A DNA stretch of 62,862 bases, counting the filler, from Asterionella formosa (lineage: Eukaryota): assembly GCA_002256025.1 (NCBI GenBank). It is 6 parts of 6 records of this genome, joined end to end, with 100 filler letters (N's around TTAATTAATTAA, not from the genome) between each part and the next. Parts side by side here need not be neighbours in the genome. Positions count along the whole stretch, not along the records: positions 1 to 19,575 come from NKIB01003613.1; 5 more parts are not named here. One strand, written 5' to 3'. A program made the position numbers and the translations under genes. Under the pieces are notes generated by a model that made no database searches, was not told the origin of the DNA, and worked only from the letters and a program-made list of their open reading frames with translations. How positions within the stretch are numbered: position 1 is the first letter of the stretch; the number at the start of each line of letters is the position of its first letter. Below, one piece after another: positions 1 to 62,862 of this stretch.

Positions 1-589
1 TTACGCTATAGTGTAATAGTATCTCCACTATACTTTGTCTATTAACCATAGAATGACTCCACCAGAGGTACCCGGTAAGTTGTAATAGTCCTCTGCTACT
101 CCCCTTATTATTGACAACGAAAATTGAAGTTGCCGCTGCCCCCTTTTAAAATCCAATTTAGAGATTACTTAAACGACAATGATATGAGCAGATAAAACAC
201 TTTTACAGTAGCTACACATCAAATGAGACTACGACTACAGTATTAATATGAATAATCGAAGCAAAAGATGTGAAATAATGCTATCATGAGAATAAAGACA
301 ATCAGACAATGCTACTATGATTGAGGATGAAGGAGAAGATACTTAAGCAACATGTCACAACAAAAATATTCAACTCTTCTAACATGAGGTTTCAGCAAAA
401 TGGAATGCCAAACACATCCTGCAAGTTTGGGAAGCTAAAGATCCTCAACTCCATTTGGAAAAAATGTCCAACTGTCCTGCATCTCATGAATTGAGCCATA
501 TTTTTTGCTTTTATCTACTTGCAAAGTAGATTCAGTTACTGTTCAGCTTGACTAAAAAATAGGTTTTAATTTTCTTGCCGTATTCTATG

Positions 590-3500
590 CTACCGCAGCT
601 CTACTTTCGTCAAGGCATCGCCTCCATCACTTTGATCAGCTGGTGAAAATCTCTTCACGATCGCTCGCTCACTCTGCAGCCAAGCTCGAACCTTCTGTTT
701 GAGAATACCCCTCTCGCCGTGACCATGAAGAATGTACACGACACTGCGACCCGCCATTATGGACATACTAAATTTGTCCTTTGCTTTGTCCTTTGCCTCT
801 TCGAAATTGCATCCGAGGACATTGACAGTGTTTGACTCAGTTCTTATTGTAATGTCATTAGTCGTCGACTTCGTTGATGGTTGGGCTGAAGCCGGACTGG
901 ATATCTTTTCGCAGGCTAATGCTTGTTCTACTGCTCTAGAATTTCGGTTTCCTTTTTTCGCATCAGAGGCCATTGGCATGACACGTTTGTTTGGCATGGC
1001 GAGTTCTGTCATCTTGAGACGAACAGAAATTCCATTTACCTTGACCTGGGGACGACTGCCCGCCTCGAGAACAATAGCTTCCTTGCCAAACAAACTACCT
1101 TGCTTACATACTTGAAGTTTGTCACCAACCTTCAATTCAGGCTTTTCTCGCATCTCTGCTAGGGGAACAAGTTCAGCCACGGCTTGCTCTAATGCAGCCG
1201 CGTTGGCTAGCTTTGCTTTGACCACGCTAGGCACATTTTCAGCATCGTTGATAGCATCTCTCTTGACAAATTTGATCTCCTCCCAGCTACGAGCAATAAC
1301 TTTCCGAGAAGGATCTGTTTTTAATTTTTCAAGGATATCTTCGAGCACTCGTTCCTTCTCTTCCAATTTGGATGCAAACTTCTTAGCTTCATCGCGACGA
1401 GCACTTAGCTGTTTTTGTTCTAGTTGAGCTTGCTGAGCTTTCAATTCAATTTGGAGAGCGACGATTTCCTTTTTCTTTTCTGCCATGTCTTCCACCTGTT
1501 GATCTACCAAGGCCTTCTGGTCTTCCAATTCACGAAGCAAGTCACCCATTTGTCGAGTTTCAGAGTCCAAAAGCTCTGTTGCTCGATCAATCACCTTCTG
1601 CGGAAGTCCCAATCGTTCGGCGACAGACAAGGCAAAAGACTCTCCCACTGTTCCTGGTAAAAGCTTGTAGGTCGGTCTACCATTCACAAATTGCATGCCT
1701 CCTACAGCAAAACGCTCATCAGATGCTGCCAATTGCTTCAATTCCATGTAATGTGTCGTTATAACCACCCGAGACCCGGCCTCGACCAATTCTTCTAGCA
1801 AGGCTTGTGCAATTGCTACGCCCTGTGCAGGATCAGTCCCACTTCCAAGTTCATCCATCAACACCAATGCATTAGTACCAGAATTCTCCAGAACTTGCTT
1901 GCAGACCAACATGTGACCAGAAAAAGTGGACAAATCTCCTCCGACCGACTGCAAGTCACCAATATCGGCCAAAACAGGAGAAAAGAAGTCCACGCGAGGT
2001 TGATGGTCGGCACTATCAGCTGCAATGGGAATACCGTTCCGAGCCATTAATGCCACTAGCCCCAACAATTTTAAAATGACTGTTTTGCCTCCGGCGTTGG
2101 GACCCGTCAGGACCAACCCCTGGTTTCCGTCTGCACCTAGGTTGATGTCACTTCCCACGACCTTGTCATGGTCACTGATGCGCAGCATTAGCAGTGGATG
2201 TTTTGCATTCTGTAGCGAAACAATTCCCTCATTCCCACAAAGCGGAATGACTCCCCGCCATTGATTTCCCAATAAACACTTGGCTAGAATTAAATCCAAT
2301 TGACCCACAGCCATGACAGCCGCTTCCAATTCAACTCTTGCAGACAAAATTTCTCTGGTCAACGTTCGCCACACACGAGCCTCTTCCATTCGTAATTCTG
2401 CTTCGGCTTGTCGCAAGGCATTGGTAGGTCCTACAAGTTCAGTAGGTTCCACATATACTGTCTTTCCACTTCGACTGGCATCATGCACAATGCCAACACT
2501 AGAGTAGGCTTTGTCCATAGGGATGACAATGCGGCCATTGACTTGCGAATACATGGGACCCCCCGACTCTGTTGCTATTTTGTTTTTCATTGACGGTGCT
2601 TCAAGGATCTTATCTAACGTCCCAAGAATATCCTTTTTGCTAGTTCTTATCGTGGCACGCAGTTGTCCAATATTGGGAAACGTAGTCCCTGACAAGCGTC
2701 CTTCGTTGTCCAAGGCACGGTCTAATAAATCCTGGAGTGTCGTATTGACATGGATGCAATCAACAAATTTTTCAAGCTCAACAAATTGTATTGTCTGAAC
2801 GTTGGCCAACCCTTGACCCCACCGTATGATATCATCCAACACATGCATGATAGTACAAACTTCCAAAATGTCTGGTCCCTCCAACACTTGCCCCCCGTCG
2901 GCAATGCTCAAAATAGAGGCAAGGTCAAAGGACATTCCCCCTAGAGGTGGTGCTCCAAGTGGTTCCTTGTATCCCTTTCGGTTTCGATAGTTAGCGTCGC
3001 CCATCAAGTGATTGTACTTGACGTCTGTCAGGTATTGCATTTCTTGTACTGCTGCGTATCGTTCCTGCAGGCCTTGATAGGAATCGGCTGTTAATGGTTG
3101 GTACGCCTTGGGTATAGGCATGGGCGGCTTGATACTTCCTTGAACAATGGCTCGAGCGGGAAAGGTGCTACACTGTCTTTGCAATGCTTGCAAAATGAGA
3201 GGGAAATCCAAGGTATCCAAGGTGCGTTGTAACAAGTCCAACGATGGTTCTTCTTGTTGCGGTTCCACACCGGCTGTGTTCAGAAGTGGCGACGGCTGAT
3301 TCAGTTGCAAGGGAGTCAAGGTGTTTCGTGCCTGGAACCAACTTTCGTCAAGCATTGTGGGAGATTCTTTCGTTTCGTCCAGAAACGCCGGTGAATCAAA
3401 GTCCGGAGTAGCGTCTGGGTCCCATTGAACCGGTTGTCGAATGAGGGAGTAGCCATCTGCTCCAGCTCGGGCATCGTCGTTGTCCAATCGTTGCTGCTGC

Positions 3501-3628
3501 GATGCTATTGCTGCCGTTCGTACAAAAGGAAAGGCAGCAACAGCACTGGTGCGAAGCAGAAATAAGAATAAGGACAGAAGCAGTCCTGTGCCGAGACGAT
3601 GGGAAGGTAAGCGTGGTACTGGAGTCAT
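590..3628 (-). CDS. mutS2: MutS2 family ATPase/endonuclease with C-terminal Smr domain, probably plastid-targeted
   Basis: Single 1012-aa ORF with Walker A LTGPNAGGKT, DIGDLQS..LSTFSGH, MDELGSGTDP..G, ITTHY, G.SFAL.VA.RLGLP, a coiled coil and Smr ILHGHG..GILK..VR..GGD. N-terminal hydrophobic stretch followed by AVAAFP resembles a bipartite presequence. Confidence 0.93.
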   Translation of the reverse strand: MTPVPRLPSHRLGTGLLLSLFLFLLRTSAVAAFPFVRTAAIASQQQRLDNDDARAGADGYSLIRQPVQWDPDATPDFDSPAFLDETKESPTMLDESWFQARNTLTPLQLNQPSPLLNTAGVEPQQEEPSLDLLQRTLDTLDFPLILQALQRQCSTFPARAIVQGSIKPPMPIPKAYQPLTADSYQGLQERYAAVQEMQYLTDVKYNHLMGDANYRNRKGYKEPLGAPPLGGMSFDLASILSIADGGQVLEGPDILEVCTIMHVLDDIIRWGQGLANVQTIQFVELEKFVDCIHVNTTLQDLLDRALDNEGRLSGTTFPNIGQLRATIRTSKKDILGTLDKILEAPSMKNKIATESGGPMYSQVNGRIVIPMDKAYSSVGIVHDASRSGKTVYVEPTELVGPTNALRQAEAELRMEEARVWRTLTREILSARVELEAAVMAVGQLDLILAKCLLGNQWRGVIPLCGNEGIVSLQNAKHPLLMLRISDHDKVVGSDINLGADGNQGLVLTGPNAGGKTVILKLLGLVALMARNGIPIAADSADHQPRVDFFSPVLADIGDLQSVGGDLSTFSGHMLVCKQVLENSGTNALVLMDELGSGTDPAQGVAIAQALLEELVEAGSRVVITTHYMELKQLAASDERFAVGGMQFVNGRPTYKLLPGTVGESFALSVAERLGLPQKVIDRATELLDSETRQMGDLLRELEDQKALVDQQVEDMAEKKKEIVALQIELKAQQAQLEQKQLSARRDEAKKFASKLEEKERVLEDILEKLKTDPSRKVIARSWEEIKFVKRDAINDAENVPSVVKAKLANAAALEQAVAELVPLAEMREKPELKVGDKLQVCKQGSLFGKEAIVLEAGSRPQVKVNGISVRLKMTELAMPNKRVMPMASDAKKGNRNSRAVEQALACEKISSPASAQPSTKSTTNDITIRTESNTVNVLGCNFEEAKDKAKDKFSMSIMAGRSVVYILHGHGERGILKQKVRAWLQSERAIVKRFSPADQSDGGDALTKVELR

Positions 3629-5043
3629 GTTGTGTAACTGTCAAGTTGGGATTTGTTGTGTGCGTTGCGTAGTCTGTTGCAGTAATCGTTTGTTTATTTC
3701 GTATCGGACTCGTTGATTAGTTGATTAAATGATGAGTTACTGTCATTTCCTAGAATGATTCATGACAAGCGCAGTTGTTGTTGCTGATTACTATGCATAT
3801 TTCGTAGATGTGTAAGTTTAATACAGAAGAACGAAAGTTGGATCAAATTCATCGACATGAGACGACAGGTAAAATAAGAGAAGCAAGACAAGAAGAATAC
3901 GAGCTAGACATGCCGGTATATCCATGTCTAAATGTATTTTCATATGTAAATATTTACCTACGATTATAAATGTATGTGTGTAGAGCGATCATGAGGTGAT
4001 GACGATTGAGCAGGAACAACCTCAGACCACATAGTAGGAAGTTTATAAGGATAGGGATACGAAGGACCTTTTCATTTGTACCAGGTACCGTGGTACTGGA
4101 ACAATGCATGACTTGTGGTCCCGGGTACGTACCAGGGTACCAGGTACCATGTAGCCTGCTGCTTGATTGTGCCTGCTGCCAGCCAGCCACGACATCGTAT
4201 AAATCTACAGGTAAAAGGTAATCAACAAAGACCAGATCATGGTGTCAGGAGGAGGAAGGTCCGTTCAATTTTTGGCTGGCCTTTTTATAATTAAGCAGTG
4301 CAGCATAATGCAAGATAAAAGCATGAAAATCATCATCCACCATGGAGATTTCTTGAACTGCCGCTCCGTTGAGATCCATCGTTTGCATTATTGTTACAAT
4401 CACAAACTGTAAAAAGTATTATCGATGCAGCATGCGACGATAATATTTACTATGTATAGCTACACCTGCTATCAATCATCATCATCAATGGAAANNNNNN
4501 NNNNNNNNNNNNNNNNNNNNNNNNNNNNNNNNNNNNNNNNNNNNNNNNNNNNNNNNNNNNNNNNNNNNNNNNNNNNNNNNNNNNNNNNNNNNNNNNNNNN
4601 NNNNNNNNNNNNNNNNNNNNNNNNNNNNNNNNNNNNNNNNNNNNNNNNNNNNNNNNNNNNNNNNNNNNNNNNNNNNNNNNNNNNNNNNNNNNNNNNNNNN
4701 NNNNNNNNNNNNNNNNNNNNNNNNNNNNNNNNNNNNNNNNNNNNNNNNNNNNNNNNNNNNNNNNNNNNNNNNNNNNNNNNNNNNNNNNNNNNNNNNNNNN
4801 NNNNNNNNNNNNNNNNNNNNNNNNNNNNNNNNNNNNNNNNNNNNNNNNNNNNNNNNNNNNNNNNNNNNNNNNNNNNNNNNNNNNNNNNNNNNNNNNNNNN
4901 NNNNNNNNNNNNNNNNNNNNNNNNNNNNNNNNNNNNNNNNNNNNNNNNNNNNNNNNNNNNNNNNNNNNNNNNNNNNNNNNNNNNNNNNNNNNNNNNNNNN
5001 NNNNNNNNNNNGATCTCAAGGGTGGCAACGATTTAGCCCAACT

Positions 5044-7027
5044 TTAAGCTTGAACTTCCGCGTCATCATGATCAATTGGCTCCTCAGTCAATTCCTTGGT
5101 TGGCAACGTAGGGTCTGGATCTTCGAGTGCCTTGGACTCGGTAGTGTGATGTGGAATATCGAAAACTCCGCGGACAGTGGCGGCTTCTTCAAACCAATTG
5201 GAAAAGGCCTCGGTGCTATCATCGTGAATCTCAGGGTCCAACTTAATTCCAGGAAGAAACATGCGGATACCTTGAAGGATGGCAAACGTTCCCGCCAGCA
5301 TACAGTAAGCAACAAAGAACTGCCACTGTTGGCCGAAATCCCAGCATTCTGTCGCAGAAACACATTGTTCCCAAGTCGGGCTACTGAAGTTATCAAAGCC
5401 AGCCACGGGGACGTGGATGATTCCAAAAAGAGCAAAAAAGGCTGCAACAAGAGCCCAAATGGTGGCCTTCTTCCATTGGCGATCAATCACCATGACAAGC
5501 ATGGCGACCCAAACAAACGACACCAGCAAAGAGCCGCGCTTCCAACCAAGGACTCCGTACCACCCGGGAAGGGATCCGAGATGGGCGTTTCCGCCGTCGT
5601 CGGTTTCGATTGGGCTCAAATTAGAAACATTGACTACCCAATCGTAAATGGAGGGGAAGAGGCCAATAATAAATGCTGCATAGTGGCGAGCGGGCATAAA
5701 TGTCAGCGCTTCTTCATTTATCATCAAGCCAACAAAGAGCACAATAGGACCAATTGTTGCCAAATTCACAATGGACTGCATCAGGGCAAGGACACCAAAC
5801 CAAGATAGGATGAGGTAGACGCACCCATTGACACACGAATAACCCGTCAAGGCACCAGAACGCTTGTGAGCAGGGTGGCCAATATAGATCACGGTTCCAA
5901 AAGGAGATCCGAAGAACGCCGCAAGCATGGTACCGATTCCATCAGCAATCATAGACTCGCGAACCGGAAAAGGGTCGCCAGCTTCCCTGGCACTCACAAG
6001 ACACATGAGAGTCGTGGCAGCTGCAGAAATACCAATGGGAATGACGATTCCCAAAAAGTCTTTAATAGTGCTGAAATCAGCAAACATTTCATCGGCGACC
6101 CACTTCGGTCCCCACCACTTGACTAGTTTCGCAGCGTCTTGGACGGCGCTTACTTCATTCACGCCAGTGGCCCAGCCAAGGATAACACCAACAATAATGA
6201 CTTGAAGGGCTTCAGGGCAACGTACCCCTCCAAAACCAACACGGACATTGGCGTACCAGCCGAGGAAAACCCACATGATCGTGTTGTAACCGACAATAGG
6301 AGCGGCGATGCAGGCGGTAATTTGCTCCATGCCGAGAAAGGCAAATCCAATGCCAGCAATGGGGACGAGGAGTGCGGCAGGAGGAATAATTTGTAGAAGG
6401 TAGGGTCCAAAGCATCCAAGAAATGTCAAGATCAGACCAGTGATGAAGTTTGCTGACAAAGCCACTTGATAGGCCAGAGCGAAGGCGTTTGAAGGGGACT
6501 CAGTAGTAGACGAGGCAAAGTAGACGGGATCTAGAAAAGGAAAAGAAATTGTGGAACACAAGGTTGGAATACTGAAGGTGGCAACCGCACGAGGAAGATG
6601 TCATGATCATGAACTTACACATAATGTTGTAGACAAAAGCAAAGGCTGCAGGGGTGTTCAAGCCATATGGTTGAGCAGTGTATGGACGGCCCCACTTTTT
6701 AGTGAGCCGGATCGCCTGCCAAGTGTAGAAGACGTTTCCAAAGCAAAGGGTAATGCCAACTCCAGGCACGAGCTTGCCCCAAATGATTTGATTAATGTCG
6801 TCAGTGGGAACTCCAAAATCCGCCATGGCCTGAATTGCATAGAGTGCTCCGAGGAGAGTGGAGAGATTATCAAAGAAGAGCTGTGTCAAACTGCCCCAAT
6901 CTCCACCCGTCATGCGAAAACCCTTCCCGAAATCGTTTAGCTCGCCTTTCACACGACCCAGGGTGAAGGATCCCATTTCATGCGTCTTGACTGGTTCAGT
7001 TCCAGGGTCTTCTTCTTCGGTAGACAT
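5044..7027 (-). CDS. AzgA/NCS2-like (xanthine/uracil/purine) permease, 2 exons: 7027-6619 and 6530-5044, ~631 aa
   Basis: GT-AG intron 6618-6531 joins two ORFs in frame (..FVYNIM-Y-PVYF..). Many hydrophobic helices. Motifs FFDNL, GNVFY, TAQPYGLNTPAAF and FGSPFGTVIYIGHPAHKRSGA..GYS match bacterial-type AzgA/NCS2 permeases. Confidence 0.85.
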
Positions 7028-8721
7028 GGCTGCAATGGTGGTTCACCGAGATTCTTCACGATTTCGATCACAGAATACGTGTGGAGCACGTAATACGGTA
7101 TGCGTATACCAATAGCAATTCCAGAATAATAAGATCTTTACTTTCCTATGTATCTTGTTATGCTTTTTTCAGGTTTTCTATCACAGCATTCGATACTGGA
7201 CAGTGCATTGACATTGCAATCAATGTACCGGCTTGAATACCAACAACTTCCGATAAAATAAAAGAAGATCTTTTCCTTCCGACTAGATACCGGTAGTGTC
7301 ATTACTCAGAATTATTGTAAATGCCAGTAAGTAGTCTCGGAATGCTCTAGATCGTTTTCTATGTGACAAGTTGAACATGAATTCTTCAACACCCCTGGTC
7401 ATCAATACTTCCGATATAAAAGGGAAGATCGCTTGATTCCTTCCGTTTAGAGTTGTGGAAGTTCTGTAATCAAAAAGGTGCAAATTGACACTTTGGTCGG
7501 GAAATCAAGCGAGTTGTTGCAACGTCATTTTAGTTGGAGTACGGAGTCCTCCATNNNNNNNNNNNNNNNNNNNNNNNNNNNNNNNNNNNNNNNNNNNNNN
7601 NNNNNNNNNNNNNNNNNNNNNNNNNNNNNNNNNNNNNNNNNNNNNNNNNNNNNNNNNNNNNNNNNNNNNNNNNNNNNNNNNNNNNNNNNNNNNNNNNNNN
7701 NNNNNNNNNNNNNNNNNNNNNNNNNNNNNNNNNNNNNNNNNNNNNNNNNNNNNNNNNNNNNNNNNNNNNNNNNNNNNNNNNNNNNNNNNNNNNNNNNNNN
7801 NNNNNNNNNNNNNNNNNNNNNNNNNNNNNNNNNNNNNNNNNNNNNNNNNNNNNNNNNNNNNNNNNNNNNNNNNNNNNNNNNNNNNNNNNNNNNNNNNNNN
7901 NNNNNNNNNNNNNNNNNNNNNNNNNNNNNNNNNNNNNNNNNNNNNNNNNNNNNNNNNNNNNNNNNNNNNNNNNNNNNNNNNNNNNNNNNNNNNNNNNNNN
8001 NNNNNNNNNNNNNNNNNNNNNNNNNNNNNNNNNNNNNNNNNNNNNNNNNNNNNNNNNNNNNNNNNNNNNNNNNNNNNNNNNNNNNNNNNNNNNNNNNNNN
8101 NNNNNNNNNNNNNNNNNNNNNNNNNNNNNNNNNNNNNNNNNNNNNNNNNNNNNNNNNNNNNNNNNNNNNNNNNNNNNNNNNNNNNNNNNNNNNNNNNNNN
8201 NNNNNNNNNNNNNNNNNNNNNNNNNNNNNNNNNNNNNNNNNNNNNNNNNNNNNNNNNNNNNNNNNNNNNNNNNNNNNNNNNNNNNNNNNNNNNNNNNNNN
8301 NNNNNNNNNNNNNNNNNNNNNNNNNNNNNNNNNNNNNNNNNNNNNNNNNNNNNNNNNNNNNNNNNNNNNNNNNNNNNNNNNNNNNNNNNNNNNNNNNNNN
8401 NNNNNNNNNNNNNNNNNNNNNNNNNNNNNNNNNNNNNNNNNNNNNNNNNNNNNNNNNNNNNNNNNNNNNNNNNNNNNNNNNNNNNNNNNNNNNNNNNNNN
8501 NNNNNNNNNNNNNNNNNNNNNNNNNNNTCGTCAAGTTTCATCGATTACATACAGTATCTGTCGGTTTACAGATTTACCGGTGAATGTGTATCTATTATCC
8601 TCACGTGCGATTGTTTATTTGCAAGCAATAAACAAACCCAAAACATAACGTAGTGTTCATTCTTGTTGGTTGGTCAAGAACTTGACAACTAATTAACTAC
8701 GGCTACATTTTCTTTTGCAAC

Positions 8722-9616
8722 ATGGTACACGAATCGAAATACATTGACGCCGATCCTTACAAGTGGCCTTTTAATGGAAACTTAAACCCCAAGAATACGT
8801 GCATTATCGTGATTGGTGAGTGTTGCAAAATCCGCGCTCTTGTCATCATGATGCACATCCATCACGGTTCAACAACTACTCCTCCGATCGTCTCATTCTT
8901 TGCTGGTTGCTATGATGGTATACACAGACATGCAAGTTGATTTTTGCTCACCTGGCGGGTACGTTGATAAAATGGGCTACGATATCAATTTGACTCGTGC
9001 TCCAATCGAGCCAATTTCGAAAGTGCTTGACTGCATGAGGAAGGAAGGATACCACATAATGCACACTCGGGAAGGGCATCGCCCCGACTTGGCAGATTGT
9101 CCACCAAACAAGTTGTGGCGCAGCGCACAAATTGGTGCCGCCATTGGGTCACTGGGCCCATGTGGCCGCATCTTGGTAAAGGGCGAACCGGGGTGGGAAA
9201 TTATTCCAGAACTATCTCCTCTTCCTGACGAGGTAGTTGTCGATAAACCTGGAAAAGGGTCCTTCGTTGGGACGAACCTTGACCTCATTCTCCGCTCCAG
9301 AGGAATCTGCAACATCATACTTGCTGGGGTGACTACAGATGTTTGTGTACATACCACCATGAGAAACGCGAATGACATGGGTTACGAATGCTTGCTTCTC
9401 GAGGTAAGCGATTATGGACTATTCATGAGCTCAAGAAAGGCCTTTTAAATCTAATCTCATCCAATGTTTCGAATTGATTATACTCTACAGGACTGTTGCG
9501 CCGCAACTGACCCAGACAATCACGCGGCAGCAATCAATATGATTAAGAAGCAAGGCGGGGTCTTTGGATCTGTTTCCAACTCAACTGCACTCATCATGGC
9601 TCTATCGACAGCTTGA
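8722..9616 (+). CDS. biuH: Biuret hydrolase (isochorismatase-like cysteine hydrolase), 3 exons: 8722-8815, 8928-9403, 9491-9616
   Basis: Spliced product [91 protein letters not shown]. Asp-Lys-Cys triad intact. BiuH-type residues present (GGY, MGYD, TTDVC, ATD, QGGV). Both introns are GT-AG and keep frame. Confidence 0.92.
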
Positions 9617-9678
9617 GGTGATACTAGTCTAATGTTAAGAGATTAAAACAGATTATACTTCATACGGACATCGCTCCT

Positions 9679-10745
9679 CTACTCTTCTAACACAATCGGG
9701 TGCATTTCGCCTTCAATAAAGTCAACATTGAAACCAATATCACGAAGAGCAGTTTCTACTTCAGAAGCTGACATGGGGTAGTTGACACGAGCTGTATCCA
9801 ATCCGACTCCAAATCGTACCTTCTTCTTGCATTTGAAAGGGGGCCCATGATCGGGGGACTGTACCTTTGCCTCAGCAGCTCTAATAGCTTTCCGAATTCC
9901 ATCCCAATAACGCATGTATGCCGCTTCGGCCTCTGCCAGGATTTCAGCCGTACAGACCTGTTCATCTGGTGTACCCGAGCTGCACATGGCTTCTGCCTTG
10001 GCAGTACGGTCAGAATCGGATACGTTGGCCCATAGCGCGAGGCTATCGGGAAAATTGGTAACTTGCGTGCCATCGTCAAGGGTACGAATAATAGGACTAG
10101 GAACATGACTTTCGTGAAACCAAACAGCGGTCACAAGTGGCACGGCAACATGCAGCATATCAGTCTTGCCCTGTTTCTCGATTTCACGCCGCAAAAAGGC
10201 TTTGACAGCTGGAAAGGTTGCATCGGCATCTAGGTCAATCTGACCAGTGTCGGGTGTTATGCTTAGGAATCTTGGTTCATGGTTTAAGGCTGAGAGAAGC
10301 TGTCGAGAGTCAACAAGATAGATCCAATATTCATTTGCATGCTCGTAACAACCACTTGCGAATACATTACAGTTGATGAGAGGTTGCATAGGCTCGGGCT
10401 GTCATATGATAGCGAGAACATGTCAGTTGATCAATGACAAAATTCTTTGAACTCTACAATTCAACGAGAAACATCATTCTACAAACATACCGAATATTGT
10501 CTCCATCCTTCCTGCATAACATCTAAAAAGGCCTTATAACCCCTCACAAGCGCCCTTCCAAGGAAGATCGCCCTTGATTCATCGCTTTCACCAGAATGGT
10601 AGTCAAGCTTGTGATGTTCTGGAAAGCCATCTTGTAAACCCCCAGAGACTCCTACGATAAGGTATTCTCGATTCTCACTTGGGGCCGCTGCCACAAAACT
10701 GGCAACAAGTACGTTAAAGCACACGAGGATATGCAGGCTAATCAT
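9679..10745 (-). CDS. Hypothetical secreted protein, 2 exons: 10745-10491 and 10398-9679, ~324 aa
   Basis: ATG at 10745 opens a signal-peptide-like MISLHILVCFNVLVASFVAAAP. Phase-0 intron GTATGT(10490)..CAG(10399) joins it in frame to the 236-aa ORF. No family recognised. Confidence 0.7.
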
Positions 10746-11679
10746 GATGCATAAAAAGGAGAAACTGGGAGGTAGCTGGCGGAAATCTCTCCTGTAGGGC
10801 GGAAACTCGAAGCAGCTATCACCAGTGAGCTGCAAACAATCCTTGCGTCAATTCTGAGTTCTATTAATTAATCAATAAAATATAGCTCAGCCAGCATCAG
10901 AGGAGAAGAATGGTATTTCATGTGTTACGTTGTTTCAATACTTTCACTTTACTCAAGAATGAACAGGTATTCCGCTATCTCGGTACAGGTACTTCCCAGA
11001 ATAGCAAGGCATATATTTCTGTAGAGTACCTGACACTCCGGAATCCGGGTGCCGTAAGGACATTCCAGATTTCACTTGACCCGTTCACGTGATCGAACGA
11101 AGAAGGTCAAATTGCGTTACGTGGCGAACGATGGAGCAATGCATGATTGTTGATTTGACACACGCGACTGATTTCAGTAACGGGCATCTATTCCTAATTT
11201 TGAATGCAACTTCCTCCTCATTTCTGGGAAGCATGACGAGCAAACTTTANNNNNNNNNNNNNNNNNNNNNNNNNNNNNNNNNNNNNNNNNNNNNNNNNNN
11301 NNNNNNNNNNNNNNNNNNNNNNNNNNNNNNNNNNNNNNNNNNNNNNNNNNNNNNNNNNNNNNNNNNNNNNNNNNNNNNNNNNNNNNNNNNNNNNNNNNNN
11401 NNNNNNNNNNNNNNNNNNNNNNNNNNNNNNNNNNNNNNNNNNNNNNNNNNNNNNNNNNNNNNNNNNNNNNNNNNNNNNNNNNNNNNNNNNNNNNNNNNNN
11501 NNNNNNNNNNNNNNNNNNNNNNNNNNNNNNNNNNNNNNNNNNNNNNNNNNNNNNNNNNNNNNNNNNNNNNNNNNNNNNNNNNNNNNNNNNNNNNNNNNNN
11601 NNNNNNNNNNNNNNNNNNNNNNNNNNNNNNNNNNNNNNNNNNNNNNNNNNNNNNNNNNNNNNNNNNNNNNNNNNNNNNN

Positions 11680-12551
11680 ACTGTGGAGCTATCGATGAAA
11701 CCGCACGACGGTATAATTGATCTCTCGCGTACTGCTCTCTTGATCATCGATATGCAAGTAAGAAAATACTCTCGAACCACATTGCTGAGGGTGGAACCAA
11801 CTCTTCTATTACATAACTTACATCAAATCCATTCCATATTGAATTACATTTAGCGAGACTTTCTTGAGGAGGGAGGATTTGGTGAAATTCTTGGCAACGA
11901 CGTCACCAAACTCCAAATAGTTATTGAACCAATCAAGAAATTGCTACTTGCTGCTAGATCATATGGACTAATGGTGATCCATACTCGCGAAGGACACCGA
12001 GCTGATATGACAGATGTACATCCATTCAAGAATGAAAAGAAGGACAAACATGGAAACATTGTCAAGTCAATCGGTGAGACTGGCCCGATGGGTCGGATTC
12101 TCATTCGTGGAGAGCCTGGTCATGATATTATTTCTGACCTCTATCCTGAGAAGGGTGAACCTGTTATTGACAAACCAGGTGAGAAATGAATATTTCCGCC
12201 GCGATTGTACTTCATTCTATCCAGATTTCACTAAAAATTACATTTACTTCACGTGCGTATGTTGTGAACAATGAAGGAAAAGGCTCGTTTTATGCAACTG
12301 ACCTTGATGCAATCTTAGCTGTGAACAACATCACGACTCTACTAGTGTGTGGTGTTACCACTGAGGTTTGTGTACACACGACAGTTCGAGAAGCCAACGA
12401 CCGTGGCAAGCACTGCATTGTAGTATCAGACTGTTGTGCATCATTTTTTGAGGAATTTCACAGAGTTGCGCTTGAGATGATTGTGGCGCAGGGTGGGATC
12501 TTTGGTTCAGTGACTGACAGCGCAAGCATAATCACGGCACTAGCTGGATAA
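11680..12551 (+). CDS. trtA: Triuret hydrolase-like cysteine hydrolase, 5' end in gap; exons <11680-11757, 11854-12178, 12277-12551
   Basis: Spliced product ..[105 protein letters not shown] triad intact. TrtA-type rather than BiuH-type residues (GGF, LGND, TTEVC, AS[Y/F]F, QGGI). Introns 11758-11853 and 12179-12276. Confidence 0.82.
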
Positions 12552-12741
12552 ATTTGACAATGAAGAGCGGAACTCACAGAAAACCCAAATTCACACATGT
12601 ACTTTATGAAAAACAACAAACTCCTTGCTTACATATATTCATTTCTTTCTTTGATAAATACAATAGTCGTTGTTTCTCTGTTAAAATGCAGAATCCAACT
12701 TGCCTAACTTTCACCACAATATATTATTTATAAATAGAAAC

Positions 12742-14385
12742 CTACTTCGCAAAGTTGCTCTTGATCCTGGACAAAATATAATCACCAGCAGTAATTGGAT
12801 CTCCCTTACCATCGTCGATTAGCGCGGACTTATCTGCTTGAGAAAAGAAGGCAATAGAATACCTAGACGAAGGAGGGGTACATTCTTCCTCGGTTGGCAT
12901 TCGTACTCGGTGAAGGTTGGAATACAGTCTACCACCGCTCCATCTGGCGAGCATGTCGCCAATGTTGACGGCGATTCCCCCTTCCACAGGGTCGATGGGC
13001 GTCCAGCGAGAGCCTTCTTTTGATGCGTCACGAGGATTTGAACAGCACTCCAGACCAGCCTGACCGACCCTTTGAAACAAAAGCGTCAGGTCGTCCCAAT
13101 CCGTGTGAGCTCCTGCACGCCAAAAGATGCGACCATTTTCATCTGGAGTTGTAAGTTTCCGAGATAATTCAGCATCCATTGGTGTGTAATGAAGCATACG
13201 GAGTGTGCATTGGCCTTCTGATGCCCACAGTCTTTAATAAAATCATTTGAATTTTGTTTACATAACGAGAACGACACAGAGATATTGTGAGGAAAAAGAC
13301 TCGTTAAATATTGTTGCTAGCGTGCAAGTAACTTACTTGTGTGACTTGGCAAGAGTGCCAGGCTCCAAATTAGGGCAAGCTTTCGGTTCCATTAAGTTGA
13401 GAAGTCGGTTTGTTAACTTGTGTCCCTCAGCAATAAGAGACTCAGCCACTGGACGAAAATTTGACGGCACTGAAGGCCATCTGCCGTCCATTACTCCTTC
13501 TCTTGCTGTAATTTGAAGGCTCTCCTTCTGATCTGCCGTTCCTGTTGATGGACGGACTTGAGTCATGTATTCATAGCCTGAGTTCATTTCACGAGAGAAT
13601 GGTGACATTTCCGTCTTTTCTTCCTCTGGGAGAGAAAAGAAGGCAGCAGAAGCTTCAAATGCACTGTCAATCATTTCTTGAGGAATGCCATGGCCAATCA
13701 AAGTAAAAAATCCGACAGTTGTTGCTGCATTCCAGAGCTGCTCGGCTATCACTTCATCATTTTCTTGGGAAAGGTCAATTACTGGAACGGAGAAATCTCT
13801 CGTCGCCGCAGCTGCTCCAATACCACTGGAAAAAAGAGATCGTTCTGTCTCAATGTCAGCGTTGGCCTGAGCGATTTTCAGTTCATCGCTTCCTTTCCAG
13901 ATTCCACTTTCCCTGTGAACTTTCATGGCTTCTTCGCTCAGGAGAGGACCTTCAATTTCAAGCTGTCTGGTGCCAGGCCGTCCAAGCGAATAGATTTCTT
14001 TCACTGGAATGTCAAAACCACCTGGACCTGACCATTCGCAAAGCTCTTCAGAAGAAGCGCCAAATACTATTCTCCCGATTCCTGACCAATAAATTGCGCC
14101 GGCACACATGACGCACGGCTCGGTGGAAGCGTACATCGTGCACCCCTTTCTGGTATCCATGTCAATATCTGCAACCATGCGAACAAGCTCTAATTCTGCG
14201 TGGCGAGTGACATCACCTGCTCCGCCTCTTTCTTTCCTTGCTGCAGATAAGTTATGACCCTCCTTGAGAATGTTTCCTCCTGCGTCAGCAACAACTGCAC
14301 CGAACGGCATGTTTCCGTTGGCGACAGCTATGGCACTCATCTTGATGGAGCGCCGAAGGCAAGCCTTGTCGTAAGGTCGTGACAT
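12742..14385 (-). CDS. Fusion: CDA-superfamily Zn nucleobase (guanine-deaminase-like) deaminase + 2OG-Fe(II) dioxygenase (DIOX_N/IPNS-like); exons 14385-13337 and 13231-12742, ~512 aa
   Basis: N-domain has PFGAVV, RHAE and YASTEPCVMCAGAIYW. The C-domain starts in the same exon (VPVIDLS, GFFTLIGHGI, FF.LP.EEK, DQKES) and continues after a GT-AG intron (13336-13232) with LRMLHY, GAHTD, LTLLFQ, VNIGDML.RWS, SNLHRV, RYSIAFF, giving a complete HxD..H..RxS set. Confidence 0.9.
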
Positions 14386-15018
14386 AGTTTCTGCAAGTAA
14401 TGGAATTACTAAAGTTGTATAGCAAGTGACAGGATGGTTTTGTGCTTACTATTAACCAGATTTTCTGCTTCTTAGTTTCTGGCAGAAGCAAAAATTGCAT
14501 CTGATTTTAACAGTTTACATTTTATATTTGCCGATCTTCGTTCCCACATGATACGAATACGATACCTACAGTAATGAGACCTACAGCAATTTGTACAGGT
14601 AATTTGATCAATTTCCTTTGTATGATAGTGCTGTCGGCGGGAACTTTTTCCAACGATACCGTATTTATTACCGGTAATTATGTAGTACTCGGCGTTTTGT
14701 TTTATTTCAATCTCGTTTCTACCTGTCTACTAAAGCGGTGGTGAGGTAATCCTGGAATTGTTCCTAGAATCGGACCAATCAAAGGATGAGAAAGCTAGCC
14801 AGCGGTTACACAACAGTTTATATACCACCCGGTTGTATATCAACAGGACTCGATATGCAGGTCACTGCTGCTGTGGTGGTGACAAACAGTTCGTCATTTT
14901 CACGGCCAATCATCAGATGTTTTCACATACCGGTAACAAAATACACATCATTTTAATTTAGATTTCACATTACATCCATCGCTCTAGATGCCGGTGTAGA
15001 TGTAAACTCCCAAACAAA

Positions 15019-16142
15019 ATGCCATTCTCGTACATGCTAACAGGTTCGTTCTGACATGAGTGTCATTGGATATCAGCGCAACTTGATATTGCTATTGTTC
15101 ACCTCCAAAGGAGTCAACGCGAAAGTAAGTGAATCCGCCACCAAACCTTTTTGTTCTCACAACATCATGTTCCGTATTCATCACCGTAGTGGCATACGAT
15201 GGATCCCGGTACAATGGCTTTCAGCGCCAAACGGCATCCCTCGCCGCAGCAAGGGTTCCGAAACGACCACGGTACAATGAGAATGGTCAGAAACAAAGTG
15301 TAGCACACACCATTCAAGATTGTTTAGAAGATGCGATATTAAGTCTGTATCCTCAGCTGTCCCTTGAATCGCTTCGCATGAGATGCGCAGGAAGGACGGA
15401 TGCGGGAGTTCATGCCAAAGGACAAGTTGTAGCCATTGACGTACCTGAGAAGCTACTAGCAAATGAGGATGGAACCCTGTGGCAAACAATTAAGGCCATC
15501 AACAGTCGGTTACCTAATGATATCTCCATTGAAAGAATTGATCCGTGCTGCTTTGGATGGGAGCCACGAAAAGAAGCGATCCGAAAACGATATTCTTACA
15601 CACTTAGATATCGAAGGAATGTTGTAACTAAAGACGGTGCTACTTCGAATGCCATATGCTCCTCTGGAATTCATACCATTCGAAGAGCTCATGATGGGGC
15701 TTGTCTATGGCATTGTCCCTGGGCATTGGACGATCGTCATATGCGCACGTATTGTCGGACGTTATCAGGACAACATGATTATTATGCATTTGTCCATAAA
15801 GAAGAGAGAAAAACACAACGATGTCACAAGATGACATTGACAGCCTTTGACTATCACGTTTTAGATGAAACATCGAATGAGGTGGCACCTGTTCTGACCG
15901 TGCAATTCGTTTTGGAAGCAGCAGGTTTTCGAAGGACCATGGTGCGAAATCTTATTGGATTTGTTGTGGACCTATGCCGTGGTGCTATCCATGCACCATT
16001 AACATCGCTAGAAAAAGTATGGGATGCAAATGAAAATGCAGCTGCATTGATACATGCAGCTCCTGCAAGTGGGTTGTGTCTAGAACGAGTGTACTTTCAA
16101 ACGCATGACGAACCAAGTTTCATTGTATTGGACGAAAAGTGA
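15019..16142 (+). CDS. truA: tRNA pseudouridine synthase, TruA/Pus family; predicted exons 15019-15043 and 15190-16142
   Basis: Motifs AYDGSRYNGFQRQ, AGRTDAGVHAKGQ, LSGQHDY.AF, FRRTMVR.LIG, AAPASGLCL. A proposed intron 15044-15189 gives the N-terminus MPFSYMLT-V-AYDG, matching the TruA YxLTVAYDG consensus. Confidence 0.9.
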
Positions 16143-16665
16143 CCGTCAGTTCAAAAATAATAAAATTTTGGGTGAATGTCTACGCCACATAAAAAGGAAA
16201 CTTGATACTTCGCCTTTTATTCCAAAATATTCAATTTTCGATTGAATGTGTATCCTGGTGACCTTCACGATTTTTATCGGCAAATCAGTATCGTCGTTCA
16301 TCCTTGCATTCAGTCGCATTGCTCTTACTTACTAACAACTCATCAAACTGGAACTCAAAGACTCGGACAAGGTCAGGAAAGGAATTTGCAAAATGCTTCT
16401 CGTAAAGTCCTTCTGTTTAACTTTCTCTATGCCACGCACTAGGAACGATACCAACAATTCCTTCCGTTCAAATCTTGAATCTCATGGCCACACCAGAACC
16501 AGGGCGAGAATTACATCCCCTAGATTTTGATCATTCCACATGAAAAAACTAGGATAAAGCAATTTCATGGCATGATAAGCTCATTTTTCACTTCGGATGC
16601 CCTGTTATCAATGCATATAGTAACTTTATAGTTTAACCACTATCCAATTCACAGCAACTGAAGTT

Positions 16666-16754
16666 TTGCAGGGAATTCTTGACGGTAGATTTTCAGGCTC
16701 ACTAATCACAATAGGGAACCTTCATTCACTTCTCCTCAAGCGTCCATCTGCAAA
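16666..16754 (-). promoter_or_regulatory. Putative SECIS element in the 3' UTR of the DsbA-like gene
   Basis: Minus-strand long hairpin tttgcag..cttgagg.aga..AUGA-aggttcccta-loop-tagtgagcc-UGAA..tct.cc.tcaag..ctgcaaa, with an AUGA/GA quartet core at 16725-16722 and 16695-16693. The apical AA is not canonical. Confidence 0.55.
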
Positions 16755-16782
16755 TGCAATTATTAAGTAAAAAATGTATCAT

Positions 16783-17535
16783 TTAAACCAGTTCCTCAAA
16801 TATGGCAAGAAACTCGTCGGGTGGCTGCGCACCACTCAAGGTATGTTTACCGTCAATGATAAAGAAAGGGACACCATTGCATCGATACTTGGTCTTAAAG
16901 TCCTTCATTTCATGCGAAACTTCCATATTTCCAATCGACTTATCTTCCAACAAATCAGTCACATCCATACCTGCATTCTTCGCACATTCCTCCAAAACAG
17001 AGTTCTCGCCCAAACTCTTTTCTTCTTCAAAGTATGCCTTGAACACGGCATCAACAACTTTATTCTGTAGTTCTGCACCTCCTTCGTCGCGCGCTTTCCA
17101 GATCAATCGATGACTATCAAAGGTGTTGCCAATGGATCCCCCATAGCTAAATTTGATCCCTTCGGATGCTCCGGTTTGGATCATGTGGGGGAGCATCGAG
17201 CGGACTCTTTCTGGGCCGAACCGAGAGTTATAGTAGCCCATTTTATCCACTCCCTTGCCCGATGGCAAATCCGGATTAAGCTCGAATGGTCTCCAGCGTA
17301 CATCGAAATCTACGTTGTCAAAGAGAGATGAGGACTTTGCCGTTTGAATGGCTTTTTCAAGGCGCTTCTTCCCCACATAGCACCAAGGTCAGATCGTGTC
17401 AGAGATAATGTCAATAGGAATAATGCGCTTCGACGACATGCTGGAAGTACTGCTTTGGGCTCGGATGGCAAATGCTACTGCTGATGGAGTATGAATGAGA
17501 GTAAGCAAAGAAGTAAAAGCTACTTTAAAAGACAT
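16783..17535 (-). CDS. DsbA/FrnE-like thioredoxin-fold oxidoreductase, predicted selenoprotein (UGA at 17391-17389, UPWC motif), ~250 aa
   Basis: One frame reads MSFKVAF..SAVAFA..IDIISDTI-TGA-PWCYVGKKRLEKA..VRWRPFELNP..NTFDSHRL..GVPFFII..LSGAQP. The TGA sits exactly at the first Cys of the FrnE CPWC motif. Confidence 0.85.
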
Positions 17536-18298
17536 TTGATATGAGAAGGAATGTATGTGCTCGTAGAGAGGCACAACGTATGACGTTCCAAGGAGCATCT
17601 TCGATTTCGGCGTAGTTTGAAACTGCCTCACAGCATAATATTGTAGGAACTGTCGGTATCCATAAATATGTACAGTAGACAACATACCGCTAGCCTAGTA
17701 CTCCAAATGATAGCAGAGGGTGTCGGACATTTGTATTTATACCGGTGTGAATGTATTCTTGCTTACCGACACTCAGGAGTATACTAGTACCTGGTACCTG
17801 GTACCAGGTACCGTATCCTCGTGACGCCGCAGGTAAAACTAGGATTCCGGTAAGTATGTACCGGTATGTATGATATTTACAACACACCGTTATGTGTGTA
17901 CCAGACAGAAGACTTTCAGCAGTATCTAGAGTGGATACATGAGGATGAGAATCATACTGTTTCCTGTGCGTGGGAATTGTATCACAAAATCTAGTCAATG
18001 GAAAACAATTTCATTACCGGTACATCTTGTAATTTAATTTGTAGCACTCTCTCCCACTAAGTACTATAACAAAGTAGGGCCTAGACTAAAAGTGAAAGCG
18101 CTTACCTGCAAATCCAAATAATCTTCATTCTTGTTGCAAGCTTGATCTCCTCTTGTTTATGTTTTGAGAACATTCGTATCATGAACAACATGTGATGTTA
18201 AGACTATGATGTTTACTACATGACCAATTCTTGAACCATTACAAATTCTAAACACAGGAGCTGCGTAACAGACTCATAGCCGCATACCGGTAGTTTCC

Positions 18299-19279
18299 TT
18301 ACAATGTGTCCTTGATGAACGTAATGGCTGCTGCTGCCCGTTCAGTGACTGATTTTGGACGGTACCCATCCATGGCCATAATCATTGTTTCGCATTCTCT
18401 GTATGATGGTTGCCCGTAATCAAATAGCTTGCCCCCGTCTCGCTTGTTTGCAGGGTCCTGATCAAAGTCGAGAGGTTTATCCTCCTGCACCTCCTTTTGT
18501 CCAATTTCAGTCCATACGACATTTGATCCTTCTTTATTAGCATCAGCATTTTGACGCAGAAATACTCGCCATGGGCCTGGGTAGGAACGTAGGACTCGAA
18601 CCTGATCACCTTCTACCATGAGATTTGTACATGAAAAGGTAGGTACAAATGTTTCCACTTGTGCCACTTGGTCACCTCCACCAAAAAAGCCAAAGTCAGT
18701 CCGTCTCTTCCACTGAGCATTGACAAGAATCAAATTTCGCTTTGGTCCCACTTGCGCCTCTAACCCCTGCAACACAGTTACTGAGTCCGAAGATGGCAAC
18801 AAGACAGTGCAAGCATCGTCCTTGGCTGCCTTTGCTTGAGAAAACAAGGCATAAACCCCATCGGACGAGTCTAGCATGGAAGTCGATATAGTCAGCGCTC
18901 CCAAGTTCTCCAGGACACGCTGCATCAAGGGACGAGCCGCTTCCATCATTTGACGAGCACCACCGGGCCAGTCGTCAAGTTCCGTCGCTCCAATGACAGG
19001 TAATAATAGGCGGACGGAGTGGCGATGAATCCCATCCGAAGAGGCTCGTTGGAGGGCTGCTGACGCTTGTCGAATTTGGTCGTCGACAGAGGTTGGGAAT
19101 CGTGTCATTAGAAGATCGTTCAATGCATCGTCTGATTCGGAAGCAAAGAGAGGACTGCAAGTTGAGTAGCCGGTGGTTGTGGTTTTAAGGAAAGATCTGT
19201 GGGAAGAATGTATTGCCGGAAAGCTGAGCCCTGCGACAAGTAGCACGGCAAAGGTGGCGAGCGATTTCGCAAACAACAT
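18299..19279 (-). CDS. DUF1995-family plastid protein
   Basis: 326-aa ORF with signal + transit-like N-terminus. Motifs LLLP..GATELDDWPGGARQM, LILVNAQW and VRVLRSYPGPWRVF recall DUF1995 proteins. Confidence 0.7.
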   Translation of the reverse strand: MLFAKSLATFAVLLVAGLSFPAIHSSHRSFLKTTTTGYSTCSPLFASESDDALNDLLMTRFPTSVDDQIRQASAALQRASSDGIHRHSVRLLLPVIGATELDDWPGGARQMMEAARPLMQRVLENLGALTISTSMLDSSDGVYALFSQAKAAKDDACTVLLPSSDSVTVLQGLEAQVGPKRNLILVNAQWKRRTDFGFFGGGDQVAQVETFVPTFSCTNLMVEGDQVRVLRSYPGPWRVFLRQNADANKEGSNVVWTEIGQKEVQEDKPLDFDQDPANKRDGGKLFDYGQPSYRECETMIMAMDGYRPKSVTERAAAAITFIKDTL

Positions 19280-19575
19280 GTTGAGTTATCGGATGGTATG
19301 GATCTAGAGCGTCACATCTATGAGACTCGTCTGTTATGATGGTCGATGGTTTGAAAGGCGAAAGTTGTATGAATGGACAAAACGCATAACATCGTCGTCA
19401 CAATTAATTCCTGCGTGATTTCGCTCAGAATGCAGTGCCGTCAGCGACCAAAAGATGCTGCCGACGTGACTTTTGTGCATCTGCTTTCTTCGTCAAATCA
19501 GCATGGCTGTGGTCGTATCATTCCGGTGGTGTGAAAAGGGACTACCGGTATTTCCCGGCAGGTAAGAATATTATG

Positions 19576-19675
19576 NNNNNNNNNNNNNNNNNNNNNNNNN
19601 NNNNNNNNNNNNNNNNNNNTTAATTAATTAANNNNNNNNNNNNNNNNNNNNNNNNNNNNNNNNNNNNNNNNNNNN
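19576..19675. other. Artificial scaffold linker (N44-TTAATTAATTAA-N44); also at 39248-39347, 40563-40662, 41878-41977 and 43193-43292
   Basis: An identical 100-nt spacer carrying stops in all six frames is repeated five times. Confidence 0.97.
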
Positions 19676-20081
19676 AGTTCATTACATAGAACATTTAACT
19701 TTCCAAATATTCCATCCCATCTTATTAATTGTATGTTCGTCTTCATTAACATTAGTTCAAATATTTCTCACCGGAAACAGTTTCTCTGTATAATATTGAC
19801 GACATGTACATTGATGGAATGCTGTTAACCCTAACTCAAATCATCCTAGATTTTGTCAGTGCTGATTACTGGTATGATGCTTTGATGTAGTACCTGGTAC
19901 CCCACCTCATTCGATTTGACGAAATGATTTTGCAATCACTGTCACCACAAACACCACACCACTTACTTCCACTACACATAGCGCGTTTCTAGTAGTACCC
20001 ATACCCCCGCCAGCAGGTATTGGTCGTCAACAACATCAAAACCAGAGTGGACACAGCGTGACGCTTCTCTGTTTTCTCAAC

Positions 20082-20927
20082 ATGGGATTCAAGGCCAATT
20101 CTCCACCGTGTTCGACGACGCGGTCGACACCTCGGTACAGTCATCTCCGACCAATGACTTTCTCCTCACAATCACCTTCGCCATCTTGGCGTGATACTCT
20201 CAAACAGAGTTGTTTGGAACGAGCACGACGGACCCGCCGCGACAGTTACATGAAAGCAAAACGCCAGGAGCGACAACAATCTGATGCACTAGCACTGCGA
20301 GAGCTGATTCAAGAAGAATTGGAGAATAGCGGCGTGACTGTTGGCAATGCTGAATCGAAAAAAAGAAAGGACCCAGAAGAGCTCGACGAATGCTTTTTCA
20401 GCGAAGATGACCTTTATCAACTCATGCAAGAGGTCGAAGAAGAATTGCAGCGAGATGGTACGTGGTATGCGCCCCGCGATGAATTCTCCTTGCCAGTCGC
20501 CGACCTCATGTCGTCAACCATCCCTCTCACTGCAGAGGAGCGGCTCGTTGAAGAACTTGAGGAATTTGAGCGATACGAAGAGCAATTTAGAGAGCTTATT
20601 GCGGACTACGAGGATTGGGAAGTCGAACCAACTCAGGCCGTGTTGTGTCCCGTTTGCAAGGGAGCCAACTTGGTCCAAGAGGAGGCTGTCATTGCTTGTC
20701 CTAATCATGGGAGTGGGGACTGCTCGCTTTGTATAGAAGTGCCGTCGGAACTTTTTTCTTTGAGGGATCTACGCGACAAATTAGGAGTTGCGTTCGGAGA
20801 ACATGATGTCTCGTGTCGGGGACTGCTTGAGGTGCATGTTCGACAACCCCTGGAGTATGAACAACCAACACCAACAGCTCTGGTGGCACAATGCCACATG
20901 TGTCAAACGAATATGGTTATAATGTAA
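20082..20927 (+). CDS. RPA-interacting protein (RIP/RPAIN)-like; probable in-frame 78-nt intron 20458-20535
   Basis: SPSWRDTLKQSCLERAR..R N-terminal motif, acidic middle (LMQEVEEELQR), C-terminal Zn-finger CPVC..C..C..H..C..CxxC. GTACGT..TGCAG intron candidate. Confidence 0.75.
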   Translation: MGFKANSPPCSTTRSTPRYSHLRPMTFSSQSPSPSWRDTLKQSCLERARRTRRDSYMKAKRQERQQSDALALRELIQEELENSGVTVGNAESKKRKDPEELDECFFSEDDLYQLMQEVEEELQRDGTWYAPRDEFSLPVADLMSSTIPLTAEERLVEELEEFERYEEQFRELIADYEDWEVEPTQAVLCPVCKGANLVQEEAVIACPNHGSGDCSLCIEVPSELFSLRDLRDKLGVAFGEHDVSCRGLLEVHVRQPLEYEQPTPTALVAQCHMCQTNMVIM

Positions 20928-21008
20928 TACGCAAAACGTCAAATACTGTTATCATGTAGCACATTTAATGGGCGTCTAAATCTATCTTGTCCCATTGCTG
21001 GGACGATT

Positions 21009-22543
21009 TCAATTGTACTTTGGGGATGGCACAACATATGCGTCGGCAGATGTCAACTCCGTCCAAAACTCACCCTCTGTTCTCAAATAAGGATACACGT
21101 AATGCAAAGCATCCAAGAGAGAAGCCCCCAATTTTGCCGATCGAGCCGGCGACCAGCCACGCTTGGGATCAGGATTTGTCAAGCAATCTTTGTAAGGCAT
21201 CTCCAATGTTCCCGCCAAACAGTCAAAGCGTGTACCGATTTGGTTCGAGCACACAGTCATTTTTGCTTTAAGTGCTTCATCGGGGGCGTATCCAGAAAAA
21301 GGTTGGATATCCGGATTGGCCCGAGAATACGATGCAACAAACGCGCCCTGCAAATGCATCAATCGGGGTCCCCAGTTGGGACATCCTTCTGCTCCATTCA
21401 CAAAGTTGTAGGGCAACTCCTCGTCGCCGTGTACATCCAAAAATGCGTCTACACCGGTTTCGTCCATCTTCTTCAACACACAAAGGACTTCCGGACTGCG
21501 TTCCATGGTGGGCGCTTTGTAGTAGTGCTCATCCCCGGGAATACCCGTCGACTCCCATTCACGGTTCAAGTTGGAGCCACAAGCATTGGTGCGAAGGTGA
21601 CCACGGACCGATCCGTCCGGGCACATATTGGGAACTACGTAAAACGTGAACTCTTTCAAGACAGTATGTACCAATCCATCTAGTGAGCCGTGTGTGTCCA
21701 AGCCCAATAATCTGGTCAAAAATCCTTCCGCATAAAATTCTGCCATGGTCTCTCCAGGATGCTGTCGATGTATGATCCAACAAATTTTATCTCCAGATCC
21801 AGCTTTGACACATTCAATATCTCGTCCGTCCAGAGATTGCCCAAGAACCTGGACGGTAGCGTACTCCGATTGAGCACATTTCTGAATCAGATCCAAATGA
21901 CGGCCGTAGGAATACGGAGGAAAGTAGGAAAAGTAGGTTGATCCAGCCGATTGATCCGTAGTCCAAGTGAGCTTCCCATCCGCATAGAATGTGTCCAACG
22001 CTCTAGTCCACGAGTTGGCATCGTGAAGGTCACGCGTCACACATGTTGTGCTTCCTGGCCAAGCAACGGGGAAGGACGAGTCTCCAGCATTCTCAATAAC
22101 GTAAGTAATCTGTTTGTTTGAATGAATAGTAGAGCGAAACGCGAAATACTGGAAATGATTTGTCTTTTCAAGTTCGGAGTAGCTGCGAGTGGAAAATGCA
22201 AAATGAAGGTCAGTTCGTGAGCATTTGTTTTACTGCCATTTTCGAAGCAAATCCGAGCAAACGAAGCTACTCGATTGACAAAATGACAGACTTCAACAAC
22301 ACATACATGCACACAAGGAACGTACGGATCAGGCTTGATGCGAAGGATGACCTTGGTGATATTGCCTTCATCCACTGCCTCAACAAACTTGATGTTTCCG
22401 CCATCAAAACCGTCTGAAATGGAGACGGAAGACTCGGACATTCTCAATGCTTGATGGACGGAGCTAACGAATGATCTATGAGACTGAGAAGCAAACCCAC
22501 GAGCAGAAGACGCCAAAGCAAGGGTTGTGGTGAGAAATCTCAT
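21009..22543 (-). CDS. M14 zinc carboxypeptidase, cytosolic carboxypeptidase (Nna1/CCP)-like; exons 22543-22326 and 22182-21009, ~463 aa
   Basis: FDGGNI N-domain, YFPPYS, RQHPGE, VPNMCPDG..GHLRTNA.G.NLNREW, LDVHGDEE, TLEMPYKD. The intron 22325-22183 restores frame. Organelle-type presequence. Confidence 0.88.
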
Positions 22544-24289
22544 AAGTTTTATGATTTAAGAGGAATTTGACATCACATCAATATTTCGATCCGTTGCCTC
22601 ATTGCATCAATTCTTGACTTGTTACCGGTACGGTAGGGAGTCCAGCTTTTTTTAAACACCAAGTGGTGCAGTTTCATGAGAGGATGTGATCATGATGCTT
22701 CGTCATCGGTCATCATGGACGACGACGCACGCACAGATAACAACAATTTACTGGCATCAAATATACAGGTATACCGGTATGTTTTGCTTACATATGATAT
22801 ATACATAAATACAACGATATACTGGTACCCAGATGGGTGGGAAAATCATGAAAAGACTAACAGATATTGTCAAAATCATTTGACGAAATTTCAATCAGCA
22901 TTATAACTTTTGTCTATTAATCATCATTGACATTATTGGATCCACCAAAGTCTGGCTTGGAGGCAGGAGTGGTACTACTGGTAGTAGCATTGTCATGAGT
23001 AGCAGCTCAATTGCCAGTCAGAGAATAGAAATGGCTTGTTCCACAAAATGTTAGGTGTACACCCTGCCTATGCTATATAGGTGATCAGTCCTGAAAGATT
23101 TCAGAGGGTCTAAAACTATTGAGGAGCTAAAGTAAGTTATCTATGGTTGATAACAGGTTTAATCTAATATTGGAAAACTGATGTAGTTAACATTGTTATA
23201 ATGTTAAGGTTAGTTGATAGCTATATAAATGTAGCTTTTTAAATTTGGGAGAAATGTCTGTACCATAGGTCAGTGTGCAAAAGTTGCAATTGGGTTAATC
23301 AAATTGAATGATCTTGCATTCAAAGGATTAAAGGTCAACCTGGCTGTACTATGATACAAATAGCAAAAAGCATACATAGCTAACAACAAGAGGAAGCAAG
23401 CAAAACATGTATAACATGATTGCATAAAAATAGTCATGAAATTTTCAAAGCAATGGTTGAAACTGTGGATATTACTTCTTGCTTGGAGGACTGCTATATG
23501 ATAGCTCCCTCCTTGTCATTCCAGCCAGACTGCCTCGTGACCTAGCTAAGATATGGTACAGGCAGTATGTATCACGCTATAGGAGATATACTATATTAGA
23601 TGGTATAAGTCCTATTTAACATTAACCTTATAAGCTCTTCCATACAGACCATTAACCGGTATAGTAGTATGTATACCACGTCAACCCTACGTGAAAGGTG
23701 TACCGGTACCCCTTCTTTACATTACGCACACGATTACCAGGTACCATCATGGTACCCATATGTAGTACAGATACATTTACACAGGACTGATCATCATTAG
23801 TAGGTGACGCTACTAATATGCATGTACAAGGTTTTACGTCTACTGGTGATGACCTTGTTTGCATTGAGGCCCTTCTGAATCCTTGTTCTCATAATGGTAC
23901 TTGTGAATCCCTTTAACTATGAGTTAATATAGATGATACAGTTATCATATATGCTCTTAATTACCCAATGATTACCTAATTGCCAATTCACACTACCGGT
24001 TATTACCTAGAACCTACTTTTGTCCTGACAACCGTAGGGCATTATTTTAAGGTTAGTATCAAAGGAACGTTCAATTTTATATTTATACTCGTATATGATC
24101 ATGTTCTGATATATGGAACATATCCCTGACCATATACAGCTTGATGCAGATGTCCAGGATCACTCCTCACCAGCCAGGGGTAACTGGTACCGTACCAGGT
24201 ACCACACCTATCTTATATTCTTGTAGGCAAGACCTAGATAAGGCTAACACCAACGAGGACTTCTGTGCAGAAGAGCACACTCCTAAGGG

Positions 24290-24560
24290 CCATTCTTATC
24301 AACACTGGTTCCGCAGAGGTTGCAACAGGGGGCATGTAGTTGACTCCGGCGATCACGAGGTATGCAGCAGGAGTAACGGTGAGCGTGAGGTGACGGTTGA
24401 GTCCTCCTCCATCATAGGAGTGAACGGAGATCGCATTGGCATTGAGTTTCTTTTGGGCCATTTCGATCGTGAGATAAGTTGGTTGCTCAGTGAGAGTGCC
24501 AAGGGGGGTCAGTGAGGGCACTGGGAAGTTCGCCTGGAAGGCTCCTTCACTTGTCATCAT
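24290..24560 (-). mobile_element. Truncated gag N-terminus relic of a diatom copia-type (CoDi-like) LTR retrotransposon
   Basis: PSLTPL..QPTYLTI..KKLNANAISVHS..GGGLNRHLTLTVTPAAY..PP resembles the N-terminal motif of diatom retroelement Gag. Similarity ends abruptly. Confidence 0.6.
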
Positions 24561-25432
24561 GGTGATAAGTCAGCCAAAATTATCAGTTCTATTGAAGAAC
24601 TCACTAAGCTAGCTACTACTAGCTATAATGATAATCAATGAACTGATAATTTATGAGTGGTTTAGAGACAGTTGGTGCTTCGGGCTGAGTGGTCATTGGA
24701 GTGACATCATGCTGGGTGATTAAGTCGGGAAACCTGTAGGAAACCGTTGGGGTTCTCAACCCCCCCCCCCAACCCATCCGGTCAGAACAGTGCGAACTAC
24801 TATATTTGAGTCCTCCGAGTCGCTACAGTACGTAACTTAGCTACGTTACACTTAGCTATCACCAAATTTTTTAGCATTTTATTCGACGTTGGTAAAAGAG
24901 TCGTAGTACAAAACCTTTCAATGCAACGCATATCTGACCACATTGATTCAGTTGAGGATGACGGAGGCGGGCAAGGCAGGGAATCTTGATTCTGCCTATG
25001 TATAGTCGAACATATACAGTACAAGCTACCGGTAAGCAAGCAAGTCTGCAGACATACCGTTACCGGCAGTTCATATTCGAATGTACGTCTGTACAATTCT
25101 GGAATACTCCAGTACTGCCAGTACTGTACAGCAGTCGCTATGTACCAGGTACAACGACTGAGTCATTTTGCTTCTCGCGAATGAACTCGCTATGCTGTAG
25201 CGTACCGGGTAGACTAGCGGTACCTGGTAGTACAAATTAGAAATGTTCTACCCCTACATAATAATCTCGTAAGAATTGAATTAATTTTATCATACATAGT
25301 ACCGTAGCATATTTGATCGATATTCCTACCGGTAGTTGGAAACCAATCGATTGTTGTTCGGAAGTGAATCATTCATTATAAAATAACTTTCTTTGGTTTG
25401 TGCGGCCACAATCGAAGTGGTGCACGGCCACC

Positions 25433-26977
25433 ATGACGAGATCACGACGATCCACGAATGGCGCAATGGTTTCAGGAGCCACGTTGCGCTCAACTGGGCT
25501 GGTAATTTTTGTTGCGTTTTCTTCCAATGAAATGGTAGTTTCATCCTTCAAACCTATGCAACAACATATGACACGACCTCGCGCCTCGAAAGTTGCGCAA
25601 CGGAGACTTTCGTCAATAGATGAATGGGCGAGCGAAATGTCGTGGTTGACAAGGTTCAAGACCGATCCACCAACGTCTACTGGAACGTTACTAGATGACG
25701 AGCGCGCACCTCTGACGGCAAGCGAATTCGCGACCAAAACTGCACCTATTTTGGAATCGATAGGCAGATACGCGATTGGTCTTGGCTGTACCATTGGGGT
25801 TATTTACATGCTTGCCATGTTGGGCGATTCATCTGCCGACGTAGTGGCAGAGCCAGGATCAATTGTGGACGATGAGCTCTCCAAGTTGGCAAGGAATGTG
25901 TATGTTGCTGCCATGCCCGAGGATGCAAACGACCTGGTGGCTATTGCATTGGGAGAGGGAATTGGAGCCGTCATTGGTTCCTTGGCAACTGCTATTGTTA
26001 CAGCTCTTGTTGGCGCTGCCCTTCGGCTACGGATGACCGCAGCGAAGGCAAAGCGGAGTGGCATAAACGTGGCATCCACTGAAGAGATTCTCGCGGAGGC
26101 AGTGGCAGATACAGAGTATTTCTGGACAAAAACAGGCGCAGTACCCTTGCTGAGAGCTCTTGGGATCAATCCAGCTATTGCTCGGCTATCGAGCGTGGCT
26201 TTAGCTACCGTTCCTTACGAATTGGTCAAGTGGCAAGCAAGAAAGGAAAAACAACTCCAGGCCGAAAATGCTCTCATGGATGAGCTTCTTATGGAGCAAC
26301 AGAAAGAGGAACGTATGATCTTTACAATGCGCAGCAAAAAAAACAAGTCAGTAGACCCACTTAAACTTCAAGCGATCGAAAAGCGCCCCATCATCGACGT
26401 ACCTGAAATCTTTTCTGATGTCATCAAGTGGCTCGAATATGATGTTTTGAAAACTGACTTTGGTGGCCAACTAATCTTAAACGGACAAACTCTTGGTTCT
26501 GGAGCCGAATCATTTGCATTTGGTGTTATTATTGCACTATCGTCGCAACTATATCTCGATATGATTTACCGCTATACCGACTTTGGCCCAGACCAAACCA
26601 CAAACGAAACTCGGACGAGAAGTGCGGCAGATTGGACGTATTTGTACATAAATCGGTGTCTTGGTACTGCAACCCTCTTTGGAGTTTACGAATCAGTGAG
26701 TCTTCCAGTCAGTATTGCTATTCAGGGTTTGTTGGCAGGTGCCGTGGATGGTTGTACCGGCTCAAATGACTTTCGCGTTTGTGTGGAGACCTTCGTGGCA
26801 GACAATCCACCCGAAGCTTCGCCAGAGGCGCAATTTCGAGCCCTCGTTATTGCACTTGTCAGTTTATTTAACCGTATACAATCGGAAGGGGTTTCAGATG
26901 CTCCAGAACTAATTAGAGCTGTTGTGCTTCAGACATATACGGTTGCCACTCAATTTATGCAATTGATGCAGCCGTGA
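25433..26977 (+). CDS. Hypothetical multi-pass membrane protein (~510 aa)
   Basis: Long uninterrupted ORF with several hydrophobic segments and a central coiled coil. No family recognised. Start uncertain (25433 or 25466). Confidence 0.7.
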   Translation: MTRSRRSTNGAMVSGATLRSTGLVIFVAFSSNEMVVSSFKPMQQHMTRPRASKVAQRRLSSIDEWASEMSWLTRFKTDPPTSTGTLLDDERAPLTASEFATKTAPILESIGRYAIGLGCTIGVIYMLAMLGDSSADVVAEPGSIVDDELSKLARNVYVAAMPEDANDLVAIALGEGIGAVIGSLATAIVTALVGAALRLRMTAAKAKRSGINVASTEEILAEAVADTEYFWTKTGAVPLLRALGINPAIARLSSVALATVPYELVKWQARKEKQLQAENALMDELLMEQQKEERMIFTMRSKKNKSVDPLKLQAIEKRPIIDVPEIFSDVIKWLEYDVLKTDFGGQLILNGQTLGSGAESFAFGVIIALSSQLYLDMIYRYTDFGPDQTTNETRTRSAADWTYLYINRCLGTATLFGVYESVSLPVSIAIQGLLAGAVDGCTGSNDFRVCVETFVADNPPEASPEAQFRALVIALVSLFNRIQSEGVSDAPELIRAVVLQTYTVATQFMQLMQP

Positions 26978-27169
26978 CATGAATCAATTTCTACCTTCAA
27001 CATTTGGGTTTCCTCGGAGGATGTTAACTCCATCAACACAAATGATCATTAAACTAGATAGAATGATGCGTTAATAGAAAGTATGGAGGTTGTAAGCTGT
27101 TTTAAAAATATGTATAGCGAGTCAGCTATTGTTACTGACTTGAGCGCATAGTTGTAAGCATCATATAGA

Positions 27170-28286
27170 CTAAAGGCCGAGGCTACGCATAGATTGACCT
27201 TCTTGTGGTAGCTGCACACAAAATTGTTCTTCGGAACGTAGACATGACGCAATGGCCTCGATTCCATTGATCACTGCAAGATCGACACCATTTTCCTTGA
27301 CGTAAAATGTCTAAAAACGAATGGAAAGAGAGAGAATCGAAATTCATGAAAACACTGTCACAATAAAGGTAAAAATGAAGCATAATGAAAGAACCTACCG
27401 TTCCATATTTTCCCGAAAGACGGGTCCAAAAGACGTTTGGTAGAGCAAACTTGACTCCCTCCCCAACGTTGAAGTTAAGAACATTTCCTCTACCTCCAAA
27501 CTGATCCACAACCAAGACGACATACTTGTCATCTTTCTGGTTCTCCTTTCCTAGATCCCAGTAGTCTCTGATAGCCAAACCAGGAGTATTGGGGTAGCTT
27601 TGACATAAGACACGAACTCGAAAGCCCGTATCCTTCTCCAGCGATGTCAACAGGTCATTCATTCTACGAGCTTGGCCATTCGTCAAGAATTTTTCCGTCT
27701 GAATCACATTTAGACCTGGCTCCTTGGGAAGAAGATCAGGTCGGTTCACGGGCTCCAATCGAGCCAGGGCTGGCATGACCCCTAAAGTCAGCGCTGCCGT
27801 GGTGACAGCAGAAACGAAAAAGGCGTCACGACGCGACATTTCGATANNNNNNNNNNNNNNNNNNNNNNNNNNNNNNNNNNNNNNNNNNNNNNNNNNNNNN
27901 NNNNNNNNNNNNNNNNNNNNNNNNNNNNNNNNNNNNNNNNNNNNNNNNNNNNNNNNNNNNNNNNNNNNNNNNNNNNNNNNNNNNNNNNNNNNNNNNNNNN
28001 NNNNNNNNNNNNNNNNNNNNNNNNNNNNNNNNNNNNNNNNNNNNNNNNNNNNNNNNNNNNNNNNNNNNNNNNNNNNNNNNNNNNNNNNNNNNNNNNNNNN
28101 NNNNNNNNNNNNNNNNNNNNNNNNNNNNNNNNNNNNNNNNNNNNNNNNNNNNNNNNNNNNNNNNNNNNNNNNNNNNNNNNNNNNNNNNNNNNNNNNNNNN
28201 NNNNNNNNNNNNNNNNNNNNNNNNNNNNNNNNNNNNNNNNNNNNNNTGCTGAGTAAGAAAGTGACGCTGCTTTTTGTGAGCGTCAT
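27170..28286 (-). CDS. TPM-domain thylakoid lumenal protein (TL15.2-like); part in gap, intron 27398-27311
   Basis: Tat signal SRRDAF..PALA followed by RLEPVNRPDLLP..FLTNGQ..LEKDTGFRVRVLCQSYPNTPGLAIRDYW..NVLNFNVG..FWTRL..KYG. The last exon 27310-27170 ends in TAG. The start at 28286 is tentative because it lies across the gap. Confidence 0.82.
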
Positions 28287-29345
28287 GTGCAACCATTATA
28301 TACCGGTATTACGTTCGTTACCTGGAACCCTGGTGCCTAATACTATAAAAGTAGAATACCGGTATATAGAACATATTCGAAGTAAATTAAACTGGTACTC
28401 CAAGTACTTCCGTTAACGAAATAGCAGTGGTATGGACCATGATCGTGTATGCTACGTATGATTGTTACATTGTTACAATGGACCAGGACTGTACCTGCAT
28501 GTTTCTTCAAATTTGCCGATAATGACGATTTGAACATCATCCTGGATACTTCTCATGCTTGCCAATCCAATAATTAAAATAAATATGCTAGCCAGCTCAG
28601 ACAACTGTTAACATTCATTCATGGCGTGATTTCTTGGCTGGGAACTATTTAAGGGTGAAATTCATCCCCCATCAAACTAGTAAGATTGGGTTTTTCCCAC
28701 CAGAGAACAAGATTTTGTTAGGTTCAGAGGCAGAAACAGTTAGAATATGTTTAGCCAACAGATAATGAATATACTACCAGTACATATGTAATGACAATAC
28801 ATAAATGTTAGGGGTTTATTTATATATCGATAGTATGATACATAGAATATATTTGAACATGTAATGATCAGTAATAGTAACAATCACATCATGCATGTCA
28901 ATGATGATAGGCCTTTTGGATACAAATAAATCATGAAAATATTGTCGCTAAAATCATGCACCATTTCGTTTCTTCCAATTTTCTTTTTTAGCTATTTTGC
29001 AATGAATATCAAAGCTACTATGATGTCAACAATGATTATTTCATAACTTGCTAGCAACAGGTGTATTCTATCGGAGCAATTAATAAAAGTGCTAAGCGGT
29101 CAGGGCATACAAAATTCAATATTAATAAACATTTTATCATGGCTGGTCATACTAATGGTAATGGGAATTTATTTGTTTGTTTTATTTTATAAATGTACAG
29201 AGCATGCCTCCTGTTATGTATGGCGTTTTTCATACTATGTACAGGTGTTTGCACTTGTATGACATGCATGTTAACTTGAAAATCTCTAGAATAGTAAGTA
29301 ATCTTGACAATATCAGAGTTGCTTGAGAATGGGGGAGGGAGAAAT

Positions 29346-29365
29346 CTAACCCTAACCCTAACCCT
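29346..29365 (+). repeat. Short interstitial telomere-type (CCCTAA)n array
   Basis: ctaaccctaaccctaaccct, about 3 units. Confidence 0.5.
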
Positions 29366-32300
29366 ATTGTTTTTTTAGAAAAACATTCTTTAAACTTGAT
29401 TTTGATGTATTGAAATTAATAGGATAACTGAGAAACCACTAGAGATTTATCATGTCATTGTTATTTTGCCATTGGAATTGAATTTCAGTGTCTGTCTGGC
29501 GCCATAGCTATTGTCAGTTTCGGCAACATGGCCAGCACAACTTGCTGGCACTTTGTATGACAGCATAAAATGAATTCATAAAGAACTTTAATCCGAACCC
29601 AAAGCAATAAAATAAGGATATAGCCTGATAAAACTTATAACCATCATCTCAGGTTATTCATTTTCTTATGTAGGATTGATAAAATAAAATAATTTCTGAG
29701 TAAAGCACCACATTCTGATAAACAAAACAAAACATATCCGAGCATCTCTTTTCTGATAAACAAACCCAGGAAAAGGGCGAATTTTTATAAGGAAAAGGAT
29801 TTTGCTGTTTAACCATAATGTGCATATTGTGTAGCCAATCATAATTTTGGTTGAGGGCACCAGGCTTTCATTTGTTTGCTATGCTGGTGTGTGTGGTGCT
29901 GGTCTGGTGTGCATGGTGGTGGTGATATATAAAATGATATTCTGTTTTATTGCCCATTCCTACTCCCCTTTTTCAAGGCAAGTATTCGTTGTGCTGCCTG
30001 CCGACAAGACTTGCTGTTCTTCCCTAGTTTTGTTGGCGTAGTAGGTGAGTCCCCAACCACCCTTCACGAATGATGATCGTCTTAGCTGCAGCGTTAGGTA
30101 AAAGTCCGACCACCTAGGAAGGCGGCACAAGCTGCTTGTAGGGGGGCAACCCACTGTTTCTTGCACACCAGGCAAGACCGGCGTGCGGGACGGTAAGGAG
30201 TGGGAGTCGAATCCAACAATTGCTTCTCAAAACAATTGCGGGAATCGAACATCACAACCTCAGATCAAAGGCAACGTGCTCTTTCAACTACCGCAAGCCA
30301 TTCCCTTGGTGGTGATATATGATATAAATATTGAGATTTGCAACCTCATCAACACATTGATCATCAGTGATAAATCATGATACTCACAGACAGGCATCCC
30401 AGTAATGGAACCATCAAACAATTGGGACAAAACATTGCTTATCCAAACTTAATGTTTCATCAGTATATTTACCAGATAATGTATATTTTTATCAGTACCA
30501 GGAGAATGAACCTCATCAACAAGAATAAATTGAGGTCTTCATGGTGGTGATGCATTGTTGAGTTGCATTTCAGTTTTACTGGACACTTCGAAAAGNNNNN
30601 NNNNNNNNNNNNNNNNNNNNNNNNNNNNNNNNNNNNNNNNNNNNNNNNNNNNNNNNNNNNNNNNNNNNNNNNNNNNNNNNNNNNNNNNNNNNNNNNNNNN
30701 NNNNNNNNNNNNNNNNNNNNNNNNNNNNNNNNNNNNNNNNNNNNNNNNNNNNNNNNNNNNNNNNNNNNNNNNNNNNNNNNNNNNNNNNNNNNNNNNNNNN
30801 NNNNNNNNNNNNNNNNNNNNNNNNNNNNNNNNNNNNNNNNNNNNNNNNNNNNNNNNNNNNNNNNNNNNNNNNNNNNNNNNNNNNNNNNNNNNNNNNNNNN
30901 NNNNNNNNNNNNNNNNNNNNNNNNNNNNNNNNNNNNNNNNNNNNNNNNNNNNNNNNNNNNNNNNNNNNNNNNNNNNNNNNNNNNNNNNNNNNNNNNNNNN
31001 NNNNNNNNNNNNNNNNNAAAAAAAATAGCAATTCAGATCGAATTTTTTGCCTGGTAATATTTAACTGGCACCAAAAAATCCAAAAAGTTCTAATTCAATG
31101 TTTTTATTTGCTATGCAATTAGGTCATCATGAAAAGAACAACTTGTATGAACAAGTACCGCCAGCATTGCTATTATTAATTCATGAATTTGAAACCGAGA
31201 TATGGTATTGGTCCACTGACAGCCAGTTCAACTCGAGAAATGTAATACAATTTGAGTTGCATCTACTTGTTAAAACGAAACCAACATAGCTGGTATTGAG
31301 TTGTTGATTCTATAATCATAACAAAGGATACTAACACATGTGGTGAGTGAAAATATATTTGGGTTTGCTGACAGATTTATTAAAATCAAATTCTAATTGA
31401 ATGGTGTTCTGTTTGAAGAAGGGAAGGTTGGAACAATAACAAGCTGTCAAACATTAAATATGGTTCTGCTGAGTATAGCCAAGTTCTGTGGTCATGATGG
31501 AGGGAAGGGAAAGATTTGTGACAAAACGAAATAACATACTAGTAGTAGCAAATCAAAAAAGCATAAATATTTATTTTAATATTATCAAACATGACTGCTT
31601 TATGACTTAACTTGCTTAGCTTGTTATACATTTCAACCTGCAACACCTATTCAATGACTTCCTGCAAGCAGGCCTACCAAGCTCAATAAGCATTTGCCAA
31701 GAGGATGATTAAAGTGGGCAGCCATCAAGTCTTGCAGCAATGAAATGATGGAACAATGAGGCCATGGGGTGTCAGTTTGTTGATCATGACGCATGTATCA
31801 AAATTCTTTCAAACACACGTGAACTCACCAAAAACTTATCCGTGTACACAACAGAGGATTCCATAAATTTATTTAGCCTTTGGTAGGATGCTACTACGAT
31901 CTAGTACTAGGCAGGTACGGGACAATACCGTAGTCCGGGAGAATGCCGTGAAGGTGATCGTCACTATATCTTCAACCGAAAATCACTAGCTTCACCGTGT
32001 TCGTCGTGATGATCAACAGTTTGATCATCTTCTCAAATACCGGACGATTGTCCGGTGCATGTACACCGAATCCCGGTACCTGGTACCAGGTACTTTGTCT
32101 GGTAGAACTGAACTGATGCTTGGCATTCCTGTGATGCTCTACCGGTAGTTATTACCGGTACCACCAGGTATTGGTAATAAACCCTCATCCACTCCACTCC
32201 ACTCCGACTTTTACCTCCGACAACAGTATACCGTAGTACTGACTGGTAAGAAATGCTGATTGATACGACTTGATACGTAGAATTCCTCGTTCGTTTTATG

Positions 32301-32906
32301 AAAATGGCTGGCCCTCGAGCGCGGAGTCATGTTGAGAACAACGCCATTTCCGTTTTTGAAATTGTCTGTAGCTTCAGTACCAGCAAATGTGGAACTGCGA
32401 CATGNNNNNNNNNNNNNNNNNNNNNNNNNNNNNNNNNNNNNNNNNNNNNNNNNNNNNNNNNNNNNNNNNNNNNNNNNNNNNNNNNNNNNNNNNNNNNNNN
32501 NNNNNNNNNNNNNNNNNNNNNNNNNNNNNNNNNNNNNNNNNNNNNNNNNNNNNNNNNNNNNNNNNNNNNNNNNNNNNNNNNNNNNNNNNNNNNNNNNNNN
32601 NNNNNNNNNNNNNNNNNNNNNNNNNNNNNNNNNNNNNNNNNNNNNNNNNNNNNNNNNNNNNNNNNNNNNNNNNNNNNNNNNNNNNNNNNNNNNNNNNNNN
32701 NNNNNNNNNNNNNNNNNNNNNNNNNNNNNNNNNNNNNNNNNNNNNNNNNNNNNNNNNNNNNNNNNNNNNNNNNNNNNNNNNNNNNNNNNNNNNNNNNNNN
32801 NNNNNNNNNNNNNNNNNNNNNNNNNNNNNNNNNNNNNNNNNNNNNNNNNNNNNNNNNNNNNNNNNNNNNNNNNNNNNNNNNNNNNNNNNNNNNNNNNNNN
32901 NNNNNA

Positions 32907-35900
32907 ACGACCGTTCTATGAAGCCGTCGTTGAAAACCGGATTCCTGTCGAAGCGGTACTTCAATGTCAACGATGTTGACACACATCTGGGGAACTTTCT
33001 CGAGGTCGACAAAACTTCCACCAAGACCCTCAGCCGAACGTTTGTGGAGAATGTCCTGCAGAAGGTGAGTGAGTTCATTGCTCTGACGGAATACTTTCAT
33101 CGAAACGATGCTCATGGCGGAAGTGATTGTGATTGCAGCACGTTGATCCTCTGCACTCGATGATCAATTCTTCAGCAATGGTCTCACAAACGGCACCTCT
33201 CCTTTGAAACGCATTGTAGTACAAGTGGTACTTTCCTCACAGGGACAAGACGGGAGACGAAGCGCCGAGTCTTGAAAAGGCGTGGGCGTTCTATGAGCAT
33301 TATACGTTGGCGCGGTATTTGGTAGGTGAGGACGGGAAGGCATTGCCAGGGAAGCCTCGCGCTGAACCTGGAGAAGAAAGGCCTTCAGAGTTATACAATC
33401 CGTTCAATACTGAGGAGTCAAATCTCAATGAGTGGGGAACTGGAGTTGCTCTCTACTTTGCTAGTTTGCGAGTCGTGGCGGTTATTCTGCTGGTCACAGG
33501 ATTCATTAATATTGCCAACATTTACTTTTATGCCAGCGACGAATACAGCGGCGGACAAGATGGCGTTAGATTCTCGCTCAAGGGTTCAGCAATCTGTACC
33601 CAAGGTGATTGGGTCGTTTGTACGGACTGTACGGAGGACCAGTGGGAATCCCAAGAAGAAAGCGACCGATTTGGTATTGCAACAGACCCGATTACAGGGG
33701 TAAATACCACTCTAGTTCTGCAAAATGCTTGCAACGGGGCGCAACTGGCGCAAGGAATCGTCAATTGGGTGTCTCTAGTATTCTTGATCATCAGCATGTG
33801 GATTCTTTCGATCTACCAAAGGAAACGCGAAACCCTCTTTGATATTGGAAAGCAAACGGCTACGGACTACTCAGTAGTGGTCAAGAATCCACCACCAGAC
33901 GCCTACGACCCTGACCAATGGAGAGAATTCTTCGCTCCATTTGCTGAGAAACAGGTTACCTGTGTCACAGTTGCACTCAACAATGATGTGCTACTACGCA
34001 AGCTACTCACGCGTCGAGTTTTTCGAAGAAATCTTAGGGCACAGTTACCCAAGAATGTCGACATTGATAATGAAGACGAAGTTCGAGTCGCTGTTGCTCA
34101 AATCAACAGAGAACAAGAAATGGAACCAAAAGGATTCTTCGCACTCGTATGTCATTGTTTTTGCATCTGCCAGATTCTCCACCTTTTCAATCTGTTTTTA
34201 TCAGCGGACTCTCTTGTTGATAAGCTTGTAAAGATAACTGAAGAAATCAAAGAATTACAGATAGCCAAGTACAAAGTTTCCGAAGTATTCATTACCTTTG
34301 AAACAGAGGAAGGACAGCGCAATTGTCTCACTGCCTTTTCTACGAGCAAATTGAATGTTTGGTTCAACAACATCGACGGCGTCGCCCCGAGAACTGTTTT
34401 TGAAGGTAGAGTTCTTAAAGTGTCGCAACCGGAGGAGCCAAATACAATTCGCTGGCTTGATCTACATGTTCCCTTCTGGAAGAAAATTGTCCAACGATTT
34501 ATCAATCTATCTGTGACCCTCGGCCTTGTTGCTGGTTGTGGATATCTCGTATCCAAGGCACGTACCAACATTGGGCCAGGGTTTTCAGCCCCACTTACCA
34601 CGGTTTTTAACAGCTTGATTCCCCTTTTTGTCAAACTTCTTATGTTGATCGAGAACCACGCTGACGAAGGAAGCCGACAGCAATCGCTATACCTCAAGAT
34701 TACACTTTTCCGTTGGTGAGTAGAATGAAGTGCTTGAAGGGCCCTTTTGAGCTTTTGCTCCTACTTGCATCTGTACTCATATCCTTGCACTGTTATTAAG
34801 GGTCAATACAGCAATTTTGACGCAAATTATTACACCTTTCAGCTCGACTGTTAGTTCTGGTGCGAAAGATGTGTTGCCTACGATCAATGCATTGTTGTGG
34901 TCTGAACTGCTCCTTGCCCCTATCTTACGTTTATTAGATGCTCTTGGCAATATAAAGAAGCATATCCTCGGCCCAAGAGCAAAGACACAAGAATCGATGA
35001 ATCTGTCCTTCCAGGGTACTGGATACAACTTAGGAGAGCGCTACACGGTACGTCAACTGGAAAGAATCAAATGTGGCCGACTTCAAGTTTTTTTAACCTC
35101 ACACAACTGGCGACAGGATTTTACAAAAGTACTCTTCCTCTGTTTCTTCTACTCTGCTCTTTTTCCTGCCACCTTTTTCTTTTGTGGCGTTATTCTTTTC
35201 GTTCAGTATTATGTTGACAAGTATTGTCTGCTGCGAATTTGGGCACCAGCGCCACTTATCGGGACTCAGCTTGCTGTCTTTAGCCGTCGATATTTCTTTT
35301 CAGGCGCCCTTTTGACGTTCTCTCTCGTCTCGGCATATGCTTGGGCTCAGTTTCCTTGTAAGTTCACGGAAAATCCGAGTTTTTACTCCTCATTTTTTTT
35401 GGTCTGACATTATATTATAAACCCGTTTGAAGACGACAATCTTTGTCAACCCGCGGAGGGTGATGCCATCTCTGTTAACACTGATTTTACCAATGTCCGT
35501 TTTCTCAATAATACATTTGGTGGTGTTTCGGTCACAAGCACAAGTGTGGTATTTTGCAGTCAGGCTTTCTACACGAAAGCAAATGGCCTCAAATTCCCCG
35601 CGATCCCAGAAGTTATGCAAAGACAAGGGCTTATTTGGATGACAGACAGCCAAGAAACACTTTGTCGTCTGTATGGCTGGTCAAGTCTGGTTATACTCAT
35701 TCTTTTCGTGTTATTGGTATTTGGTGGCAGCCTCATTCGATACGTCTCGGGATTATTCCGAGGAACATATAAGGTACGACTAAATTTTTTTACCTATCCC
35801 ATTTAATGGCTTGATAAAAAGAATGAATTCTAACTTGCATGTCGTTGTTTGCAGCCCGACGGAGAGGATCAACACATTGATTTTAGCAGCGAGGAAATCT

Positions 35901-36208
35901 CCGGTTATGTCCCTCAATTCAAGATAGGGGCCTTTCAATACCCGTTAATCGCGGCGGACATTTCCCATTTTGATTTGTCTTTGATAGATTGGACAGATCC
36001 GAACGAGCCATCGTACAAAAGGCACAACCTAATCTTCGATTTACCTTTCGAAGGTTCGCCGCATCAAAATGTTGATGAAACAAATCCGAGCGGAGGTGGC
36101 GCAAATAATGACAGTATCGACGAAACAGCGGATTCAAAGCGAAAACGACCTATTTTTGCCGTTGCTAAATCTTGGGATGCGTTCAAAGGCGAAGCCAGAA
36201 CGGGATGA
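32907..36208 (+). CDS. OSCA/CSC1/TMEM63-like mechanosensitive channel family protein, multi-exon, 5' part in gap
   Basis: WGTGVALYF, TATDYSVVVKNPP, VFITFETEEG, PEEPNTIRW.DL and YYVDKYCLLR, with many TM segments. Several GT-AG introns (e.g. ~34716-34800, ~35048-35117, ~35358-35431, ~35774-35854). Exact 5' exon structure unresolved. Confidence 0.75.
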
Positions 36209-36342
36209 TGTACTGAATGTTCCCATTTGGCAAACGCGACTTGTTGAGGCCACCTTATGGGGTTTTGTGTTGCATCAGGTCTTCTAAAGTTAGTACATAT
36301 GTTTTATGTTTATTAACTGATCTTATCTTAAGTTTTAGCCAT

Positions 36343-38458
36343 TCATTTTACTTTAGGAGCGGAGGAAAGGAGTTCAAGGTCAACAGTTGCAAATGACACA
36401 TCCGGCCACAATCCACCCCACCTAGCCTTGCGAGCCGCTTGAAATTGCCCAGGAACAACTCGCCTACTGAATCCTTTGCTAACTTTGTGGCGAATGATCC
36501 TACCGTCACCATTTTCGTTTCCTAGGTTACCACCGCAATAGTCAACATAAATAAGACCTTTCCTTTTGATGGGTGCTCTGATGATTCGGCCAAAGGAAGA
36601 TCTGCGCTCGTCCCCCCGAAGCAACTGAAGCCCAAGTTCTGAATCGTCTTTACATTCAAGATACCTTTCTTCCAGATCTTGAGCATCGCTAACGAATCCG
36701 AAATGGCGTTCTTCTTCTACCGCCCTTCTTTGCAGCTTGCGGCCTACTGAGGCAGCTCTTCCTGTCTTGTAAGTGTCCTTTAGTAGGTTGACCACATTGA
36801 CATCAGCGAATGAGTAATGTTCCTTGCCGATTTGTTCGTCAATATGGTCACCTAATATGCGTTTCTGCGCGACGAGGTAGGAAAATTTTTCGCCCCTTCC
36901 TGCTGATCCGGGTATGGTGTGTACGAAGCTGCAAAACGAAGACCCGAAGGCCTGGGTTTCCTTAATGTTGAATTCTTCAACTTCGTCTTCCTCCGTCGTT
37001 TGCACGAATTCCCAACTATCTTCTCCATCATCATTATCATCCTCGTCATTGGCCAAATCTTGCGCTTGCGTTTCATCTTGGACGTCGCTCGTCACGACGC
37101 GACGCTTATTTGTCGATTTGANNNNNNNNNNNNNNNNNNNNNNNNNNNNNNNNNNNNNNNNNNNNNNNNNNNNNNNNNNNNNNNNNNNNNNNNNNNNNNN
37201 NNNNNNNNNNNNNNNNNNNNNNNNNNNNNNNNNNNNNNNNNNNNNNNNNNNNNNNNNNNNNNNNNNNNNNNNNNNNNNNNNNNNNNNNNNNNNNNNNNNN
37301 NNNNNNNNNNNNNNNNNNNNNNNNNNNNNNNNNNNNNNNNNNNNNNNNNNNNNNNNNNNNNNNNNNNNNNNNNNNNNNNNNNNNNNNNNNNNNNNNNNNN
37401 NNNNNNNNNNNNNNNNNNNNNNNNNNNNNNNNNNNNNNNNNNNNNNNNNNNNNNNNNNNNNNNNNNNNNNNNNNNNNNNNNNNNNNNNNNNNNNNNNNNN
37501 NNNNNNNNGTGCATAAAGCAAGATCAAAAGTTCCTCCACCGGAAGAGTCAGATGTGAGACTTTCACCTAGAGTCAGCCTAGCCGAAGGAGTTCTCTCCTT
37601 AACAATATCCTCAATGAGTAGCTTAGCACAATCTCGCATACTCTGAGAGGGATCGATTCCATGAATCCAATCTATTGTACCGAAAGCATCCAATGCAGCA
37701 GCTGATGCGCTTCCACATCCAATGCCAAAATCAATCACTCGTCTAGGCTGGAATCGTTTCGGTCCAAGCAAACTCTTAGTCTCGTTCAGCACTCGCGTGA
37801 TGACAGCATAATTTGGCAGTAGTCGCTGATGCAAGCTTGCCAAGGTAAATTCTGGAGTATAGTAGATTGTTTCTGCTGAGATGTCTTTCTTTAGCTCGTT
37901 CTTGTACGCCAAGGAATCAGTGACTTTGGCCCTAGCGTTCGCTCTGGTTCTCTCGCGTTCCCGACGACCAGCTAACCCAGAATGTGACTCTAAAATCCGT
38001 TGAAATGCCTTCCTCACCTGTTTCCGATTCCTCCCTCCTTTCTCCAAAATCACTTCTTGCGCTAGGAACAAGTGTTCTGGTGGATACTCGCTCGCCGCTC
38101 GCCATTTGGCTCTAGCCGGTTGCTCCAAAAGTGTTCGCCAGGGGAGTTTTCCAGTTTCGTCCTCATCATCGTCGTCGTCGTCGTCTTCGTTATCCTCCTC
38201 GTCGTCGTCTCCTCCATGGTGCTCTTCGTCCATGTAATCCCTCTCCTCCTCCAAGCCAATTTGATTGATTGGAACAGGAATCAACCCCTTACTATCCTTA
38301 GGTAGCTTCCGAGTGTCGGAAGAAAAGCATCGAACCGCACAAGGAAGAAACACGAGGGATCGTGACGATGAGGGAGCTGGCAACAGTACCTTTCTTTTCG
38401 CTGCATGATGCCGCAGTAGTAGCAGAACGTTACTCGATATTCTGTGCAGTCGCAACAT
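36343..38458 (-). CDS. Mitochondrial small-subunit Rsm22/METTL17-like methyltransferase (interrupted by gap 37122-37508)
   Basis: Arg-rich mitochondrial presequence; PNYAV..RVLNE..FQPRRVIDFG.GCGSA (SAM motif I); EKFSYLV; RIIRAPIKRKG..VDYC; ARKARWG.LWP. Confidence 0.85.
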
Positions 38459-38973
38459 CAATTTGCTTCAAGAGGGCCGGAACGAATGTATGGACTAGTA
38501 TAGTATTAGGATGTATGATGGTAAGCATCAGTCCGAGGTATAACGAAAACGATTACCAGTCGTACGCACGTACTGTACCAATCAAGTCGATTTGATTACC
38601 GGTAGAATAACTTGGCTTAAATTTTACGGAAGAGGCAGGCAGGGGAGTGAGGTACCAAGGTGCGTACCATACCGGTACTTGGTACCTGGTAGCTTGGCTG
38701 TAGGAGTACCTGGTACCTGGTACCAGAGTCACCCACCTCCTTGTTAGGTTACAGAGTACTGGTACCTGGTACCTGGTACTGTATCTGATGGCACTCCACT
38801 GGTATGTCAGAGCCATCATACTCTGACGCACGACAGGCACTTGGCCTGGGAGACCTTCTGTACTATACACCAAGCTAGTCAATCAAGTAGTTTTCGTTCG
38901 TATATGTACAAAGAAGTCTAATCCTAATTTAAAATGCAAAGCTTTCTAATGTTTTCAACAACGATGTGGTGTC

Positions 38974-39247
38974 CTAGCCTTTAAAGATCTGACACAGAAA
39001 CAGTCGCCCGTCCTCTCCTTTGCAAGTTCCAACGCCCATTCGCGTGTATCTTCTGTCCAAAATGTTGTTCTTGTCGGCGGTGTGCCTGGCAATCATTCCC
39101 TCGTGAATATCCTTGATGGAGGTACCGACAGCCACATTCTCTCCAATGCGCCGACAAGGGCCAGAAAATTTGAATCGAAGCGCCGTCGGATCCGAATGCT
39201 GCACTTGTCCAGACTTTGCCATGGCTTTTGCATGCTCTTGTGCGATG
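38974..39247 (-). CDS. CAP/SCP domain protein, 3' fragment cut by scaffold end
   Basis: AQEHAKAMA..HS..IGENVAVG..NILD.RYTRMGVG..LFLCQIF is the CAP domain C-terminal half. Confidence 0.75.
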
Positions 39248-39539
39248 NNNNNNNNNNNNNNNNNNNNNNNNNNNNNNNNNNNNNNNNNNNNTTAATTAAT
39301 TAANNNNNNNNNNNNNNNNNNNNNNNNNNNNNNNNNNNNNNNNNNNNAGAACGCCTTTTGTTCTTCGATCGTGTCCATAGTTTGGGTTAGGTTTTGATGG
39401 GAAGAACGCCTTTTGTTCTTCGATCGTGTCCATGGTTTGTACGATCCTATGTATCTGTTGAGTACACACCAATAACCCTTCTTTTTATGTAAATGCCAGT
39501 AAAAACTTGTGTGACCCAATGCTTCATGAGAACTGTGTG

Positions 39540-40562
39540 TGTTGAGAGGGAGAAACGCTTGCAACGGATGCCAGCGGCAGCTACATTAACAAGGAACTGA
39601 GATTCTAAAGTAGTATTTAACTAGCTGTAGAGGGACCAGTACTCACGGGAATTAAGCACTTACAGGAATCTTGGTAGGATATACGGAGTAACCGGTATAT
39701 GGTACCAACACCCCCCTCAAGTGAGAAAATTCCCATGAGACGGGACAATAATATTGCGGAGGCGGAGAAAATGGGCATCATCTTTATGTTCTTTGGTGAA
39801 CAGATCAGCAACATTGGTATCCCCTGGGAGGTGGGTGACAAAGATTTCGGAAAAACGGTGAGCGTCGCGCACAGCCATGTTGCGGATATTAATATGCCGC
39901 ATCTTTTTGTTAGCACAGTTGTGGGACCAGTCCACAGCACCTCGGTTGTCATTCGAAAGAGGGGTGGGGAGAGTTACATCAGGCATGTGGAGGTCACTAA
40001 GGATATGGCGGATGAATTGGGTAACCTTGGTGCCCTCATCTGCAGATTTGATTTCAGATTCGCAGGTACTGCGGCTCACACGAGGTTCACGAATGACATG
40101 CCAGGCAATGGGGCCACCTGTACGTGTACTGATGGAACCAAGAAGGGAGCAACACTCGGCAAGAGAGATGATGTCGGTGGGGTTGGGTTTGGAAGCATCT
40201 TGGGGGCCCCAGTTGGCATCGGTGTAAGTGGTGAGAGTGGGAGTGTCCTTGGGCCAGCCAAAGGTGGTGGAGAGGTATGAGGAAGCAAATTGCGAGGTAA
40301 AGGCAATGCCATGATCGGCAGAGCCAGCCAGGTATCGTAACACATACTTGGCACCTAAAAGGTGAGCAGGGGTGGCATAGGAGTTGTGCTGAGCCAGGAG
40401 AGTGAGGGCCACAGAGACATCAGGACGTGTGCTGACAGCCAGCCAATTGAGAGCCCCAATGAGTGACTGGTATTGTGTAATAATGGCCGCGCGAGCTTTG
40501 GGGGAAAGTTCAGCACCATCAGGCACAATGCGGTCATAGACCAGGCCAGAGCGATAAGGGGT
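39540..40562 (-). mobile_element. Ty1/copia retrotransposon 3' end: RT C-terminus/RNase H (40562-39717), polypurine tract, ~171-bp 3' LTR (39710-39540)
   Basis: YQSLIGALNWL..TRPDV, YTDANWG, SRSTCESEI, DNRGAV, RHINIR and ADLFTK. The stop runs into the PPT GAGGGGGG, then TGTTGG...TCAACA inverted LTR termini. Confidence 0.88.
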
Positions 40563-41990
40563 NNNNNNNNNNNNNNNNNNNNNNNNNNNNNNNNNNNNNN
40601 NNNNNNTTAATTAATTAANNNNNNNNNNNNNNNNNNNNNNNNNNNNNNNNNNNNNNNNNNNNGTTGCATGTTGGTAATGCGACAACAATTCTAACAGCTC
40701 GTTGCATGTGTGGATGTGATTTTAAAATAGAATGTTGATGACTAGATATCATGACAGCCATGAAAATAATCGTTTGATTATGTAGTCGTCTGATTTATTC
40801 TGTTTACCATCCATGCCTAATAGTATAGAGTCATACTTCTTCGTTTTCGGCGCCAATTCAAGCCCAATTGATTGCCCGCTATCATCGATTAACCGCCCTT
40901 GTTCTTATTGCTAGAAAAAACCATTCGAATGCGTTCGTCTATTAATTACCGATTTCAAGTTTTTAAACACTGACGCATTATTGATTGGTGAATTGAATCA
41001 CCAAGAAGCTTTCTGGATTCTCTATCACCGTGTCATGCAAATTTGTCACTGCGGGTCCACCAGTTGTTTCAAGCTGATAAAGCAGGTCGGGTAGTTAAAA
41101 ATTCATACAAATAAAATGATTCTTTGATAGATTTAAGAGATGATTGAACTCGCTCCATAAGCCTATCATTGAGGCTTCATGAGCGACGCAAGGAGTGCAT
41201 GAGCGAAGCTAAACTCATAATGTGCAAGATTATTCAAACTAGCTAGCAGTATGGATAAATCTACTACTAAAAAGACTAAAATGTTAACATCGAAACTCTG
41301 ATTTTGAAATTTTGACGCTGATGAATTGCTACTAGTAGTTATTGAAATGAACAAGGGAATTAGTTTGGTTCAAGCACCAGCCAGCCAAGCGAAGAATGAT
41401 GCCATTGTTGAATGTTGTCAACAATTTTCAACAGAACAAGTAGTACTGACGCTACTTACAGCTAGCTATTCATTTTATTTACATTCTATCATTTGGTTGA
41501 GGTTGAAATGAAGTGATAGTGAGTCGTAATTAACATATTATGTGTATACTATAGTTACAATATTTTTTGTCAACTGCTCCGCCCTGCAATGTATTATCAG
41601 TAATTTCTGTATTAGGTATGGATGGGTGTGGTCCGCCCGAGGTAGAAGTCATTCTCGTGTGTACATTTTGTACCGACCATTTTTAGGTGTCGGTTTGACC
41701 TAAAATTCAGGGTGTGAATAAGAAGTGGGCACACCTGACGTCCATTCTCCTGTTTCGGGCTTACCCTTATCTTCAGATGCTACCTACCGGTACCTAGGAC
41801 GAAGAGTCTAGGGTTTGGGTTTGGGTTAGGGGGACGAAACATAGCTAATGGTAATAAATTAGGGGGACAAAATAATANNNNNNNNNNNNNNNNNNNNNNN
41901 NNNNNNNNNNNNNNNNNNNNNTTAATTAATTAANNNNNNNNNNNNNNNNNNNNNNNNNNNNNNNNNNNNNNNNNNNNTGCTGGTCCTTCT

Positions 41991-42677
41991 TTGGAATTTC
42001 TCAAGTCTGTTGAAAAATCGAATATGAAGTTGCTTGGGATCAACTGCAAGGATCATAAGCAGGTCGAGAAGGGTCCACATCTTACCCTCCAGCGAGATAG
42101 GAACACAGATGAAACTTTAGGTGAAACCTGGTCTATCATCAAGCTCCCACATTCTATCTCCCTTCAGCAGGATCATGTCCAACCTGGTCTGAAAACTGTG
42201 CCTCCAACCAAGCATATCACCAGAGTGATTCAGCATACCACCAGAGTGATTCCGCAAGGCAAAGACGACGAAGATAGTTCCATTCTCTCAGAGGATGTTC
42301 CTTCTTTGGAATTTCTCAAATCTGTTGAAAAATCTGTCAAAAAAATCCAACCTACTGTCCCACCTTTCTTTGCAAAGAATGAAGTTAATGTTGCTCGAAA
42401 AGAAAAAGGTAATACGATGCCCAAAAAAGGCCTTCAAAAATATTCTATTCTCTCGGAGAATGTTTCCATCCCAGGAAAAGTTCTCATCCATGTCCCTGCC
42501 GATGGCGAGAATCTTTTACGTTCTCCATCTACAACCCCATCCTCCTCTGAAACCTCGTCTTCTGCTGTGTCCTCAACTAGTTGTGAAACCTCTACTGGTG
42601 GTGAAAAATCGGATTCCAAGTTAGATGAGGAGGACAAGTCCAAAGTGATTGATTCTGACTATGAATCTGCATTGTGA
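41991..42677 (+). CDS. Low-complexity hypothetical ORF fragment on a 1215-bp contig
   Basis: 228-codon ORF, Ser/Lys-rich, with an internal repeat (PSLEFLKSVEKS twice). 5' end truncated. Function unknown. Confidence 0.3.
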   Translation: MEFLKSVEKSNMKLLGINCKDHKQVEKGPHLTLQRDRNTDETLGETWSIIKLPHSISLQQDHVQPGLKTVPPTKHITRVIQHTTRVIPQGKDDEDSSILSEDVPSLEFLKSVEKSVKKIQPTVPPFFAKNEVNVARKEKGNTMPKKGLQKYSILSENVSIPGKVLIHVPADGENLLRSPSTTPSSSETSSSAVSSTSCETSTGGEKSDSKLDEEDKSKVIDSDYESAL

Positions 42678-44035
42678 GTAAATGAGTGAATGTTTAGCAT
42701 CTCCTAATACCTTACTAATGAATCAAGGAGATTAATGATTTCTATAAAAATTGATAATTATATGTTACCTTACTTCCCTTTTTTGTTGGTTTTGTAGTAA
42801 TATTAATCGTTTCCACATCATCAACTACAAATTTTTTCTTAACATTTCTTTCATAGATTGCCTTATGCAATCGCATCAACCAGCAAATCAAAAATGGAAC
42901 AGGGATGCCCAGGCAGACTGCGGCTTGATTTGAATCACCTTACCTGGAGAGGCTCCTAAATTAGGAACAACAACAGCAGGAGAATGAATGCAATCCACGG
43001 GAACAAACAAAAGTCCTTTGTTTCCATGTCGATCCAATGTGAGATCAGCCCCTAACAGCAACCTTGAGTAGTTGTGCAAAGGTTCTGAGGCATATTTACA
43101 AGAGTGAATAATTGCAAAGACACCGGGGCTTTGATTTCTCAAGGATGATGGTAATCTTGGATCAGTGAAATTGATCGAAGACGGACCCAATCNNNNNNNN
43201 NNNNNNNNNNNNNNNNNNNNNNNNNNNNNNNNNNNNTTAATTAATTAANNNNNNNNNNNNNNNNNNNNNNNNNNNNNNNNNNNNNNNNNNNNGGTGAAAG
43301 CTCCGTTTAGCGATATACATTTACGTTTTACTCGTAAGAAGTCAATGTTTGACTACTCTGACTTAATATTATTTTTTTAACCCTACCTCGAGCTAGGGGT
43401 TCAAATGCAGGAACCTTAACTGGTACTACGTATCAAGAAAAGACGACGCTCTTGTAAACCGCATTTTTTTATCCTGCCTGTGAATCAAGAGTACTACTGT
43501 ACGCATTGACGAACGCGAATAAAAATTCCTGGTACCTGGTACCTGTACTGTTTACCACTCAAGCAATACCACACCAGCGGGAGTCTACGTGTCTACTTAC
43601 TGCTTTAGACATGCATCACACGTTTATTTATGCATACTACACGAAAATAGAGGTATTTTACCGGTACCTGTACAATGTAAATGTTACCGGTAGTAGTCTA
43701 TCGATACGGCACGCACTGGTATCTGGTGCCCGGAGAACAGTACCGGTACTCATTACCTGGTACTACTCAATACTCCAGTACCCGGTACTCCTACCAGGTA
43801 CCTGGTACCTGGTACCACATCGATACAGATGAATATAGGGTTAGGGTTATATCAAATATATCAGAACTCAATAATGAGAGAACTCGACTAACACCTATTG
43901 TATACTTTGATGTCAACTAAGGAAACGAGTTGTATTAGGATTAATTAATAAGCTCATATATTCAACAAATACTACTACTTCTAGTTAGATATTTCACTTT
44001 GAATTCAAAAAGAGTCCAATTAGAACAAAACAAAC

Positions 44036-45180
44036 ATGATACCAATGTATTCAAGGGTTCCTGCCATTCCTTTGATCAAAGATTACTATGTATTGACTAT
44101 GAAGACTAAGACATTCAGAGTTGCTTTAACTGGTGGAAAGTTTGAATCATTTGATCAAGATATGATCGATGGAAGCTCTGTGGAAGCATTGTTGATTGGA
44201 GTGAGTCAATTTGTAACATGCTGGCTGGCTAATACATTTGCCTTTAGCCCTGCAGATACCTTCTTTTCCTACTTTAAAAGGTGTTTGACCGACATTGCCT
44301 CATCAGATTGGTTGAATGTGTAAGTACACCCAGAAGATCAATCCTACGATAGTTTCGATGAAGCGATGGTTTTATGGTTAGATGATCGTTTACCAAACGA
44401 GAGTTTTCAATGTCAATGAAAATGGATGCTACGCTACTTATCTAAACCCTTTTCTGTTTTGGTAATGGATTTCGGAGCTCGCATTAAATTTTGAACAGGC
44501 TACTTCAACTAATGCCTCATCCAGAAGATCAAAACGGATTGTCAAAAGAAGATATGCTGATTATCATCATCCATTCTATGCCCGATGAGTGGCAACAAGA
44601 GTTTGAATTGAACTATGCTAAAAGTTCAGACCAATCAATTCGCTCGGTTCTCGCTTACTTCGAGAGTCAACAATCGTTTAAGGACCAAATCAAGCACCTT
44701 CCCAAGAACAGTTTTCAAACAATCACGCAAAATCGTCTTCGTATTGCTGAAGGCAATCGTGTGAACGAGGATGTCAGTCGTCAATTTTACAACGATAAAT
44801 TTACTCCAAATGGTCGTGGAAGAGCGCGTGCTATTGTCAACGCAGCCGGTCGCAAATGGGATCATCTGGCGACTGTTCGTCATCAAGCTCTACAAGCCAG
44901 TCATATGTACCATGATCATTGTGGCCATTGTCCGGTACATCCCGAAGTTATACATACTTGGGGCAATTGTTTTCAGAATCCTAGTACTCAAGGTGGTCGA
45001 GCAGGTTGCATGATGGCTGGTCGTCATAATGGACGTGGCCGTTCCAGTTTTGGTGGACACCGACATTTTGGTGGTCGTGGAGGTGGCTCACACAGCAATC
45101 CTATGGAAAGCTACCATACTGACACTGCTAACCCCGTGCCAGTTCCACATGCTCGTATGTTAAATGCATGGGTTCATAAT
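44036..45180 (+). pseudogene. Degenerate retrotransposon gag-like sequence
   Basis: SMPDEWQQEF and a C-x2-H-x4-H-x4-C knuckle (CPVHPEVIHTWGNC) followed by an RGG-rich tail. The upstream part is broken by stops (44321-44323, ~44417) and a frameshift. Confidence 0.6.
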
Positions 45181-46849
45181 ACTCATCCATTTATATTCCA
45201 TTTAAAATGGTTATGGAATTATTACTGCATTGTAATGCTTGAGGAAATGAGATCAGTACTCATGATGGTGTTGCCCTCTGCACTCGCTCTTCCAATGATC
45301 ATCTTATGAAATAACCATTATCTTACTATCATTCCTCGGTTTCTTAATAGAAAAAACGTAACAAATCCAGTCCTTCATAAGGTTGTCATTGAAACCGAAA
45401 GATAGTATTTTGTACTGCTTGTATTTCTTCACTTAACATTGTGTAGTTATAAATGTTTTAGTGACAATGTATTGTTGTTGACTTTCAGCTAATAGTTCAG
45501 AAGCAATTAAAGCAAATGAAAGCGGAACAACAATGAGAGGAGATCTTTACAATTAAAGCAACGATGATGCCACAAAGAATCTGTTTTATGCAAATATTAA
45601 TTACATGTATTATACCGTATTTTATAATACTTTACTCCACTATTTCGAGCAACCCATCCTCATCTTGTCCCCTCCGGTCTATATTTTACATCTATCTATT
45701 TCATAGTGTATACCTATGGTGTAATCCGGTATATGTAGTATAGGTGTGCGTTTGTACATAATCGTGCATTTCCTGCCTGTCAGCCAACCACATGAATCCT
45801 ATGATGGTACAAAATTGAACACTGTTTATACACGTATTAAGGGAGAAAAGTCTCCCAAAAAAGCCACTGCTGACAGGGCCGCATAAAATACATGTGTTAC
45901 AAGCTAGAGAGGAAAAAACGTCAGCATGAAAAAAGGGGAGAAATTCTCCCCAAAAATGAAGTGAAGTCTCATACATTCTCCCCATTTTTCCACGCTTCTA
46001 GCCTTCGTGCTATTTTTCGCTGTTGACTTTACTCTGTCAGTTCTTGATGCTTTTTAATTATAAGATTAAACTCAAACCTATTTTCAATCCCATTCATAAC
46101 ACTTTGAGAACCCATTATTCGTGTTCCCTTTTCGCTGATACAAAGCAACCTTCTTCTGATTGATCTAAAACATCAATCTCATTAGCAAGCCTCTTGACAT
46201 GAGAACACACCATTTGACTCAATTGTCTATTGTTGAATCCACGTTTTTTGACTCGTTATAGCCATTGTTGCTATAATCTTGACATCTTCCTTGTTGCCAT
46301 CATGTCCAAGAAGCTCCTAAATAGTACCACTCAATACAGGTCAAGATTACCTTGTAAAAATCTGCTCTTTAACATTCTTGGTCATAATTTTTGCTGGGTT
46401 ATTCATATATTTTGCATTTTAGAATTAATGCGAATTATTTTATGTCAAAGAATAAAAGAATTCATATTGGATGTTGACAATACCGATGGTAAGGATGATT
46501 GTTGATATGCTTCATACATCCAGTTGCCGACAACATTATTTCGATTTCACCGTTAATTCATGCCTAATTGCACTCCAAAAATTTGCAGTAGATAATACTA
46601 TACATCAACCCGAATATATATTTAGCCCAGCACTTAAAATTTGATGTGAAATGATTCATCCCATAGTATGGCTGGGTGCACCTGCAAAGTACATCGGGTA
46701 CCTTGTAATATGTTAGATTTTAGTTTCACCAAATATTTTTTTTTGCACAAATCAAAGAAGAGTCATCATATTAGATGTTTATTTCCCTTCATTAGAAATA
46801 CTTACTGGTTCATCATTATATATTGATAATTAATCATGGTTGTCGATGC

Positions 46850-48000
46850 CAGTCCATTGCGCAACGATGAGTTTTGAACTTGTCAATCAACTTTTCATCT
46901 GCAACAGGTCCATTTCTGTCGCTTTCTGAGTGATTTGTGTTGACTTGACCAATATCAATTGCATGGTAAGCAATCAAATATTGTTCTTGCTCGTTCTGCA
47001 AAGTTTCTTATTCGCATCAATGTAATCACATCGACCGACAAACATTTTCTAACTGCTTCTGTAAATTTCTCTTTCCTTTTCTTTTCATTCATGGAAATAT
47101 TTCGATAGTGGTTCTTGGAGCATATCGACCGACAAACATTTTCTACCTGCTTTTGTAAATTTCTCTTTCCCTTTCTTTTCATTCAGGGATATATTTCGAT
47201 AGTGGTTCTTGGAGCATGTCCACAAGTACTCAACTCCTTCGCCTGCAAGTTCTGCATGGCATTTTGGAGTTAGAATAACTTCCACTCAAACCTTTCGTCA
47301 AATGAATTCCATCATTCCTTGCTCATGAAGCAAGTCGGAGCACATGGTCATTGTGTGTCTTAAGCTTGCAGAATTGTCAACGATTCCGAAATCGTCGTTC
47401 TTTCCAGTAAGTTTGTATTTTTCAATGTTCGATTCATCAATGAATCCTATCTCCCAAAACACCTGTAAAAAACCCTCGACTTACCCACCCAACCTTCTTT
47501 CTTTCAATTAGTTCTATGGTTTCAATGGCATTCTTGTACATAGTTCGACTAACTCTCTTTTGTTTTTCCATTTCGTGTTTATTTTGCTTAGTAGAAGGTC
47601 CATCGTTAATGACAACCGATTTCGGTCAGCATTTTTTGTCCCAATCATAACATTATGGCGACATGCTTCAGCTTGAGTAGGGGTGAGCCAAAATGGACCC
47701 TGATCTGATTGTAGAAAAGTAAGGTATTGACTAAGATCGCCTGGATCTAGAATTGAATTTCAAGTTCCCAGGTATCCTGGTCATGTTTTTTTTTCGTTTC
47801 TCTCATGTTCATTAGGGACGCATTAAGACCATCAAGGGGTTGCTTTGAGTGACCAGACGATTGGTCAAAGAGGTATGCAAAATGGTAAGTGGGTTGTTGT
47901 ATCTTGAGGCCATCTACGCAATCTTGCAACTGACAAACCATGTGTGCATGGTAATTCCAGTATCAATGATCCTTACTCTCTCCATAGTCAAAGTAAACTA
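46850..48000 (-). mobile_element. Degenerate DDE (IS630/Tc1-like) transposase relic with an internal ~94-bp tandem duplication
   Basis: Fragments YLFDQSSGH and ILTPKCHAELAGEGVEY.W..SK.HYR lie in different frames. 47030-47123 is duplicated at ~47124-47217. Confidence 0.65.
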
Positions 48001-49157
48001 GAAATAGAGCACTTCCATAGACTTCTATAGCAGCTTCTTTGTCAGCATACTTAGAATGTAGTGATTGCGAGCTTTTTCTCACATCTAAGTAACTCATAAA
48101 AAAGCATTTTTCCCAGTAAGCCGACCCGCACGTAGAAAAATGGCAGGTTTTCTACATAATCCGTCCTAAAAATAAGCTGCTTGGCACATGAGTTGCTGCA
48201 AATTGACGCAATTTTCACAGATAGATTAGTACCAAATAACTCGATAGATATGATATTTAAGGATAGTGCAACAATATGTACACTAAGAATCCAGAGTCAT
48301 GATTCAGTAAGGAAATCTAGGATTAATATTAAGCCAAGTGAGAGGCATAACCTCTTCAGACGACTAACTAGAATGTCTGATCTCGACTTAGGGTCTCATA
48401 CATTCATTCCCTAATGTCTAAAGGGTCACATTGACTAGACTAAGACTTATGCTCTAGTAACCGGTAACCCATACGTTATATTTACTTATAATAAAAGCCA
48501 GGATTAAATCTTGCAAAGACAAGTGAATGAAATAGATAACTCTTTGTTCTAAGCCAAGGGTAACAAGAACTAATGGTCTTTCATTGGTAACAAGAACTAA
48601 TGGTCTGTCATAAAATAAGGAAGAGGATATAATCTATTTCCCTTCAACTGTAGGAAAACAGAAGCTTGTTTCTGACAAACATAAGTACAACTCATTTCTG
48701 AGACATGCGTTTGATTTGACATATTTCAGCCAACAACAATTCGAAAATGATTTTTAGAACAAGCTCACTCTTTTACCACGATTAAAATAAGCACTAAAAC
48801 AAACACATTGGCTGTAGAAATATTTTCTAGCAATTTTGCTGCAGAAGGAATACTAGATCAGTAGTACAATAACTGTTAGTGTGTATATACTTGTGTTATA
48901 CACCGAAATATACAGGTTGAATATAAATAATATACATGATGTTTGAATGTCTTTTTGCAAGGGTCATGAATCTGATCGTATCATCTTACTACTTCACATT
49001 CCTTCCCAGACCAGGTGGCTGTATCTTTTTCATATAGCTTCATACATTGCTAACAGCATCATTAACTAGTACCACTTACTTATTGACTCTGCTACTAGCC
49101 TTTTTGCTCCTAGATAAAATATTCGACCTTTTGTCAATTAATTCTGTTTACTAAGTG

Positions 49158-50599
49158 TGGGCGCGCCCTGATATTAAAAATTATTATATCATGTGTGTAT
49201 TATAACACAAATTATTTTGGCGATTTGATACATAATAATGTCGTCGCGCTCTGATATTCAAGATATTTTAGATTAGTCATCTGACATTTTATATAAATTT
49301 AACTTGAATTTTTAACAGTTATAGTTTCAGAGCGATGCAACTTCTTGCGTGTTATGCGGCCTCTTGTTCATTGTCCACATGAATTCCATAATTTCACCAA
49401 TGTCAGTCAATGACCAGCATGTCGACTTACCACTCATCTCCTGATGACAAGGATGATGCCATGAGTGAACTTAAAAGATGAGACAGAGACATAGAAATTT
49501 CAGCTTTTCTCAAGAAACAAGCCTTTGATCGTTAAATCAGGCCAACAGAACTTTCACAATGAGGTATTGCTCTCCAAGAGCTTTTTTTCACTCCAAAATG
49601 AAGACAGTCAGAGGTACTTGCATCGTTTGTTTGCCCATGCTACTATGGACTGAGCCCAACCTGTTCCCGCTTTTCAAAGACAAGTTCTTATCAATCCCCA
49701 TAGCGATGGAGGTGAAATCAATCAATTTTTCGATGAAATTAAAAATTAATTTCAGCAAAGACAAGAGCGATTGGCAGCAAGCCCGCCAACTTATTTCCAA
49801 CTTTCAAAAACAAGATCGTATCAATTCCCATGGGGACGGAGGAGTTGAAATCAATTCAGTTTTTGATTACATTGAAAATCAATATCAACAGCTGCAAGAG
49901 AAATTGGCAGCAGATCCAAATGTATTGCAGCTTATAGCTAGATGGAGATAATGAGGCACCAGCGGAGATATTCAGTGGACTGTGTTTTGTCTGGAAAATA
50001 AGTTCCATGCTGCAGATGTCATTGTACAAAGGATGCTACAGTAACAAAGGTCTGTGGTGAACACAATATCTTCATTTACAAGCACAGCTAATGTATTTTA
50101 GTGTATGGCAGTGTCGACAATGTAGTGACATTAAAGCTAACAAACAAATGTATAGAATGATACAATGTTCTCTGTTTCTTCATTTCGCCTTATAGTCATC
50201 AATCAGTGCAGACATTGCGCATGAATTGATAGTGGCTCTGACCACTAAGATTGTATTGCAGGTGGATTGTGAACAAGAAGACATGATCACAACAAAACTG
50301 GAAGCAGATGAGGATTGATGATACCTTTAGGATGATTGATGTGTATATGTATATGCGTACTGACATCATTTTTGGTAAGAGCAAGCCATTTTGGGTATGA
50401 GCAAGCAAGTCTTGAAATATTACAGGAAATTATATGTAGTCATTCATGCCTATTTATCTACTTATATAATAGACTGTTATTTATAACTGTAAAAATTTGG
50501 TCAGCACAAACACAAATTTTGTGTTTATGGGTACAACGATTTGTGTTCAAATACACATGAAATACCCGGTTATAATTTTTTAATATCAGAGCGCGCCCA
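49158..50599. mobile_element. Non-autonomous TIR DNA element (~1.44 kb)
   Basis: Left TGGGCGCGCCCTGATATTAAAAA (49158-49180) and right TTTTTTAATATCAGAGCGCGCCCA (50576-50599) are near-perfect inverted repeats. A diverged copy of the right end occurs at ~58800-59080. No clear TSD. Confidence 0.7.
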
Positions 50600-50926
50600 G
50601 CTGATAATTTCCATAATTATGATTCTAATCTAATTGTTTCTTTGACTTGCCCCTTTTGCTTATAACAAGACATTAATTGAGTTCTTCGAATTTCCACTTG
50701 ACTGTCTGGAAGTCGTCATCTATAAAGAAGTCATCAATCATCTCAACTATTTTTAGCCATCAGCTGCTATTGCACATAGTTGTTGCAAGTTACGATCCGA
50801 CTCATTAGAGCACAATGGAGTCCACAATTCTTGTGTCGCATCAGTGCGTTATGTCAATTTACCATCGCACATGCTTCCTTTGTTGCCTTTGATCATTCCA
50901 GCATTTTGCGCAAAGTAAATCCGTTG

Positions 50927-53242
50927 ATGGTCTCATTAACAGTGCAAAAACTCCCACGAAAATCGAAGCCAATTGGGCGTTATGCGTTCCTATGTTTCCT
51001 GACAACTATTTTAAGTGCCTACTTTGGTACAACAATGGTCCTTGTCACGTTCCACGCGACTCGATTAGAGCCATCAGTGGGGGAATTTGATGCCGCTAAG
51101 CCAATGTATCGTCATTTGCTGAAACCGAAAGATTTTAATCGGTCAGCCAAAATAAGAATCTCGCAGCCATTCGTTCATACTCAAAATATCACCAAGGCCA
51201 TAGAAGGTTCAAACAAGAAAGGTTCGCACCGTGGTATCATGCAGAGAAAGATGAACGCAAGGAAATCAAAATCAATTGAAACGGACGGGATACTCAGAGC
51301 ATACTTGGAAGAGATAAATCAAGATGACTGGGAAATCAAACCTCTTCCGATACGAAATCCTAAACCCCTTTCTGTCATATCCTACCCTCGACTCAACAAT
51401 TGCTCTCGTCTCCCCGAACTCTTTCCAATTGACGACTTTCCCGATGAAGATCCGTTCCTTCCTTGGATTCACGATGTGTTTCCGACACATGATGGAAAGT
51501 TCATTCAGTTTGTAGCGCAAAACAAAAGGAGATGCAGGACAGGGAAAAAACCTATAGACGAAGCGGTCCTCCAACATATGCAACCTCAAGCAGCCCTGTT
51601 CCAGCACGTTGCAGTCAAGCGAGTTCCACTCGAGGGAGAAATTAGATATCAACTGTGCTCTCACGACCAAGCGGATGGCGATGGCTTATCTACCCGATTC
51701 ATCTGTCGATTCAAACCCTCAGGTGAAGAGACACTCAGTATATACAATGTGGACTATGACTATGCTGCCTGGCGAAAGAAACACAGAAAAACGTTTACTT
51801 TGGAAGGACGTGATACTAAGGACATTTTCACGTCACAATTGCTCTTTCAATGTCCAGTTCCTGATCATTTGCAAGGGGTTGTACGATCCGGAGAATCGGT
51901 TAAGGATGACTGGGCTACTCTATTTGTCGATATCGTTCCAATACGAACTCCCCCTCGCTATGGTCGTCCTGATGTATACTTTCCACCTTGGTACAAAGAT
52001 TTAAGTCAGGCATATTCATGGAATGTTACTAAAGAATGGGGCAATCACATCTTACCAAGCACCGAATTATCTGGCCGTTGGGAAAACATTCCCATTTGCA
52101 AACCTTCACTGATGACGTATAAACCAAAATATGGAAATCAAATTGAAAAGGCTTACGACAGAAAGAAACCGACACATCCTACAAAGATACACCAATTGGC
52201 AGTTTGTACTTGGGCCAGCACGGGCTATTTTACTCGAGGGGCGCGTTTCGGTGTCAACGATGGCCAACGAAGAATGAGAGAATGGATTCATTTCGGCTCG
52301 GTGGTTGGCGTTGACCATTTCTACATCTACGACAATAGTGGGGCGTTTGGAAGTATGACGTTACAGCCGATTGCTGATATGTTTCCTGACGAGGTAACCA
52401 TTATTCCTTGGCCAGCTAGTGTATGTAACAACAATATGAACAATGTGGACTCTCCCGGCGAGCGGTCGTCCCAGTATGCCGCTGAGTCCAGTTGCCGACT
52501 ACGATTTGGACCGTATATGAATTGGCTTGGTGCTTATGATATCGACGAATATCTCGTACCAATGGGTTCCTATGATTCGTTGTTACCTTTGCTAGATACT
52601 CTAGAAAAGGAGGGTAAACAGATTATCAGCTTCAAGTCATGGCGAGCCTGGCCTCGAATGCAGCTAATAGAGCCACCTGAGAAGAAACATTCAGGGCGTT
52701 GCTCTCATTCCCGAAAATGCTTCGATGTAATTGTTCCCGAAAATAGGACAATCCTTCAGACCTATAATTGTGATCGACAGAAAGGCCCAAAGAAAGACGT
52801 AATGCCCGCCGAAAAGCAGCTATATCGTCCCGACTATGTCAAGCTACACTTTGTACACTATTCGACTATCACTACACTGTCGGCCATGAATAAAACAGAG
52901 TTTAAGAAAGCAACGAGCAGCACGTGGCATCGAGCAATGTCGAACGATTTCAATGCTCGTTTCTCGGACGAAGTTCAGGAAGGAACTATGCTTCATGCAA
53001 AGGCAATGGCAACCCAAGATACAGGAGGGTGGGAGGAATCATGCAAGGGCGGATTTGGGACATGTAGAATTGGCAACCCCTATCCAGATGATGCACTCTT
53101 GAACAATATCACAAAGGATAACGGAGGTTGGCTGTATAATTGCTTCGTCAACAACAAGATTGAAAAATACTACCTCCCAATCCTTGAAGCCAGAATGAAA
53201 CAAACAGAGGAAATTTGGAGCCTGCTAAACAACCAGCGCTGA
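50927..53242 (+). CDS. Glycosyltransferase family 92 (DUF23)-like type II membrane protein
   Basis: N-terminal TM anchor (YAFLCFLTTILSAYFG..); LAVCTW, EWIHF..VGVDHFYIYDN, WLGAYDIDEYLVP (DxD) and LHFVHYS. First ATG at 50927 within an 820-codon ORF. Confidence 0.8.
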   Translation: MVSLTVQKLPRKSKPIGRYAFLCFLTTILSAYFGTTMVLVTFHATRLEPSVGEFDAAKPMYRHLLKPKDFNRSAKIRISQPFVHTQNITKAIEGSNKKGSHRGIMQRKMNARKSKSIETDGILRAYLEEINQDDWEIKPLPIRNPKPLSVISYPRLNNCSRLPELFPIDDFPDEDPFLPWIHDVFPTHDGKFIQFVAQNKRRCRTGKKPIDEAVLQHMQPQAALFQHVAVKRVPLEGEIRYQLCSHDQADGDGLSTRFICRFKPSGEETLSIYNVDYDYAAWRKKHRKTFTLEGRDTKDIFTSQLLFQCPVPDHLQGVVRSGESVKDDWATLFVDIVPIRTPPRYGRPDVYFPPWYKDLSQAYSWNVTKEWGNHILPSTELSGRWENIPICKPSLMTYKPKYGNQIEKAYDRKKPTHPTKIHQLAVCTWASTGYFTRGARFGVNDGQRRMREWIHFGSVVGVDHFYIYDNSGAFGSMTLQPIADMFPDEVTIIPWPASVCNNNMNNVDSPGERSSQYAAESSCRLRFGPYMNWLGAYDIDEYLVPMGSYDSLLPLLDTLEKEGKQIISFKSWRAWPRMQLIEPPEKKHSGRCSHSRKCFDVIVPENRTILQTYNCDRQKGPKKDVMPAEKQLYRPDYVKLHFVHYSTITTLSAMNKTEFKKATSSTWHRAMSNDFNARFSDEVQEGTMLHAKAMATQDTGGWEESCKGGFGTCRIGNPYPDDALLNNITKDNGGWLYNCFVNNKIEKYYLPILEARMKQTEEIWSLLNNQR

Positions 53243-53749
53243 AACAATCTTATGTTTCATGACTACCTGTAGTAGACATAGACAAAGTAACACATGCAAC
53301 AATGGCCGTTGTCAAACTTTTCCAGTTTTCAGGGTTCGCTGTGAAAGCTAATACTTGTTTGCTAGTTTCCACGAGTTTTTTGATCAGGCTTGTCAAAAAA
53401 AAACCACATTACTTTTGATTCCTTAAGTAATTTAGGACTCAGATTTGCTGCCTGATCAACCGGTTCAGCAAAACCGTCTTCTAGCTTCGAAATACAAATA
53501 GGAATCATCTCTTTCTATGTTTAGAACTTGCTGACAATGACTAGGATTTGCTGACAACATCTAGAACTTGCTTATGACAACTTGAATTTTCTGACAACGA
53601 CTAGAATTTGCAAATACGAATAGTCGACTGGATGCATGACTGAAACCTTGTGTAATTGTTTGTTGTCCTGTGGCTGTCATTTTTCTTGAGGCTCTCATGA
53701 GATATTCAGCCCTAATGAAATCATACATAGACTTCATATCACATACTAA

Positions 53750-55500
53750 GAGCATCGCCACCGCATCGACCAAATACCAAGCCAATTGAAGTTGCAGGGC
53801 ATTACAAGTCATGATGCGTTGTGTTGGTCGAAAAAGCAAAAATATTTTAGCCACCGCATCGACCAAGACCAAAAATGCTTTGGTCTTGGTCGAGGATGAC
53901 CCCCTTATCGACCAAATATCAGGTATTTGGTCAATTAGACTCCAACCATAGCCAAATAAAAGGAGCATTTCTGTAGGTTTAGATTGTGGCTTGTGCCAGC
54001 AACATAACGTCGACTGTTTAATTGATCCACAAAAGCTTACAATACACATTTACCTTACTCTCTTGATGTAGACAAATAATAAATGTAAGTACGAAAACCT
54101 TTGAATAATACCGGCAGACATCTATAAAATTTTGTCTTTCGAGTCTTTGATGATCCAAATAAGATATCATCATCCATTGTTGTCAAAGTCTTTCGAGTCT
54201 TTGATGATCCCAATAAGATATCGTCATCCATTGTCGTCAAAGCAGGATGCTACATGAGAAGGAGCAGCAGCAGCAGCAGCAGCAGCAGGAGTAGGAGTAG
54301 GAGCAGGAGCAGGAGCAGGAGCAGCAGCCAACGAGGATGCTTCATTGTCGGTTTCAGACAAAAACAAAGTTGGATTATTTTGGCGCTGTCAAGAGCAACA
54401 ATCGATAGCGATGTGCGAGTTTCGTCAAGGCAGCATTGTTCCTCGTTTACTGTGATGTGTCATCGTTGGCAGACTGCTGCATGTCCCTGGCTAGTATCGA
54501 TGATATCTCCTTCCCTTGCCTGCAGATCAAAATTATGCTCAAGTTTGCTCAGCATTATGTGAAGTTATGCCATGGGTATATTGTGTAACAGTTTACAGTG
54601 TCGATGGTTGATTAATCAGCTGAAGAATTTAAAAAATGCATCCAAGGGAGTTGCGCCATTTAACGAAGGGTTTCACACCAATAAAGGTAATGTCGTTTAA
54701 TGGAACAAAATGAAGGAGGGATTAGGTGTGATCCAATTGCATCTCAATAATTTAAGTGCTTCCAGTACTCCACTGTCCTACGTGTCATCCACCACTGATG
54801 ATTTTGATGTAGTAGATGATTCAAAGTGAAGGAAAAATAATATAGATTACATGTCAATGCTAGCATGATTGATTAGAAAGCTGTCACTCTAGCTAATTGG
54901 AAAAACTGAAGGTTTTTCTATTCTAGAATACCAATATACAAATGCATAGTCATGTTAGTTTTTGATGGGCAGTTTAGATAGGCGTAGTACTAGCTGCGTA
55001 AGAATAAGGAATTTACAGGAAACGTGGTGCTGCTAAGATTCAAAAAAACTACAGGGACAGACTACCAGTAGCTAAGCGACTTCCTTTGATTCTCCGCCTC
55101 CTCCCTCGGCTGCCTTTCTCGTTTTCTTCCTGTATATGTTTAACCGGTATGTACGGAAGAGAAGGAGCGGTTGTCATCTGATGAGTCGCTATCGTTGCAC
55201 ATTTCATCAGGCAGATATGTATGAGTACCCTGGTACCAGCACAAAACACAGTCCCATCATTTTCTTATTGGTAGTTATCGGGTTTATTAATATAACGATA
55301 CACATGTAACAACATTCTAGTGATATTTCTATTCGCTAAAAGTTTTGGCGCGAGATTTGACTATTCTAGGATTTGGTCGATGCGGTGGGAAATAATATGA
55401 AAAATTCGACTATTGATAAAAAATTTCTCAACCAAGTGACGTGTATTGATATTTCAACTGCAATTGGCTTTGGTATTTGGTCGATGCGGTGGTGATGCTC
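53750..55500. mobile_element. PIF/Harbinger-type non-autonomous element with TAA target-site duplication
   Basis: TAA|GAGCATCGCCACCGCATCGACCAAATACCAA.. at 53750 and ..TTGGTATTTGGTCGATGCGGTGGTGATGCTC|TAA at 55500: ~45-bp imperfect TIRs, subterminal copies at ~53851 and ~55372, no transposase ORF. Confidence 0.88.
54136..54328 (+). repeat. 51-bp tandem duplication followed by (AGC)n/(AGGAGY)n microsatellite
   Basis: tctttcgagtctttgatgatcc.aataagatatc.tcatccattgt.gtcaaa occurs twice (54136-54241); agcagcagc... and aggagtaggagc... at 54263-54328. Confidence 0.85.
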
Positions 55501-58500
55501 TAAGATATGGCTGTGATGCATGCTCAGGGTAGACTACCTGGTACACGAAGTAGCCCACGCAGATACTTGCATATAATTATTTAGCTTAGATTTTAATTTC
55601 GCTTAGATGTTGTGATTTGCTTCTATATATAAATCGCTACAGCGTAGTTGTTGTGCGCGACTGGAGTATCCATACCGTCTCCACCTTGACCATGACGAAA
55701 AAACGAAATTCTTAATGGAAAACGAAAACGCGCTATGCTATTTGGTAAATATATCTAACACAATATAGATAATACAATCGCAAAAAATTAATTGTAATAA
55801 CACTAATATTGACAATGGAAATTGAAGTCGCCTATGGCGCATTTCTTCATGTAATTTAGTCGATGCTTAATTTAAAACGACAAAGTTGCAACAGCCAAGA
55901 TTAAACACTTTCACAGCATGCAACACGCTACACTACGTAATCTGTCGAACGAACCAAATTTTTTTTGATTCTTTATTTATCAATATCAATCAATAGTCCA
56001 TTGATATTTTCAAAATGACTCTTTTATCAGCGAGTACTGATCTAGTTGATAACTACATCATATGACTAAAAATTTTCCGACAACAACTAGAATTTGCTGA
56101 CTATAAATAGAACTTTCTGAATATGACTGCAAGTTACTGAGCGATTTGTGATCTCTATAACCAAACCGTCTTCCAGTTCCTGAATACTATCACCTGTAGA
56201 AGTAGTTGAACACGATTTCGATGATCAGAAGACGCCTTGGATTTAATGAATGATAATTTAACCCACATGAAAAGTTACTTGAAAGAGTTTGGAATGGAAA
56301 TCCAGCCTAACCTTTCCGGTAGACATGAAAAAAAACCATTGGGAGTGAGTCGAACCTGAAAAAGTGCGCACAAAATGTGGACTAACGGACCTTCCCGGAG
56401 AATCCTGTATTATGTCCTCGTCTCCGCATTGACTATGACGAAAATACAAACTATCATCTCCAACAAAATTGAGAACGACGCTTTGCTATTAGGGTCATCT
56501 TTTACGAACAACATAGAAAATACAGTTGAAAAAGAATTATTTTGATAAGACTTATATTGACAACGAAAATTGAAGTTATTGGTAGCACCAACATGAAGTC
56601 GCGATATTCTTGCAAGGTGAAGAACTTTCTCAATTTTCACTTTGCGGAAATAACGTTCATATTATTATTTATTAGAAATAGTGCGCCATCCTGTAGATTT
56701 ACTCAAATCTAGTATAAGGGAAATCTCACCATATTCCTGGACCCTCCCTCTTTAAGTCAAATCTGTTAAAATCAGTGGCAGTGAACATTGCGGGGTCCAG
56801 GACACTGAATTATATGGTAATTCAATTCGAAACTATTACACTATCGGGTACTCCGAGTACGGAGTGACAGGCACTGTGAAGATGTAAACCGGTAAAAAAA
56901 CACTTCCCAATAATACAGATAACTATTCAACATGAATGGGTTAATTGATATTCCGAATTTTGTCGCACTTGTGCGCCAGAAAACTGGCACAAGTCACATG
57001 CTAATTTCTAGAGTGAGTGACATAGCTGTATACCACCTATATTGTTGTCTCGTGTAGGTTCTACAAAGTTCTTTCTTGCCAGAATTTCCGCAAGCCAAGA
57101 ACCACAGCATGTTTTTTATTTGTGTATCCTGACAAAAAAGTCAGCAGCCTCAGGCTGAAAAAACCATTTGGAACAAGCGTATTCAAAGCCAAAAAACATC
57201 AAGCCGAACCCTGTTTGCACCTGTGGTATCCCACTACATTATGTCGCCGAACAACAAAAATTAATACCCGGCGAATTTCACTGGAGACTGCTGGTTGTGG
57301 GGAACTGAAAATGAAAGCAAGGGGATTATAAATAGATATCGCACCATCAACTGAATCCCACTGACAAGCCTGTAATGCCTGTAAAATAGACAAATAGTTC
57401 ACATGAAGATAAGTAGACTTTGGCGGTTGCAGTGTTAGAGTAATATTAGATCCCATACTACTAGAACCACCTTCCATGAACCTTGCATATTCTGGCCCAA
57501 AATGAGTCATTGCATTATCATGTTGAAGGAATACAGTTCTTGATTCCGAAAATTCCTTTCTAGAGGCACCTCATCGTGTGCTAGGTATATCTTCTGAGAA
57601 GCCTTTGACACAAAGGAACATTTTTTGTCAATATGAATATCGCAATAGAAACCATCATAGAAACCAAACATCGTAGGATTGAAGGGCTCATGATTAAGCT
57701 GTAAACGATTGATAGCCTACAAAACATATGAATCAAAGCATTGTTAAGTGTTAGAGATGGCTTGATTGCGTTAGTGTGAGGCTATGATTGTATTCCTGAT
57801 ACCGGTCACTTCAAGGAGAGGCATCCCAGCTAAATTCTATTGCTCTAATGATTCTCTACAATTTACCGCTTTGATAGAAACGTCTTTGGATGTTGACAGA
57901 AAAGAGTGCACAATAAAAGATTAGGTAAGTTTTCAAATCATGATGTCACTTATGCAATGCGTGAATGATCAATTGATAAACGACATCATGATGGTTTTCT
58001 TGATCATCATGCAATGTTTTTACGATTTATTGAAATAGACCAATTTAGATACATCTTATTATTATTATATATTATAACTTCACTTATTGAGCATGCTGTC
58101 ATAAGACTACTATAGGTTAGTAGGGGGCCCATTTAGCACTTACTGGCATGACTACTATCCCTGTTGGCATAAGAAAAATCTTCGCCCTCCAGGTTTCAAC
58201 CCAACTTACATGGTGACTTCTGGTGCTGCAACTTGGGATATATCTTTCTTATTAATTGGAGGATATCTACATATAAATTCGAGTATCATATTGCATTTCA
58301 CCTTACCCTGAATAATACATTACATTTTAAAATATTAAGCAAACTTTAAAGTACGATATTGTTAAAGAACTCGACAATAGATTGAAAATTGAGTCAAGAG
58401 TGTTCTTGTCACCTCCATTCTTCGCATATGCCTCGATGGACATTTTATAACTGATGGCGTTGGGAACAATATTATCAAAATCTTTCATGAGGTCAAAAAC

Positions 58501-59639
58501 GAGTTGAGCTGATTTGCCGTATCTTGTTTTGTACTGCTTGCAGCGCCTTCCAACACAAGAATATTGGCTACTTGGTCTTATGTTGCCGCTGTCATTCGAG
58601 CAGGTTTGGGGAGGAATGGATGCCATCTCTGGCCTCCCTTCTTCCTTTGACCAGAAAATGATGAAAACAGGATTACAATATAAATGGACGACGATTGGTG
58701 AGCATATCCCGGTAGATATCTTTAGGTTGATTGATGAGTTTATGTAATAGTAGGCATTTATTTGCATACCTTTTGTCCGGCAAGAGCAGGCTGTTTCAGG
58801 TATGAGCAAGCAGTCTTGAAATATTCAGGGAAACTATATGTAGTCATACATGAATAGACATCATATTTTTATATATTGCACTGTTATTTCTAACTGCAAA
58901 ATTTTTTTGTGTTGACCAAACATGGTAGTAACTCTGGTTTGCACCCCCTCGAGGGCCCGGAATTACCAAATTTTGTCAACACAAACACAAATTTTGGGTT
59001 ATGAGTACAACAATTTTCCCTTAACAATTCATTTTATAATACACATGATAAAATATTTTTTTAATTTCGAAGCGCGCCCAGTGATGCATCGCACAATTTC
59101 AAAACTCAAAACCGTAAATCCCGTGCTCATGTCCTCCCCCATGCTTTTGTCTCGCTCCTCTTTGTACATCTGGTACTATGCACCCAAATATTTTACAGGT
59201 GCAGAAAAGAAAAATTTTATTTCCTATTATAAGAAGCTACCAGTATGCATCACAATATTTCGTTCAGCACTGTCATCAAAATGACATCCTGTCAAGATGG
59301 AGAAATACTTGGCTGGCCTACCTGATGTCACAAATGGGAGAAGCTGTGTGCAACATAGATGCTGTGGAGCTCAGCCATGTTCGCATCAATGATACAATGC
59401 ATTTCAAGCTTACAATGGTGCTTCTATTAATAAGGCTCAACAATCTTGATTGAACAAGGATAGATTTAATACATACTAATTCAGCATTTTAAGTCTTGAA
59501 ACTGGTCGTTTGATATAATTTCTATTTGTCAGCAAGACATATTATTTTTTCCTTTTGCAAGTCAAACATGTAGTTTGAAAACAAAATTTTTAACAAAAAA
59601 AGATGCAATCAATAGATGTTATCCAATTTGACTAATATT

Positions 59640-60420
59640 AAAGGAAACCAGATTTGTATCCAATGCTGGCCCAGGTATTTCTGATCAAAGACACAGTTAC
59701 CTGGGCCCATGCTCCCTCCACCCATAGGGCAACATGGAGCCTCTTAACCATTTCATTTTCTAGATTTTGAACCATAAAATTCTCCTATGCAGCCTGCACA
59801 TAACCTTTGAATGGCTTGTCGACTCCCACTTCCAGTATTTGAAGCTGGGATGTGTAGCCAGGGGTAATATGATAGTCGACCTTGGTGCCACAAGATCTAA
59901 TGGATCTACACATTTGCCAACTTTATGGACCAAAAATTCGTCTATTAGCAGGAAGTTGGCTCTCCTATTAGCAATCCCTGAGTCCAGGGATTCCAAACCT
60001 GCTCAATCCAATTCAAAAAGACAGTCTGGTCTTCCCAAGCCTTGGCTTGGCAAGATTATTTCACTGAAACCGGAAATTTGTTTGTTTAGATTTATGGCTA
60101 GTAGCTGCCTGATCATCCATTCATCAATGATTACCTTTAACACAATGAATGGTGGTACCTTTTCTCCACTACGAGTTACACCTAAGAGCACAGTGCAATG
60201 ACCTGGGGTACCTGAAGTCTTCATTCCAATGGTCCTGGCTCACTCCATGTTCTCCAATGTAAATGATCCAAACAAGTCAAGAAAAATTGAGGATGTTTGT
60301 CTCATCAATATTGACAGTGCACCTAGGGTCCATACCAAAGGTCTGAATCTGTTGATTGGCATATACATATGTTACAAACTCAAGCACTCTGGTCTATTGT
60401 AGGTTTCGGGTCATTCACGA
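59640..60420 (-). mobile_element. Degenerate pogo/Tc1-mariner (DDE_1) transposase relic
   Basis: Minus-strand fragments VNIDET, GMKTSGTPGHCTVLLGVTRSGEKVPPFIVLK and LLIDEF.VH..PLD, broken by frameshifts. Confidence 0.65.
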
Positions 60421-60645
60421 CACCAAAGGACTGTTGCGAGCAACATTTTCCCACCCTCATCCGCGTCACTACATAGAATACGACCACCTAATGTCATCAT
60501 CAATTTAAGTACAGTACACAGTATTATTACCCCAATTATGTTACGTAGCTGATCCGCGCAAAAACCTGAAGTGGAATCGAAATCGACGATTGTCCCACCC
60601 CACATTCCCGAATAGTCATTCTAAGCTGTGGACAGCTCACCGCCA

Positions 60646-62662
60646 TGGACGACAAAGATACGGCAAAAGCGGGAAGCACTATGAAGGTCCACAAACATAG
60701 AATTACAGCAGCGGCACTAAGACAGCACAGGTTGCTGAAACTGTCTTGTCTCATTCTAGCTTCTATGGAAGCTGGACATTCATGTGCGATGTGTTCCAAG
60801 CTCACGTGACGCCTTGCCCCGTTTCCCCTCTCCAGCAGTCGGTTTGCCAAATGCTCCTTTTATGAAGAAATCTGCAACGCCGATTCCCAATCAGCAGCTG
60901 GTCCAAGCGGATACTCAAGATTTACATTGGTACACTCAAGATGGCGACCATTCGCCGATTCAATCTGCTGAAAAAGCAAAGAAACTCAAGTAGGGAAAGA
61001 AAGATGACGATCAGGGCATATTTTCTTCAAGGGGTCTGGTGCATCTGCCAGACCTGGGTGGACATAATGACCTTGCTGTAGCCATCGACGAAGATGAGGA
61101 TGTGGAAGGCATCAATGCAGATGGAATCTTCCAACCTGCTGCAATTGAATATGACCCTGATTCCAAGCCTCCCATCTTCATACACCGAAGGATGCGCATT
61201 TGTATGTTGGCGGCCTCGATTCTGTTATGTATCACCTTGCTATCTGCTGGTATCATTGTGGTCGTATCATATAAGAATAATGTACCGCAGGGCTCCATCG
61301 AGATGTCCTCTTCCACTCCCAGTCCGTCTGTGTCGTCGTAAATAACCAACCGGGACCAATTTGCGGCAATGGTGGGATATTCCGTATAGACTCCTGGGAC
61401 GCCCCAGTACAATGCAGGCGAGTGGATCACGGAAACCTTGCCATAGACGCAACGCACATAACATTCTGCAGAGATACCTCTTATCACTATTTTACTATCT
61501 TCTGACTCAGAATGGACAGGTAGAGTGGCGGTCCTGCAACCCAATTGGATGCCAACAACCAGTAAGTTCAAAATTTGATTACAACTGTACCTATGAAAAG
61601 TTGATTAGATCAGATGCCAATGATTCCTTTGAACAAGAAAGCATTCCAAGCATCAGCTGGTGTCTCCGAATCATGAATGTGAATGGGCAGGTGTGACTTG
61701 CGATGCAACAGATGTGGTACATTCGCCCCCTCGTGGGACAAAACATTACAGGAACTTAACCCTCGGAACTCGCTGGTCTTGTTACTTTGCAATCGATTGC
61801 ACTTTATTACAATGAGTTCGAAGGGACCATACCAGCCGAATATGCAAAGATGAAGAAATTTGATAAATTTAGACATTCGTAGAAACTTTTTGACTGGAAC
61901 CATTCCAGACAAATTGTGGGATGCCACTCTCGTGCAACAGCTGAATTTCGCTGAGAACGATTTGACTGGATCAAAAGGACCAAGATTGAAAAGTTGACAA
62001 ACCTGAAAGGCTTTCATGTTCGCGAAAATCAATTGACAGGCAGCCTACCATCAGATATTGGAAACCTTGGGTCCTTGATGTTCACTCGGTTCGACACCAA
62101 TTTGCTTCAAGATAGTTTGCCCTCCGAGCTCGGCCGTTGCACTCAACTAATCGAATTGTAGACACAGAAGAACAATTGGAAAGGAAAACTTCGTTCCGAC
62201 CTTGGAAATCTCAAGAACTTGATAGACTTCCGCATCTTTTCCTGTTCGATTTCGGGGAAGATCTCTGACGAAATCAACAATATTCATAAACTCAGCCGAT
62301 TGGAACTCCATGATGCAGAGCTTACTGGAAAACTTAGCAGTCGCATTAGCGAACTTACAAATCTGGTGAATCTTGGTATGCGAAGAAATCATTTTTGGGG
62401 GACTATTCCAATTAAAATTGCAATGCTCGACAAGGCAATCCTCCTGTGGCTACATTTGAACATGTTTGAAGGTTCTGTACCAAATGAAATTTGTGCTACT
62501 TTCGCCAACCAACTTGGTTTCCTCAATGCAGACTGCGCCCCGGAAGCGTCTCCAACAAACCCCTGCAGTTACTGTACCAATTGTTGTGATCGAGTAGCAG
62601 AACTATGCTTAATTCAAGGCGGAATCATTGATGATTTCTCATGTCTAATTACCGGTAACTAA
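60646..62662 (+). pseudogene. Diatom-type LRR membrane protein pseudogene
   Basis: TM segment (ICMLAASILL..GIIVVV), LQRYLLSLFYY, plant-type LRRs (NFLTGTIP, NQLTGSLPSDIGNL, NHFWGTIP, NMFEGSVPNEIC) and C-terminal LNADC..C..CT.CC. Interrupted by several stops and frameshifts. Confidence 0.75.
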
Positions 62663-62862
62663 TTAATTTCAATGTCATGCAACAATTATAGTCATTCTCT
62701 TTACGCATGTACCGGTAGTATCAGCCAGAGTACCTGGTACCTGGTAGATTGAATCATGGATTAGCGAGCTAGTTTCCAATATTTTCAACAAGTGCATTGT
62801 ACTTCCACATCTTTGAGCGATCGTCATTTTGGTATTGAAGTGCACCCCAGCTTCCGTACTTG

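Follow-up and report, generated by a model that had tools for sequence, protein, structure and literature searches.

BiuH and TrtA are bacterial enzymes that degrade fertiliser impurities and s-triazines. Structures have been solved for BiuH of Rhizobium leguminosarum bv. viciae 3841 (5BK6, 6AZN-6AZS; family model NF050097) and for TrtA of Herbaspirillum sp. BH-1 (6XIX, 6XJ4, 6XJE; PMC7948467). Six residues separate TrtA (F35, N41, A134, E160, Y187 and I205) from BiuH (Y, Y, S, D, T and V at the corresponding positions), and of the substitutions reported for TrtA, Y187T left less than 10% of the activity and A134S was harmless (PMC7948467). The two enzyme types are encoded near each other and near an uptake system in bacterial trtA-biuH clusters (PMC7948467, PMC12625717), and AtzE acts on carboxybiuret, the product of TrtA (PMC7948467). 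The occurrence of these enzymes in phytoplankton has so far received a single passing sentence in the literature (PMC7948467).

The window analysed here, a stretch of 62,862 nucleotides (filler included) joined from six records of the Asterionella formosa assembly GCA_002256025.1, belongs to the nuclear genome of a pennate diatom. Its closest named relative is Fragilaria crotonensis. As in the bacteria, a biuH gene lies near a TrtA-type gene and both are near a putative uptake system, but the diatom genes are separate intron-bearing transcription units on both strands, unlike the bacterial clusters. We put at roughly 70% the probability that the permease, the biuret hydrolase and the TrtA-clade hydrolase of this locus form a ureide-nitrogen cluster, the hydrolases having come from bacteria long ago, most likely separately, and the clustering probably being secondary.

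A BiuH orthologue with two introns

The two hydrolase genes lie on the plus strand at 8722-9616 (gene 1) and 11695-12551 (gene 2), where the first-pass annotation had placed a BiuH/TrtA pair, and all of the motifs that it quoted for them are present. Gene 1 comprises three exons (8722-8815, 8928-9403 and 9491-9616) encoding 231 amino acids. Intron 1 (8816-8927; 112 nt, phase 1) falls inside the codon of the catalytic Asp32 and intron 2 (9404-9490; 87 nt, phase 0) follows LLLE190, both with GT..AG borders. In the alignment the Asp-Lys-Cys triad, D32, K138 and C171, occupies the columns of TrtA D24, K129 and C162. The protein has the motifs GGY, MGYD, TTDVC, ATD and QGGV, and its signature at the catalytic and discriminating positions, DFYYKKSDCTQV, equals that of Rhizobium BiuH at 12 of 12 positions, with the BiuH consensus Y, Y, S, D, T, V kept at all six. 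The 65 BiuH-like full-length matches had Y, Y, D and V without exception, S in 63 cases and T in 64.

Exon 2 scored 101.1 bits against PF00857, the profile of the isochorismatase-like hydrolases to which both gene products belong, above the gathering score of 27, and R. leguminosarum BiuH (6azo) matched gene 1 at 2.4e-75. The NCBIfam BiuH equivalog NF050097 gave 380.4 bits against a cut-off of 370, a score obtained on the transcript product of a separate contig (L082:206-898) that is colinear with spliced gene 1 and whose spliced product is 3 residues off that of the window. Judged by residues and scores, gene 1 is a BiuH orthologue, and biuret hydrolysis is its predicted activity. It shares with the Rhizobium enzyme the fold family, the triad and the six discriminating residues, and is 69% identical to a Rhizobium BiuH; it differs in being a nuclear gene with two spliceosomal introns and in lacking the bacterial N-terminal extension. 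Whereas Rhizobium BiuH is encoded in a cluster with atzD and an ABC transporter, gene 1 stands head to head with an AzgA-like permease gene.

A TrtA-clade hydrolase near biuH

Gene 2 has three exons (11695-11757, 11854-12178 and 12277-12551) and encodes a cysteine hydrolase of the TrtA clade, 220 amino acids long. Its introns, again with GT..AG borders, lie after DMQ21 (intron 1, 11758-11853; 96 nt, phase 0) and inside Gly130 of DKPG (intron 2, 12179-12276; 98 nt, phase 1). The ATG is at 11695, and a run masked with N stops at 11679. The triad, D19, K128 and C161, falls in the columns of TrtA D24, K129 and C162, the signature is DFFNKKSECFQI, and the motifs are GGF, LGND, TTEVC, ASFF and QGGI.

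The specificity residues that the first-pass annotation had given as reciprocal between the two genes proved to be the published positions. The claim stood for all six in gene 1 and for four of six in gene 2, which has the TrtA residues F35, N41, E160 and I205 (F30, N36, E159 and I204 in its own numbering) and departs from the TrtA consensus at Y187, where it has F186, and at A134, where it has S133. Q202 of TrtA is kept as Q201, so that gene 2 shares with the Herbaspirillum enzyme (PMC7948467) the triad, this glutamine and those four residues. Within the diatom gene 2 clade the position of Y187 is occupied by F or Y and that of A134 by A or S. Across 80 relatives of gene 2 in bacteria, F35, N41, E160 and Y187 are invariant, while 79 have I205 and 74 have A134.

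The exons of gene 2 scored 33.8 and 85.6 bits against PF00857 (cut-off 27). The best solved match was TrtA 6xix at 242.5 bits, compared with 228.6 bits for BiuH 6azo, and gene 2 failed the NF050097 cut-off of 370 with 270.7 bits. Identity to the Rhizobium pair was 50.9% for BiuH and 49.1% for the TrtA orthologue, the latter marking a distance from canonical TrtA. A further difference lies in the surroundings: canonical TrtA occurs with atzD and a BMP-type ABC transporter, whereas the bacterial members of the gene 2 subclade are followed by a permease gene. Gene 2 belongs to this uncharacterised permease-linked TrtA subclade, and triuret hydrolysis is its putative activity; no assayed member of the subclade was found in the literature searched.

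An AzgA-like permease and the proposed ureide pathway

Upstream of gene 1 by 1.7 kb, a divergently transcribed gene on the minus strand (5047-7027; two exons, intron at about 6544-6617) encodes an AzgA/AGZA-like (NCS2-type) polytopic permease of about 630 amino acids with at least eight hydrophobic segments. The presence of an AzgA-like permease gene beside gene 1 is a new observation. Permease, gene 1 and gene 2 lie within 7.5 kb, and their bacterial counterparts occur together in operons. The permease is 28-32% identical over 360-430 amino acids (E down to 2e-43) to the bacterial permease that follows gene-2-like genes, an AzgA-like protein of about 520-540 amino acids with no Pfam or NCBIfam match, and in five of five bacterial genomes its best match was the permease linked to the gene-2-like gene. 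PF00860 was not matched, there being no family at E<=0.001 for the window permease ORF or at E<=0.0001 for the bacterial partners; nine of 117 permease homologues have a precomputed PF00860 match and are named AGZA family or adenine/guanine/hypoxanthine permease. The permease is a distant NCS2/AzgA relative and not a clear member. Orthologues are present in diatoms, and the eukaryotic permeases form a group apart from the bacterial ones.

Among the 80 bacterial loci of gene 2 relatives, 62 have the permease gene, which at 52 of them shares the strand and starts no more than 800 nt downstream. BiuH was found at 12 loci, an AtzE-family amidohydrolase at 21 and one or the other at 33; at five, a TrtA-type gene, the permease and BiuH stand in a row on one strand. 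Members of the subclade in certain bacteria, and on plasmids of E. coli, lie beside AllFGH and carbamate kinase, which belong to oxalurate-type catabolism. The diatom locus and these 62 bacterial loci thus have an AzgA-like permease where the published clusters have the transporters bmpA-nupABC and codB (PMC7948467, PMC12625717).

It is possible, and we give the idea appreciable though minority weight, that gene 2 is not a triuret hydrolase and acts on another small ureide or amide, for instance a carboxylated or substituted biuret, formylurea or guanylurea. Its identity to TrtA is about the same as that to BiuH, it differs from TrtA at Y187 and A134, its subclade has a permease of its own and in some bacteria and E. 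coli plasmids AllFGH and carbamate kinase as neighbours, and 60-65% identity in the cysteine hydrolase family leaves the substrate unfixed, members at that level being able to differ in it (PMC9800807). However, gene 2 retains the TrtA residue at four of the six positions together with Q202, most bacterial members of the subclade have all six, and a product such as carboxybiuret or biuret would suit the AtzE or BiuH neighbours found at 33 of the 80 loci. One guanylurea hydrolase that has been assayed, from plasmid pMET-2, carries a different signature, DFYMKYADCGEI, and in the tree it groups with the BiuH sequences.

On the preferred reading, that of a ureide-nitrogen cluster, the permease would import triuret, biuret or a close ureide, a role that its gene neighbourhood suggests. 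Gene 2, going by its clade, signature residues and bacterial neighbours, would cut a terminal amide of triuret to give carboxybiuret, which would lose CO2 to yield biuret, and gene 1, from its orthology, would turn biuret into allophanate and ammonia. Allophanate would be dealt with outside this locus, either through allophanate hydrolase or through breakdown to urea followed by urease; no allophanate-consuming enzyme was found in the window. The locus suggests that diatoms can harvest nitrogen from biuret and, probably, triuret. The scheme offers a concrete testable pathway for the use of this nitrogen by algae together with a candidate transporter family. A bolder extension, which we find doubtful, would give diatoms, and perhaps brown algae, a dedicated triuret/biuret nitrogen route, make the AzgA-like family a specific ureide transporter common to bacteria and eukaryotes, and have the cluster rebuild the content of a bacterial operon from separately acquired genes. 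In that case the triuret and biuret released by purine oxidation, or carried in run-off from urea fertiliser, would supply freshwater phytoplankton with nitrogen that has so far gone uncounted.

Between genes 1 and 2 lies a gene on the minus strand (9679-10745; exons 9679-10398 and 10491-10745) whose product appears hydrophobic at its N-terminus by eye. It had no Pfam, NCBIfam, PDB-profile or Atlas match and has been assigned to no family; its exon joint, 10398/10491, was found in three of four runs. Its Atlas model is poor (pLDDT 0.35), and the analysis covered 3 sequences of this gene. A metagenome scan with exon 2 of gene 1 kept 80 loci, of which two were diatom-like (L082 and L083) and the other 78, bacterial-looking at 70-76% identity, were left out. 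L083, a contig of a related diatom, has permease and BiuH genes head to head and an orthologue of the intervening gene adjoining BiuH, with a second copy adjoining the permease, and is without gene 2. In Seminavis and two other sources the longest contigs of the BiuH and permease proteins are equal in size (22352, 23961 and 23949), an indirect sign of linkage; no such equal-sized longest contigs with BiuH or permease were seen for the gene 2 orthologues.

Bacterial ancestry of the two hydrolases

Trees were built from 309 rows reduced to 129 at 80% identity, with 3 intron read-through rows removed. For an 81-row tree, 8 long-branch representatives and 40 further rows were taken out by way of thinning and 3 reference rows put in, and for a 55-row tree 26 more were dropped, among them both Paenibacillus domains and the long representatives still left. 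In the trees the pMET-2 guanylurea hydrolase represented GuuH of P. mendocina GU, and Herbaspirillum TrtA was represented by the Rhizobium TrtA orthologue (L162:12201-12866), which scores 281.6 bits against solved TrtA 6xix. Members of the gene 2 clade (P0129, P0134-P0138, P0144 and P0250), as well as P0074 and P0037, were taken as probably eukaryotic because of where they fall in the tree and, in some cases, because of intron read-through.

Gene 1 falls in a clade of diatoms and brown algae (support 100/99) inside bacterial BiuH, for which the tree fixes no single bacterial sister. Gene 2 falls apart from BiuH, in a 31-row clade (100/98) with the Rhizobium TrtA orthologue; its own clade nests among proteobacteria, and the sister (96/79) consists of proteobacterial operon genes (L002 and L036). 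Orthologues of BiuH are spread over diatoms and brown algae, and those of gene 2 are present in Seminavis and Attheya. Going by this distribution, both genes are old in eukaryotes and not recent arrivals. A different arrangement occurs in green algae: in Chlamydomonas reinhardtii (CHLRE_10g448500v5) and Micractinium a domain with the BiuH signature is fused to one with the TrtA signature, whereas the diatom has two genes. The green-algal C-domains group with canonical TrtA (99/93), and a single clade of green-algal and diatom sequences, a group named after the tree had been seen, was rejected (p-AU 0.004).

The first-pass annotation had also proposed a single bacterial operon as the source, so that the present cluster would be the remnant of one transferred trtA-(permease)-biuH unit; we think this unlikely. 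Such a unit does exist at the five bacterial loci with the three genes in a row, L002 and L036, which stand closest to the gene 2 clade on the bacterial side, are among loci of that type, and the three diatom genes sit inside 7.5 kb. Joining the ochrophyte BiuHs to those of the operons of gene 2's sister made the tree 15.9 lnL worse, but the AU test, borderline at p 0.058, retains the union. Against a single transfer, the permeases of eukaryotes do not nest among those of proteobacteria, and identity to the operon proteins is uneven (about 65%, 65% and 30%). L083 has permease and BiuH genes without gene 2, and the gene 2 orthologues share no equal-sized longest contigs with either partner; a weak point to the same effect is that BiuH extends to brown algae and no brown-alga gene 2 is among the 120 matches listed. 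On the preferred reading the hydrolases would have diverged in bacteria and entered the ancestors of ochrophytes or diatoms long ago, most likely in separate events, and the position of gene 2 next to a conserved permease-BiuH pair would probably reflect secondary clustering and not the relic of an operon.

An entry of gene 1 through the plastid lineage, by cyanobacterial or endosymbiotic gene transfer, is quite improbable. Cyanobacterial proteins, one from Leptolyngbya (P0099) and others resembling it, rank near the top in similarity among the prokaryotic matches listed (76% identity over exon 2, 69.6% over the full length), but Leptolyngbya groups with other bacterial BiuHs and is not sister to the ochrophyte clade, the green-algal BiuH domains form a separate group, and no red-algal homologue is among the matches listed.

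Duplication inside diatoms, with the active-site residues diverging later, can be set aside: although the two genes lie close together on one strand and share 46.5% identity, each is 62-70% identical to bacterial proteins, they share no intron position, and a eukaryote-only clade of both genes (diatom/ochrophyte copies) is ruled out by the AU test under the model used (delta lnL 134, p-AU 2e-76). The two proteins are thus not sisters in a eukaryote-specific clade, and the genes therefore diverged in bacteria and not by local duplication. Since, in addition, each nests among bacteria, their specialisation predates entry into eukaryotes, which bears out the earlier view that they were acquired already specialised.

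Splicing and intron turnover

The intron sites given in the first-pass annotation (for biuH, in the catalytic Asp codon at 8815/8928 and after LLE; for trtA, after DMQ and in the Gly of DKPG) agree with our exon models, and among the four runs examined there are RNA contigs that join all four introns as predicted. The gene 1 joints (8814/8927 and 9401/9489) were found in three of the four runs, from three different studies: a polyA RNA-seq run (X1), a metatranscriptome (X3) and a run whose RNA label is a guess (X2). The gene 2 joints (11757/11854 and 12176/12275) were found in one of four, X3, with no cover over gene 2 in X1 and X2. Contigs of the remaining run, X7, which are 95-99% alike, continue unspliced through the second intron of gene 1 and into that of gene 2; they may derive from DNA, from pre-mRNA or from a related strain. 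Protein P0124, from 12 contigs and two sources, equals the predicted spliced gene 2 product at every letter. Other neighbouring genes in the window are eukaryotic, encoding MutS/Smr, an RPA-interacting protein and an M14 carboxypeptidase; together with the introns and their splicing in RNA, they exclude bacterial contamination, as had been argued from the introns. Both enzymes are thus encoded here, in a diatom of freshwater type, by nuclear genes that contain introns and are expressed. The RNA contigs with these genes came from fresh water and estuaries.

In the alignment none of the intron positions of the two paralogues coincide, as claimed, though both first introns are only 8 nt apart in homologous sequence. 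Because specialisation preceded entry into eukaryotes, the genes being already distinct in bacteria, the introns must be independent gains, and the earlier proposal to that effect holds. After the transfers, spliceosomal introns would have been gained at positions that keep shifting among diatom lineages. With positions varying both between the paralogues and among related diatoms, the pair lends itself well to the study of how genes that came from bacteria gain and turn over introns. Relatives of gene 1 also have its intron 1: among the 120 matches listed, 33 are ORFs that start directly after the Asp codon, 24 of them without intron 2.

Structure and splicing of the two hydrolase genes

Two genes of the isochorismatase-like hydrolase family, with three exons apiece, lie on the plus strand between 8722 and 12551: gene 1 (exons 8722–8815, 8928–9403 and 9491–9616; 231 aa) and gene 2 (exons 11695–11757, 11854–12178 and 12277–12551; 220 aa). 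All four introns are of the GT..AG type and 87–112 nt in size. Intron 1 of gene 1 splits the codon of Asp32, the catalytic Asp by alignment, between its first and second bases, and intron 2 lies directly after LLLE190; in gene 2 the first intron directly follows DMQ21 and the second is within the Gly130 codon of DKPG. By these exon models and the alignment, the intron positions given in the first-pass annotation were correct, and all the motifs it had quoted from both genes were found.

Parts of gene 1 were present in 17 of 19 listed public sequencing runs, 16 of these 17 being recorded as RNA. Splice joints were examined in contigs of four runs: X1 (polyA RNA-seq), X2 (kind guessed), X3 (a metatranscriptome) and X7. 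The predicted junctions were joined in RNA contigs, with exactly 112 and 87 nt skipped at the gene 1 sites in X1, X2 and X3 (three studies) and 96 and 98 nt skipped at the gene 2 sites in one X3 contig. Contigs of X7 (95–99% alike) retained the second intron of gene 1 and continued unspliced into that of gene 2; this does not contradict the joints, since DNA or pre-mRNA may be present in RNA libraries. The protein match P0124 (12 contigs, two sources) was letter for letter the predicted gene 2 product, and spliced gene 1 was colinear with L082, a diatom-like metagenome contig, the encoded proteins being the same but for three residues. The neighbour gene lying between genes 1 and 2 on the minus strand (9679–10745) was spliced too (joint 10398/10491).

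Identity of the encoded proteins

Exon 2 of gene 1 matched BiuH (biuret hydrolase) of R. leguminosarum at 2.4e-75, compared with 7e-46 for TrtA (triuret hydrolase), and the full product scored 380.4, above the NCBIfam BiuH equivalog cut-off of 370. This cut-off was failed both by gene 2 (270.7 bits) and by the Rhizobium TrtA orthologue (247.8 bits); the best match of gene 2 was the solved TrtA, by a narrow margin (242.5 bits versus 228.6 for BiuH). PMC7948467 gives F35, N41, A134, E160, Y187 and I205 in TrtA where the BiuH consensus has Y, Y, S, D, T and V, so that the separating positions named in the first-pass annotation agree with those published there. Over a twelve-position signature of catalytic and discriminating residues, gene 1 (DFYYKKSDCTQV) was the same as Rhizobium BiuH, and gene 2 read DFFNKKSECFQI compared with DFFNKKAECYQI in the Rhizobium TrtA orthologue. 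The guanylurea hydrolase encoded by plasmid pMET-2, described as an assayed enzyme in PMC9800807, has another signature (DFYMKYADCGEI) and is placed on the BiuH side of the tree; gene 2 is therefore predicted not to be an enzyme of that kind.

Bacterial origin of the hydrolases

The hydrolases specialised in bacteria, as had been proposed from the first reading, and were then acquired, long ago, by ancestors of ochrophytes or of diatoms. Three trees (FastTree, 126 rows; IQ-TREE quick, 81 rows; IQ-TREE careful, 55 rows, LG+C20 PMSF) were in agreement. Gene 1 fell in a clade of diatoms (100/95) and brown algae (98/89), with joint support of 100/99, inside bacterial BiuH; no bacterial sister of this clade was resolved in the three trees. 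Seminavis and Attheya are the named members of the diatom clade that contains gene 2 (100/100). A group made up mainly of proteobacteria (99/94) encloses this clade, whose sister is formed by Ketobacter and Pseudomonas genes (96/79). On the TrtA side, the clade as a whole (100/98) takes in, besides these, the C-terminal domains from fusion proteins of green algae and the Rhizobium orthologue of TrtA. The first-pass annotation had set against its own reading a local duplication, with the two proteins as sisters in a eukaryote-specific clade; forcing every diatom or ochrophyte copy of either gene into one group was 134 lnL worse (p-AU 2e-76), and local duplication is therefore excluded. One common origin for the TrtA-like domains of green algae and the diatom genes was rejected at p 0.004; this grouping was chosen after inspection of the tree.

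In green algae (P0126, P0128 and P0131) and Paenibacillus (P0125), a BiuH-signature domain at the N-terminus and a TrtA-signature domain at the C-terminus are joined in one protein; the C-domains from green algae cluster with canonical TrtA and away from the diatom genes.

Among the 120 gene 1 relatives in the matches listed, 33 were ORFs starting at MQxDF, just behind the split Asp codon; 24 of these reach the C-terminus and are therefore without intron 2, and six of the other nine read LLLE (one LLLS) and then an intron at the second site. More gene 1 matches read from exon 1 into the intron, or out of it, at the first site. The related contig L083, also diatom-like and from a metagenome, has an uninterrupted Asp codon and an intron near residue 168 instead. 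For gene 2, intron read-through ended just before RDFLE in P0134, P0138 and P0139 and just before PGKG in P0357 (87% identical), and other relatives have introns at different places. The introns of both genes thus predate this species and differ by lineage, with none common to the two genes.

The diatom cluster and bacterial gene neighbourhoods

Upstream of gene 1, a homologue of an AzgA-like bacterial permease (5047–7027, minus strand; E down to 2e-43) is transcribed away from it. A scan of prokaryotes, one genome per species, gave 80 loci with proteins 61–68% identical to gene 2. A polytopic membrane protein of roughly 520–540 aa, for which Pfam and NCBIfam gave no match, was present in 62 of them, and in 52 loci it was on the same strand and started within 800 nt downstream of the gene-2-like gene. 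With the diatom permease as query, the permease linked to a gene-2-like gene was the best match in 5/5 bacterial genomes. BiuH was found in 12 of the 80 loci, an AtzE-family amidohydrolase in 21 and AllFGH-type genes in about six.

The first-pass annotation had also suggested that both genes probably came from a bacterial operon, and the order TrtA-like gene, permease, BiuH does occur in 5 of the 12 BiuH-bearing loci. In L083 the permease and BiuH are retained, as is the neighbour gene, which has a second copy there; gene 2 is absent, and GDPD, Rieske and Myb genes come next instead. The conserved core of the cluster is the permease–BiuH pair. That gene 2 adjoins it as a relic of a bacterial operon is improbable, and secondary clustering is the more likely explanation.

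Across the bacterial loci (L001–L080), an operon running from the TrtA-like hydrolase to a nameless AzgA-like permease is widespread, with BiuH, AtzE-family or AllFGH genes as alternative neighbours. A hydrolase sharing 61% identity with gene 2 is encoded on many plasmids of E. coli and Klebsiella, often poultry-derived; on one (L081, E. coli plasmid NZ_CP029742.1, 91110–99288) it is the first in a row and is followed by genes for DUF2877/AllH, FdrA, DUF1116/AllG, carbamate kinase and a cytosine permease.

The diatom permease has eukaryotic relatives in diatoms, brown algae, bdelloid rotifers and Ostreobium, which group separately from the bacterial permeases and are labelled AGZA or adenine/guanine/hypoxanthine permease at source; P0487, P0488, P0491 and P0493, at 33–52% identity, come from Ostreobium, a green alga, and from the bdelloid rotifers Rotaria and Didymodactylos. 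The neighbour gene family adjoins BiuH in both the window and L083 (5160–6186, minus strand), and the second L083 copy (239–1174, plus strand) flanks the permease. Its protein family has strongly conserved motifs and an N-terminus that is hydrophobic by eye, gave no match in Pfam, PDB or Atlas, and may be part of the pathway. Directly downstream of gene 2 (12745–14445, minus strand), a cytidine/nucleoside-deaminase-like domain is fused to a 2OG-Fe(II) oxygenase (DIOX_N + 2OG-FeII_Oxy). The pMET-2 guanylurea hydrolase is likewise adjoined by a nucleoside deaminase; identity between these two deaminases is 29% (E 1e-17), a likeness that may reflect simply a shared family.

Proposed pathway and novelty

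From orthology, signature residues and bacterial neighbourhoods, we infer a pathway that would begin with uptake of the substrate; gene 2 would then convert triuret to carboxybiuret, which would give biuret, and gene 1 would convert biuret to allophanate. Both enzymes are already in the literature and are therefore of known kinds, BiuH being reportedly present in green algae as well, for which Robinson et al. 2018 is the source cited by a 2026 preprint. No published description was found of the diatom cluster, of the link with the permease or of a separate subclade for gene 2. Our literature search found no paper naming both 'triuret' and 'diatom', and no description of the bacterial AzgA-like permease of the TrtA-like operons; papers naming both 'triuret' and 'permease' refer to codB and other permeases and not to this nameless family.

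Masked sequence

N-masked stretches cover the upstream region common to the permease and gene 1 (7555–8527) and that immediately before the start codon of gene 2 (11250–11679), so that the promoters and the gene 2 5′ UTR are not readable in the window; an X3 RNA contig crosses the latter with 275 letters against 436 window positions. Between 39248 and 43292, paired N runs of 44 bases occur four times at a spacing of 1315 bases, and one further pair lies at 19576–19675; this pattern points to a tandem repeat with a unit of about 1.3 kb and a masked core.

Follow-up and report, generated by a model that had tools for sequence, protein, structure and literature searches.

A transcribed deaminase-oxygenase fusion gene of the diatom Asterionella formosa and its candidate role in the breakdown of N-heterocyclic bases

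The freshwater diatom Asterionella formosa carries a gene in which a zinc deaminase and an Fe(II)/2-oxoglutarate (2OG) oxygenase are fused, and its existence and expression as a single mRNA are confirmed. We assign a probability of about 0.55 to the reading that it encodes one bifunctional enzyme, which would break down a free amino-substituted N-heterocyclic base and pass the product on for its nitrogen. The gene was found in a stretch of 62,862 nucleotides, filler included, joined from six parts of assembly GCA_002256025.1 (the window). Its features are listed below, with the evidence for each in brackets.

12742..14385, minus strand: deaminase-oxygenase fusion, whole CDS, 512 aa (sequence, translation, RNA joint, homologue match)
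14385..13337, minus strand: exon 1 (one open frame from the ATG)
13336..13232, minus strand: intron of 105 nt with GT..AG ends (sequence and RNA joints)
13231..12742, minus strand: exon 2, stop codon included (sequence, RNA joint)
13891..14370, minus strand: CDA-fold, Msd-like deaminase domain, aa 6-165 (PF00383, Msd matches, motif invariance)
14202..14194, minus strand: HAE motif, aa 62-64 (translation)
14118..14104, minus strand: PCVMC motif, aa 90-94 (translation)
13789..13890, minus strand: conserved linker, aa 166-199 (homologue alignment)
13501..13788, minus strand: DIOX_N part of the oxygenase, aa 200-295 (PF14226)
12838..13125, minus strand: 2OG-FeII_Oxy core in exon 2 (PF03171)
13107..13099, minus strand: HTD motif, aa 392-394 (translation, alignment to 5c3p)

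From the ATG, the frame of exon 1 runs through the deaminase domain, the linker and DIOX_N without a break. Exon 2 carries 2OG-FeII_Oxy, and the intron interrupts a codon after base 2. Both domains thus begin in one uninterrupted exon, as the original prediction had claimed, and the limits that it gave (12742..14385) are exactly those of the CDS. The RNA joint 13231->13337 (105 nt skipped, CT..AC on the plus strand) was present in contigs of runs X1 and X3 (study P1) and X5 (study P2), which are polyA RNA from lake-water metatranscriptomes. A single RNA contig (X1 record 4; 14514..13337 joined to 13231..12275) covers the entire spliced ORF, and in alignment the splice junction (..SHK/LW..) agrees with uninterrupted homologues. 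Hence, the fusion is not a splicing artefact, and a check for two separate transcripts revealed one mRNA instead. The catalytic sets, which had been described as complete, are intact: HAE, PCVMC, HTD, the distal H and RYS can all be read in the translation. Transcripts of every gene of the cluster described below were found among the lake-water contigs, whose depth is unsuited to ranking genes and serves here for no claim of co-expression.

The N-terminal half has the hallmarks of a CDA-fold zinc deaminase. The model dCMP_cyt_deam_1 (PF00383) matched aa 6-109 well above its cut-off (E 5e-18; 65.3 bits versus 25), H-x-E and P-C-x-x-C are present, and H62, A63, E64, C91 and C94 were invariant among 27 aligned sequences. 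In a PDB sequence search, the closest solved relatives were chains of Msd (E 6.9e-16 to 5.4e-15; 8wlw/5xko, 6.9e-16 to 2.5e-15). Other matches were TadA (2b3j; 2.8e-10), guanine deaminase (1wkq; 7.2e-10) and cytosine deaminase chains spanning 5.6e-10 (8vll) to 2.7e-8, with the yeast enzyme (1uaq) at 2.5e-8. By sequence the domain is therefore classed as Msd-type, nearer Msd than guanine, cytosine or tRNA deaminases, on a HMMER alignment that ends at about aa 131, before the C-terminal part expected to hold the second acidic residue. Guanine and cytosine deaminases have this residue, whereas Msd-type enzymes are without it. PMC11963756 describes Msd as selective for mutagenic bases, deaminating 5-azacytosine and isoguanine and not cytosine or guanine. 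This best solved relative bears out the prediction that deaminases of this type act on heterocycles including s-triazine-like bases.

Source annotations name some homologues 'tRNA(Arg) A34 adenosine deaminase TadA'. Together with the TadA chains among the PDB matches, these names would fit a nucleic-acid editing or modifying enzyme, built from a TadA-like tRNA/DNA deaminase and a TET/AlkB-like oxygenase. TadA identity was rejected by the NCBIfam equivalog NF008113, against which exon 1 scored 53.4 bits and the full-length homologue P0021 scored 56 bits (cut-off 150). Since the oxygenase is of the DIOX_N/2OG-FeII_Oxy type, with small-molecule enzymes as all of its nearest relatives, and the bacterial context is one of small-molecule transport, we regard such an editing role as very improbable.

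Between the two halves lies the conserved linker, in which D177, E181, L184, G190 and A192 were nearly invariant in the alignment; the model of the homologue P0021 has a helix at 174-189. The same motif was found at the N-terminus of 2OG-only eukaryote-like homologues. In the oxygenase itself, both Pfam models exceeded their cut-offs (PF14226: E 2.9e-22, 80 bits versus 27.3; PF03171: E 3.5e-16, 59.8 bits versus 23), and the iron triad and R-x-S of a DIOX_N/2OG-Fe(II) oxygenase are present, with distal H457 and R473-Y-S475 in addition to HTD. Across 38 aligned sequences, H-T-D, the distal H and the oxygenase core were invariant, and R-Y-S was conserved to at least 90%.

The original prediction of a nucleobase-oxidase-like oxygenase agrees with its closest match by sequence and by fold. 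Thymine dioxygenase (thymine-7-hydroxylase, T7H) was the best solved sequence match of exon 2 (4.5e-15) and also the best fold match (Foldseek E 1.2e-24, TM 0.78 to the target), the fold search using an AF2 model of P0021, a 62%-identical homologue (pLDDT 89.6). Its lead over plant and fungal enzymes with unrelated substrates was slight (Foldseek E 1e-24 versus 1e-22), and for the N-terminal half of the oxygenase plant enzymes ranked first, ahead of T7H. In a residue-by-residue alignment with 5c3p, H392/D394/H457 and R473/S475 coincide with H214/D216/H271 and R286/S288 of T7H. The fusion retains R190, L192, Y194, H214, D216, H271, R286, S288 and F292 of T7H, and differs at two positions (Y217 to W, N294 to Q); according to the T7H paper, the first change is allowed in some species. 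Of the base-binding residues of T7H (R190, Y217, F292, N294, N87 and E122), the comparison covered the first four, two of which (R190 and F292) are retained. A table in PMC4614384 lists SPCC1494.01, the relative in fission yeast, as induced when nitrogen is limiting.

The retained base-stacking and cosubstrate residues, the T7H matches and the cytosine deaminase chains among the deaminase matches would all suit pyrimidine salvage as in fungi. The deaminase would then convert 5-methylcytosine or cytosine to thymine or uracil, a true T7H would oxidise thymine towards uracil-5-carboxylate, and the neighbouring amidases would be unrelated. The RxS and the aromatic residue six positions past the Arg are generally common to the whole oxygenase family, however, which counts against this reading. 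Furthermore, the fold alignment shows no more than 24-25% identity to T7H, plant enzymes precede T7H in the N-terminal half, and the deaminase is nearer Msd, which is reported to refuse cytosine. With bacterial neighbourhoods (ABC transporters, amidohydrolases, UreD) that suggest uptake and breakdown, we consider pyrimidine salvage quite unlikely.

The fusion is conserved across diatoms. A domain-architecture search, as had been proposed, found PF00383, PF14226 and PF03171 together in 63 of the 120 homologues listed, and every named one was a diatom. The named carriers comprise Seminavis robusta, Cyclostephanos tholiformis, Attheya sp. and one record of MMETSP with an organism field that starts with 'Chaet'; one MMETSP fusion transcript (P0069; 543 aa) is marked complete. 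In a deaminase-domain tree (FastTree, 181 rows) the diatoms formed one clade with a support of 99, for which no bacterial sister was resolved, so that the tree is silent on the donor and on a descent from 2OG-linked or from BiuH-linked bacterial deaminases. Among seven eukaryote-like metagenome loci, L001-L003 and L005-L007 contained the oxygenase part alone, mostly short. The neighbours in the 12-kb locus L003 were protein kinases and a subtilase, without a deaminase.

Three further genes form a cluster with the fusion in the window:

11695..12551, plus strand: TrtA-type isochorismatase-like hydrolase, 220 aa (RNA joints, TrtA/BiuH scores)
11695..11757, 11854..12176 and 12275..12551, plus strand: exons of the TrtA-type gene (RNA joints 11757->11854 and 12176->12275)
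8722..9616, plus strand: BiuH-type biuret hydrolase, about 231 aa (RNA joints, BiuH scores)
8722..8814, 8927..9401 and 9489..9616, plus strand: exons of the BiuH-type gene (RNA joints 8814->8927 and 9401->9489)
5044..7027, minus strand: polytopic membrane protein, about 631 aa after removing 6531..6618 (tblastn, RNA joint 6530->6619)

The TrtA-type gene is convergent with the fusion, with about 190 bp between the stop codons, and a 220-aa homologue (P0243) was 100% identical to it over the exon-2 query. Its product scored 242.5 bits against TrtA (6xix) versus 228.6 bits against BiuH (6azo), and did not pass the BiuH equivalog (270.7 bits versus a cut-off of 370). The Asp-Lys-Cys triad is present and the lid motif matches TrtA. 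At the six positions with the consensus F35, N41, A134, E160, Y187 and I205 in TrtA and Y, Y, S, D, T and V in BiuH, it is TrtA-type at F35, N41, E160 and I205; Y187 is replaced by F and A134 by S, and A134S is neutral in TrtA (PMC7948467). The claim that the adjacent gene encodes TrtA is supported as far as a putative TrtA-type assignment, by the 6xix score and four of the six diagnostic residues. Another 3 kb away is a gene of BiuH type.

That BiuH-type gene scored 263.6 bits against BiuH (6azo) versus 167.6 bits against TrtA, with BiuH-type residues at all six discriminating positions. Scored exon by exon against NF050097, it reached 292.4 bits over 164 aligned residues. Its full-length homologues (92% and 87% identity) reached 387.5 and 388.9 bits, above the cut-off of 370, which places the window gene in the BiuH biuret hydrolase family as judged from sequence. 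The membrane-protein gene came up in a tblastn search of the window with L097:5892-7544 as the query (27% identity over 371 aa, E 4.9e-37). The bacterial homologue has no Pfam match, is encoded directly 3' of a TrtA-like gene and, like the window protein, has about ten hydrophobic segments. As a lead only, ESM Atlas pointed to an AGZA/xanthine-uracil permease-like protein (0.90-0.99), and the window protein is a probable permease. Allophanate hydrolase, urease and cyanuric acid hydrolase were absent among the window ORFs scanned.

We compared the cluster with 154 bacterial loci containing relatives of the deaminase. A true BiuH gene lay within 10 kb of the deaminase in 16 of these loci; among the 62 genome loci that extend for 5 kb or more to either side, this was so in 6. 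True BiuH (416-421 bits, cut-off 370), located about 2.2 kb upstream of the deaminase, shares an operon with it and a Bmp ABC transporter. Many BiuH-linked loci are from Bradyrhizobium or look alike, so independent events are few. Two of them, L097 and L121, also have a TrtA-like gene that is 62-64% identical to the one in the window; L097 further holds the permease homologue, an allantoate amidohydrolase, an 8-oxoguanine deaminase and a xanthine-dehydrogenase-like enzyme. In L114, the deaminase, a paralogous 2OG oxygenase, a formamidase and BiuH occur in a single cluster. Bacterial deaminase relatives (36-44% identity) also adjoin nucleobase or nucleoside transport genes: of the 154 loci, 12 have Xan_ur_permease within 3 kb, 31 have Bmp/PnrA ABC genes at up to 10 kb, and 11 have NMT1/THI5-like binding proteins at up to 5 kb.

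In six of the 154 loci, a gene for a closely similar oxygenase (46-51% identical to exon 2) adjoins the deaminase gene, whose product is 36-44% identical to the diatom domain. The deaminase is followed by the oxygenase on the same strand in L004 and L118 (Vibrio MAG), at distances of 12 and 62 bp, and the two genes are divergent in L136 and L153 (Acidovorax), L140 (Comamonas) and L148 (Hylemonella). None of the five genomes with such a pair had BiuH above the cut-off; the best score was 246.9 bits in Hylemonella, about 1.5 Mb from the pair, and no isochorismatase-like match fell inside the six pair loci. Conversely, none of five BiuH-linked genomes had a close oxygenase copy with the exon 2 query, and one had weak matches of 36-44%. 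Hence, the two associations are separate in the sampled bacteria. Two conserved bacterial proteins had no Pfam, NCBIfam or PDB sequence match; ESM Atlas gave, as leads only, permease-like for one (550 aa) and Tsx-like for the other (366 aa).

Seminavis and Cyclostephanos each have both the fusion and a BiuH-like protein. These proteins, and the TrtA-like protein of Seminavis, are encoded on contigs that differ in length, so the adjacency of the fusion to BiuH and TrtA is not general in diatoms. A fusion homologue (P0030) and a BiuH-like protein (P0180) both come from source 'lgn' (4 members, longest contig 16614 bases) and may share one contig. The co-occurrence anticipated by the original prediction therefore held in part: it stood for BiuH near the deaminase in bacteria and for the fusion with BiuH-like proteins in these two diatoms, and broke down for the bacterial pairs and for the oxygenase in BiuH-linked genomes.

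The adjacency that is not kept in Seminavis and Cyclostephanos, the pair-carrying bacteria without BiuH and the selectivity of Msd for mutagenic bases (PMC11963756) would be expected if the fusion cleaned the base pool of a photosynthetic cell. It would then act like Msd in destroying mutagenic or oxidised base analogues (isoguanine, aza-bases, oxidised guanine products), and its position beside TrtA and BiuH would be a coincidence or reflect a shared substrate origin in purine oxidation. The bacterial relatives, however, belong to operons for uptake, where binding proteins, permeases and an outer-membrane-protein-like gene occur along with formamidase and urease accessory genes. This context fits the use of an external compound, and the window cluster includes a probable permease. 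We therefore judge base-pool cleaning distinctly improbable.

Under the preferred reading, a bifunctional enzyme for base breakdown, the protein looks cytosolic and its substrate would be a purine-like or aza-pyrimidine/s-triazine-like base. The N-terminal Msd-type zinc deaminase would turn the exocyclic amine into a carbonyl, releasing NH3. The C-terminal Fe(II)/2-oxoglutarate oxygenase would subsequently sandwich the planar product between a pair of aromatic side chains, as in T7H, and hydroxylate a ring C-H or a side-chain carbon. The oxidised base would be degraded further for nitrogen, in the diatom probably by the amidases of TrtA and BiuH type encoded beside the fusion. The compound, or a related one, is probably imported by the neighbouring permease. 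We infer the order of reactions, the free-base substrate and the hand-over to TrtA and BiuH; the hand-over is the weakest step, and it is plausible that the fusion feeds these amidases. This oxygenase family usually hydroxylates and does not open rings, which counts against the reading.

In a stronger model, that of the original prediction, the fusion may remove the amine from a purine or triazine-like base and open the ring oxidatively to triuret itself, the substrate of the adjacent TrtA. The residues and lid motif of the TrtA-type neighbour, the BiuH gene 3 kb away and the combination of genes in L097 speak for it. Oxidative ring opening finds no backing, however, among the nearest relatives of the oxygenase, which include no ring-opening member; T7H hydroxylates a methyl group. 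By chemical reasoning, the conversion of purine to triuret requires the loss of two carbons, which is beyond one deamination and one 2OG-dependent oxidation. Moreover, the TrtA-type call depends on four of six diagnostic residues and a 14-bit margin, and the pair-carrying bacteria lack BiuH above the cut-off. Direct formation of triuret thus seems unlikely.

A broader proposal concerns the window as a whole, which could be a eukaryotic catabolic cluster (permease, BiuH, TrtA-type amidase and fusion), probably of bacterial origin, with which diatoms would import and completely mineralise an oxidised-purine or natural s-triazine-type compound. We put it forward tentatively, as a rather unlikely extension of base breakdown. 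All parts of the cluster have counterparts in bacterial operons, and hence it was probably acquired from bacteria, introns and gene fusion coming later. An amino-triazine or oxidised guanine product might be deaminated and hydroxylated, the ring falling apart to formylbiuret, carboxybiuret or triuret. If this proposal is true, the fusion would provide the first known enzymatic source of biuret-type ureides in biology, and it would explain the wide spread of BiuH and TrtA despite no known natural substrate source.

Biuret and triuret hydrolases are widespread and the origin of their natural substrates is unsettled. According to the TrtA paper, triuret biosynthesis 'remains to be elucidated', with purine oxidation suspected (PMC7948467), and work on nitrifier MAGs published in 2025 counts biuret and triuret as products of purine oxidation, the enzyme not being named there (PMC12625717). 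The word 'deaminase' is absent from the main text of the latter, and its sole mention in the former concerns carboxybiuret metabolism. No description of the fusion was found in the literature on biuret hydrolase, on UPF0676/SPCC1494.01 or on guanine deaminase/2OG-Fe/diatom/purine, and none was found that links biuret hydrolase with diatoms. The fusion offers a concrete, testable candidate: the enzyme pair is conserved, as a fusion in diatoms and as adjacent genes in Comamonadaceae and a Vibrio MAG, and the deaminase family is repeatedly tied to BiuH, TrtA-like genes and transporters for nucleobases or nucleosides. For diatoms, this points to an unrecognised organic-nitrogen route.

Among known systems, the deaminase half is comparable to Msd of Mycobacterium smegmatis (PDB 5XKO, 8WLV-8WLX), which has free aza-pyrimidine and purine analogues as substrates. 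The two share the HxE and CxxC zinc motifs, a Trp following the CxxC helix (W100 in the fusion, invariant in the 27-sequence alignment) and a comparable loop after the last core strand. The best match spans aa 6-131 at only about 40% identity, however, and the di-proline of Msd is a single Pro in the fusion. Msd stands alone (158 aa) and is reported mainly from Mycobacterium, where it is tied to toxin efflux regions, whereas in the diatom an oxygenase is attached to the domain, whose bacterial relatives are found in uptake or catabolic loci. The oxygenase half shares the Fe and 2OG ligands with T7H of Neurospora crassa (PDB 5C3P-5C3S), as well as the Arg and the aromatic pair that clamp the free base. 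T7H is not joined to a deaminase, and its identity to the fusion is low, as given above.

In the TrtA-BiuH pathway of Herbaspirillum sp. BH-1 and Rhizobium leguminosarum (PMC7948467), the two genes stand together in operons; in the window they are within 3 kb of each other. Unlike these bacterial operons, the window cluster is eukaryotic and intron-bearing, it has the deaminase-oxygenase fusion and a permease without Pfam match as extra partners, and neither atzF nor trtB was found among the window ORFs scanned. A Bmp/nucleoside ABC transporter beside biuH is common to the bacterial loci studied here and to the nitrifier MAGs reported in PMC12625717. The bacterial split form is composed of the same two families as the diatom fusion, as separate genes with an NMT1/THI5-like binding protein alongside. 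These pair loci are uncharacterised; their neighbours are ABC uptake genes, a TetR (YcdC-like) regulator, amidohydrolases, a creatininase-family gene, or a second CDA deaminase with UreD. In L004 and L118, the split form keeps the order of the fusion.

The deaminase-oxygenase fusion is a real, expressed gene, conserved in diatoms, that encodes two intact active sites. It is clustered with genes for a biuret hydrolase (BiuH), a triuret hydrolase (TrtA)-type amidase and a probable permease. For all four genes, the fusion included, counterparts exist in bacteria and lie in clusters there too. The window is eukaryotic, with ~40% G+C and introns.

Genes and protein domains in the window (strand in brackets)
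590..3640 (-): MutS_V+Smr (MutS2-like), ordinary flanking gene
5044..7027 (-): polytopic membrane protein, ~631 aa, intron 6531..6618, without Pfam or NCBIfam match
8722..9616: BiuH-type gene, three exons, BiuH-type at all six discriminating positions
9679..10847 (-): gene lying between those of BiuH type and TrtA type, expressed and spliced, intron 10399..10490
11695..11757, 11854..12176, 12275..12551 (convergent with the fusion): exons of the TrtA-type isochorismatase-like hydrolase, 220 aa, from RNA joints and translation
13231..12742 (stop) (-): fusion exon 2, frame resumes after the intron; 2OG-FeII_Oxy, Pfam E 3.5e-16
13336..13232 (-): fusion intron, 105 nt, GT..AG
14385 (ATG)..13337 (-): fusion exon 1, single open frame; dCMP_cyt_deam_1 at aa 6-109 (Pfam E 5e-18, 65.3 bits vs cut-off 25) and DIOX_N at aa 200-295 (Pfam E 2.9e-22)
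15129..16142 (+): TruA-type pseudouridine synthase, flanking, divergent from the fusion
16783..17388 (-), 18299..19285 (-): flanks, DSBA-like thioredoxin-fold protein and DUF1995, in this order

The fusion product is 512 aa long. Its coding sequence ends exactly at the limits of the original prediction (12742..14385), and the motifs named there (HAE, PCVMC, HTD, the distal His and RYS) are all present. RNA contigs of four runs were aligned to 4900..14600. The joint 13231->13337, which skips 105 nt (CT..AC on the plus strand), was found in X1 and X3 (study P1, lake-water polyA metatranscriptome contigs) and in X5 (study P2, polyA transcriptome); it matches the predicted intron exactly. X7, from a different study, contains a relative with 95-99% identity. 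Record 4 of X1 (2726 nt; 14514..13337 + 13231..12275) covers the entire open reading frame, but continues into the convergent neighbour gene and is therefore by itself not proof of one molecule. Because the domain boundary lies within exon 1, in a continuous frame, two separate transcripts, the outcome that the original prediction had set against a fusion, are ruled out for practical purposes.

The TrtA-type gene is identical in exon 2 (100%) to P0243, a protein of likewise 220 aa, which scored 242.5 bits with TrtA (6xix, from Herbaspirillum; PMC7948467) vs 228.6 bits with BiuH (6azo), and 270.7 bits with the BiuH equivalog model, below its cut-off of 370. At the six positions that separate TrtA from BiuH (PMC7948467), P0243 is TrtA-type at four (F35, N41, E160, I205), while Y187 is replaced by F and A134 by S. 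The BiuH-type product scored 263.6 bits with BiuH vs 167.6 bits with TrtA, and its full-length homologues (92% and 87% identical) pass the BiuH cut-off with 387.5 and 388.9 bits. Diatoms commonly have BiuH-like proteins (Fragilaria crotonensis, Amphora, Fistulifera, Seminavis, Cyclostephanos, Cylindrotheca), which were also found in brown algae and Tisochrysis.

All four runs contained RNA contigs with the membrane protein gene at 5044..7027. In the bacterial locus L097, a TrtA-like gene is followed directly by the gene for a 550-aa protein that matched nothing in Pfam, NCBIfam or the PDB; this protein matches window 5413..6910 (-) in a reverse search (E 4.9e-37), and both proteins have ~10 hydrophobic segments. 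A permease-like function is only a lead from the ESM Atlas. The protein may represent a new permease family associated with gene clusters of the triuret/biuret type.

The product of 9679..10847 has an N-terminal hydrophobic signal-like segment and no Pfam or NCBIfam match. Runs of N occupy ~7500..8540, 11250..11690, 4440..5040, 27800..28250, 30540..31030, 32300..33100 and 36900..37520. Loose ends of RNA contigs enter them at 8528 and 11681, and an X7 contig bridges 11247->11680, so at least these two runs, which lie upstream of the genes of BiuH type and TrtA type, conceal real sequence. Isochorismatase-domain proteins of 460-1138 aa (P0245; P0247, Chlamydomonas reinhardtii CHLRE_10g448500v5, 498 aa; P0250, Micractinium; P0251; P0244, Paenibacillus sp. 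598K, 526 aa) share 46-56% identity with the TrtA-type exon. Such lengths point to tandem double hydrolases, perhaps TrtA-BiuH fusions, in green algae and one Paenibacillus.

Of 8000 candidates scored with an exon 1 query (348 aa), 312 proteins reached E <= 1e-5. Among the 120 matches listed, 63 contained all three Pfam domains in 450-603 aa, and the remainder were mostly shorter gene calls that end at the intron position or begin in the linker; named records among the 120 were diatoms throughout (Seminavis robusta, Cyclostephanos tholiformis, Attheya sp. and the MMETSP record 'Chaet...'). One MMETSP transcript (543 aa) is flagged complete, and the exon junction ..SHx|LW.. runs uninterrupted through the aligned homologues. 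H62, A63, E64, C91 and C94 were invariant in 27 aligned sequences, as were HTD and the distal His in a 38-sequence alignment in which R-Y-S was nearly invariant (>= 90%).

Two scans with the diatom alignment, one of metagenome contigs and one of prokaryote genome contigs, yielded 160 loci, 154 of which contain a stand-alone relative of the deaminase (36-44% identity). At six loci (type I) the deaminase adjoins a close oxygenase copy, with 46-51% identity to exon 2 and 41-46% to the DIOX_N part.

Deaminase-oxygenase pairs at type I loci
L004: deaminase 421-924 then oxygenase 937-1908, shared strand
L118 (Vibrio MAG): deaminase 5052-5525 then oxygenase 5588-6631, shared strand
L136 and L153 (Acidovorax), L140 (Comamonas testosteroni), L148 (Hylemonella): deaminase and oxygenase divergent

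Type I partners include NMT1/THI5-like binding proteins, ABC transporter genes, YcdC-like TetR, amidohydrolases and a creatininase-family gene, with a second CDA deaminase and UreD in L004.

At type II loci, the deaminase shares an operon with a Bmp/PnrA ABC transporter and with a true BiuH (416-421 bits vs cut-off 370) encoded ~2.2 kb upstream. The proposed co-occurrence with trtA/biuH was borne out in part: the deaminase lies within 10 kb of BiuH at 16 of the 154 loci. Against the proposed link, BiuH exceeded the cut-off in none of five pair genomes (best 246.9 bits, in Hylemonella, far from the locus), and no isochorismatase-like match was found within the six pair loci. Conversely, none of five BiuH-linked genomes had a close exon 2 match, with weak 36-44% matches in one. 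Among the sampled bacteria, the two contexts are thus separate. Among loci with >= 5 kb on both sides, 6 of 62 genome and 3 of 14 metagenome loci were BiuH-linked; named genomes include four Bradyrhizobium. BiuH-linked loci cluster phylogenetically, which implies few independent events. Also against the link, the contigs that encode the fusion and the BiuH-like protein differ in length in both Seminavis and Cyclostephanos, and the same holds for the TrtA-like protein of Seminavis.

TrtA-like genes (62-64% identical to that of the window) occur in L097 and L121. L097 also contains the permease homologue, an allantoate amidohydrolase (560 bits, cut-off 479), an 8-oxoguanine deaminase (673 bits, cut-off 532) and a xanthine-dehydrogenase-like enzyme. 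Formamidase was found in L017 (581 bits) and L114 (565 bits; cut-off 406), the latter also with deaminase, two amidohydrolases, a paralogous 2OG oxygenase (32%), Bmp ABC genes and BiuH. Xan_ur_permease lies immediately upstream of the deaminase at 12 loci. In L040:8444-10465 (+) (673 aa) and L049:7045-9012 (+) (655 aa) both occupy a single open frame, which is a permease-deaminase fusion unless the ORF call ran through overlapping genes. Furthermore, in BiuH-type operons the deaminase has a divergent neighbour, a conserved protein of 366-398 aa that carries a signal peptide and matched no Pfam or NCBIfam family (-; L097:10557-11657, L121:10652-11752, L160:10599-11795, L017:9707-10816 and others). 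Twelve metagenome loci fall in one cluster for this protein; the Atlas gives a Tsx-like nucleoside channel as a lead.

Both domains of the fusion belong to known families, and 'phytoplankton' BiuH and TrtA are already mentioned in PMC7948467. Three things look new, namely the fusion of the two domains, its counterpart as separate genes in bacteria, and the repeated association of the deaminase family with BiuH, TrtA and the no-Pfam permease: full-text literature searching found no paper on them, and 'deaminase' is absent from the main text of a nitrifier study that draws biuH synteny (PMC12625717). Relevant gene neighbourhoods may nevertheless appear in the supplements of that study and of the TrtA paper.

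The best solved relatives of the deaminase are chains of the Mycobacterium smegmatis deaminase Msd (8wlw, 5xko; E 6.9e-16 to 2.5e-15). According to PMC11963756, Msd accepts 5-azacytosine and isoguanine, prefers s-triazine-class aza-scaffolds, and does not accept cytosine or guanine. Weaker matches were TadA (2b3j, 2.8e-10), a cytosine deaminase chain (8vll, 5.6e-10), Bacillus guanine deaminase (1wkq, 7.2e-10), yeast cytosine deaminase (1uaq, 2.5e-8) and Nitrosomonas NE0047 (2.2e-7). The source annotation 'TadA' does not hold, as fusion exon 1 scored 53.4 bits and the homologue P0021 56 bits with the TadA model (cut-off 150). In the deaminase tree, diatoms form a clade without a resolved bacterial sister.

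We propose that the fusion would deaminate an amino-substituted free heterocyclic base and then hydroxylate the product, and that in Asterionella the adjacent amidases may mineralise the oxidised product or its decay product. One candidate route leads from 5-azacytosine-type or ammelide-type triazines via 5-azauracil to cyanuric acid or formylbiuret; speculatively, a formyl-ureide intermediate would be consistent with the presence of formamidase next to BiuH at two of the bacterial loci. In an alternative route, isoguanine or an oxidised guanine product would be converted to compounds of the xanthine or urate type, which reportedly yield triuret on oxidation. The original prediction went further and suggested that the fusion itself may open the ring to give the substrate of TrtA; production of triuret by this enzyme we consider improbable.

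For the oxygenase half, the top match of exon 2 was thymine dioxygenase (5c3p, 4.5e-15). An AlphaFold2 model of P0021, a full-length homologue with 62% identity (pLDDT 89.6, pTM 0.70), retrieved thymine-7-hydroxylase (T7H) first in Foldseek (E 1.2e-24, TM 0.78 on target, 24-25% identity), closely followed (1e-22 to 1e-21) by maize and rice HSL1, Caulobacter CC_0200, SpoC, TropC and others. The RxS motif and an aromatic residue six positions after the Arg are common across this oxygenase family, and hence the T7H matches point to a planar small substrate more than to thymine.

A 411-aa oxygenase that has no deaminase, shares the linker motif of the diatom proteins and is extended at its N-terminus occurs in L003:8185-9420 (+) and also in L002; the L003 contig is eukaryote-like and freshwater, with protein kinases and a subtilase nearby. 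This protein is thus a stand-alone form of the oxygenase half.

A HMMER alignment was read against the T7H residues in PMC4787775, with N87 and E122 outside the mapped half. The fusion retains R190, L192, Y194, H214, D216, H271, R286, S288 and F292 of T7H, whereas Y217 is changed to Trp and N294 to Gln.
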